Below are positions 1-64,000 of a DNA stretch of 64,000 nt, piece after piece. The notes beneath the pieces were generated by a model. The model was not told the origin of the DNA. It saw only the letters and a program-made list of their open reading frames with translations, and searched no databases. The stretch is from assembly GCA_016748015.1 (NCBI GenBank), contig JAAOMT010000543.1, positions 496,001 to 560,000 of the forward strand, written 5' to 3'. Numbering within the stretch: position 1 is the first letter of the stretch; every line of letters starts with the position of its first letter. This stretch comes from Geosiphon pyriformis uo1 (lineage: Eukaryota > Fungi > Glomeromycota). The position numbers were made by a program, and so were the translations under genes.

Positions 1-2338
1 TTATTTTTTCGAAGACAGTTCCATTTTTATAAGGAAGCTATAATTTCAATAGATAAGCATAGAAAATGAAGATTTTTATAAAATAAATAAATAGGGTTAT
101 GCCAATTCTGATCTTTGAAAAAATTTTACAACGGCTTTTCAAGCGGCCATTTAATAATAAAATAAAGAACTTGGCGCAATTATAAAACAACATTTGTTTG
201 ATGGAAGGATTTATAAACTTAATATAAAACATTATGGTGAATGAAATATTTAAGGGAAAGGGAGGGTAAATTTGCAATAAAATTCTTCTAATTTTAATTC
301 TTATGAATCTTTTTATTCATTTAATTTATTTAATTATTATTTTAACTCATTCAAAAATAAATTCTCAAAGGGCTATTGTGAGTGGGGACAGAAAATATTT
401 TTCTCTAATAATAAAGTAACACAAAATCATAAAACACTCGATTATGAGATTTTGAAAGATTTGTGACAGATGGAAAAATTTACACTCTGCTGGTTAAAGC
501 AGTACAGACTATTGATTAAAAATTTATCTTGGTAAAAGATTCAGAATTTATTTCAAAAATTGATTCGTAATTATATTATCTAAAAAATATAAGTCATATA
601 GCTCAACTTGTTTTTGAACAAATGAATTAATTTCTTTTGTTGATACAATATGCTATAATTTCCAACATATAAAAAAACCAAAAAATTGCTTGATTTATCT
701 AAAACGATTGAAATTATTTGAGGTAAAAGTTAGAATGTAAAACAGCCATCGGCATCCAAAAAAAAAATACATTTTTGCTTTATCAAAACCTATGAAATAT
801 TAAAAAACTTGAAGCCGAATTTATATTCAATTTTTATTAATAATACCATCAAGCAATAAAAATTTAAAATATTGAATGAATTTTTGGTAAGCTACTTTGT
901 TATTTTTATACTTTCAAATAAATCTTTCAAAAATATTAAATTCAAAAATTAAATTCGTATTTCTTTACATTAATTAATCTAAATTTTGAAAGCTTATTAT
1001 AAAGTAAGAAAATAAATAGTTGAACAGTTCTAAAATAATTTTTTTAAAAAATTTTCCTTTTAAAAAATGACATTATTCAATAATTTTTTTATTTCACTAA
1101 AAATCTTTTTAAATTCAACCAAAATTTTCTTAAATTTTTTTAATATTATTAACTTTAATACTTTAAATTCTCAAATTCTATTTCATTAATTAAAAGTAAA
1201 AAATTTAATATCAAATTTTTTTATTCAGTAAAAAAATATGAAAAACTAAATTTAAATTATTAGATTTTGAAATAAGAAGATATTTGCAAAACTTTTTCTT
1301 TTTGAATTTAAAATTAGTTTCAATTCATAGAATAAATAGATTAATATTAATTATTAGCTTCATATGAAAAAACCCCCAAATATTAGAAAAATTAGCCTTT
1401 TCGTAATACATTGCAATCATATCAAAAATTTATTCCAGGCTCAAGATAAAGATCTGTCAAACAGGGTAGAATTGTAATTAGCGCCAAAAAACCTTCTTAA
1501 CAGAACTAGTTTTGATTACGAGTCTATAAAGTTGTGTAAACATTATTACAACATATCGACATCCCCCCTGCTAAATCTGGCTTCAAGCATTAGAGACGTA
1601 AAAAAAATAATGCTTATTATTCGAAAGCACATGTTCATGCTGTTGAACACCTAAAGAATATAAAAATTGACAATATCGGAATTTATTTAAGAAATGTGCA
1701 TTTTATTAGGCATTCAAAAAAATTTAAATACCTTTCAAAGGTAAATGTTATATTAAAATGTGGCGTCAAAAAAAATTATTCCACCTAAAAAGAAAAACTT
1801 AAAAATATATATCTAAAATTTCAGGAAAAATAATTAAACGACGCTTGATTTACATTCTCATTGAGTCAAAATGTTTTTTCTAATTTTTTCTACAACCATT
1901 TTAAAATGTTAGTCATAATAATATTAAAAAATAAATGGTCTTTTGAAAAATTATATCGATGGTTCATTCTTATTCACTGATATAGAAAATGTTTATTAAA
2001 AATATTAAAAGTAGAATTTCAAGAATTTGAACGAATCGTTTTATTTTCTTTTAATTGTTTTTAAACATTTTGATAAATTTTAAATATATTCACATTTCTC
2101 AAAAATAATACAAGCATATGTCACTTGTCAAAAAAAAATTGGCCAAAATCAAAAAATTTGCACCTAATAGGGGTGATTCAAGTTTGTAAATCTTTTTTTA
2201 TTTATTAAATTTGTTAAATATATAATTAATGATATGAAATGAATTTATATGATTAAAATTAACAAAGCCTGTTTTGCATGATAATATTTTTTTTATGTAA
2301 AATTTTCTGTCAATGGATATAAAATCAATTAAATAGAT

Positions 2339-2389
<51 letters not shown>

Positions 2390-4397
2390 ATAACTCAAAA
2401 TTACTGTTTTTATTTGTTCAAAATTTTAATTTTTCAAATTCTTATTTTATTCATATTTTTTAATTAAATTTTTTTTCACATTATATAAATAAAAAAGTTA
2501 TTTTATTATTAATAAAAGTTAATATTATCTTTTGTTTATAACTTTAACTTTTAATCATTAATCAACATTTATATAAATCACAAATTATAATTATAAAGAA
2601 TCTCTTATCTGGCAAATATATTTTTAAATGATTTCCACTCTTCTTATTTATTTATTTATTTACTTTTAAAATTTAAAATAATTGTTAACTAAAACATAAT
2701 TAATTCAACTTTATGCCAAGTTTAATAAACAACTGTTATACTTATTGTTTTTAAAATCCTCTTGTTGTTTTTTTAACTTTACGAACAACAATAATTAAAT
2801 TTTATTTATGATAAAATGAATGCCTATCTATTGGACATGCTTTTATTTATCCTCGGTGTATAGGTTCAGATTTTTACTTTTATCAATAAATCGCATTATA
2901 TGTTTGTCACATTGTGAAACGCTTTTTCTGTCTATTTTTTTACAAAGTTCACATAGGAAAACCCTTTCATTTCAAATTTGTTTGATAATTAATCTTGCAT
3001 CGGAACAAGTCAAATGATTATCAGATGTTTATATTAGATGATGTTCCTGATTAAGATTAATTCAATTGTTTGTTTGGGTAACAGTGAATTGTCTCATTAA
3101 GACGAAATTCAACTCTTTACCATTTTAGCTTTATTAAACAATTTTAAACAAAAAATTTTTAATTTACAAATTATTGCATAAAATATTTTAAACCAATTAG
3201 CAGGTGAGATTGGACTGTTTAAGTATATTTTTGTTTTTGAATGAATTTTATTCGTCAAAAATTTATCTTCAAAAATTTAAGGTATTGTTTATTTGGTCCA
3301 CATGCGTGAGAAGATGTGTTAGAATAGATTAGATTAGATTAGTTTTACAATTAAGGAATACAATAACCCTATTTTTGTGTGAATACCACTTTTCTATACT
3401 TCATCGAAACAAGCAAGACTTTGAATACTGTATATTAAAAAAATTTTGTAGCGAAAGGTAATTGGTTAAAATGGCTGATCAAAAAAAGAAATTAGATGAT
3501 GAAAATACTCCAAATTTTGTTCCGCAATTGAGAGTTACTTGATGTCAAGCAATTTTTTTCCACAATAAAACAACAATGAGTTATTGATAGATTGATTCAT
3601 CTAACGAAGATTATTTAAATGTCAAGAGAATTTGGTATTTTGAGGATGACATTAATCACGACTAAATATTTACTAATAATTCACCAAGTTTACCTCTAAT
3701 CCCGAAATTATATTTGGTTTAAACAATCTTGCGGATATATTAATTGGGTTTGTATTTGGGTGACAGTGTCTCAAATTTGTTCACTTTCATTGAAAAAAAA
3801 GCTGTTTCTTTGACCCGAGTTTTATAAGATATAGTTATTATGAGTAAACAGAAGCCACTCTGGCAAGCAACAAAGTTCAGTGAGATCTTCAACACAATTT
3901 TTCTCCGGCTGGAAAATGGCTGACACGTGAGACATATGAATACATGCTCAAATAAACAATTTAAAAGTCATATTTATCTTTCCAATTAAAGAAACTTTGT
4001 TTTTTAATAGTTTTCATAGTAATCAATTATTGTCCCGTTTTTTTGAATAATACCAAATATTCATGTGGGGAGAGAGAAGGGTGAACCATTTATAAACATA
4101 AGGAAACTTACAAGAGCTTATTATGTACGACCAAGTTTTTCCACCAAGGTAATTTCCATTTATAAAATATAAGAATATAACTTAAACTAAAAAAATATAC
4201 GTTATGATCTATTATGATCAAAAAGTGATGGTCAAGAGTTTTGAAAGCTTAGCATAAAATGAAAATGGTACCCCATGCATGGGAAAAAATTTTGAGCAAC
4301 TTTTTTCAGATAGATAAGGCTTGTTTTGAAAATTTTAATTCAAAGACATGATCCAGAAGAAAAGCATGCATTTGAGCATCTTTATAGTTTCGCATTC

Positions 4398-5597
4398 TCA
4401 TCTTGGCATCGAAGTCGATTCTGCTATAGCAGTTCCTTCTTCCAATTCTCTAGCTTCTTTTGGCCATACACCAACCAACCTAATCATACTACCCCAAGCT
4501 AAATCTATCACCCACCTTGGTAAAAAATTATGGACCAAGATTTGAACTTTTGCCACAGTACCAACTACATACCGATCATGAGGAAAACCAACTTCCACAG
4601 CCTCTACCACAACACGGACAACCTCTTTAAGGCTAACTTGGCCAGAATGAAGACGTTGCCAGAATTCAATTGCTTTTTGAGTATACTCTTCACCGTATAA
4701 ATTAAGTGTTTGTTCCGTGATTGAAGGCGAAGCAAAGAATCTTTTCGATATTTCGACGAGATCAGGATGTGTCACTCGTGACTTGATTGATCCTGGTTCA
4801 ATCATCGTGATGTGAATTTTCCAAGGTAACAACTCTATGCGAATTGTGTCTAACATCGCTTCTAGAGCATGATTCGAAGCGCTAAAGGCGCCGTAAAATG
4901 GAACAGTGGTCCTACCAAGCACCGAAGTGATGTTGACAATTCGCGGGGAAATATCTTGGTTTTTTGCCGGTTTATGAAGGTTATATTTGATATTTTGTCG
5001 TAAGCTTGGTAAGAGAGCTTTTATCATTCGAATTGGACCCATAAAATTAGCTTCCATGGTTTTTTCAATCTGTTCGGTAGAGGTGAATTCGAAAGCAAAA
5101 CCTTCATTACTTCCGCTATTATTGATTAATGCGAAAAGTCCTTTTTCTTTGGTTTCATTGGCAACCGTTCGTACACATTGTTGAATTGAAGTGTCTTTGG
5201 ATATATCAAGAAGAAAAGGATGAAAATTTGGCGCAGCATGGTTCGCCAAGAAATCTTTAAATGCCGCCTCAGTCAAACATCCTGAGAGGATGGTGTTAAA
5301 GAAAAGATTTAGAATTATATAAAAATGGGTATTTTAACACGAGATGTCATTATAATTATTTAAAGAATCAATGAAAACTGAAAATTGGTGATTATCCATT
5401 TGAATTACCCAGATTATGAACACACACACACACACATAAATACCTGCCAAAACATGATATCCCCTCGTGTGTAACGCCTTTGCGATCAAATTTCCAATAC
5501 CAGAATCACAACCGGTGACTAAAACAAAACGATCGGCAAATTTTTGATTCTGTGGAGGCGAGGAGAAGAATGTTGCAATATACGACATGATACCCAT
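4398..5597 (-). CDS. Short-chain dehydrogenase/reductase, RDH/BDH1-like (2 exons: 5597-5444, 5281-4398); catalytic motif altered
   Basis: TGCDSGIG cofactor motif, VLAG|CLT across a GT-AG intron, LINNSG, RIVNITS and IEPGSIKS are all present. The expected YxxxK reads FSASN. Confidence 0.9.
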
Positions 5598-8500
5598 TTC
5601 GATTCCGAGGTTTTGGTTGGGAAGTTGCTAAAATGGAATTTTGTTTCTGGATAGTGAATTACTCGGCCGAATGATATGTGTGTGAAATGTGAAAATTTTA
5701 ATTCAAAGCTTGAATTTATTGTTGGTTAATGGTTTGCCAAAACTTTGGTAAGTTGGCTTTTTTTGGGGAAATCGATAAAAGATATTGAATTTATATTTTT
5801 GTTCTGGATTGTTCCTAGTAGAAACGAGATTAAAAACTGGAGGAGAAAGAGCAACTATTTTTAATTGGAATAAGGAAAGCTTATGAAGTGTGTGACTTTA
5901 TTGTTTTCATCAAATTCGTTTCAATTCAACATTCGAAATATTGATCAATGACGGAACAATTGAAGCACGTGAAGAGATAGAGAAATTATCTAACAATGCC
6001 TTCGTTAAAATAAAAGGCTGTTTTGGGATTCAAAAATGGATAGAAAGCAAGGTTTTATAATTTTTTCAACAATGCTAAATATTCTTTGATGTTATTAGAT
6101 AAGCGATGATGCTTTTAATAACCCTTTTTCGCTGAAACGGCAAAGAAATATTATTTGCTTGTATTTTTTCCCTGAACGAACAAGTCACTCGAGTTCCTTT
6201 TGTTTAGGTATTTTGACATGTGAAAATATTTGTTTGGGCGGACAGTTTTTTTTTGGTTGCTGCAGCGGGTGATTTTGTAATAACAGATATCCAGTGGAAC
6301 ACGAGTACAAAATGGTTAGTTTGGGTATAGCACCAGATGCAAACTGAACTAAGATACACATGTAAAATGTGAGTTATCATGGCACAAGCGAAAAATTTTA
6401 TGAGCGGCTGTCAAATGATTTTTTTGCTATCATGAAATCATCGAAATGTTAAGTTCCATTGTGCTTTCTTTTTTTTCACCCACGCAGAAGAGTTTTGATT
6501 GAATGAATGAATGAATGATTGATTGATTGATTGATTGATTTTTTGAAGTTTGATTTTTCTCGCTAACTACTTTCTTGCATATATATTACTTCTTTCAAGA
6601 TGCATAGTTATTGCTGCTTCAACTGACAGCCTATGCAGGGCTATACTTGCATTGCGTTTTTTTTTTTTTTAATGCAGCCTTGAAAGCTTTTCGGTTCGAT
6701 CCCACGTTTGAAAGCGTGGATTCATCTATGTCTCGAATTAACGTTTAAGACTAAATTTCAAAGCCTGCAAAGTCCTGAAATTACCCCATCTAGATAAGTT
6801 TTTAACATTGTAAACGCAGGCCGGAATCATTTAAATATTCCCATGTTTTACTGGTTCTAAACTCAGAAAATTTTTAGTCTAAAAATTATAAAAATCTATA
6901 TCCGAAAAAGATTTTTTTTTTGCGCCAAAAAAGAATCCTAATCGCAAATATCATGGGTATAAATAGTAGATTGTGATATTCTAATGCATAATATCCTGAT
7001 ATTGTTCCATTGTGACTAAAAACGGGACTTTGAGACAAACAATTGCGACATGAGAGAAATTTCTCAACAAAACAATGGATCTTTGAAAAAAACGTACACC
7101 ACTCAAAAATGCCCTGCATACACACACACACACAAACACACGCACAATTTTTTTTTAAAAAAAAGTTTTTTTTTTCAAAAAGACAAGAAATAAAGCAAAG
7201 TCAATTTATTTCACGGTCTATTGCATGAATTTTTTCAAATCTTGGGAAATTGCTTTTTATTTAATGGGTCACACTGCACGAGCGCAAATACCAAGCGTGT
7301 TTTTAAAAAATCATTATTCATCTATATCTCTCTTTATTACTCTGAAAAATTTTCATCGTCACACAGACAGTTTCCCACATGAAATTATGCTTGACTCTTA
7401 TTACTGTGCTGTATATGTAAGGGTTTTTATATTGATATCAAATTTGTGTGTGTGTGTGTGTGTGTGTGTGATGCATTTAGATGTCATAAAATTACTCAAA
7501 AGATCTAGTAAAAGAAGTTTAAAAAAATCAATTTCCCCCCGTGACTTTATTCTTTTTGCGTCTTGCAGCAGACTTGTTTCAAAAAACTCGTGCAAAAAAA
7601 AAGATTTTTTTTGTTTCGATTTCGTCATGTGCTTCTATAACGAGTATTCTTTTTTTCATCAAGATTTTTTATATATATATTGACAGGTAATTTTGGATCG
7701 AATTAACATTTGAATTTGAAATGAACTGCTAATACTTGAATTTATAAGTTGGGAAAACATTTATTAGGTAGAAAAAAAAATTGTCCAAAAGTTCTATTGT
7801 AAATAAATAGTAAATTTTAAGATAAAAACTAATGATTTTAAATTTCTCATTCTTGTATGATAAATATTCAAAATTTTACATGAAGTCCTTTTATATATAC
7901 GTTAATAACTTTAAAAAAAAACCCCCCTTTTCCATTTTTGCAGGTCAAAAGTTTGATCATTGAATAAATTTTTCATTTACTAGCTTTGATAGGGGAATCT
8001 TTCAGTGAGCAATTGTAGAATAAAATTAATATATATATATATCAAATAACACTTTTTTTAAATTTATCTTGACGAAAAAAAATCAATTTTTAAAGAAATC
8101 CTTTGTGGTTTAAAAAAAAAAACAAAGCTAATTATCAGATAGTTCAAAAGAGTAAACTTTTTCTAATGTTAATATTTGAATAAGGATCAAAAAAATTCAG
8201 AAAATCTTTTTTATCTTTTTAAAGCATGAATGGTGAAATAATAATCTTGAAATCTCGCGATAAATATAAATTTTATTCCAATTTTTAATTTTATTTTGAA
8301 GATTCAAACGTATATAAAGATATTTTGCATATATCTGTTTCAAAGTATCTTTTGAAGATATCTTGCATATATCCAAATTTCATGTGTAATTTTTGTTTTT
8401 GTTTTTACTTTATTAATTATTGAACGTAAAAATTCTGGTTCTCGCTAAGGAAGCAAAAGAATAATGATCAAAAGCTTTTTAACCTTCAAAAAAAAGGAAA

Positions 8501-10087
8501 AAAAAGGTGGCTGATCATTTTTAATGCGATTGTTACCATTCAACAAAATATCTTATCTAAGCAAAAAGGCTCCGTTTGCTAACTAGTTTTTTTTTCATTT
8601 ACGTTGCACAAACAGATATTTACCATACATGATTTACAAAAGCATGCCAAAGAAAATCGTATGATAACTACATTTAGAAAAGTTTTTAATTTTAATCTCA
8701 ACAGCCCATTGCTTCCAAATAAGAATTAATAAAGTTTAAAGATAGTAAATCTATTTAACTACCTTAATAAGAAATAACTCCTCTTGCTCTTTTCTAAAAA
8801 AAATAAAAGCCCAAGCTTCGTTCAATCATGTCAAAAAGCCATTTAACTTTATATATTTAAACATTTAGAGATTTGTTTACTCTTAGAAAATCTATAATAA
8901 GGATGTGTTTAAATGAAGAAAATTACATGTTTAAAATAAACATAAACTAAGAATTGAAGAGATTTTGGAATGTGAACTTTTTTTTTTTTTTTGAAATTAA
9001 CAAATTTCTACTTGAAATATGTATATTTTTTTTTAAATTCAACTCTCAATTATTATGGTTTTTTTAATTATGTCAGATTGGTTTGATATAATTCAATTGT
9101 AGGTTTCAAAACCTGTTTTTAAAAAATTGGAGGTTTATTGAAATAGATAAGACTTAATTGGAATCAAAAAAGAAGTTAATTAATATATTTAATTTGTGAG
9201 CCATTTTTTCATTCTTTTTAATTTATCAGCCCTTTTTTTTCAAAACTTTATTCAATATATATAAAATTACACTAAATCTTTAAAAGAATAAATATATATG
9301 TATATGTAACTGAAAGTGAAGTTTTCTAAAAAGTGATTTAAAAAACAGCAATTTTTTACATTACGCCGAGCGCGCAATAACAAATGGTGAATATAGATTG
9401 ACTTAAAAATAAATAAACAATGATTCCATCTTTTATCCAAATGATGTAATTTTCTTGAAAAAAAAAGGCTTTTTAGTCATATGGATTTTTAAAGGATGGC
9501 TCGTACGATTTTTAGGCGTTTCGGTCAATCTCTAGATTTAAAATGCCACAAATTTTCATATGTCAAACAAAAAATATTTAAAAACAGCAATCCAAAGTAA
9601 TTGATGATCAAATTATTCCAAAAAAAGAAATAAATCTTTATACATGTATAATGTCCCTGTTTTTAAAATATTTACCACTCAGAATTTCTAATTTTTCTAT
9701 CTGCATCACATGACAATTTGTGTGGGATCCCAAAACAGGATATCTATGGGTAATGATTCAATCTGCATCATCATCATAAAAATAGATGAGATATATCAAA
9801 AGCCAAAACGTTGTACATTTCAGGAGCGTACTTTGCATGCAAGCCACATTGTAATGAAATTCGACTGAATTAAGATACTATTATTGGAATGATATGTCAT
9901 TATTTATCACCCATTGGTATAAATATTCCTAGAAAAAAGCCGTTTAATCTTTTTCGGAACCTTTTCTTTTCTTTTCTTTTCTTTCTTGCTCTTCTTTCTC
10001 TTTCCTTCTTTCTTTCTTTCTTTCTTTCTTTCTTCAATCTACACATTTCCAAATTTTTTATTCATAAACTCATTAGAAAGACTACTC

Positions 10088-10224
10088 ATGAGAAAAATGT
10101 TTTCAAAAAACCTTTTCCCACTTCATCGTCGACTGCTAGCTCCAAAAAATCCCCAAGTTAAATGGAAATCCACGCAAATTGAACAAATTCCAAATTTTTC
10201 ATACGCAGCAATGAATAACTATTC

Positions 10225-10262
<38 letters not shown>

Positions 10263-11152
10263 CATCAAACTTGATAACCCCCAATATTGAGATTCCATTA
10301 GTGAATGGGCATTCATCGCGTCAGACCAATCCAATATTAAATAAAAATGATACGAAAACTAGTCATGGTTCAATACTTGATGTGGACCCTAGTGGTGGAC
10401 CGGTCACTTTTGAAGAATTGAAAGAGTTGATTGAGATGAATCAGTCTGGAAACTTGAAGGTGAGGGCAAATTATAAATTAATTTGAAATTCTTTCTCATA
10501 TAGTCATTTTAAAATGAATTTTTGTTTTGATTTTAATTTGAAATAGACATTTACTATTGTGGACGTTCGAGAAGTATCCGAATACGCAGATGGTAGCATT
10601 CCAACTGCTGTGAATTTACCGTTGAATGAGTTTCATGATGGTCTCTTGTCTTCTACTCCTCGTGATAAATTAGGTTTTTGATACTTGGGGCGAATCTTAA
10701 CCCCATCATTTTTTGATATACGTAAAATTATTCTTTAGCTCTTTATCTTCCTGAAGAATTATTTTCAAAAGTTTATGGATTCTCAAAATTTCCCAAAGAT
10801 GCACATGTAAGTTTTGACGAACTCGTAAAATAATTTTATCCACATATATATATATATATATATATATAATTCTAATTATCGTTTTCAACAATAAAAATCT
10901 CGTTTATTTTTTCAAAATTTAGCTTGTATTTTATTGTAAAATCGGTCGAAGATGTCATTTGGCCACCGAAATTGCCAAACGATTTGGTTATGAAAGGTCT
11001 CATAAATTTTTATTATTATTGTACATTTCAATCAATTATTATTTTTTTACATAACCATCCGCTCATACAATTCAAAATTTTTTAATAGAGCCAGATATTA
11101 TCCCGGCAGCTGGCTTGAATGGTCAAATAAATTCAACATTTGTTCATTTTGA
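10088..11152 (+). CDS. Single-domain rhodanese/thiosulfate sulfurtransferase (Rdl1/Rdl2-like) with probable mitochondrial presequence, 5 exons
   Basis: The spliced product contains IVDVRE...GSIPTAVNLP, LVFYCKIGRRC and YPGSWLEW. The N-terminus MRKMFSKNLFPLHRRLLAP is basic, and an (AAT)n tract encodes poly-Asn. Confidence 0.88.
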
Positions 11153-11817
11153 CTCAATAATATTGCATTATCACCACTTCATTTTCTCTAAATTGTACTT
11201 TTTTGTTAAATACTTTTTTTTTTTTCCGAAACTGAGAGCTTTGGATTATGACCAAAAAAAATTACCATTATTCAAAGAGAAACATTTCTTTACTCCCCCC
11301 ATTTTCATTACGATTAAGCCTAAAACTCATTTTCACAAATAATTTACTAAGCAAACACCTATTTGATCATACGTTTAAGAAATTCTCAATGACTTTCAAC
11401 CGATTGACAATTTTTTCTACTTATAAAATCACTTCTTCCTTTTTTATTTTTTTTTCAAATACAATCGAAAAAACATACTATTTCTTAAAAGGTAGTTTTC
11501 AGATATCTTTTTTTTTTTCAATCTTCAAAACTATTTAATTTTCAATTTTCACCAATCAAATGTAAACGTGAATTGAAAAATGTATTATTATTTTTACAAT
11601 ATTTGTAGGAACACAAGTTATTTAATAAAAGTTAAATACCAAAAAAAAATATTGAAATAGATGAGATCCAAATCAAAACAAAAATGATATAAAAAAAGCA
11701 AATAACATTCGATATTTTAATAATATTTATTATTTTTATGAGGTAACAAACGTTAAATTTCCAAATTGGGATATATGTTACAAAAATGAAATAACAAAAA
11801 AACTAGTCAAAAACTTG

Positions 11818-11851
11818 AAAAGAATCATGTTACATGTAACATGATTCTTTT
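11818..11851. repeat. 34-bp perfect palindrome with no spacer
   Basis: AAAAGAATCATGTTACATGTAACATGATTCTTTT equals its own reverse complement. Confidence 0.95.
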
Positions 11852-12137
11852 TTCCAGACGATAAAAAAATATCAAAAAACTTAAATATCATCAAAATAAA
11901 TATTGATATAGAACAATGAGAAAATCTAATATATTAAATAAACACAATTTACAAGAATCTTTTTTTCGAAATGAATACTCATACTCATACCCATATTACT
12001 CGACTAATAAGTTTTTGTTATTTTTTTAATCATACTAAAAATATGTAACAATAAAGTTTAGTATGATATTTTAAGTTTAGCCAAAGCATTGAGATAAAGT
12101 TTCAGTGATTAAAGTTTTTTTTTTTGATCCAAAAAAA

Positions 12138-12157
12138 NNNNNNNNNNNNNNNNNNNN
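12138..12157. other. Assembly gap (20 N) within a poly-A run
   Basis: N run flanked by A tracts. Confidence 0.99.
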
Positions 12158-12584
12158 AAAAAAAAAAAAAAAAAAAAAAAAAAGCGAACACAAACGGTTT
12201 TTTGTTATAATAATGAGTTTAACCTTATTATTTTAACCATTCTTTTTTGAGATTAAAATATTTCATTATTGTCTTATTTTAAATAATAATTATAATTTTT
12301 AAATAGAATTTAGCTAGTCTCTTAAAAAAAAAATTTTATTTTAATTTTTATCCCAACTTTTTTTTTTACATTTTCACCTAATTCTCGGGAAAAAAAAAAT
12401 TTAAAAATTTAAATTTATGATATTAAATTTCAATCCGAAATTTATTAATTTTAAATATTTTATTTGGGAAATTTTTTTATAATCAAAATTTATTGCTTTA
12501 AAATAAATGATTATACATATATATATTCCTGAATTTCTAAAATTCTAATCGAATTTATATAAACATTTTTATTTATTAATAAAC

Positions 12585-13694
12585 TTAATTTCCTTTCCCA
12601 AATATCTTTTTCACGAATTTTCCAATATCACGATTAAAATCTTCATAGACGTCCCAAAAAAGTAAATGACCAGCTTTGGGATAGATTATTAGGGTAGCTC
12701 TCGAATTTGTGGCGAGTACCTTTGCCGATGAGACTGGCGTATTAACCAGACGGTCATCAGCACCAAAAATTGCCAGAATTGGAGTGGTGATGTTGCGAAA
12801 TATGTTAACATAACCATCATTATCACCGTATTTGAAAATTGAAGCTTATTTATAGCAGAAAAAGCAATATAAGAATTAGTTTCAATCGTTAAAATAATAA
12901 TAATAATAATAACCTTTTAAACTATGTTTAAAATAATTTTTTAACATACTTAGAGAACCTTCGCGATTAGTTGGTGGTGATGTAATAGCACCACCTAAAA
13001 AGAATGCCTTAACCCTCGGGTCCAATGGTTTGGCAGGAAAAAGATTAATAAATTTGCTAGTTGCATTTACAGCCGTGACCAAATCAGCCGAATACGTATT
13101 TGGTACTATTTCGTTAATAACCGGTACAATTTCTCCTAGATCTATTGTTGCTGCCACAAATATAAAGCCGGCTAACTTTTGCTGTCCATATTTTTTCAAA
13201 TACAAGAATGCCACAAGATTTCCACGAGACCATCCAACTAGAATAACTTTCTTTTTTTGATTGCCTCTAGTTGCTTTTTCTATAACAGCATTCAAGTCAT
13301 CCGCGTAGAGATCAACATTATTGTATTTAGTGATATCGTTTGGTGAATCACTTGCACCACACCCACGCTCATCCCATCGTACTAAATGAAACTTCTCTCG
13401 CAAAGATTTTGAAGTAAATTGTGGTTCCCAAACTAAACGTGTTCCTAAGTAACCATGTAAGAAAATAATTGTAGGTTTTTGTGGATCCCCTACTTCTTCA
13501 GCATAAATTTTTAACCCATCATTACTGGTCACTATGAAATTTTTTATGCCATCTTGATTCAACGATAAAAGAGATACTAGTGGTAGTTGTTGTTTTTCAT
13601 TTTTCAAAGGACTTGAAAAAAGAAATATGGGAAAGAAACATAAAAGTAAAATAAAAATTTGCATTCTTGAAGCTCTCATAAGAATAGTATTCAT
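12585..13694 (-). CDS. Alpha/beta-fold hydrolase (non-heme haloperoxidase/arylesterase-like) with N-terminal hydrophobic signal; 2 exons, intron 12949-12845
   Basis: IFLHGY oxyanion motif, WDERGCGAS, GWSRG nucleophile, FGADD (Asp) and IYPKAGHLLFW (His) are present. The intron is GTATGT...AAG. The start could be 13694, 13679 or 13664. Confidence 0.9.
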
Positions 13695-14760
13695 GATATT
13701 GATTGATTCTTTGAATCTGAATAATTGATGAGGAAAGGCAAAAGCCAGACTTTATATTGTTCGAAAATTGAAAAAAATTTTCAATTTTCGAACAATAACC
13801 AAAAACTGTGATTTTTAAAGCGCTCGATAAGGTTGTCATTCATTGCTAAAAGGGTCATATTCAAACCGGAAAGTTCATTAAACCTGCATCGAAGTCATAT
13901 TTTAAACCTTTCTTTTAATTAATATACGTTGAGAAAATCTATCTAAAAGAGATTGTATACTTTTTTTTGAGTCATTTTTTTTTTCTGTACAAGCATAAAA
14001 CACGAACTTTAAAAGCTCTAGATCATAAAAAATTTAAATTAACTAATGTACCGCAGTATTTTTTCACGATCTAGGTTCAAATTTATTCTAAATTAGGTGT
14101 TATTTGAAAAAATTTTCTTTTAAAATAAAGTTTTTTTTTAATCTTTGATTATTAAGTTTGAAAAACACACAAAAGTGTTACTTTAAAATATATATAGATT
14201 TGGAATTCAATAACAATTATTAAATTGGACATTTGATGTCAATCTTAAAAAAGTAATAATTTTTTTATCATTTTTTGGTAAATATCTGGTTTTTTTTAAG
14301 AAATTCGTAAATTATTAATAAAATTTGTCTAAAATCAAAAAACTTTTAAATAAAAATTATCTATTTATATATATTTTAAAACTCGGGAATACGGTGATTT
14401 TTTATTTTCAATGAAAAAATGAATGAAAAATTTTTCAAAAGTGGTTATAAATATTTCTTTAATTAAAAATAACTTTTTTTAATAATTACCACAATTCAAA
14501 ATTGAAAATGTTTTTAATTTATCATTTTTTAATCACCATAATGTTTGTTTTTGCTTTTTTTTTTTTATTATAAATAATAAAGGTAAAAATAGTTGAATTT
14601 CACATTTTGCCAATTCATAGTTTAGAACTAAGAAAATTTCTGTTAAGAGCTATACTAGAATAAAAAATTTCACATATTACAATATATTGTATACAAATTA
14701 ATATCGCCATAAAATATTTATAATTTTTATAGTTGAATTCGAAAATATATTTTATAGGTT

Positions 14761-14833
14761 CGCCCAACGTGGGGGTCGAACCCACAACCTTGAGATTAAG
14801 AGTCTCACGCTCTACCGATTGAGCTAGCCGGGC
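14761..14833 (-). tRNA. tRNA-Lys-CTT: tRNA-Lys (anticodon CTT)
   Basis: The reverse complement GCCCGGCTAGCTCAATCGGTAGAGCGTGAGACTCTTAATCTCAAGGTTGTGGGTTCGACCCCCACGTTGGGCG folds into a 73-nt cloverleaf with A and B boxes and no intron. Confidence 0.98.
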
Positions 14834-15247
14834 TCGTTGATAGTCAAACTGTCGAAAATTTGATACATGTATAATATTTTCAACAAGGTCATGATCCTGG
14901 ATAAACGTAGAAAATTTGTTCCGTTGCATAATTCAAAAATTGCGATTACAAATTATTAGTGTCTGAGAAACTTGTTTATTTAGAATACAAAAGGACAAAG
15001 ATAAATAGAATTAACAGCTTGTAACATTATATCATATGATTAATCCGTGATTTCTAAACTGTGATATTCTGATTTTTAAAGATCATCGGTACTAAAGATT
15101 TTAAAAGCTTCACAAATTTTTTTATAATTGGGACAGCTACACTATATTTTCGAATAGCAAAAAATATTAGCCTACTAGAAGAATCGATGAATATTTTAAT
15201 TATAAACATATTGCTTTGTTTTCCGGTTTATGCTAGTAAAAGAAATC

Positions 15248-15284
<37 letters not shown>

Positions 15285-16356
15285 TATCCAATTATTTTTT
15301 ACTATCATCCCACAAGGCTTGTATTAAAAAATTATTTTTCGAACCCTTTTTTTCTTCAAGTAAAGGTTTTTTATATCTAAAACCTTTGTTTGATATATTA
15401 AATCTCAAATCTTCATGTCGCATGTTCATGTTTCATGTTCAAAAAAAGGTGTGATATTCGATTTTTATACTAGTGACTTTTTACGCTAAAAAAAATTTCC
15501 ATGTTTATTTTTTAAATGCCTTTTTTCTTGCTCTTGGGAATTATTTGTGGCAGATATAAGATTATGCAATATTTTAACAAATGGTTGTTTATTTATAACG
15601 CCCTCATTTTTTTTAACTTCATGATATGTAACAATTATCATTGATCCTTCTTTCCCGACGTCATTGTGATTTCCTAAAATCTCTTAAAGCTGATATTCTG
15701 AATACCAAATAACTTTACTAATTATAGGTTTTTGGCCCGTTAGATAAATCAGCAAATCCTTAAGCTAAATTTCGATTGGTTTTTACCATAAAAAAAACCA
15801 AAAGATTTTCAAATATCTTTTGTAAATGATTTGTATCAAATTTTTAACATTTTTTTAATTTTTTAGATAAATGAACTCTGCTCATATTAATCCTCTATAC
15901 AAAGGCATTTCCTGAAAAATTTATTTAGTGAAATAATATTACAATGATTCTATCCAATTTGGTGAAAATCCAATTATGGAAAATGGTTTTTTTTTGCAGT
16001 TCTACTTATCAGAGTAAATTTTTTACGCCTTGTGGGTTCACATTGTGTACCCCTTTAAGGAATTAATTTATGTAAAAACTTATAAATATGGATGTATTGT
16101 TTTACCTTTAATAACCACTAACGATTCATGGTGGTATTTAAACTTTAATTTTAAAAAAATTTCTAGAATTATTTAGCAAATGTAGTTCAGCAGGAAATTA
16201 AGTATGAGCTTAGAAATCGTCTCTATGCGTACATGGGCTAATGTCTAATAAAATATATATATTAATAACATGAAAGAAAAAGTGGAGCGATTTTTAAGTT
16301 CTCAGATTTTTTTGGCGTAACATTTAATCCAATGGGCTATAATCCTGCTGAATACC

Positions 16357-16392
<36 letters not shown>

Positions 16393-16741
16393 ATTGAAAT
16401 TTAAATCTCTTCATGGCATTCTCTACAAATCATAATGACGCGGTACACAGCAACATACAACTTCAAAACTCGCTTGGTGATGCTGATTGATCAAACGATC
16501 CCATTTTTGTAATCTCACGATTATGATGCATTTAATATGACTGTATGTATAGTCCAAAGCCACAATGAACATTATAAATACGCCATCCAATTCTGATCTT
16601 TGGAAAACCCTTTTTTTTTTAAAAAAAAAAGGTTTCTTTCTCTTTCTCATGATTGGTCAGGCTTTTTGAAAGCACAAAATATCACACAAAACAATAGTTC
16701 TTTTATTTAATTTTCTTGATCACAATACAAAAATCGTTATA

Positions 16742-17928
16742 ATGTCATTTCTACGACCATTCTTACATCGACGTCCCTCGCATGAGTATCAACCTCTGAT
16801 TGTGCACCATGCTGAAAAACATTTCGAATCACCAGAAATTATTCGAGATATCGTTATTGGCTTAAGTGATGGCTTGACGGTTTGTGTTTGAATTCATGGT
16901 CGATTTATCCTTTTTTTTCAGGGGTTAGAGAAGAGAAGATGGAGCTTTGAGAATTGAAATTTCAATTGAAAATATATTTTATGAATGGAAAATTTAACCT
17001 CTTCTTTAAAATTCTAATTTGATCTTTTAATTTTTTCCCCAAAGGTCCCATTTGCATTGACGGCCGGTTTAGCATCGATGGGAGACTCACGAATTGTAGT
17101 AATTGGTGGTCTAGCTGGTAATTCATGACACATCCTATTGTCACTATCCCAATTGTTCGAATTTGAACGATTGATTATTAATCAATTTTCAAATGTACCT
17201 TAGAGCTAGTCTCAGGTGCTATTTCAATGGGGTTAGGCGGTTACTTGGCAGCGCAGTCTGAAGCAGAACATTACGATACGGAAAGAGTACGTGAACAGAA
17301 CGAAGTTCGGGATTGTCCTGAGGAAGAAATTGATGAGGTTGTTGGTAAGAAAATTTCAAACCTATCAATATAAATTTTATATGTTTCTGTCGGTGTAACT
17401 AAATATTTGTCTAATTTAATGTAGAAATTCTCGAACCTTATGGCCTCGACCGTAGAAGTTTAGCACCAGTAATTGATAAACTCAGAGCTGATCCAGAAAA
17501 ATTTGTCGATTTCATGATGAAGTTTGAATTAAATTTGGAAAAACCGGATCCTAAAAGATCTTGGGTGAGTTTCTACTTATTATTTCTTATTTATATTATT
17601 TGGATTATTATGATTTTTTATTATAAAAATTAATACTTACATTTTACATCTTATGTTTTCAAAGATCTGTGCTTCAACAATCGGTATCTCGTACTTTGTA
17701 GGCGGTCTCATTCCCTTACTTCCTTACTTAATCGTTGAATCGGCCAAAACCGGATTATACATAAGCGTTGCCATTACCTTTTTAAGTTTAATTTTATTCG
17801 GATACACCAAAGCCTATTTTATTTCTCCGCAGAACGCTTTCAAAGGTGGTTTGCAAATGGCTGTTGTTGGTATGGCGGCTGCTGCTTCTGCATACGGGTG
17901 TGTCAAAGCAATCGAAAGGTTTACATAA
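16742..17928 (+). CDS. CCC1: VIT1/CCC1 family vacuolar Fe/Mn transporter, 5 exons
   Basis: Spliced product contains IRDIVIGLSDGLT|VPFALTAGL, ELVSGAISMGLGGYLAA, FMMKFEL and GGLIPLLPY. Confidence 0.93.
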
Positions 17929-18575
17929 CATGGCTATTTAATTATGGCTAAAGCTTGGAAATTCTAATTCAATTTCGTAGCAGTTCACGGTTCATTGTAT
18001 GTCCATTTCAAATTTTTAAAGTATTTTCCAATGTTTATACAAAAAGACTTAATTTTAATAAAAATTCTTTGATGTTCCTTGATTATTAATCAAGAAATAC
18101 TATTTCAAAATTTTGAAAGACAATCGAGGCTTGCTATTCATTATATAACTTTTCGAACATTGCAAATTAATTATTATTATTAAACTAAAAATACATTAAA
18201 TTTTCTTTATCTTTGAAAAAGAATAGATTTTTAAAATGATTGCTTTGTTCAAGCTCGCGAATTTCACCATTAAAATTTGTAGTCCAATGAGCATTGGCTA
18301 CAGTTTTATAAATTTAACGAGTTTGATCGAATATGAAATTCTATTATTTACCCTAAACAAGTTGCAAAAATTGACTCAACTCCTGTCAAAAATTTCAATG
18401 GTAAAAAAAATTAATGATTTCAGCATAATAAAATATAATCGTAAAAATACCAAACATTGTAACAAAAATTATAGCAATTCCATAGGCCATTTGGTAACAC
18501 AACCAAGATGGTTCTTTTTTCCCATTACTATGTACCAACTTTTTTTCATTATTCTCTCTCCCTCTGACATTGTTT

Positions 18576-19100
18576 CTATGAGAATGTTGGAAACTCCCCA
18601 GTGGCGCGTTTTGCAGCTCTTTTTGCATGTTCAGTATCAAGAGGCCCTTCTTTGGCCATAATCCCTATTCCAGACAAGAAAAAGGTAACAGCTTGAATCC
18701 CGATATACGTAAAGGCGCCGATCAATCCACCAATACAAGCAATGAACAATAAAACCCCAACAACCGGGAAAAACACAAGTGATCCCAAGAATGCCAAGAA
18801 CCCTTCAGCACACACGATCCCAATACCGGCGATTCCAACCACGATTGCCAAAGTCCCTATAATCCAACCAATCAATACAACGGCCGGAATTACGCCATAG
18901 GTAGCAGCGATATAAGAGTACCAGCGAAGAAACGGACTAGACTCCCACTTGCTCCTTACAAAGTTCCTGACCCGTTCAACAAAGTGTCCCGACTGTCCAA
19001 ACAGGTCCGCCGCATTGCCAAATTGTTGTCGAACTTCCTCGGCAGCCTGGCCCAAGGCTTCTTGTGCGCCTCGTGCCATACTACTTGTTCCGTTACTCAT
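18576..19100 (-). CDS. Intronless multi-TM/hairpin membrane protein, probably promethin/LDAF1-like lipid-droplet assembly factor
   Basis: ATG at 19100 gives 174 aa with a long uninterrupted Gly/Ile-rich hydrophobic stretch (YGVIPAVV...EGFLAFLGSLVFFPV) typical of promethin hairpins. The family call is by resemblance only. Confidence 0.55.
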   Translation of the reverse strand: MSNGTSSMARGAQEALGQAAEEVRQQFGNAADLFGQSGHFVERVRNFVRSKWESSPFLRWYSYIAATYGVIPAVVLIGWIIGTLAIVVGIAGIGIVCAEGFLAFLGSLVFFPVVGVLLFIACIGGLIGAFTYIGIQAVTFFLSGIGIMAKEGPLDTEHAKRAAKRATGEFPTFS

Positions 19101-19628
19101 ATTGACGGCTGGAAGGATGAGAGAAGAAAATCCCAAATTCGTATGTCTTAAATTAATAGAAGTCGAGATATGTAGAGTAAAAGGATGCTTTGATTTTTCG
19201 GTTTATTGGATAAGAAACAAGAATGTGAAAAACGGTTGGTTCTTGCTCGTTAAAAGGAACTTTATAGGATTCTTTTATACACTTTGGACGTGATTGATAT
19301 ATCATTCGATACAATGATTGTATGATGAAAAGACCCGACTATCAATGATTCTTGGGGTTGATATTTTAAAACGCGTGAATTTTGGTGATTTTTTTAAAAT
19401 TATGAATCATGATGATTAGAAAAACGTTATTAGTAACGCATCATATTTTTTTTGATTCCGCTAAACAAGCTTTAATTTCCTGCATATTACGTTATTTTAC
19501 ATTACGCGATTACCACATGTGATGTGATCCATCCTTCACGTGGATCTAATTAAAGAATGATGACACGAATTAATTTTCATGCTCATCTAATTTTTTGCTT
19601 CTCACTGACATAGTTGTCCAAAACCCAA

Positions 19629-20700
19629 ATGAAAATATATGTAATACCAATACTTCGCACAAAGTTTACCTACTATTGCCACGCAACGCCAAGTCACGAA
19701 ACCTATCTCTCACGCGCGTCTAAATTCGCCTCCTCTAAGTGGGAATCGTTCGGTCAATCGGAGAAGACGAGTTGGAAAGGTAGAATCTTTGTTGCTGGAC
19801 AACGATTACTCGACCGAATAGACTATCAGGAATATTTTTTGAAAGGGATTCCGTTGCGTGAAGAGTGGTCATCACCGAGAAATCAAGTAGGTTGTTTTGA
19901 GTGGCCAACAGATCTTTTGAATTCTCAAATATATAGTTGCAAGGTTTTTACTTTATATGACAGAAAGTGATTTTGAAGTAAACCTAATAAATTATTTGGT
20001 TTTTACCATAGGTCCCAATATTATACCCTTCAGAATTTGTGTCACCACCCGAAATTTACTCAAATCTAACTCAATTGCTTCATAGACGACTACCCTATCA
20101 TAAAAAGTACATGATCTATTCGGCGTTATTTATTCCACTATCTTCTACATTTACCATTGTTCCCCTGATACCGAATATACCATTCTTCTATAATGTCTTC
20201 AGATTTTATAGTCATTATAAAGGTAAGAAAGTAGCCGTCAAAAATTTCGAAAATTTTTTTGAGATTTATTAAAGCTATTTGAAAATTTGCATCTTCAAAA
20301 AATTTTCTAACCGAAATTTGAACAACCAACTCATTAAACAACCTACAAAGCCTACAAAGGTGCCCAACATCTTCATCACATTATCAAACATAATCGCCTA
20401 TCCTTGGTTCCATCCGACCTTCTCGATCAAATCTATGCAGATGTTCATTTGAACGATAATCCAGAACATGTGATCTCTGAAAAAAAGATAGAAGAAATTG
20501 CTAGAGAGTTCAAATTACCCGGATTAGAGATTGATGTGAAACGGGCACGACATCAGATATTAAATGAGATTGCAAAAGAGCAGGCGGCGAAAAAAAGCGA
20601 GAAGGATGTTGTAGTTGATGGTGGCTTTGTTGAAGACGAAAAAGAGGACAAATTACTAGGTCAAAATTCAACGATAAATGGGAAAATAAAAAAGGAGTGA
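19629..20700 (+). CDS. Mitochondrial K+/H+ exchange-related protein (DUF2343, yeast YDL183C-like), 3 exons
   Basis: MKIYVIPI start, LLDRIDYQEYFLKGIP, HKKYMIYS...IVPLIPNIPFFY..FR.YSHYK|AYKGAQHL. Confidence 0.82.
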
Positions 20701-21931
20701 TTCATGGGCTTATAGGATTGAAAAATTTTGGCATATAGGTCAAAAATTTCGAGAGTTTTTTTAGCCCCCTTTTCGACTTATTCTTTGGACTGTTTCGGGC
20801 TTATTGCTGATTTCTACGGGTGAACGAATGAAAAATTGAACTTTCAAGATTCTCATTTTGCATGGAATGATTTTCCTACAACTTTTCCAAAGTATGAGAT
20901 TTTTCATCAATTATTTTAAGATGTTCCGTTTTGGGATGATTTTTGCCACCGTTCATTTTATCAATGGGAATTTCCTCGATTCTATGATTACAAAAGGTTA
21001 CCTGATCATCGGGAATTCGAGTCTTTGGGACAAGGTATCAAGAAAATTAATCATTCAGCAATTCACATTCAAATTCTAGATCATCTCACAAAATGAGACG
21101 GGTAATGATTTGGTTATGTGATCTATCCATTTTCCCGTCTTCAGGATGTCTAACTGTTCAGAGAATATCTTGTCAAAAGATAGAGCCCTAATTAATTAAT
21201 TTGGGCATCAGGTGATTATTACTGATGGGATAAAAAGTCTAGAGAAAATCTAGTAGGCAGAAAGCTCTCAATCTTTACCTATGACGACGGAAATTGTCGC
21301 TTAATTATCTTGATAGGAGACACAGCTCTAAAGATATAAATTTATAATCTTTTAAGTTAGCAATCATTTTATAGCTGTGCTGTCTTTGCTGTTTCCCTCG
21401 TGGCGAACGCGTGAACTTATTTCACATCACAGACGATCACCGGCATAAACAAAAACAGAATTTTTATACTTTTCACAATTTAGAAAGTATCATGAAGATT
21501 TACGCAACGATCTCTAAAAGCAAACAATAATAGCAACATAACCATAAAAGGGGAAACTCAATTGTTCTCCAGAAAAGGAATTTTAATTGGTGCTAATTTC
21601 ATAATCGATGATTCATTATCGTCGGGGTTTTGAAAAGTTGTGTTTAACGATACACTACCACGCGTCCCATGCCAGTCCCCCGGGGGACGGACCTTTGAAT
21701 CGTTTCTGATTCTCTTATTACCTGATAGCAGCAATACATATATCAAGCTGGTATGGTCAAACGAATCCAAAAAGTGTAAAGAATTGATTACAACGTTTTC
21801 ATTGAACGTTTTTAATCGAATTGTATTACTTCGCGTGCAAACGGGGTCCTTTTTTAGATCGAGAAGTCTACTTTTTGGAGGAGGGTCTGACGTAAAACCT
21901 TGAAATTGTTCAAAAAAACGACACGGTAGCA

Positions 21932-24900
21932 ATGTGGTTGCTGGAAGGGGCTGGGTCAGCGGAAGGTATGTTTTCATAATAATAAGGTGCTTTGTGATGT
22001 TCAAAATTTGGGAAAAGATAATAGGGACTATATAGGCGGGACTCTGCTTATTTTTATTAACACTTTGTTTTTACCATTCTGAAAAAGGACAATTCCGTTG
22101 GTTGCGCCCAGGAAAGACGTATGGCGTTGGACGCAAAGGTTTGTTTATTTTACAAGTCAAAAAAACAAGCAAATTTCGCACTCCCTTTGACATTGTGACT
22201 TTTTTTGGTGACAGAGGGGGAGTTTGTTAATCCGCAGGACGAAACTTTGAGTCGTCACCACGCTACAATAGTCGTGCAAGCCAATACTTATGAGCTTGCG
22301 GTAGGTCACGCATCTTTTAAGACGCGTCGATTTTTGCGAAATTTAAAGTTTTTCACAGGTTCTAACAGGCTCATACTTTTAATAAGAGTCATCCGGACTC
22401 GCGGCTTAAAGTCTGGATTAATGACTTAGGTCACAGTAAAGGAGTTTTTGTCGATGGGGTGCGGCTCAATATCGATATCGATGAACGTAGGGTGTTACAG
22501 GAAGGGCAAATCGTTGAATTTGGAACCGCAGGATTCAAATTCAAGTAAATAGAACCGGTTTTTGGTTGTGACAAGTTGTAAATACGTCAGTTAATCTCCC
22601 TTAACTTTTAGGCTGATTTATTACCCTATTGTCATTTGTTGGGCGGTTTTACCTCCGAAAAGGTTGCATCGGGTTCAAAGTTATTGTATAAGGACTGGTA
22701 AATGACACTTCTTTCTTGTTCAAAACAGTGAGGATTTCTTTAACTTTTTTTGTTATATTGACTATTTTTACTCTTACTCGTAGATGTGAAATTTGTGACA
22801 AAATGGTTAAAGTTCAAATGCACTCATTTGCTTATGATCAAGAGCTACCTTTCGGAATTTTGTACAATGGCCCTTGTACAAGGAAGGCCAATCATTGATG
22901 AATCCTGGTTAAAATTGATTTCCTCCGATAATTATTTGACCCAAATGGAGGCTTCATTTCAGCTCCCCCCTGAACACACACATTGTCCCCCTGTAGAAGA
23001 CCCTCATGACGATGTCAGACTTTATCACGTGAATCCGAGGCGAGCCAAAATATTTGGTGGCGTCCATTTTATAGCGTGTGAAGATACCGACGTAAGAGAC
23101 GTAATATCGACAATTTTTCTTCCCATATTTTGCCATTCGAGTTTTTTATGTTCGACTATTCATTAGGACGTGCGAATGTTTGAGAAATGGATTCATTTTG
23201 GAGGGGGAGTGTTGGAAAAGGTTGTTATAGGTCTGGAAGTTAAAGCCAGTTTTCCCGAGGTTCGCAAAGCTTTGGATGGAATACGAAAGAAACTTGGAGA
23301 CCATCAAAGACCGATATTTTTGAAGCCACGTAAAGAGCCTGCTTTCTCATTAGTAAATAGGTACTCTCGAACGTGAGTATAGATTATCTTTGGGTCATCG
23401 ATAAAATTATCGTTTTAATTGAATTGGCTAACAAAGTTTTGATTTATTCCCAGTGAAAGATGTGGAAGGTTAGTTCACGGAAGACAGGAATTGTCTATGG
23501 CAATTCTTCACAATAGTAGACGCCTCTACTGCAACCCTTATGCCGAACCAACGGTTCCTCTAACAGATTTCGGTTAGACGATTTTTTTTTAGGGTAATAA
23601 TAATTGTTTTATTGATTGAAATAGGGTAATTTAACGAGAATATATTCCTTTTAGATTATGCGATGAGCATTAATTTACCACCATCACCGCGGATGCGACC
23701 AACCATCGAAAGCTCCATTGTTTCGCAGGTCAACATTGAATGTTCAACTGGTGATTATCAAACAGGTCTGTGATTAGTTAAGCAATTATTATGAAATCCG
23801 AGAGACTTGTTTTTGATAAATATTTTTACAATTTCCCCCTTCATATTTTAGATAAAATCCCATCTATTGTGCCAAATTCCATTTCAGAGCAGTCTTTATC
23901 AATAATCACATCATATGCAGAGTCAAATTCACAACCATCATATCAGCCTCCAACTCCCGAGACTTCCCAAATACTTCCCCCCTCAACATCAACACTTTCT
24001 GAATCGAACAATTCCGCAACTTCTCTTATTCCTTCTTCGATGTGTTCGTCATTGACTGACACGCATAGGGAAGGATCTTTAACTCCTGCCACCCCTCAAT
24101 TGCTTCAATCACCTTCGACTTCCCTTGTAAAGTACAAAATTTCTACGACAATCGAAGAAAACCAAGGACTCCTAGATTCCCGTTCCAAAGAGTTACCTTC
24201 TAAATTAGCATCTTCTAATTACACTTTGGACAATGAACCAGTCTTAAATTCTTCCTCTTTTCAGAATAAAATCATGACATCAAGAGCAGGAATAGTAAGA
24301 ATATTTTAATATTTGATAAGTTGAAAATTTTAAAATACTAACCTAAAATGCGGTCATTTTTTATATTAATAGAGAAAACCAAGACCTTTTGATTTGTCAT
24401 TTTTTGATTTGTGGCCAGATGTCCCCCCTAAAGCCGTTGACTCAGCTTTCAGTTCCATCGAGAAGGGGAAACAGAAAGCGGATGCACCATTGACGGTAAT
24501 TTGACACAAATGGAAAAAATTCTAATATTTTCTAGATTAACATTTAAGCTTTTGCCTCTCCATCAGATATCAATGGTTCACTCTAGTGTGCATGCGAATA
24601 GTCAACGGTGGGAACTTATGGAAATCGATTCACACAAGGTTTTTTTTCAACTCGAATGGAAAATGTTAACATATTGAAGTTCTTACTCACAGGAATATTG
24701 TTTTCCCAACTTATAGAATATCATGCAATTTGAAAAAAAAGAAGGGGCGAATTTTATCAACAAAACATTGGTGCAGCCAAAAGAAACCCAAGATTCTCCA
24801 GATCAAATGCAAATACATAACTCAATACCCCCGGCATCTCGTGCGCAGCGTCATGAGGATAATAAAGATGCGGGCATTGTCCCTTTACTCTCGCCCGCTA

Positions 24901-25734
24901 CCCCCAACCCCATCCTCAACCCTCTCATTCAAAACAATAAAAATAATGAGGATTATGGATGGTTTCTTCCAGGCAGCATCCTGAGAGGAAATCCCAATCA
25001 TCGGGAAATGGAAAAAGTAAATGATCTGGAAGACCATAAAACAACATCGCAACTTTCGAAGTTAACCCTCAACACTCCTAGAAAAAAACGACGATCAGAC
25101 GCATCAATTTCCATCCCTAACCAAATTGATTCTACAATTCCTGACAATGAGTTATGGTCATTTTCAATTGAGGACAACATAACTCCACGAGTTAGACACG
25201 GAGATAGTCGCCTAATTATGAGAAAACGATCAGAGTATGAGATGGTTGATCCGCGAGCAGTTTATCCAATTTTAAATCAACAATCAGCGACTAATTCGAA
25301 AGTAATGGGAAAGGTGAGTGAGTTAATAAAAATCAATTGAGTCCAGTTGATCAATATTAATCCAAGCTTTTACTTTTTACTTTCTTTTAGAAACCAGTAA
25401 CCTTCCCAAAAATAATAGAGGTCATCCCGCAAACTCAAATTAATACAATACCTACCGGTTAGAATTTTTCAAATTTTTTTTAATTGTGGATCTCCTTTAG
25501 AAATAAATTAAACTTGTCTATCGAATCCGATTATGTTTAACAGGTCCTTCATTAAGTGAATTTTGGAATATATATAGCGATTCCTCACCCGTGGTCAATG
25601 CACAATCTTCCTGGAAAGTTGGATCAAGAATTTCTTATCAGCGGTCAAGTAGCTCAACAGGATATTCAACCGTTATTAAGAGGGTAACACCATCATCATC
25701 ACAGATAGCCCATGAAATAATCGAGATAGATTAG
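21932..25734 (+). CDS. NBS1: Nibrin/NBS1-like FHA-BRCT-BRCT protein with long disordered tail, multi-exon
   Basis: MWLLEG start, LRPGKTYGVGRK, LSRHHATI (FHA), THLL...MALVQGRPIIDESWL (BRCT1) and RAKIFGGVHFI...HFGGG (BRCT2), followed by an S/P/N-rich tail. The stop at 25732-25734 comes from manual splicing. Confidence 0.75.
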
Positions 25735-26249
25735 ATGAATATCCTCAACTTATCTTTATCAGGTGAACAGAATTATCTAATTTAAATTAAATGATGAATT
25801 ATAATTTTTCTGCATTTCGATGATTTCACCATTTCACTTGTAAATAGAAAAGGCAGAATTACATATTCGAGTTTTTCTTTTAGTTTTAGATCAAAACCTA
25901 AGGACTCTAATTTTTAAATACACTTGCCTATGAAACAAAAGTAAAATTCGTGAGGGAAATATGGGTACACTAGATATCCTGCTATTTTTTTGAACGTCTC
26001 GAGAAATTCGGACTTTTTTAATTTGAATTTGCAAGATAGCACGAATACAATATATTTTGCAGATCTCAGTTGTGAGGTTTGTTGCGTGCTAGAAAGAATT
26101 CTTCAAAACGAGGATGGTAATTCTGACGATTTAAATATCCCCTTTTCCATGAGCCTATGTTATCATTTTTCACCTTGCATATTCAAAAATTTAATTAAAA
26201 TAAGATCAAATTGTCTTTTTCACTTAAATTTTTTAAAAATATAATTAGA

Positions 26250-26946
26250 ATTTATTATTGTTTTTGTTTATTGTTATTGTTTAAATAATTAAGTAAAAAA
26301 ATAAGAAAAAAATAATTTATTTTAAAGTGTAATAATTTTAATTATTAATTATAATAAAACAGTTTCAAACTTAAGTAAAATAAACTAATTAATCTATTAA
26401 AATTAATAATTAGTTAATTTTAAGGTTATTAATCTATAAAAATTGCAAATTTTAAAGTATTTATTACAAAATAAAATCAAAATACATTTTTAAAAAAAGA
26501 AGCTTTTTTTATATATTTTTTATAACACAATTTAATAATTAAATGTATATTTTATCAAATTATAAAATATTTTAAATATTTTAACATAATGTTAGATTTT
26601 TTAAGAAATTTTTTAATGTTACATAGTTTAGAGTATTGCATATTCTGATTACTACATTTAGTTACACTTGTACTTTATACAAATTAGATATTAATTAAGT
26701 AATAATTTGGTTAAGTAATAATTAAATAAATGTAAAATAATAATATATACTAATTAATAATCGAAATTAATAAAATAATTAATAATAAATGTTATAAAAA
26801 TAAATTTCAATTTCAATTAATACTACAGGAAAAAAATTTAAACAAAATTTTTTTTTTCCAAAATTAATTAATATTATTACTATTTATTTAAAAAATTTTA
26901 AAAATTTTAATAATAAATTAGTAACTAAGTTATTGTTTCTTCAAAC

Positions 26947-26984
<38 letters not shown>

Positions 26985-28450
26985 GCATAATAATGTATTA
27001 ATTAAATTTGTTTTGAAATAATATTTAATTATATTATTTAGTAAAAAAAATTTTAATTAATTATTACTAATTATAAAACAAAACAAATTATGTTTTAATA
27101 TACAACTTTTTTTAATTATATTAATAATAAGTTGGTTATCAAAAATAATATTAAACTTTTTTATATAAAATTTGTATTTTAGATTTTTTTTAAATATTAT
27201 TATAATATTTGGTTTTGCTTTTTTTTTACGATTGTTGTTTGTATAATATTTTTTATCTATTTTTTTTAATAAAAATTTATTTGAAATATTTAGTAAAGTT
27301 TTTAATATTAAGTTAAAATTTATTGACTTATAATAATATATTATTATTTATTTTAAAGTTTTTAAATTTTGACTGATTACATATAGAAAAAACATGAATC
27401 ACACTTATTTTAAAATCTTTTATAATTGTATTATAATAAATAGTAATTAAACTGTATTTATTAAATAAAAACTAAAACTATTTTTATTTGTTAATTAGTT
27501 TTAATAACAAAAAATAATATTTTTTTTAATCAAAAAAGTAATTACATTTTAAAATATTTTTAAATCAAATTAATTAATTTTTTTAATTATATTATTTTAA
27601 ATATAATATTACTATAACTAACAAAGTTTAAATTATATAACTTTTAAGTAATCAGTTATAATTAAAGTTTATATAATTAATTTATTAATTTAATATTTTA
27701 TATTAAAATTATTCTTTTTATTGTAGTTTATATTGTTATAATTAATAAAAAAATTTGGTTTTAAGTTAATTTTATTAAGTTTTAATTATAAAATTTTATT
27801 TATTTATTAAATTTATTATTAAACTAATTAATTTTTAATAATTTTAATAATTTTTTTGTTATTAATAAAATAGTTTCAATTTTAAATAAAAATATTAAAA
27901 CTTTTGTTATTAAAATACAAATTAAGATTTTTAATAAAATTTAAAGTAGTTTATTTAAAATAAATTTTGTATTAACAAAATTATTTATAAATATGTAATA
28001 TAATTTTTAATAATAAAGATTCAAATTATATTAAATACTTAAGAATTTTTTCTTTTTTTTATTAGTATAATATAGTTTTAATATAAATTTTAATAGCTAA
28101 TTACATATTAAAATTCCATAAATCATGTTTATAGTTAATTAAGTATTGCAATTTATATGATAAAAAACTTTACTTTGTTAAAGCAATTTAAAATATAATA
28201 TAATATAAATTTTGACACAAAATTTATTTTTATCAATTTAATTTATGAATATTTCAATATTTCACACAAAAATTATATAAATATAATCAACATTTATAAT
28301 TGTAAAATAAAATTTAATATATTATTGCTTTTTTTTATTTGTATTTTCTTGAAATTTTGTGCCTAAATTACTTTTTTATTATTTTATTTAACAAATTTTT
28401 TTTATAAAAACCAACATAACACTTTTTATTTTAAGATAATAAATTTTTCA
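26250..28450. other. Extremely AT-rich block with almost no CpG, probably decayed repeat/TE sequence
   Basis: About 2.2 kb with very few G/C, no ORF in the track and an embedded (TTA)n. Boundaries are approximate. Confidence 0.6.
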
Positions 28451-29180
28451 GCTCAATTACACTTCATAATAAATTTCATTTCATTGAAATCAATAACAAA
28501 AGATTCCAGAAAACTCAAAATCACGTTTGTAAAAGGAAATCATTCACATAATCTTGCTAACGAGATAATTTTAGTCTTTGATACGCACATGATCAATAAG
28601 AATCAATGATACACCAACCACTCTTTTCGAAGTCAAAAGATCCATGCCCTTGCTCCTACCAATTTACTATCAATGAGGATTTCAAATAGTGCATGCAAAT
28701 TGAAGGTAGTTGCTTGCTCTTATTTTACCGGTTTCGAAAATAAAATAATGAAGGTGAAAAATTATACAAATAGATAAAGGGCGCAAATAGCAGTGTAATA
28801 TAATATGTATCATACTATCGTCCCGACGCAATCTTCTTACACCTACTTATAACTATCTATAGCGGATAATGAATACAAAAGGATACCCAACGGTAATCTC
28901 ATTTCTCCAATAGAACAAAAATAATAAAACCCCAGCCATAAATGGATTAAAGGAATTGTGTGAGCCCTAACAACATAGTTCGATTAAAAAGTGAAAATGG
29001 TACTGGGAAGGGTAAAAGTGTATGGGATGGGGTATTTCAAGACATTTCCATCAAATTTCGGAGTCAATCTTCTCCGGTTAGAAATATCGCCATCAACATA
29101 CTCATAAAACATCATCAGAGAGCCACTTTACACCAGCTGAAAAAATGAACGATTCTAAACTGGAAAAATAAAAGGGATTC

Positions 29181-30409
<1,229 letters not shown>

Positions 30410-31249
30410 TACAGAAACAACTTGAATAGCTAAAAAGTTCTTTATAAAAATATCAGAATGCAAAAATCTGAAGAAGAAAATGGAAGGTGTGCGAAGATTA
30501 AAAAGTTTATCTAAAGAAATTAAGATGTAAACAACTAAAGACAAGAAAAATTTTGCCTCACAGTATAAAAATACACGCGAGATTTTAAAAGTTTGGGGTT
30601 GAAAGCTATATGAGACTGACTCTGCCAACAGCTAAAGCAGGCAGTCGGGCGGTTTTGTATGCCTTTTCTGATGTGTGACGCAACATCGAATAAGAACATG
30701 GCGCTCACCAATCAAGTTATCAACTACAAGTTTGATTTTTTAAACGTGATTTTGAGTTGGATAGGAAACCGAATTACGGGGAGAAAATCCCCTAGATCCC
30801 AAAATGGGATGAATTGTTGCCTGAATTCTTGTTCCTATGACTGTATTCTGACACCACACTCAATAATTAAAGAACAAAATATTTTTTTGAAACCAGTGTT
30901 TTTATGTCACCCAATTTAACTGTGACGTTTATTGATTTTCTATTAAGTTATACGATAGATAAGTCTTGTGCAACACAACCAGAATTTCTCCGATTTGTTC
31001 ATTACGTCGTAAAAGAACTTGTATTTCCTAGTTCTTTTTTCATAGCCCCTGGCATTATGACATAAACCAAAGAAAAAAGGTCAAGACAACGCGATTTTTT
31101 TAGTAGAAGATCAACGGTATTTTTTTGTTTCTAATATTGTTGATCAGAAAAACACTACATTCATTTTTGAAAGGTAAAACAAATGACCTTTCGGAATGGC
31201 ATTTCCGCTGAACTAATTCTCTTAAGATAATTTTTATCATTTATTCTTT

Positions 31250-31987
31250 TTAGGACCTTTGTTTAACTTTGGGCTGCCATTCAAGTATTTTTGGTGCAGT
31301 TGTGTTATAGGGCTTATAGGCTTTTGGAGTGCCAGTGAAATTTGGAATGAAAGTCGCTTTATATATTGGTTTAGGATAATTCTCAATTTTTGGTGGATAT
31401 TCAGTTATCTTGTGTATCCAACGGTGCCTATGCGGAAGAAGTTAAAAGTTTATCTTTAGTAATAATATCTCCTTTAAAAAATATCATACCAATTTTTGAA
31501 TTAATACTTGATGAATAAAGGAACACAGTACCATTCAGGTGGAATCGAGGTTGGGTCATCACTGGGGTGATTATATTCCACCCATCTGTCTCGCCCTTGG
31601 AGATATAATTCCAAGTTAAACAATTTTTTTCAAATGGGTTTGGCTGTCTTTGATAAGCTCAAGTTTTCATTTTTATATATTTTTCTCATAGGACAATATT
31701 TTAATTTTCAACCTTTAATAAACACTCTTTCTTTTTTTCTATATATAGTTTTCTCCAGGACAAATATTTAAGGTAAAATATCTTGATAATGACCCTCCAA
31801 AATCACTACAATAGAGTTCTGTTAATTACTTACCATATGTCTCTTCCTTATTCTCAAAATATTTATTCCCGAACTGGTCAACACCTATCAAACTTCCAGC
31901 TTTAACGTCTCCAATATGATTTAATTGTTTCCAGTAATTCGTTGGGCCAACTTTCACAATGTTTTTTATGTATCTTAAGAGACTCAT
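31250..31987 (-). CDS. NDUFA12: NADH:ubiquinone oxidoreductase subunit NDUFA12 (B17.2), 131 aa, 3 exons (31987-31834, 31595-31532, 31427-31250); absent from the ORF track
   Basis: Spliced product MSLLRYIKN...KAGSLIGVDQFGNKYFEN..ETYGRDRWVEY..DPTSIPPEWHRWIH...NFTGTPKAYKPYNTT..KILEWQP. All introns are GT-AG and in phase. Confidence 0.93.
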
Positions 31988-32126
31988 AATTTGTGAAAAA
32001 AGATTAATTTTTTTGGGGCAAACACATTATAAATAAAATAATTAAATGATGCAGATCATTTGCTATCGAAAGATATTTTTATATATTCGGTCCTAAACGT
32101 TTTTCAGTCGCTTCACACTTTCAAAA

Positions 32127-34215
32127 ATGCAACAACACCAACGGCATACGTTGGGATTGGTTATTTTATTAGCTGTAGCTTTTATATGGGTTGGCTCAGC
32201 TTTTTTGATGAATGTAAGTTTTATCTTTTGATTCCAAATATGACACCCGATCAATTTTTACCATTAACTTTGTGTTTTGTTATTATAGCATATGTTCGCC
32301 AACCAAGATTATAACAAATCGTTTGCTATTACATACTTGAATCAAGCTTCATTTTCTTTATATCTTTTAAAAATTATATTCAGTAAAAAACGTCCTGCCA
32401 ATAAAAAGAGGTAAAAAATTTTTTCACTCTGCTAATGGAAAGCGACTTTTTTGCTTTATCAAAAACTATATGATCGTTCATCTCAGGAGAGTCATTGTTC
32501 CATTATTTTGATAAGTACGCTTTTTTTTATAGAATAATCGATTTTAATCATGCGCTGTATGATACCGGATCAAGAGCTTCTTCTGAATCAGTACAATCAA
32601 ACAATCTATATATTGATCGCACGCTATTTACTTCTCTTTCCATTGTATTCAGAAATTTATTCTTCGAATCTTTATTTTTCCATATGATATAGCTTCCGCG
32701 TCCTTCTTTGGCTCAAGACGCACCAGATCAACAATTTATGTATCAATCGCCTAAAATATCGGACGAAACTACAATCTTTTTACGGACCAATATTGGGAAT
32801 AGTAAATTAGATCGAGATGCTTACATTGATCCTCATGACTTCCTTGGATCTATTAATGAGGAAAATAAGCTGAAGAAATCGGAGGTATGGGATCCTATTG
32901 CAATCTCATTAAAAAGTATGTATTTGAAATAAATTATTTTTACATATTGACCTCTTTAGGTTGCAAAGCTCTGCCTGATATTTTGCGTGCTATGGTTTGC
33001 AGGTGTGTACATCATATTCAGGATTTTTTAAGAATCAAATAATTGACTTCGGTTTCTAATATGAAGATTTTGGGTGGGGTTCCTGGATTAGCCAATTGGA
33101 GTAATAACGCATCACTTGCATACACAAACGTTGCAAGCAGCACAATATTAGCTTCAATGTCAGGTGATATAATGACTTATTTTTTTTTTAATCTTCTACA
33201 TTCAATAATAATAATTTCTTTTGATAGGTTTCTTCACCTTGGGCATAGGCGCTCTAGCTGGTACTGAACAGTTTAGTTTGACAAAGCTAATAATAGTATC
33301 AATAAGGTATTAAAAGCTGTTCAAAATTCTAGCCAGCCTCACTGTTATTAACTTCTATTCTATTCTATATAGCGTAACAGGAGTCATTTTAGTATCGTTA
33401 GCCGACAAAACTAATATGCCGATTAATAGTCCTAGCACGCCTACTGCTCCATTTTTTGGTGACTCTCTTGCTTTGATAGGGGCATTTCTTTATAGCTGCA
33501 ATATAGTTCTTTTGAAGCACAGGATCGGCGATGAATCGCGCGTTGATATGTCACTCTTCTTTGGATTTGTGGGCATTTTTACTCTGGTGCTACTTTGGCC
33601 AGGCTTTTGGCTGTTAGATATTAGTGGTATAGAAAAATTCATGTTACCTCCAAATACCGTAATATGGGCAATGGTGACAATCAACGCATTGATTGGCACA
33701 TTCTTGTCCGATTACCTTTGGCTTTTAGCCACCTTTATGACATCACCTCTGGTTGTCACACTTGGGCTATCATTAACAATACCGATGGCTTTGGTCGGAG
33801 ACGTCATATATAAAGGCGTTAAGTTGAGCACGCAATATTGGGTTGGCGCCATGTTTGTGTTTCTGGGTTTTATTGCTATCAATTTAGCAGCAATCCGAGA
33901 TCAGAAACTATCGAAACTTTCTAATCTCAATGATCAGGACGGTGAGATTCTTGGAGAACTTGTTTTATAAATCTTAGTTCTGATAATTATCAGATCACGT
34001 TCCAGTGGCTCCCCTGTTTTGTCATTATTTTACTGTAATTTTAACTTCTTTTGGTATTATTTTTGGGCTTAATAGATTTTCTGCATACGTTGTCTTCGTC
34101 TACTGATGAAGCGAATACAACTGCTTCATCATCCGGAATGGCGAGTTCTGCAGTGCCTCGTGCAAGGCGATCCAATACCAGCCCGCCATTATCGGGAGAG
34201 CTATTTAAAAGCTGA
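32127..34215 (+). CDS. SLC35F5/THI74/YML018C-like EamA (DMT) transporter, multi-exon; last exon about 34076-34215
   Basis: HTLGLVILLAVAFIWVGS, WFAANWSNNASLAYTNVASSTILASMSGFFTL and LSDYLWLLATFMTSPLVVTLGLSLTIP. A donor after 33941 joins in phase to an S-rich last exon. Confidence 0.88.
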
Positions 34216-35056
34216 CAGGATAGGCTGCATTTCTTTTGATCCCCCCTTTTTACTAATAGGTTTGAAATTTAAAATAACGTTATATGTGATCTGTGCATCG
34301 AAAAGAACGAAATTAATTCCGAGTCGTAAAAGCCAAGATTGGTGTAGATCATACCAAAGTGGAGATGTGTGGAAAGAATTAATTTAACGAATCAAAAGTG
34401 AAATACAAGATTAGCGAGTATCTTGACAAATTAATAATATAATGTTGTTGTGGCGTCCAAATTTGAAATTAGAACACTCAACAATTGTGAAGACCAAGGT
34501 CGCCGGAAAAAATTTAGATAGTAAACATAATCTCGGTGGCTTTGCAGTTTTTATTGCTGGGGTCGTCGGTGTTCTAGCTTGTTGAGGCTCTTTTTATAAA
34601 TATTCTAAAAACAGGTCGAAGACTGGCAATAAAATTTTTTTGAACAAAACCAGAGTAACATTTTTAACTTTAAGCAAGATTGAAATAAGCAAAATTTTTT
34701 GTTGAATTCTTTTTTAGAGGAGTTTCATTTTAATTGAATTCTTCCAAATTATTATTATAATGGAATTTCAAATCCTCAAATTAGAAATCATGCATATTAA
34801 AGAGATTTTCGTTGTATATGTTATTGTCCTTTTCGCTGATAACTATATTTGTTTTATTTAAAAAAATATGATGATACTTTTAACTTGAAAATCCAAAATA
34901 GGCTACCGAGGTCGAATTTATGGGTTCCAAAAAAATTTTAGTTCAAACGTACAACATTTTTTTTGCCCACAATAATTGGAAAAATCAAATATTAATTTTT
35001 TTTCTAAAAATTAAAAATTTAATTTTTTAAATTGAACCATACCTAAGGACCTAAAT

Positions 35057-35218
35057 GTTCTGTATTGAGATCAATTTTTAGTTTTAAAATGGACGTATGA
35101 CAACATAAGGATAATAAAAGTTCTGTGTTGAGATCAATTTTTAGTTTTATAAGGATAATAAAAGTTCTGTGTTGAGATAAATTTTTAGTTTTAAAATGGA
35201 CGTATGACAACATAAGGA
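35057..35218. repeat. Tandem repeat A, 63-bp unit x3 (middle copy lacks 19 bp)
   Basis: GTTCTGTRTTGAGATMAATTTTTAGTTTTA... starts at 35057, 35120 and 35164. Confidence 0.92.
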
Positions 35219-35234
35219 CAAGCAAACTTCCACG

Positions 35235-35500
35235 TTAGGATCTTGAATGTAGGACAATAAAAATAAACGTTCACTTTAAGTTTAAAATTTCAACAGATAA
35301 ATTTTCAAATTTATCACAATGTAGGACAATAAAAATAAAAAAAACTTTCGCTTTAGGATCTTGAATGTGACAATAAAAATAAACGTTCACTTTAAGTTTA
35401 AAATTTCAACAGATAAATTTTCAAATTTATAACAATGTAGGACAATAAAAATAAAAAAAACTTTCGATTTAGGATCTTGAATGTGACAATAAAAAAATAA
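35235..35500. repeat. Tandem repeat B, 116-118-bp unit x2 plus a partial third copy
   Basis: TTAGGATCTTGAATGT(AG)GACAATAAAAATAAACGTTCACTTTAAG... starts at 35235, 35353 and 35469. Confidence 0.92.
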
Positions 35501-35664
35501 AAAAAGGGTTGCCTCAGATCCATTAAATGTAGGAATAAATATAAAAAAAAAATATATAAATAAGTGTTTAAAATTTCAACGAATAAATTTTTAATTTAAA
35601 AGAAGGTGAAAATTTAATCGAAAAACTCAACTAACTCCATTATTCTGAATCTTCAAGTATAGAA

Positions 35665-36222
35665 ATGAATCAGCAACCTTCTAGCGATCATCACAACCAT
35701 TTCGTCGGCAACCAACAAAACCTCTCTCTCGAAAATAATGAATCTATTTATCCGATTCTCTATTTTGAAAATCAAAAAATTCCTCGCGTAGATGGTAATG
35801 AGACTTCCTCATTTAACCAAGCTCAATATCACCCGTCGTTGCATTCAGAATCGGATATTTATTCAGAAATTATGAGTTATTCTTCCCAAACTCTACTATC
35901 AAACGAGTCCCAAGAATGGATATTTCAGCACAATAATCACAATAGTAATTTTAACTCTTTGGCCCCAGACAACCAAGCTTACTCTATACAAAACCATGAT
36001 CCCCAATTTAACCATTTCCAGAATTTACAACAAAGCCCTCATCTGATTTTATTTGAAGACAAATTAATATTACGGGAAGATATTTTGAACATAGAGAAAG
36101 ATATTTTGAATGGGCAACGAGAAATTTTGAATAAAGAACGAGAAATTTTGGATAAAGAACGAGAAATTTTTAAGAAAAGGGAAGAATTAGCCCTACTAGA
36201 AACTAAATATAATGCTTATTAA
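35665..36222 (+). CDS. Intronless orphan protein, N/Q/H/S-rich, with C-terminal heptad repeats (coiled coil)
   Basis: 185-aa ATG-initiated ORF ending in REDILNI EKDILNG QREILNK EREILDK EREIFKK REELALL. Confidence 0.6.
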   Translation: MNQQPSSDHHNHFVGNQQNLSLENNESIYPILYFENQKIPRVDGNETSSFNQAQYHPSLHSESDIYSEIMSYSSQTLLSNESQEWIFQHNNHNSNFNSLAPDNQAYSIQNHDPQFNHFQNLQQSPHLILFEDKLILREDILNIEKDILNGQREILNKEREILDKEREIFKKREELALLETKYNAY

Positions 36223-37123
36223 AATAATAGCTAAAGATGGCATAAAAAAGTGTCACAACTAGTTGCAAGCTTTTTTTATCAATCACCCTTTTCCTCCGAA
36301 TTTGAATATCAGAAAGTTTTTGTTAGTCAAACATTTTATGTTTCTTTAGTTCAAAATACTTATTATAGAGAAAATTTAAATGTAACCAAATAACATATGA
36401 ATATTGTAAAAAATCGAATTTAAGCTCTTCGATTGAGTCCATAAAAGTTCTGACCATTAGATTTTAAGTAATCAACTTCGGGATTTCTCAATTAAATTTT
36501 TTTTTACACCTCAATTTTTGAAAGTTACTGTTCTTTGCCGATCATATTTTTTGGTCTACATTGCTTTGATGTGATGTTTTTACCATCACAATCAGCCCGT
36601 TTTTTTGTGCTTGTGAAACAGTTTGAACGAACATCACACGTTATTTTATATTGTGTACAACAAAAATCTTGATTAAATATTCTAAACTGGCTTTTTTTTA
36701 AGTGAAATGAATGAAAAATGTAGATCTAAATATGTTTCAAATAAAATTACCACCGACAAAAAATAAAATTTCTTTTTTAACAAAAAACAAAGTTTGAAAA
36801 GATTCTTAAAAATATCATTAATAAAAATCATTGTACATAATAATAATATTGTAAAATTGTTTGAATAAAACAAAAATTCAGTTAATTTTATCTTTATTTA
36901 TACTTAAAATAATATTTATTCAGTCATAAAAACGGTTATAAAAATAAAAATTAATCGATTATAAATAAAAATAAAAATAAATTATTTAAAGTTTTTATTA
37001 AAAATATGATTAACAAATAAAACAATATTGATCATAAATTAAATTAAGAAATTAATATTTGTTTAAAAAAAAATTTCTTGCTATCTAAAAACTTTGAAAT
37101 TTTAACTTAATTAATAAAATTTT

Positions 37124-37250
37124 TTAAACAACTAAATCCCTATGCAACATCAGATAGCTCCAAACTAGTTCAAACATTTTGGATTCGGCTACTCTAGCAT
37201 CCCCAAAGATAGTCAATAAATCAGTATACCATTCTCGAACAGCTGGGAAT
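37124..37250 (-). mobile_element. Degenerate relic, probably the C-terminal end of a non-LTR retrotransposon ORF
   Basis: Translates to VREWYTDLLTIFGDARVAESKMFELVWSYLMLHRD, which is similar to the relic at 55.7 kb. It is a GC island inside an AT-rich block. Confidence 0.45.
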
Positions 37251-38332
37251 ATATTATGTAATGATTTCATAGCATATATGCGCAACCCAGCAAAAAAATC
37301 AATTATTATCAATGCTTGAAAGATTCAATAATTTTATATTATATTAATTATATATATATTTATTAAACTTAAAACAAATTTACCCAATAATAAGTTCTAA
37401 TAATTGGTTTACAATTATTTTAATATAAAAAACTATAATTTTTAAAAAAGGTTTTTGTTAACATACACTTATTTCGATTCAATCTATTTGAAACCAATTT
37501 TTTTAAATCATATAAATTATTTTAAAAGCAAAACATAATCATTAAAACAAAAAGAAAAAAGAATTAAAAACTTTCAAAACTGTTAAATGTTATTATTGAA
37601 TAAAATAAAAAGTCAAATTTTGTTTTTATGTTTAATAATACCAAAGCAAATTGGGATAAAAGAAAATTTTAAATTTAGTTCAAAATAAAGTAAAATTCAT
37701 GTTTAAATTATGTGAAAATTATTTTGGTAAACTTATCAATTGTTAATAATCAACTTTTTTTTTAACAATAAAACAAAATATTTTTCAATATTAACACACA
37801 TTATAATATTTAACAAATCTATTTCAAATCAATCAATTTCAATAAAATTTAAATGAATCATATATTTATAAAAGGATTCAATATAATAATTAAATTTTTT
37901 TTTAATTAAAATTTTCAAATTTGAATTATTGTAATTTTTAAACAATAATAATTGTGATTAATATATTTACATTCAAAGTAAATTTTTTGGTGCTTGCTTT
38001 GCTATATATTATGCTTTTTGAATAAAAATAAATTGAAAAATATTAATTACAACAACAAGTATAATATAAATTTATTTTGAAAAATAATTATTTTTTTAAT
38101 GTGTTGGTTTCTTTATTAAAAACCCCATTTAATCATAAAAAATTATTTTACACATGATTCATGCATTGGGCAGATCATCCAAGTGTAGAATTTGGATCGG
38201 CTTGAAGAATTTTTTTGCATGCCAAGATGGAATTATTACATCTTTTCTTTTCGACTTTAAAAGTAAAAAGACTCATTAACTTAAATCACCTGTCAAAAAC
38301 TTGGGTTTTTTACCATAAGCAATTTTATAATC

Positions 38333-39337
38333 ATGTCCAATTCCAATACTATCGCTATCTTATTAAATAACAATTCTACCTCTACCCCAATTTCATCACC
38401 AATTCTCCACTGCTACTGCAACAAGCCAGCTGTCCGACGCTGGGTTTCAAAACAAAATAAGAACCATGGTCGTTCATTTTTTGGTTGTCGTCGATTTATT
38501 AGTTCTACAATTGCGGAAGGATTAGGCTGTGGATTCTTTTGCTGGGCCGAGGATGGCAGCAGCAACAACGATGATTGTAATAACAAGATCTCCAAAAATA
38601 GTGACATGTTACCAGATGGCGACCACCCAGGAATTTCTGGAACCAATAGATTTCAATTTTTTCGAGATTTGTCAAGTAATTTGGCCTCTATGAAGTTAAA
38701 TGAACACCCCTTTAGCATCAATTTTACAACTAATGCTAAAGAAAAAAATGACAATGGGAAGCGCTCTGCGCAACATTTTAATGTGGAAACTACTCCTAAA
38801 GTCCAACCCAACTTTAGGTCTTCAGGTTCTCAAAAAAACATTATATCAATTCAAGATTTTGATGAGGATGATGTCGAAAGCTCATCAGAAAACATTTCTT
38901 TAAACCATCTATTGTCTTCTCTCTTCACAACTTCCACTACCAATCGTCATCTTAATACTCCTAAATCCAAACGTCCTTGTCTTAAGGTGGATTCCAAATC
39001 TCCAACTACAATGTCACCTATCTCGCTATCATTATCACCACCACCATCAGACTCTGATTCTTTACTTATTCCAATCCCTTGTTTTTCCGACGATGAGCTG
39101 CTCGAAATAGTGGAAAACCATATAGTTCGACAGAATCGTCTAATCAAAGCAAATGAACGGTCAAAAGACTGTTGTATTGCTGGGCTAGTTCGAGCTCAAG
39201 AGGAATTCGAACGCATAAAAACAGAAATAGAATCTAAAAGGGGTGAGTTAAATATGGCTCACCAAGAAAAACAGTTGTTGGAGTGGGAGTTGGCTGCGGT
39301 CAAGAGAGAAATCAGATCTTACAAGAGAAAGAACTAA
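38333..39337 (+). CDS. Intronless GRF-type zinc-finger protein with C-terminal coiled coil
   Basis: HCYCNKPAVRRWVSKQNKNHGRSFFGC...GCGFFCWAED matches zf-GRF. The C-terminus is an E/K-rich heptad region. Confidence 0.85.
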   Translation: MSNSNTIAILLNNNSTSTPISSPILHCYCNKPAVRRWVSKQNKNHGRSFFGCRRFISSTIAEGLGCGFFCWAEDGSSNNDDCNNKISKNSDMLPDGDHPGISGTNRFQFFRDLSSNLASMKLNEHPFSINFTTNAKEKNDNGKRSAQHFNVETTPKVQPNFRSSGSQKNIISIQDFDEDDVESSSENISLNHLLSSLFTTSTTNRHLNTPKSKRPCLKVDSKSPTTMSPISLSLSPPPSDSDSLLIPIPCFSDDELLEIVENHIVRQNRLIKANERSKDCCIAGLVRAQEEFERIKTEIESKRGELNMAHQEKQLLEWELAAVKREIRSYKRKN

Positions 39338-40899
39338 GTACAATCATGGTCGATTGGGTTTTGGCCATGTTTTAAAATTTTTCGTTTGGATTAACTTCCA
39401 AGTATACATATATAAAAAATTGCAATGGTTTTATCAGGTTTTGCTTTGTTGGACTTATTTCAAAACCCAAAAGGAGCCAGTTTTATTATTTCTTTTCTTT
39501 TTTCAGTTATAGTTAATTAGGACACTGATTTTTCTCAAAAGAATGTATAAATTATTTGTCTTGGTTGTAATTGCATATGTGCAATAAATTTAACGATATT
39601 TTATGATATCTTATAATTCCATTAAGCGGCTTTTTTTTCACATTCAAATAGCCCGGGTTTCAATAAAAACGATTCTCGTCAAATGATTTAGGTAATACTG
39701 ATTAAATTTTAAATTAATTTGTGTTACTTATACGTTATATGTTAAATGGGCACGCAGCGACAGTGAACATGTGACCTCACAGAACAAATGTCTAGACCTC
39801 ACATTAGCACGTTCTTCAACTTCACCCCGAAATTTCCTTTCCCTTCAGGTCTCGTCGCGCTGTTTTGTTAATCACCACCGCTGTCAAGGCCAGTATAGTT
39901 TTTCTCGTCTCATGTTACCAGCCGCGCCCAGCTCTACTGGCGTACAGCCATTATTTCTTGCGTTAGATGTTTGGGCCTGATCTCCTGGGCAGTCATGTTA
40001 AAGGCCTGTAATCTCCTGCATGCCAGTGCTGCGTTGTGTATACCTACTGGCATATGGCCATTGCTTCCAGTGTCAGATGCTTGGAGGCAGTCTTCAGGAA
40101 CATCTTTGAGCATGTATGCGTGGCCTATAACATCTTCAATGCTGTTCTCCAATATAATCGTGCACACCTTCACTTTGTGATTTTGTTTTGCATAGGAACA
40201 TATTCATATTATCTAGATACTCAAGATAATCGTGCAAGAATACATTGATAAAACAAAATATTCAGAGTGATCATCCTTTCAATTCTAAACTAATTAATTT
40301 AAAGATTTTCCCTGGGTTCTTTTTTGCAGTAGCCAATGTAGATTGTTCATATCTCCCAGTTTCATCAGCCATCAACTAGCATCCCCATTCTTTAATGTCA
40401 CGATTAACCACCTTCAGAATATTAAACTGTCATCATCAAAATGCATCGAAATTTCTCGTTTTCTATATAATATCTTACATAATGAAGTTACATGTATGAA
40501 ATTGGCTATAGTACATCTTAAAAGGAAAAAAAATTAAAAAAGTTAGTATGTGAAATGTGTGGGTACGATTATGTGTTCAAATTAGGGAATAAGAGAGAAC
40601 AAAAGGAATCGATCCCATGGAATTCAATCTTGAGATACGAAGATATATAATATGCAGAATTAAGACATAAAGGAATGATATGATCCAGGGGGAACTCTAA
40701 ATAAACCCCAAAACCATATCGTCAACAAAATGGCAAAATGAACAAAGGATCTCTAGTTTGCGAGGGAAATCGAAAGAATAAAGAAATCACACCAATGTCT
40801 TTGTCATTAAGAGAAATTTGTCATCAAAGGAATTAACATCCAATTTTGAGAATTTAACGAATAAGTTAGAAAACGAACATCCGCAACGTGTGGCATCGT

Positions 40900-43800
40900 T
40901 CACCTCAAGCTGCTGGCCCAGATGCAGACAGTTCGATCTTTATCAGCGCTGAATACTTGGCCACCTTGTGGATTCCAACATACTCCGCAAATGGGTGCAC
41001 TATATAATCAGGCTTATTTGTTAGGTGAAGCATCGAAACGAGAACTTTACCTGAAAAGGGACTTACCTATGTTCTTTTAAAGTTTTCTCTAGTCGAGATT
41101 TATAAATATTCCAATAATATATTGTTCCATCTATGAGGAGATGGAAAAATTAGATAATCGAGTGAAATAAGAATCTATTAGTATTGCAAAACAATTTCAA
41201 AATCATTACCGAGTGAACCAGCGGCAGCATAACGCCCATCGGGACTAAAAACAAGGTAACACTTAAATAAGTTTGATTCATTTGATCAAAAATCTAATTT
41301 AATATTCATTCACGAACCTGAAACACGCTCTGGACCAATTTGTCCCGTTTGTATACCCATCAGCACTACAGGAAAAAACATTCAAGCAGAAAACACGTTT
41401 AACAAGTTTTTCCTCTTGGAAGAAGAAAGCAACCGAAACTTACTGCAATGTCTGTACGACTTCGTATGTTTTTAAATCGATTAATTTGAGAGTATTATCT
41501 CGAGAATTGGTCATCACTTTTGAACCGTCTAATTGTATACAATTTTAGGCTCAATGAGAATTTATAAAGATCATAGGAGGAATTAATAATAAATTACGTG
41601 GTTACCTGGCGATACGGATACAGATGTAATTTGACCTAAATGAATACCGTTCAATTCTTTGATATTATTTCCAGATCTTACATCCCAAAATCGTAAATTA
41701 TTATCGAGATGACCACTGGCTAGAGTTGATCTATAAAGACGTAGTTGAGATTTTATATCAAGATCGCAAATCTTGAGAAGTCCTTATAAAATTAGCAGAA
41801 GTTGCGGAACTTACCCAGATTCATCTATTAAAACTACATCATTACAGCTTGAAATACAGAATATTGTCTTTACACCTGTAAAGAATTGATTCGCGTTCAG
41901 TGATATTAATGTCGAATGCTTTCAGAACAATAAATACTTGCAATATCCTTTGTTCAAATCCCAAACTTTTATTGTTCGGTCATGACTGCCAGTTATCTTT
42001 AAAAATCAGATTCATTAATAACAGAAGCTTTTTCGACCAAAAAAATTCTCGTTGCAACTAATTAGAAAGATTTTCCTACCACTTTGGTTGAATCACCATT
42101 GAATCTGGCAGAATACACCTTGCCAATATGTCCTGTTAAGGTGTGCTAATTAAAGGATTGATTGGCATAATTTTGTTGGAGAAAAATCAGATAAGCGATA
42201 AAAGAGGAAAATAACTCACCCATATCCGACCGCTCTTCAAATCCCATAATCTAGTAGTAAAATCATTCGATGCACCGACAATTTTATCATTCGAACTATT
42301 AAAGGACACGTGCATCAAAGATAGTGTTGAGCCAGAAAGAGTCTGCTTCAGATTTCCTGGCGTCAGGTGTGGATGATAATGAAATTAATAATATTTAAAA
42401 TATTTCTTTGAGTCAAAGATTAGAAATCACCAAACTAACCTGTTCTAGCATCAAACAATTTTATTGTCTTATCGCTGCTGCCAGTCGCAAACAAATTCCC
42501 ATCTGATGAACAGTTGATGGTATGTATATCGCCATCGTGTACAGTCTAAACATGCAATTGAATAAAGGTAGTTTTTTTTATTAAAATTTTTTTTCTCTGC
42601 AAATACTTCTCTTGGTATGGTGGATGTAACAGAGAAAGCTAATAGCAAAAGTAATGATCTGATAACCTACAAATTTTTTGAAAGCGGTCATTGGTATTGT
42701 GACTGGGCCAATAGTTCTGCCACGCGATCTATTTAAAACTGGTCGTTAAACATTATCAAAGTAATGTGCTCAAGCGTGTCATGATATCAATAAATCAGAA
42801 TTATGATCCCTTTCCCCATAATAGTAATGGTATCCGGATGACATGCCTTATATTATTAATTCCTGGGTCTGTCTGTGTAGGTGATGGCTCTTTTTCGACG
42901 ATAACAACGCCCGATGTAGATTCAAGCGCTTTGGCATGAAGATCTACCGCGCTAGATGCAGGAATTATTGAAATTTTATTATCTCGAATAATTTGAAGAA
43001 ATAATCTAACAGGGCAATTGTACTAGAGATCTGATATCGACCTTTCATAAAATTGATTTGCTGTATTCATTTTTTCCGCTTCATCGTTCATCTTTCTAAG
43101 CCACCGCTGCAGTAATTGACCATTTTCTTTTTCAAGATCTTTAAATCTTTCCTCGGTTTTCACCAACTCTAACTGAAGTGTGGCTAGTTCATCTTGCAAA
43201 ACCTTCAAAAATATTCTTATCAATCAATTGCAATGTCCTGAAATAAAGCTATGAACAAAATTGATTATGCAATTTTATTTTATATACCTGAATCGTTACA
43301 TCTTTCTCTCCAATAAGTTGGGTTTGATAATCAACTTTACTATTCAAAGAGGTATTTACCTCAGTCAACTTCTGGATTCTATTATATACAGATGAGTGAG
43401 CTAGGTATCCGTCTCTTTTGATCCTTTCTTAGCCATCTAAAGACAAAAAATATTGTCGTACTCTTCGTTATGTTTCTTGTGTGTGTCGTCCGCCTTTTTC
43501 AACTCATCAGTCAAGTCAAGTACACGTTGCGCGTTCACTGCTGATTTTTTCCATAATTCGGTGCACTCTTGTTTCAAAGCGGCAATTTGTTGTTCTAATT
43601 CGGCGGTGCGCTTTTGATTCAAAGGGCTCCTAAAGTTTCAAAATATTTATAAGAAATGAATTTATCAAAGTAAAGAAATTGTCCAAATTAATCTTACCCT
43701 TGTTCTCTTAGCACAGCCACCTCTTGTAATAATTCGCCATGATCTTTCTTTACGGCTTTCGTTGTGGTTTCTAATTCGGCATTATGATCAGCAAATTTGC

Positions 43801-44272
43801 CCAACTTTTTAACGAGTGAATTATCTATAAATTAATGTGAAGTTGAATTAGACTAAAACTCATTAAGTTTGTAAATTCTTTTTATAGTGCTTAATTGATT
43901 TTAATGGGGCAATTAAACGCCGCGGATCTAAAATGCCCACCAAACTTTGCTCTCTCTTAAAGAACGTAGTGGTAGCTACCATTAGATTCTACTTAAAGCG
44001 TGTTTGCGGTGATTTTTTTTGATGTACAATCAAGTAGTCAAGCCTTAAAACACCGACGCTCTCAAGTCATCCATCAAATGGCCCAGGCCAATTTCAAAAA
44101 CACGGAAAAGCAACTTACAAGACTCCACAAAGTCTGTAAACGCCTTTTCACGTCGGTCTCGCATTAACAACTTTATGAGCAGATCATGCTGCCAATTTCC
44201 ATTATGACTGGCTGCAACACTTGTACTTGATTTGTTGATAGCCAGAGAAGAATAAGGTGCAAGCGTCGCCAT
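40900..44272 (-). CDS. ATG16: ATG16 with ATG5-binding helix, coiled coil and C-terminal WD40 propeller (ATG16L1-like), many exons
   Basis: WQHDLLIKLLMRDRRE (ATG5-binding), VLQDELATLQLE...ENGQLLQRWLRKMNDEAEKMN, and WD repeats GSHDRTIKVWD, SSCNDV, SGHLDNNLRFWD, SPDGRYAAAGS. Confidence 0.93.
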
Positions 44273-45533
44273 ATAGAATAAATCAAGAACTGTCTTAAAA
44301 GGGGGTATCGGAAAGAAGTGTATTTCGCGGTTTCCAATACGCAGACCCAAGGCGGTGGATGATAGGTACAGTGCAAGTCATCCCTGATTGGTCGATCAAA
44401 ATGAATCCCGAAATAGTAGTCACAAGGCTTGCATGTATTGATAAGAAAAATTGATGGCTGATTTTTATAATTAATTACAAATATATAGAAATTGTATTAA
44501 CATTATTTAAGTTAAAGCAAAAAACGTTAGGAAAAACCACGAACTAAAAATTTTATTTTTTAAGATAAATTTATTGAGTTTTAGTTATTTTGCTCAAAAA
44601 TATCAATTATTTGTGATATTTTTTGTTTGTTTGTATATAGCTGAATTGAATTTTATTTATAACGTAATCAGAATTTTGAATTAACGAAATATTTTTAAAT
44701 CAAAATTTGGTTATGGTTACATATGGTTTTTTTTAGTTTTTAAACTTTATTTTATTTTATTTTATTTAAAATTTATTATTTATTTGTAAAAATATCCTAA
44801 TGAAAATTTTTTCAATTCATAAAATATTCCAATAGAGTTATTTCGTTTGTTTTTATTAATCAAATAAAAAACAAAAACTAATTAAAAAAAATATTTAGAT
44901 AATGTTAACATTTGGATTTATTGAATAAATATCAGTGAATAAATGTTATTAATAGCATTTTAACTTTTTATTTTAGTTTATGAAACTCAATTTAAATTAA
45001 GAAAAATTAAGAAAAATTTTTCATAAACGTCAAATAATAACTGCTTAATTTTTACTTTAACTATCATGAATATTCATAGGTTTCTTAATTTGAGATTTAG
45101 AATGTACTGAAACTCCATTTGTTAGTATCTGTAAAGTTTGAAAATTTTCAGTCTTGATGATTAAATGAAATCAAAATTTTTTTTTTTAGAAATTTCTTTG
45201 TTCGTTGCATGATTGCGCTTGCTTCTAATCAATTTAAACTTATCAACAGAAAGAAAATGGGACAATATATTTGATATGATAGGTTCTTAAGAACGCCTAT
45301 CTACTAAATTGTGCCGATTAAAACCGCGTTTATTTTTCAATGACAAATTTTCAATTATAAATTGGAATTTTCGAGAACTATCTGATAGATGATTAATAAA
45401 TTTTTGAAGCACTACGTTTAAAAAACGTCATATTCATTTATGTAACACACATAATTAAGAAAAAAGTATAAATCTCGAACCAGAATCTTTTTTATTTCAA
45501 AAAATTCGACATTTAATCTTTTTAATTCTTAAA

Positions 45534-46964
45534 ATGACTAGTCAAGCAAAAGTCGCAATCGTTACAGGCGCGGTAAGAAATCAATAGAATCCACTTATTG
45601 ATCCGATCACTCTGAATTGAATAATCTAAATTTATAGAATAAAGGAATTGGTTACGCGATCGTGCGGAATCTAGCCCTATCCTACGTTTCTCTTCACCGT
45701 CCCGAGCCTCTTGTAATTTACCTCGGATCACGTAACCCAAACCTTGGCGAATCATCTGTCTCGCAGTTACAAAAAGAATTCGAGGGACGTCAAGTGTTGA
45801 CAAGTGATAATGGAAATGTGGAAATCAAATTCTTGAAGATTGACTTGACAAATAAAGATACGATTAATGAGGCTGCTGAGAGGGTGAAAAATGAATATGG
45901 GGGTAAGTGGATTAAAGAAAATCTTGGAAAGGGTGAGAAAAGAGCGAATGACTGCGAATATTTCTGTTTTTGACAATTTTTACCATTTACTACACAAAAT
46001 ATCTTGAATTTTACTTTAAATAGGCGTTGATATTCTAATTAATAATGCTGGGATGGGTAAGTTTCAAAACTCTCAAAAAAACCGAAATTTACGCATAAAA
46101 AACCTCATTATAAGATTATATATTCTTCAGCATACAGAGGCTCGGCTTTCGACACCAACGTCGTTAAAACGACGTTGGCCACTAATTTCTACGGTACATT
46201 GGATGTAATCAATAAATTCACACCTTTGCTACGCCCTAACGCGCGTATTGTCAACGTCTCAAGTCTCGCTGGCCAGTTGCGAATATTGAGTCCAGAACTG
46301 GCGCAAAAGTTCTCGGATCCAAATTTGGACGTTGATGGGTTAATTAAATTGTTACAACAGTTTCAGGTTGTTCAGGAATTTAAAATTTTATACATAAAAT
46401 GTTTCAAATTTTTTGAACTTTTTGAACAATTGTGACGTTTCATTTGAAATTTTTAGTATGCTGTGGATCACGGGACTTGGACTCAGGAAGGGTGGCCTAC
46501 ACAAGGTTGTAATTTAAATTTTCTCGCATTTTTTTTTCTATTTATTAATCTCTTCAAACATCAATTTTTAGCTTATGGCGTTTCAAAAATTGGAGTCACC
46601 GGACTGTCGCGTATTCTCGCTCGTCGTTTTGCTAGCGAAGGCAAAAATATTTTAGTAAATGCGTGTTGTCCTGGATGGGTATGGTTTTAAATGGTTCCAT
46701 TTTATTCATTAAATGTAATTACAGACTTTGATTTTCTTCAAATTCTAGGTGAGAACTGACATGACGAACCCCAATGCTCCTTTAAGTCCGGGTATGTTAA
46801 ATATAATTTTTATTGTCTGAAGATGAAGCCTAATTAAAATTCTGGTTTGTTGTACCACAGATCAAGGTGCAGAGACACCTGTATTTCTCGCTTTAGACGA
46901 AAAGATTGTTCCATCATCACCAAATGGGGAGCTCTGGAGCTTGTTAAAGATTCATAAATGGTAA
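45534..46964 (+). CDS. Carbonyl reductase [NADPH] (CBR1-like SDR), multi-exon
   Basis: VAIVTGA|NKGIG, ILINNAG, TNFYGT, RIVNVSS, GWPTQAYGVSK, NACCPGW|VRTDM and QGAETPVFLA. Confidence 0.93.
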
Positions 46965-47199
46965 AGAAGGGTCGAAAATTCAAAGAAGGAATCAATTTAA
47001 TTTAAAAATTTTAGGAAGTTGTATCGTGTACAAATATATTCTGACTATTATTACTTAACATATGAATAATAAAGGCAAAACTTTCAAGTAATAATTTGAT
47101 TTTTTCAAATTTTGACTAGACAGTACTGACCATTCAAGATTCGGCTTTGTTTAAGAATAAAGGTGTTATATTTCTCATTACTAATTTAAGTCACAAAAA

Positions 47200-48220
47200 A
47201 TATTTGTAATTATAATTGTTTTTTAAATTAAATTATTTTTTAAATGATAATTTTTTTAATCAAATTAATTGATTTTTATTTAAAATTCAAATTGTTAAAA
47301 CTTCTAATTTTAATAATTGATTTTAAGCATCATTAAAATATATTTATGAAAAAACTTATTTATATACAAAATAAAAAATATTATATTTTTAAATTTTAAT
47401 TTTAATTTACCTTGTAGTTTTAATATATACATATTTTATTAATTTATTATATATAATCTTTATTTATTTTTTTAAAAACAATTATTTGTTATAATTAATT
47501 ACTTTTTTAGTTAATTAACATTATATTTTTTTATTTATATTATAAATTGAAATTTTTTAACATTAATTTTATATTAAATTATACTTTACCAATAGTTAAA
47601 TATATATTGCTATTTTTATTTGCAATTTGATTATAAATTCACATTTGTAATAAATTTTAAATTTTAAATGGCTTATTTACTACTTTTCATTTATATTTTT
47701 ATATTATTTTTTGAATTTACAGAAATTGTGTAATAAACAGAAAAGAAATAATACAACTTTGCTTCAAGATTTTGTTTTTACCAAATTTTGCAAATATTTT
47801 TGCTTAACATTAATTATTTGTAATAATAAATTATTTTTTAAAAAACGAAAATTAGCAATTTTTAATGTTTTTTATTTATTTTATAAAGTTATTAAAGATT
47901 ATTATAATCTATAATTTTTTTAAATGATATTGATTTCATAATATTTAATATTTTTTAATATTTTTTATGAATAAATTATTTTGTTAAAATAGTTTAGTTT
48001 ATTGCATTAAATTTATTGAAATATTGTTTTTTGTTGTATTTTGTAATTTGAAAAACATATTAATTTTTTAGTAAATAGATAATGAATTTAGAATTAAAAC
48101 TTATTTGTTACATAATTGTAATTAAATAATAATAATAATAAGTATTATTTAGTTACAACTAATTGAAAAGCAAATTTTTAATTATAATAATTAAGTAAAA
48201 ACTTATTTAAATTATTTGAA
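47200..48220. other. Second extremely AT-rich, CpG-depleted block
   Basis: About 1 kb almost devoid of G/C between the convergent CBR and COP1 genes. Confidence 0.55.
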
Positions 48221-48723
48221 TATCAAGTGAAAAGGGTATTTTGGCGAAGAGGTTTTGTGATAAAACAGTATAAAAAATGCCATTTGTTCAATTGAGGAAA
48301 TGTTTACTTTTCACGCGTCTTATTCTCGCACGCGAATTTATTTTGCTAACTTTGCCACAATACCCCTTTTTACCTTAATTATAAAAATAGAACAAATTTA
48401 TGAAATAACTCGTCAAATTTGATACTAATCTTTATCAGTAATCAATTTAAATGGTATTCATAATTAAAATCTTTGAAATAGCATAAAACAAGAAAGCATG
48501 ACATTTATTTTACCAAGTTAATGAAAACAAATTCCAAGCTTTTCGATTAATCATTTGACTGTTGCAAAAGAAATTGGTATTTATATGAATATGCAGATTT
48601 TTTAAACCAATGAGTAACAAAGAATAGCATAATAATGTAAAATTTCTCTAATGTTAGAAATATGCAAGGACTCTAAATGAAAATAAATTGCGTGTATATA
48701 GCCACTATCATAATCTGTTGAGA

Positions 48724-51700
48724 TCATTCCAAAGCCAAAATTTTGATTGTCCCCTGACTATTAGCTGCCAAGACAGTATTTGAATTCTTTTTCCAGCAAA
48801 CAGAACTTACAAATAGCGAAGGATCACTTTCAGGGACTTCTTCTCCCTAATGTACAAAGACCCATGGCAATATATGAATAAAAAATTAATTTGATTGAAA
48901 TAAATGATAAAGATTAAAAACTTATATTACCGTCACGTTATTGATACTTCCAAAGTTGAATTTGACAACAGGCTGACATAAATTTTTGTAATATGCAAAA
49001 ACAGAGTTATCTTCACTTCCACAAGCAATCCAATCGGATGTGGTGGTAAGACCAACAAAATTCTTTTCATTAATATGGCCGGTATATGTGCGGACACAAG
49101 ACTGAGTGTTTGTATCCCATAATTTAAGAGTGCTGTCCGTTGAACTAGAAATATGTAAAATATAGTTAATGGTTGAAAAAAGCCAAGATTCCGATCTTTA
49201 AAGAAAGAACATACGCGGATACAAATTCGTTGGGACCTATGAATTTTACATAAGATACAGCTTTACGATGCCCTTTGTAAACAAAAACAGGTTCACGAGT
49301 TTGCCGGAGATCATAGTAATGAATGTGGTGGTCTAAAAACCAAATATTTATAGTGGATTAATAAACAAATTATTTGCGAAATTTATTATAATCACCAATT
49401 ACCTGCACTTCCAAAGGCAATATAATGGCTTATATCAGGTTTGAATTTAACACAGCAGATATTGGCTTTGCTTTCAATTGTAAAGATAGAATGTCTTTGG
49501 TTTGTTGACCAAATTTTTACTTTTATAAAACAGTAATTCCCCAATTAATGAAAATGAATTATTAAACAAAGTTTTAGCAAAAACTAATTCTCAAGAATAT
49601 TTTAGGCTTTACCTTTAGTATCGTCACTTCCACTGGCTAATTTCGTGGGATCCATTTGGCTGAAATCCACACTCCAAGCACGTTTTTCGTGCTCATCAAA
49701 TGTCATCACTTGAAGCCCTGAATTCACATCCCAAAGTGACACTGCACCATCATAGTCGGCACTGACAATTTGGGCTTTAATATAGGTGTTCCATGAAAGG
49801 CAACTTTAAATGGAGAAAATAATTGATTTATTGAAAGAACAAACAGGAAAATGAGCAAAGTGTTGTGAAATATAGAAACGAACCTAATTTTACTTTTGCA
49901 AGTCATCTCTTTAATTGGATAATGCAAATATGTATCCATTGCTTTCCTATTATTAGCAGCACTATCCCTAATAGGAGATGAAATAAAATCAGGTGAAGTT
50001 GTCACCAATTGTCGTTCAATGTTACCATATTCAAATATTTTGATTTTTTTGGTAACACCAGCAGTTGCAAAATATTCGTCATCTCGATCAAATTCAATGC
50101 TAGAAACGATCGATGATGAGCCAAATAAATTTCCGTATCTAAGCGTGTTGACCAGGCGAAACTCCCCATATCTTGTAAAGGCGTTAAGTGTATCGGTAAA
50201 CTTTGAAAGACCCCCGGGAGTGTTAGCTTTAAATTGTTTGAGATAATGTATTAAGTTGGGTGTTACATATAGGTATAAATGAAATGACCAATAAAAAAAA
50301 CCTGAGGGTAGTCGATAAGAGAAATAACAGTCTTCTAGATCATCAAAATGTTCCTGTACACGTTGCTTTTTAATTTGCAGCAACTTTTGGTCAATCAACC
50401 TCTGATCGGCTAAATCCGGAGAAATTCTTGTTGATTTGATTATCGTAAAATTTATCATCAAAGGTCAAGCAAAAGAAGCAAGGTCTTAAAATAAAATCTT
50501 CACCAGGGTAAATACCTTTCCATATGATTAGCATCATTGAAAAACCAGTCTTCCTAAATAATATGGAATAAATTTAAGTTCAGTCGTATTTTGAGCTTAT
50601 CAATAAGAAAGACTTGTTAACATACAGCGTGCTTTCGCTTCCGGGGGATTTGCGTTTCAGAATTTTTTTGTTGGGGTTCACCCTCTGGAACAGCAGTCTC
50701 AGCGACATCATTAGGAACTTGAGCCCCCAAATTGTTGTTTGATGTCCCTCCTGTAATTTCTTCTTCTGCTTGTTGATTAATTTCTTTTTGCTGCAACTGC
50801 TGTTCCCCCAAAGATCGAAGTTGCTCTTGTGTCAATGCGAAATCATGATCTAAGCAATCTAATTCATTAGTCAATTGTTCCAGTTTCTAAAATTTGGATT
50901 CTCAATATGATCAGAGATAGTAAAGAAGGAAAAATGACATATATTAAGAACTTACCTTTTCCTTTTTTGTTTTCATCATTGACAAGAATTCAGATAGTAC
51001 ATCTAGCTCGAGCTCTTTTTCGGCTGATGCCTTTTTCTGTTTCTTGGCTAATAGTGTCATCATCACATCATCTATATCTAATAGCCAAATTTGAATCGAT
51101 GAGGAGAGGCAGAAAAAAACAAAGGGAAAGTTTGAATTATGCAAAACCTTCAAAGCTCATGTCTGTGCTCATTATTCTGTCTTTCATCTGTTTGGTTTGT
51201 AAATGTATCGTCGAATCAAATTGGCCTCCCGTTATCGCTGGAGCTTTTTCTAACAATCGGTTCACTAATGGGGAAATTTATAATGAGAAATTATAAAAAG
51301 TTGATGAATGAAATAAAAAGTTATATGAATGAAATAAAAAGTACTTACATAAGAAGTTAGGGAATATTTGATCCCGCATTAAATACGCGCCACATGTAGG
51401 ACAATCTTTCTTACGGTCTAAATGTTCAACGATGCAGACATAGCTGCAAGATAAAAAGCTTTGGTTTGAGATCATATGGCAAGTCGCTTGACCGACAAAG
51501 CTTTACTCAATGAAGTTGATGTCAACAAAAAATCCTCTAAACTTGCCAAAACGAATGGCCGCATTTCCCCATAAAAGCTTCCTTTATAATTTGAAGGCAA
51601 ATTGGACTGGATAAAAATTATAATTACGAAAAAAGGTAAGTGATTGAAAGAAGAGATCAGTCTATGCTCGAACCATCCTTGATAGAACATTATAAGTTAT

Positions 51701-51995
51701 AATACCATAAAAAATCTTCGTTGTTCAGATTATTGTTCTGAAAACTGTCTGAGGTTGCCGACGAGGAAGTACCAGGAACAAAAAAAGCCAAATTAGAGCT
51801 GGTCTGTGGGGTCAGAGGCACGTTCTGTAAGGATGCACCAGAATTCGTCCGAACAGTGGGTGGTATTGAAAACTTTGTAACTATCAACGGCGTTTCTTCC
51901 TGTTCTTCTTTAACATGTACCGTATCTGATTTTGTCCCGGTATATCGGCTGGGGTCATCAGCGGAATTTGCTGTTTCAAAGTTGTTAGAACGCAT
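48724..51995 (-). CDS. COP1: COP1/RFWD2 E3 ubiquitin ligase (RING-HC, coiled coil, WD40), multi-exon with one GC-AG intron
   Basis: RING CPICLQII.EAFM..CGHSFCY.CI..HL....DCPTC; [11 protein letters not shown]; [28 protein letters not shown]; [11 protein letters not shown]; ANICCVKF; [11 protein letters not shown]; [11 protein letters not shown]; C-terminus [12 protein letters not shown]. Confidence 0.95.
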
Positions 51996-52571
51996 AATTA
52001 AATAGATATCAAATTTGCGAAGTTGAGTCAATTATGCAAAATCAAATACACATAATTCAGTTATATATGAATTTCCCGAGCGTCTTTTATAAATATGAGG
52101 GTATTCTGATAGTGACTAGTGGCGTTGCTCGCGTGTAAGTGGTTTCAATTATTAATTGTTAATGAGTCTACAATAGATATTGATTCATTTTTGATGCAGA
52201 TCACTTGATGACTTAATATCAGTTTTTGATATTTTGATACATCTGATCAGCTGATAAGATATGCGTGAAAAAAAGACCAATCAGCTGAGCGCAATATTAT
52301 CACTGGTTACAATCCGAGTTTTGAGGATTAAAATGAAAGTTTTTTGAAGAAATGGACTTTTAAAATTCGTGAAATCCATCTGTGATGAATTAATATGAAA
52401 CTAACTCACTAAAGAATATTTTCTCTCTGGAAGAGTGAAAACTTATTTATTTTAATACCAGCTTTTTTAAGAAATAATAAAAACCTTCTCAAAATAAATT
52501 AATTGAAGGTTATAACTCTTACCCCTAATTATTGTATATTAAATGATAACAGATTTTAAATTTTTTTCATA

Positions 52572-55127
52572 TTATCTTTTTCTCTGTGCTTGTCCCAGTT
52601 GATCATATAGCCAATTTAATGAATTGCCTGCTCTCATAGCTTCAAGAGAGTCTAAGATTGCTTGTTCATCAGTAAGTTCTTTAAGACGACGTTTGATCTC
52701 TTTAACAATTTTTTTTCGGCGAATTAATCTCGCACCATTATCGGATGCCCATTTGTTCCCATATCTGGCCAACATATCTTGTATGGAAGGATTTCCATTT
52801 AAACCGGTATTCCATTCATTCCAAACATCGTAAACGGTCTGCAGAGTCCCCAGTTCGGGAAGTCGATAATATCGAGGTCGTGCGGTTGACGTGGATGATA
52901 CAAGGGTATCAGGATATGAACTAAGAGATTTTGATATACTTCGATCATCGAAATAGCCATCAAAAGATTCTTTTTTATCTTCTTGACGAGGATTATCACG
53001 TGGGCTAATAAAATCTCCCTTATTGCGATCTTCAGCATTAACTTCAATATTAAGATTATCGACGATATCGGTATTTTTCCGATCTTCAGCTGAAGACTGG
53101 GTTTCCCTATAAATATTTATGCTTTGCGAAGGTATTACCATAGCTGGAGTCAATGAGGACATCGAATTCAGAGTTCCTCCTGAACTTGAACTTTTAACCT
53201 CTTCTAATCCTTGCTTCTGAACAAATAAACTGTCGTGGGAGGGAGCTTCAGTATAATTATTTGTGCTTATCCCGACATAACTGCTAATTGGCGACGAGTT
53301 GTATTCTCTTTTGCGATTTGTTTCATATTCGCGTGGAGACGGTGGAATGTAACTGGAAAATGCTGTATTTACAGCGAAATCACCAATTGGCCTCGAAGTC
53401 AAATTATTTATTGATGAAGCATTAAATTGAGACGAATTCGGAGTAATGGATGACGGATTTGAATGATCAATCGGATTCGACGAATGAAGGTAAGATGCAG
53501 TCATATTATTTGGGCTTGAGGCATTAATATACGATGAAGCTACCTCAATTGGATTTGAGTTGTTTAAAATAGACATGGGAGTGTCCGTCGATGTCGGTGA
53601 GTTAATAAAAGATGAAGGAGTCTCAATATTATTCGCCTTATTCAAAAAAGAATGGCTAAGATCCCTTGTTTGACCCAGTGTATCATTGAAAGAAGAATTA
53701 TTGATGGTTGAGTTGGAAGTATTCACGAAAACTTGCATATCATCTATAGGCTTTGAAGATTCGATATAAGGCTGATGGGAAATGGTTTGTTCTAAAGGTT
53801 TAAAATAAGATGATGATGACGTATCTTTAGTTAGATTCGAGATATCCATGAATGATGAAGCACTTCCCCTTGGACTCGGCGCGTCTATAAATGGGGATGG
53901 CTCCTGAGTGAGGCTGGAGTCTTCTTTGAAATGAGGGGCATGTTCCGTGTTTGGCAATGGCATTTGGTTCATATGATGATCATTTTGATCTGGGGAATGC
54001 GAGAAATGAGTATCTTCATTAGAGTTTGGAGGACTATTAGTCATTTGAGCAATAGGATTGAATGGCATTGCTGTTTCCAGAATGGTCGTACCAGCATTAT
54101 TTGACCCGGAATTCTCAAAAGAGCCTGCGGTTTTTTCCAAGGGATTTTCATGAGGCATTATCGACAAAGGAATTCGATCTCCATCTCTATCAATTTCGTT
54201 ATCACACTGATCTTTTGGTAAAGAGTTAGTATTTTCCGTGCTTCTCCTTGGTGGAGTAACACTTCTAGTACTCATACGGCTGGAAATTTGCGAATTAGAA
54301 TTTGAGGGGTTACCAATGGAGGGTTGATTAAAAGCCTCCGTAGAAGACGGGCCTAGACTGTTTCTTCGACTTACAATAGGTGAGTTAGGGTTGGCAGTAT
54401 TACTTCCTGAAGAATGGATGTCCCCTGAGCTGATTCCATTTTTCAAATTCGTATTATTGGCAATTGGATTATAATTTGGAATTGATGAGATTTTAGGTGA
54501 CATGGGAGTGAAAGTGGGTTCCATTTGCTGGAAGGTAACAGTGGCATCATCATTGGAATTATTTGCAGCTGTAGTCACTGGAACAATTTCGGTAAAAACT
54601 GAGGTAGTTGTCGCTCCATTGGTTGGATTAGTTGTGGTAACAGTGGTCAATTTGATTGTGACCGTTGTAGTTGTAGTGATATTACCATCCGGTGCAATAT
54701 TTCCATTTTCTGGCATTGGATGCTGCCCTGGTAGTGATGGTGCTCCGCTGTAATGAAAATTTGGTATCGGTGTCGGCGTCGGCGTTGCTCTCGGAGGAGG
54801 AATCCTTGGTTCCGGATTCGTTCTAGCTGGTTGAGCTCGTTCATTATGAAGCCTAGAATGACCGATTATCACTTGAGGAACATCTGGAATAATATCGTCT
54901 CGAGTTTGTTGTTCAACGCGCTCAGTCAGTTCTTGTGGCACGAAACGTTTTGGAATTGGAACTATAATTTCAGGGGAAGTATCTTCTGTCGCACTTTCTG
55001 TCGACTCTATTTCTGCAACTGCTGTCAGGTCTATCCTGCGTGGCCTAGGTTTTGTTCGGGGTGGAGCCCCATTTATATCTTGAGTTCTTTGGTCACTATA
55101 CGACTTGGAGCGTGTTATCTTTCCCAT
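52572..55127 (-). CDS. Intronless 851-aa low-complexity protein with C-terminal GCR1_C DNA-binding domain (Gcr1/Hot1/Msn1-type)
   Basis: C-terminal QTVYDVWNEWNTGLNGNPSIQDMLARYGNKW...RRKKIVKEI matches GCR1_C. The first ATG is at 55127. Confidence 0.85.
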   Translation of the reverse strand: MGKITRSKSYSDQRTQDINGAPPRTKPRPRRIDLTAVAEIESTESATEDTSPEIIVPIPKRFVPQELTERVEQQTRDDIIPDVPQVIIGHSRLHNERAQPARTNPEPRIPPPRATPTPTPIPNFHYSGAPSLPGQHPMPENGNIAPDGNITTTTTVTIKLTTVTTTNPTNGATTTSVFTEIVPVTTAANNSNDDATVTFQQMEPTFTPMSPKISSIPNYNPIANNTNLKNGISSGDIHSSGSNTANPNSPIVSRRNSLGPSSTEAFNQPSIGNPSNSNSQISSRMSTRSVTPPRRSTENTNSLPKDQCDNEIDRDGDRIPLSIMPHENPLEKTAGSFENSGSNNAGTTILETAMPFNPIAQMTNSPPNSNEDTHFSHSPDQNDHHMNQMPLPNTEHAPHFKEDSSLTQEPSPFIDAPSPRGSASSFMDISNLTKDTSSSSYFKPLEQTISHQPYIESSKPIDDMQVFVNTSNSTINNSSFNDTLGQTRDLSHSFLNKANNIETPSSFINSPTSTDTPMSILNNSNPIEVASSYINASSPNNMTASYLHSSNPIDHSNPSSITPNSSQFNASSINNLTSRPIGDFAVNTAFSSYIPPSPREYETNRKREYNSSPISSYVGISTNNYTEAPSHDSLFVQKQGLEEVKSSSSGGTLNSMSSLTPAMVIPSQSINIYRETQSSAEDRKNTDIVDNLNIEVNAEDRNKGDFISPRDNPRQEDKKESFDGYFDDRSISKSLSSYPDTLVSSTSTARPRYYRLPELGTLQTVYDVWNEWNTGLNGNPSIQDMLARYGNKWASDNGARLIRRKKIVKEIKRRLKELTDEQAILDSLEAMRAGNSLNWLYDQLGQAQRKR

Positions 55128-55347
55128 TGCAAGACTAATGAAACAAGTGTTGGAGGTTCCAACCACCAAACATTAAACGTCATCGCCCATAATACAAGCG
55201 GAACGTAGCGTATTCTAATCTAGAACACGTGATTGCAAGTTAAAATGCTATTTATAGTTTGTCTTAAATTGTAATTAATTTGAAAATTTTAAATAAAATT
55301 AATAATAGATTAAAATATTCATAAATAAATTATTTTAAATTTAAAAC

Positions 55348-55427
<80 letters not shown>
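55348..55427. repeat. (AAT)n microsatellite abutting its inverse (ATT)n
   Basis: About 20 AAT units directly followed by about 6 ATT units. Other AAT/TTA tracts lie at about 2343, 10226, 15248, 16359, 26947 and 56020. Confidence 0.9.
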
Positions 55428-55681
55428 GGTATTATTAAAAAAGTTTTTATTTAGTTTGTATAATATTTATAATTTAAAAATAAAACCATTAATCTATTAT
55501 ATTAAAAAATTAAATTATAATAAAAACGAAATTTTATATTAATTGCAAATAATAAGATAAATAAATACTTTATACATTTTTACAACATAAAAAATATTAT
55601 TGATTTTAAATATATTTATTAATTTAATTATCATTATTATTATTATTATTATTTTTAATTAAATAGAAATAAAAAAATTAT

Positions 55682-56019
55682 TCGGAGAATTTCATATATA
55701 AGGACTGGTACGCGGAAGCGAAATGGCAAGAAAAAAAGATGGTCGAGTTGGTAAAATATCTCGTCAACTTACACCGAGAGGAGATATGGCTGATCACTGT
55801 AAAGAAGCAGAGAAATTGGGAGGACGATGTCGAATAAATAGTAAGGAACAAATCTGGGAAGGAATATGATGGTATGTGGCTGGGGCACTTCAAATGATGG
55901 CTGGTATAAGTAACACGTTCGGCGAGGAATTTTTAAAGCTAGTGTCCAATAGAAAGTTTGGCATAATGTATGAATTTTGTTTATACGTAAATGGTCGGTG
56001 GTTGAACTACACTGTAAGC

Positions 56020-56090
<71 letters not shown>
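55682..56090 (+). mobile_element. Probable 5'-truncated non-LTR retrotransposon 3' end with (AAT)n tail
   Basis: 55682-55837 translates to FIYKDWYAEAKWQEKKMVELVKYLVNLHREEIW..., similar to the 37.2-kb relic. About 180 nt later comes an (AAT)~23 tract. Confidence 0.5.
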
Positions 56091-56095
<5 letters not shown>

Positions 56096-57809
56096 ACAAT
56101 AAAAAATTAATATAATTAATTATTTATAAAACAATTATTTTTGGGCCAAAAATTATTATTAAAAATTAAAAATTAAAAATTAAAAAATTTTAAGCTTAAC
56201 ATAGAAAAGGTTATAATGCAACAACATATATTTCTAAATATAAATTAAATATTTTTGGTTAATAAAGCCACATTAATAAAGTTGAGGCTGGGATGTAGAA
56301 AATTGGCTATTTTATTAATTAAAAGAGTTTTAACGATAATATTTTTTTCATTCCGGTTACTTTAATGCCCTTTTCAAATGCTTCTATTGGAGCAAAATTT
56401 TTTAGACATTTTTCGGTAATTTTTTTGAAATTTAATTTTTAACGGTATAATAAAAACCGTTTATTTAAATGTAAAATGATTGGGCGAAGAAGTAGCAAGA
56501 TTTAAAAATTGTTTCTAGTCGGATTATTCAACTTAGATATTTGAGTTTCTTATGCATCTGACTTCCGGCTTGAGGTTTAATAATCGATTCAAAACCTTAG
56601 ACTGATAAACAATAACGTATAAGGGTTTCATCTTTCAAAATTAAAAAACTAGCTTTTATACAACTTTTAGTTAAAAGGGAAGTCCAACTTTGAATTCGAA
56701 ATCTTCGTTAGGGTCATGTTTCGACTGGAATTATAAAGTATAATTGATCTTCAGACATAACTAAAAAGCTTTCAAACCAAATTTTGCGGAGTAGCAGATA
56801 CAAAAAATATGTATTGCCAAAATGATTTGATTGTACTGTGAGCTTTTGACAAATTATTGTCAACGACAATATTTATTTTACTTTACTCGAACGGAATCTT
56901 GTAGTTATGAAAAGCAAAAGAATTTTGATAAAAGAATTTTTATAACCTGCGTCTGTTCAAATTAAAAAAATTTTGAGTACAAAATGCCTATTGAATCTTT
57001 TTGAAAAATGGTAAATCCTTTGAATATATTTTCACATTTCTTGAAATTAATGTTGATAAGAATGTAAAACTAGTATTTTAATAAGAAATGTTGTTAGGTC
57101 CAATTTATCGTATGGGTCTCCCATAAGGCAGTGAAAATTTTCTTTGACTAAATTTTAAAAGGAAGAATTCATAATTAAAATGGTTGAGATTTTTCATTTC
57201 CAAATTCGTTGTTTACTTGCCTTATTTGATAATAATATCCCAGAGAAATATTAATTTGACCAATGAAAAAAAAATATCCACGATATATCCTAATCCAAAG
57301 CCTCAATCTATCATGACAAAAAATGAAAGCACACACCCTTAATTTCGTTCTATGATTATCATAATTAAGAAAAGTTTAATTATAGTACATTTAAAAGGAA
57401 AATAATAAAGGAATTTTTCTATATCAGTGTAGAATTTTGAAAATTCGGATTCTATAGCTAATCATTTATGTACTCAAGAAAATGTTTACCAGTTTAATAA
57501 AAACTCATTCTTTAAAATTTGTAAGAAAAAATTATTAGCATTTTAGGATTCTACAAAAGGAATATAAGTTATACAAAATTTACGTATAGAAAGGATATAG
57601 TATAAAAAATAGATTTCTGCCAAAAGAAAAACACTAATTTACGATATACATACATATATATATATATATAGTGGTATTTGCAAAATCAATAAATTCAATT
57701 GTCATTTAAATTCACCCTTTCAAAAAGATAACGTGGTCAATTTGAAACTTGAACCTCAAGCTCATCATACAATGTATTTCAGAAATTCTTAAATCTATTA
57801 CTCAATCCA

Positions 57810-59400
57810 TTAATTCCCAAGTGTACGAATTCTGTCCGTAGCCGTAAAACAACGGATTGGTAATTCTGGGTTCCACTTGATGCTTGCGCTACGCAACGAG
57901 CTCGTGATTGGGAGATTATTCCATAATGATTTAGCCATTAACGCATGAGTATTTAAACTTTTTTACAGAAGAAATTTTTTTTTATAAGTGGTACAATACT
58001 TTTACAAAAAATTTGCAAATTATGATTCTAATTTCAAACCTTGGATGAAAACAGTCAATGTTACTAACGGCCTCAATCGGAAAAGTTGTTAAATTGACAT
58101 CGATAGGTTGATAGACGACAGCAAACGAAGGATCCCGATTATGTTTTTGAGCATATTCCATCGCAATCCTTTCAATTGCACTTTTGTAAAGGACTGTAAC
58201 TTTGTCCATTTCTTGACGCTTCTTTTTCCCAATTTGGCCTGAGGTAGGAATTAAAATTTTAGTTAATCATTTGAAAAAACGTTTCAAACATAGATCAAAA
58301 TTAGCGTTTCTTAATTTCAAAAACACCTGGTAAAAAAGCACATGGACACCCAAATTGAACTTGTGGCAAATCTTTAAACCAACGACAATACTCTTTACCA
58401 TGGCTAAACTCATAAACTTGTGACACGTTAAATACGCCCATCAAATTCACGACGGTATTTGGTATATATCTACGAATCGATTCCAATGTTTTTCGAATAT
58501 TTTTTTCAAATTCAAGTGGGGCAACGTAGTTTCTTGTGCATATATTACAAATATCGTTTGAGCCCATGAATAGGTTTAAGAACTTGATGAGAGAAAAAAG
58601 TAATTAAATTACCATTTCCCGAGATTTCGAATTCAAATTTTAATAACTTTTTTAAATTTTTACGCTAACCTTGTAATCTTTCCTAGTAGCATTATATTTT
58701 GCCAACTGGTTCAACAAATATCTCATCTCATGTTCAAGATTTGTAGCCATTGCACCAGATTGAGCAGCATTCAACCTGTCAAAAAATGGCTTGTATCGAT
58801 TATCAGGGCAGAAATTGCCTAAAGGGCCAAGGAACAACAATTTCAAAGATTTAAGTCAAACATGCTCATGGAATATTTTAATGTTCATAATCGAATTTCT
58901 AAAAAATCTCCAATTTACTCACCAGCACAAATTTCAACCAAATGAGACCCGACACTGGCTCCAATCACATCTCGTCGATAAAATTTAATAAAATTGGCCA
59001 ATGACTCGGCATTCTTATCACCACCCATCGCAAAGCTAACACCACGGTGCTCTTTTAAATTTTTAATGGTCAGAGGATGGCCATGGTATTTTCCTTTAGC
59101 AAAGAATCCCGCTGTGATACTGTCACCTAAAGCCATTACGTATTTTATATCATCTGGTCGAAGATCGTGAACTGATTTTGCGCCAAAGAAACGTGGTGGG
59201 AGAGATGGGCACGAGGTTATGTTTGAAACGAAAAGTGGTTTAACTGGTTTCTGATTGAAAATTTTTGGGATTTTATGAGATCGAAATATACGGGTTATGG
59301 TGTATTTGAAAAAGATTTGTTGAGCAAGAAGGGATGGTAAGAGGAGTAGGATGAAAAGAGTGCAAAATCTGAAAATTAATTGAGATTTTTGAAAATTCAT
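57810..59400 (-). CDS. Phospholipase B1-like SGNH/GDSL lipase with N-terminal signal/anchor, multi-exon
   Basis: SVHDLRPDDIK.VMALGDSITAG, EHRGVSFAMGG, LNAAQSGA, FMGSNDIC and DCFHP|S...H...AKSLWNNL. Confidence 0.9.
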
Positions 59401-59883
59401 TTTAACTGCTAAAATTTAGGGCTTTCAGAATGTAGTAAAAAGAATAAATAGAAAAGGTATTTGATCTTAAAGAAACAAAGTGAGTTCTTCGAGCGAAGTT
59501 TGTTCAATTTATGAATAGTTATTAAAACTCCTTAATTTAATCAAGCTTAAGCAGATTTTTTTAGAAAAATCCCCCAAGTTTTCGTGATCAAAATTTAATC
59601 AATTCTAAAAAGAAAAAAATTGAACGCGTGTGAAACTCATCAGTTTCATCAAAACACAGTTTGACTTTTTTAAGACAAACGAAGATTTAAGATATTGTTT
59701 TTATATTTAAAAAAAAAAAATTTCAATTATTTCACTTAAAAAGATAAGTCTAATTAGAAGTTCATGATAAAGGTAAAACTTTATTTAAAAATCTTGACAT
59801 CATTGGCGTATCTAATATCAGTAATCACTATTATGGATCTTATGCCTATAATCCTCGAAAAGCCTTTTATGAGCTAAAACCGT

Positions 59884-60845
59884 TTATCGGATCTCAATCC
59901 CAAAAACTCTTTTAGCAAACTTTGGAATATCCTCATTAAATTCCTTAGGAGCTTCCCACCACAATAAATGGGCCCACATTTTTATAGATTTTCAATGTGG
60001 CATAAGTTTGGTTGACTGAGAATGAAAATGGTCTAATTTCCGGTTTAGCTAACTGCGGTTGCGATAAAAATTGGGATTTTTTAAATTTCAAAAGGTTTCG
60101 ATTTAGTTGTAGTTTGCGTTTCCGAGTCCTGGAAAGGAGCAATAATACAAGAGAAAATTGAATTTTTGATTTTTGAGTTATACTTTAAGAAACTTTAAAA
60201 TCTTCGTAACTTACTAGCAATAGCAAATCTTAAAGCAGGAGTCGTCAGAGCGGGACCACCAAATAAAAATAATTTTAAACGTTCATTTCATGATTTAGCT
60301 GTAAAAAAATTAATATACTCTTTCAACCCTTTAACAACTTCGGTATAATCCTATGAAACCGTTCGAGCCATAACGGGTCGAATTTTTGAAGCAGAGGATA
60401 ACCATTTATTTAATGGCGCGGCTATTGGTATTAAAACCCTTGTCCAAACCTTTCTAAATATGTTAAACTCAATATACCTCCCGCCGACCAACCAGCCAAC
60501 ATGACTTTTTTTATTAGGGGACCCTTCAGTAACAGCGGCAATAACCGCGTTTAAATCATCAGTCAGAATTGAGAGGAGTTGTAACTCGTTAAATTTTTTG
60601 ATTTATTACTATCAAAAGTTCCCCGCCAGTCCCCAGGGGACTTGATGAAAGTTTTTGGTGAGAATCGGAGAAAGAAATTGTGTTTGGAATAAATAAAGAG
60701 TTTGTGAAATTCCGTGAGTCCAGATTATAGTTGGTTTAAAGTGGGTACCAAGTTCTTCTACGTAGATACGAACACCATCACTACTTTGTGTTAAGAGACT
60801 GTTGACTAATGGAGACATGGATAAAATTGTTGGTCGATTTATCAA
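59884..60845 (-). pseudogene. Disrupted paralog of the 12.6-13.7 kb alpha/beta hydrolase
   Basis: Colinear fragments SSDGVRIYVEELG..KPTIIWTHG, DDLNAVI..KKVMLAGWSAGG, FLFGGPA and ATLKIYKNVG/HLLWWE..EFNEDI.KF, with the same intron position. There are several in-frame stops and frameshifts. Confidence 0.85.
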
Positions 60846-61649
60846 TCATTTTGAAAATCAAAGTTTTCCAATGCTCGAGATTTTATGAAGATTCCGAGTA
60901 AAATTAGAAGTTTAAATAAATAGAATTTCATATTGAGAAATTTTTCATTTAAAAAGAAGTATCTTTTTTTTTATACTATAATGCATATTTAAAAGAATTT
61001 GAAATCGAAAATTTGATTCCCCAGGCCAAAAAAAAACGATTGAACACGAAAATCGCAAATTTAAATAAATTCATCATATTACCTGATAAAATTTTAAAAA
61101 ATAAGTTCGCTCAAGATATCTTATATGATTTTATTGCATGTTTAAATACAAATTATTCAGAAGACGTTTATTGTAACCATATCGAAATGAATATTCATGA
61201 ATAAGTAGAGCAAATATCATATTTCGTTACTATGTAAATTATTTAACGGTTATAAGATAAATAAATAAATAAATAAATGAATAAATCACAGACCTGAAAG
61301 CCTGGTGGTTTATATTGATTGATATATCTACGAAATGAATTTAGACGAAAGATTTAATTAATTTATTTTTATTATAAATTTTAATAAATTTTCTCGGGTG
61401 ATACAATGACTTTTGTAAAATTAAAAATTTAGTTACTAAAAATGAAATCAAGACTTAGTATACTCTTCCAATCCCAATCTTTGACTTTAAATTGGACAAT
61501 TTTATTCAATTAGAATTTATTATAATTTGGAATATATGGAATAAAAAAAAATATTGGAATAATTTTAAAATGGCTTTCTCTAATGCTCAAAAGTAAATTC
61601 AAGATTTCTTATTCGTCTATTGCCTCAGATTTTGAAATTATAAATCCAT

Positions 61650-61908
61650 TTAGCAAGGCGCATTCGATGAACCACAGAAGCCACCATTAGTATTATATTT
61701 AATATCGCCACCATAGACCACTGGCTTACGGATAATCGGAGGGCTTTGGTATCGTTCGTAGGGGTCAGGAGAGACAATCGGAGGGCTTTGGTATCGCTCG
61801 TAGGGGTTTTTGGGATGTTCATGGGCAAAAAATGGAATTGCCATAGAGAAGGTAATGAGTAAGGTAATGGATAGGATCAGGAGAGAAATTTTTTTTTTGG
61901 ATAGCCAT
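61650..61908 (-). CDS. Small secreted repeat peptide (85 aa if one A is removed from the A10 run at 61889-61898)
   Basis: ATG at 61908 plus a 1-nt correction gives MAIQKKISLLILSITLLITFSMA|IPFFAHEHPKNPYERYQSPPIVSPDPYERYQSPPIIRKPVVYGGDIKYNTNGGFCGSSNAPC*. A TATAAATA lies at 62021-62028 on the same strand. Confidence 0.65.
61734..61807. repeat. 32-bp direct repeat x2 (period 42 bp) encoding PYERYQSPPI
   Basis: Copies at 61734-61765 and 61776-61807 differ at one base (GAA/GAG), which is synonymous in the peptide frame. Confidence 0.95.
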
Positions 61909-64000
61909 GGAATTAAGTTTTTATTGAGGTTTGAATGCGATTTCAAATTCGATTTTAGTTTCTTGTCTCGATTTTTTCAATTTTGATGTTTAACCAGAAC
62001 TTCCAGCGACCAATTTCATGTATTTATATTCTTTAACCAAAAGAATTTAAATAATGAATGGGTTCAATTAAAAGAAAATTTCTTTGACAGAAAACTAGCT
62101 TACTTAAAGCCCCGAACCGGTTTCGTGATATCATTTATTGCGGCTGAGTCAATTATTATATTGCTTCTAGGTCAATTATCGTTGATTAATTGTACGGTGG
62201 TGACTATTTTTATCATCTTTTATGATCATACAGGTCATGCATGGGCTTTGCCTTATACAGAATTTTTTTCATATGCTTGTATATTGAATAAACAAAAAAT
62301 TTGAATAATCATAAAAATATCAATTTTGCCTTGCTAGAAAAATCTAATAAAAGAGATCAGGATATCTTTTTGATTAAAAATAAAAAAAGAAACAAATAAA
62401 TAAGTTATATTAATAAAACATTGTAATAATAATTTCTATAATTTCATCTACACAAAGATTCCAATTTAATTAAAATATGAAAATTTTAAAGGTTTAGCTT
62501 GTTAATTCAACATTCCATTTAAATTTCGCTAATTCGATCTAATAAAAAGTCATGTATTTCTCATAAAAATCTGGAAATCATTTGTTTTTTCTTTCAAATA
62601 TAAAGTCATGTTACTAAAATCAAATGCTGACAGAAGAGTAAATATTCTATTCTTTAATTAACTTTTATGCTCATGTATTTCAAACTCAATCAATCAATCA
62701 ATCATTAATGCTTATTATGTCTTTATTTATTGGTTTGAAATCTCCATAGGAATTTTCTAATTTCAAAAAATTCTTCACTAAAGTTTGAACCTTGTGAAAA
62801 ACTTGAATCTAAAATGGTTTCGAAATAAGAAACTGCTTTTATTTACTAATAAGTAGTGCCTAGTCTGTATTAAATTTACGTTTTAAACATGGAGTGACTT
62901 TTAAGTAAAACTTTTCAGTAGATTAGAATAATTCAAAATTTAAGGCGTTATATTTGATTTTTATATATAAAAATGCTAATAATCATCTTTAGCATTGAAA
63001 ATATCAATGATTGATAATTATTTATATCTGTCAATCTAATACAAAAATATTAAAAGTTGATATTTAAACGAATATTTACAACAATGATTATAATGAAATG
63101 GTTAATATAATTAAATATTTTATTTAATAGCTTATATTTTATAAATTTATTAATTTAATAATATTTTTTTTACCATTAACTCTCATTTCTTCAAGTAAAT
63201 TAATTAAAACACTTTTTGAAATAGTACCTAATAAGTTGAATAATTTTTTTCTATATTTCTTTTGATTATCCCCCAAATATTCTCAAAAGGATTTTTTTTA
63301 TGGCCAGTCCTAATGAATTCTTGAGTAAGACGATTTCTATGGTTAGGGTCATTATCTTGTTAATGTCGCCATCTTTTTTCGATTAAATGCGCAAATCTCG
63401 TTATCCCTGTGAAACAAACAAAGATTACTCTTCTCTATTTTAAGAAAGCGGTCCAAAGAGCTGAAATGTCGTTTCATCAATAAATAAAATCTTATTCCAT
63501 GATTGTTACTTAAGATTGGACGTTTTTTTTTGATATGCTTCAAGGACCAATGGGTTCGAAATCGTCGAACACGAGACTGCTGTCAAGTTTTGTTTTGTCA
63601 CATCCGTGGCTGGTTTTTTCCAGTTTGACCAGATTGCGCATTGAAATCTTTGTGGCAATGTATATTTCTCTTGCCCTTTTTCCAGCAATAGTGCTTTGCG
63701 TTGTTTTTAAATATGCGATTTGGCCATTGTGCGAGTGTTTTCAATTGAAGAATAAAAATTTAGTATTCAGAGGAAAAAATAAAAAATCTCATACACCAGT
63801 TCAACAGGCTGTACGAGATTTTTAGTTGTGAACAAGGTGTTTACAGTTTATCTATTAAGAAATTAATGCTAATATTTATTAAAATAAATTTGAACAACAA
63901 CTCAATCAATAATTTCAACGAGTTGTTAAATTACAATTTTTGCATTCAAAATAAAAAGTCAATTTCCACAAGCCAGATTGTTTTCGTTTAAAGGTTGAAT

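Follow-up and report, generated by a model that had tools for sequence, protein, structure and literature searches.

Does a short minus-strand reading frame that looks like a secreted, repeat-containing peptide, but whose first AUG lies out of frame with its signal-like stretch, belong to a working gene, a broken gene, or no gene at all? We consider this question for a locus of Geosiphon pyriformis, to our knowledge the one fungus that is known to live in endosymbiosis with a cyanobacterium. Positions refer to the window, that is, the whole stretch of 64,000 nucleotides that was analysed, unless another piece is named. A preliminary description of the locus had listed an out-of-frame ATG, an A10 homopolymer, a signal-like stretch, two copies of a decamer, an RK dipeptide, and a cysteine-containing tail, and all of these elements are present.

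Organization of the locus

The frame of interest runs on the minus strand from 61889 to 61650. It comprises a hydrophobic stretch of about 14 residues (mean Kyte-Doolittle value of 2.75 in the best 11-residue window), an S-x-A motif followed by I-P, two copies of PYERYQSPPI (61805-61776 and 61763-61734; period 42 nt), an RK dipeptide at 61730 with proline directly after it, a terminal C-x6-C, and a TAA stop codon. The h- and c-region of the signal are out of frame with the first AUG (61908), and the two sides of the break were analysed separately or with an X placed between them. The predicted mature peptide, 18% proline and 10% tyrosine, is located entirely 3' of the break; no fold is predicted for it (AlphaFold2, single-sequence model; pLDDT 61, pTM 0.16). 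Upstream, the peptide frame is open from 61976, the nearest in-frame stop lying at 61979. The first AUG has a T at -3, unlike the neighboring lipase and hydrolase genes, and the second ATG (61844) has the same weak base at this position. Coordinates of all features are collected in Table 1.

Table 1. Features of the peptide locus in order of reading on the minus strand.
Feature	Position	Strand	Remarks
Candidate TATA box, TATAAATA	62021..62028	-	53 nt upstream of X2 contig end
X2 contig, probable transcript island	61681..61968	-	Sole part of 3 kb with a matching X2 contig; unspliced over the A run; adapter at 61681 end
In-frame UUG, possible near-cognate start	61944..61946	-	A at -3; would give a 98-aa precursor with a long n-region
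First AUG and out-of-frame 29-aa ORF	61819..61908	-	Stop at 61821-61819; first AUG past the X2 contig end
A10 homopolymer, likely frame-break site	61889..61898	-	Run length exactly 10 nt
Signal-peptide h- and c-region	61839..61889	-	17 codons, S-x-A end; heuristic scoring
Second ATG, in peptide frame	61842..61844	-	NCBI model G9A89_015309 begins here
Predicted mature peptide and TAA	61650..61838	-	62 aa; 11 Pro, 6 Tyr, 2 Cys; about 7.0 kDa; disordered
Tandem duplication	61728..61811	-	2 x 42 nt (14 codons); 10-residue identical core
C-terminal C-x6-C	61653..61676	-	Second Cys lost if the NCBI intron is real
Putative intron implied by NCBI model	61617..61672	-	56 nt; removes last Cys; donor GTTCAT, poor match to fungal consensus
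Two AATAAA hexamers, candidate 3' end signals	61501..61521	-	Starts 61521 and 61506; weak, AT-rich background

Evidence for a coding gene

The two repeat copies offer one line of evidence for coding. Their 30-nt cores differ at a single base, and this difference is silent in only one of the three minus-strand frames, the peptide frame; it is also silent in one plus-strand frame, but a stop closes that frame. The preliminary description had used the silent difference as support for coding. The observation itself holds for the minus strand, but it carries little weight, and an alignment extended to 35 nt contains a second difference, which is a V/I change. Stronger evidence than this single silent change comes from the codon-sized period of the repeat, from a local GC peak (52% over the peptide locus, in a background of 15-40%), and from the rarity of the overall pattern. 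The combination of an ATG, an A run of at least 8, a signal-like stretch, and an ORF of at least 50 aa is found at a single place in 82 kb of this contig, namely the present locus, and once among 40 Markov-simulated sequences of 82 kb. Scaled to the 128-Mb genome, this corresponds to about 40 chance cases of the pattern, the internal duplication not yet being counted; with some tens of chance cases genome-wide, the repeat and the read evidence matter.

It is unlikely that a signal-like stretch, a 14-residue tandem duplication, and a closing C-x6-C came together by chance. We regard the locus as a genuine orphan gene that encodes a small secreted peptide, that has a wrong start in the public annotation, and that is most likely frameshifted in this isolate. 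To this extent the proposed secreted peptide precursor stands: the presence of a small gene built in this manner in a Glomeromycotina genome is supported. The functional families proposed for it do not stand, as discussed below. No damage is seen in the remainder of the peptide frame, as would be expected of a very recent break but also of a gene that is still used.

The A10 run in sequencing data

Three public runs (X1-X3), all from one sample, were used: their assembled contigs were aligned on 60300-63300, and these Logan contigs drop minor variants. Contigs of X1 cover nearly all of this interval at a depth of 85-91, and the X1 contig across 61387-63300 has zero mismatches and zero gaps, with a depth of 91 at the A run. 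The X2 contig (depth 37) is likewise free of gaps and mismatches, and thus carries A10. The idea that the frame break is a sequencing error is therefore not borne out, A10 being present in contigs of both runs, and a plain consensus error is unlikely; this agreement is to be read with the caveat that X1 and X2 come from one sample, that X1 may be the source of the assembly, and that minority alleles and slipped transcripts are invisible in contigs.

Probable transcription of the locus

The X2 island starts 60 nt upstream of the first ATG and 53 nt downstream of TATAAATA; it takes in the AT-rich leader and omits the nearby hydrolase remnant of 37-40% GC. It also coincides with the local GC peak, and compositional bias in a DNA library could have produced it; the TATA candidate taken alone is not above chance (at least two matches in 70 of 200 shuffles). 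On balance, the locus is probably transcribed. The preliminary description had named three observations that would count against it. The first, a missing transcript, probably does not hold, the X2 island being transcript-like though the run is listed as 'DNA?'; the other two lean against its reading, since the contigs of two runs carry A10 and the searches gave no homologs.

An upstream exon with an in-frame ATG was also considered and is unlikely: no CAG or TAG acceptor lies between the TATA candidate and the A run, and the X2 contig has no loose end at 61968. As a separate matter, the listing of X2 as 'DNA?' sits beside an RNA-seq-like appearance in this interval; if the run is RNA, it would be a usable expression resource for this genome.

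Search for relatives

The peptide appears to stand by itself. Word searches with the 79-aa and 62-aa pieces gave no match beyond the gene's own NCBI model, and the same was true of phmmer against 1.84 billion representatives. Searches of the ESM Atlas (no usable match), Pfam, and JGI metagenomes gave no peptide match either. Within its own genome, searches by protein, by DNA, and by three degenerate patterns recovered only the locus itself, all else being at control level, which makes it a single-copy gene with no paralog. Two long proteins matched in protein searches were set aside as unrelated, their alignments running through a transmembrane helix or a repeat.

Orthologues may exist unannotated in other Archaeosporales, since protein sets frequently lack short orphan genes. 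Synteny with Ambispora gerdemannii ends before the peptide locus: the WD40/RING and GCR1_C genes, 7-13 kb away, are kept, and in the syntenic Ambispora piece (L017) the genes beyond this conserved pair differ and include no peptide orthologue.

Fate of the gene and its product

We favor, at somewhat better than an even chance, the reading that G. pyriformis has a lineage-specific gene for a small secreted peptide and that, in the isolate sequenced, a break of the frame at the A homopolymer has disabled it. The signal-like stretch immediately 3' of the break, with its S-x-A then x-P, argues for a broken secreted gene, and a second decayed gene, the hydrolase, is its neighbor; against this reading, there is no homolog to display the intact state or selection. 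The break would lie in the Lys-coding part of the signal peptide and would be a recent frameshift at a mutation-prone run. Transcription would persist from the TATA promoter, and on a transcript starting near 61968 scanning ribosomes would mostly begin at AUG 61908, which gives a meaningless product of 29 aa. Secreted peptide would form in small amounts at most, and the gene would be transcribed but mostly silent. Leaky scanning, given the T at -3 of the first AUG, could reach 61844 and yield a cytosolic 64-aa peptide.

An intact product would enter the ER, have its signal removed after S-x-A, and be released as a single uncut disordered peptide of 62 aa, whole because it contains no protease sites. 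Its mature form would contain the Tyr/Pro repeat twice and end in a small disulfide loop. If the gene is real, we tentatively suggest that the product serves as a wall or matrix peptide of the hypha, the spore, or the Nostoc-holding bladder, held in place by oxidative Tyr cross-links; a ligand for a receptor of the fungus itself or of Nostoc comes next and is more doubtful. In most cases, disordered secreted peptides rich in Pro and Tyr belong to the wall or matrix, where Tyr cross-links anchor them, and it is for this reason that we rank the wall or matrix role first.

In terms of its immediate yield, the locus calls for a minor change to the annotation and adds one small secreted peptide gene without known relatives. 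More broadly, A-run frameshifts in the Lys-coding n-regions of signals can hide or kill small secreted-peptide genes.

Alternative readings

The best surviving alternative, though an unlikely one, is that the gene functions at a low level: through initiation at UUG 61946, which would require no frameshift, or through minority slippage at A10, by transcripts or by ribosomes. The frame is open from 61976, and the UUG, with its A at -3, falls within the X2 contig, 22 nt from the end of the latter; in yeast, initiation at UUG is known (GRS1). However, 22 open upstream codons are not unusual for AT-rich DNA. Slippage has a precedent in Pol II, which on an A9 run yields about 15% full-length dystrophin in one patient (PMC12946587). 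Against it, ribosome sliding in a bacterial in vitro system is small on A9/A10 and robust from A11, a threshold under which A10 falls (PMC4363877). Moreover, no structured frameshift stimulator is predicted in the RNA at the A run (z = +0.55), and the contigs hold no slipped form, which is an insensitive test. The locus resembles known A-run slippage alleles (DMD A9, PMC12946587; Thermus dnaX, PMC5009743) in having an A9-A10 run at the break and in being seemingly transcribed, but differs from them in that contigs reveal no slipped transcript and the run has no conservation and no sign of programmed use.

If such leaky reading were true, the locus would offer an example, rare among nuclear genes of fungi, of secretion controlled by recoding, and the peptide would be a candidate signal in the fungus-cyanobacterium endosymbiosis. 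The fullest form of this idea is a working symbiosis peptide for which Pol II slippage at the A10 run, or the UUG start, determines the dose: a gene that looks dead would then supply small amounts of a ligand with Tyr repeats and a disulfide loop, directed at Nostoc or the bladder wall. We regard this form as highly doubtful.

It is improbable that most nuclei, or the fungus in nature, carry an intact gene for an ordinary active small secreted protein, with A10 as an error of the consensus or an allele at the level of the culture or of single nuclei. Homopolymers are the commonest site of indels, and a single sample represented by contigs leaves room for hidden minor alleles; yet two libraries gave an identical A10 at depths of 91 and 37, and at a 10-mer the consensus of short reads can usually be trusted.

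A further reading takes the public annotation at face value. The locus had been described as unannotated, but it is G9A89_015309, an NCBI model of 59 aa that is identical to the peptide frame, starts at the second ATG, and is without the signal peptide. Were this model correct, translation from 61844 would give a cytosolic peptide of 59-64 aa, and the hydrophobic stretch would be 5' leader. The existence of the annotation and the weak context of the first AUG, which permits leaky scanning, speak for it. However, it leaves unexplained an in-frame signal-like stretch just upstream, its own start is equally weak at -3, and its intron has a poor donor, and we think it improbable. The donor is not decisive: two donors in the neighboring lipase gene, placed by eye, are likewise loose, so the poor match of GTTCAT does not exclude the NCBI intron. 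The X2 contig stops 9 nt short of this putative donor. Whether the C-x6-C pair exists depends on whether the intron is real.

Comparison with known peptide families

The nearest described class is that of the Glomeromycotina secreted disordered proteins, and the peptide is a member of no named family. The AGLs and secreted IDPs of this group, which include Geosiphon RIC1-3, are small, secreted, disordered, repeat-containing, and poorly annotated, as the intact peptide is predicted to be (Schultz et al. 2022, PMC8786786); its putative signal would also be similar in length to their 22-23-residue signals, and its x-P mature start to that of some (PMC8786786). Its size is within the AGL limit of at most 200 aa, with a signal broken from its start codon, and its Pro+Gly+Ala content of 29% is below the more than 40% of AGLs and within the 15-39.9% class. 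In contrast to AGLs, it is not Gly/Asn-rich and has no GPI tail; it is Tyr-rich, ends in a Cys pair, is single copy, and has a broken frame. No sequence similarity was found between the peptide and Glomeromycotina AGL/RIC proteins.

The preliminary description had instead looked to fungal processed peptides and to plant wall proteins; that the gene encodes either a Kex2-cut RiPP precursor or a plant extensin/PRP mimic, broken or not, is very improbable. KEPs are recognized by KR, RR, or KK sites that would divide the precursor into no fewer than four pieces and by at least three repeats (Le Marquer et al. 2019, PMC6339444). The peptide shares with KEPs and dikaritin precursors a repeated Tyr-containing unit and, as a candidate signal peptide, has an h- and c-region that is out of frame with the first AUG, but its repeats are two rather than three or more and are not separated by basic sites, KR, RR, and KK being absent from the mature part. 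The dibasic RK, which had been taken for a processing site, is not usable by Kex2, since proline comes next. A search of the genome for UstYa/DUF3328, run without a positive control, gave no PF11807 match, and the neighbors observed for the peptide gene are those for a lipase, for a hydrolase that is dead, and for a protein of Gln/Ser repeats.

Extensins and PRPs are defined by the motifs Ser-Pro3-5, Tyr-x-Tyr, Val-Tyr-Lys, and PPVxK. The peptide would similarly be secreted and is rich in Pro, Tyr, and Ser, and it has YxSPP and KPxVY look-alikes: YxSPP is found in 0.7% of shuffles and a one-mismatch KPPVY in 1.8%, for motifs that were picked post hoc. Mimics of plant peptides, CLE among them, do occur in AM fungi (PMC12037060), and P4H-like 2OG oxygenases, which might form the hydroxyproline that is glycosylated in extensins and PRPs, are present in the genome. 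However, none of the defining motifs is found in the mature part: Ser is followed by Pro2 only, Tyr-x-Tyr and Val-Tyr-Lys are absent (Tyr spacing is Y-x-x-Y), and in place of PPVxK pentamers there is one KPVVY. The peptide further differs in its 62-aa length, its two repeats, and its Cys tail; no homolog was found in plant-symbiotic AM fungi, and the known partner of Geosiphon is not a plant but the cyanobacterium Nostoc (PMC8786786). As for plant peptide hormones (CLE, PSY/RGF), the peptide has no CLE-like motif and no Asp-Tyr start.

Genomic neighborhood

A lipase gene and a decayed hydrolase adjoin the peptide gene, as the preliminary description had noted. The lipase (about 57800-59400, minus strand) is multi-exon, secreted, and GDSL/phospholipase-B-like, with weak Pfam matches when scanned exon by exon. 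The decayed alpha/beta-hydrolase (60198-60845, minus strand) contains in-frame stops, has no X2 coverage over 60300-60845, and shares 32% identity over 211 columns with a paralog at 12882-13694.

Upstream of the peptide gene, 63100-63800 on the minus strand holds fragmented, stop-riddled coding-like sequence that may be left over from a transposon; short segments of it are matched by several further X1 contigs. Just beyond the window on the same side, the adjoining piece (L014) carries a Gln/Ser/Thr repeat gene at 2280-3910 on the minus strand, in which a unit of exon plus intron (about 240 nt) occurs in about 4 tandem copies with near-identical introns and whose tail is, by eye, CsbD/stress-protein-like. 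A COP1-like RING/WD40 gene lies directly downstream of the GCR1_C gene both in the window (about 48700-55169, minus strand) and in Ambispora gerdemannii (L017, 9878-16470); the Ambispora annotation merges the two into a single 1419-aa model (P0005), so that they represent either a true fusion or a pair of genes that is conserved. Two Gln/Asn-rich ORFs that resemble each other and end in a coiled coil, at 35665-36222 on the plus strand and at 6390-7004 on the minus strand of L014, are apparent paralogs about 30 kb apart. Finally, the window contains an AT desert at 26001-28000, where GC drops to 12%.
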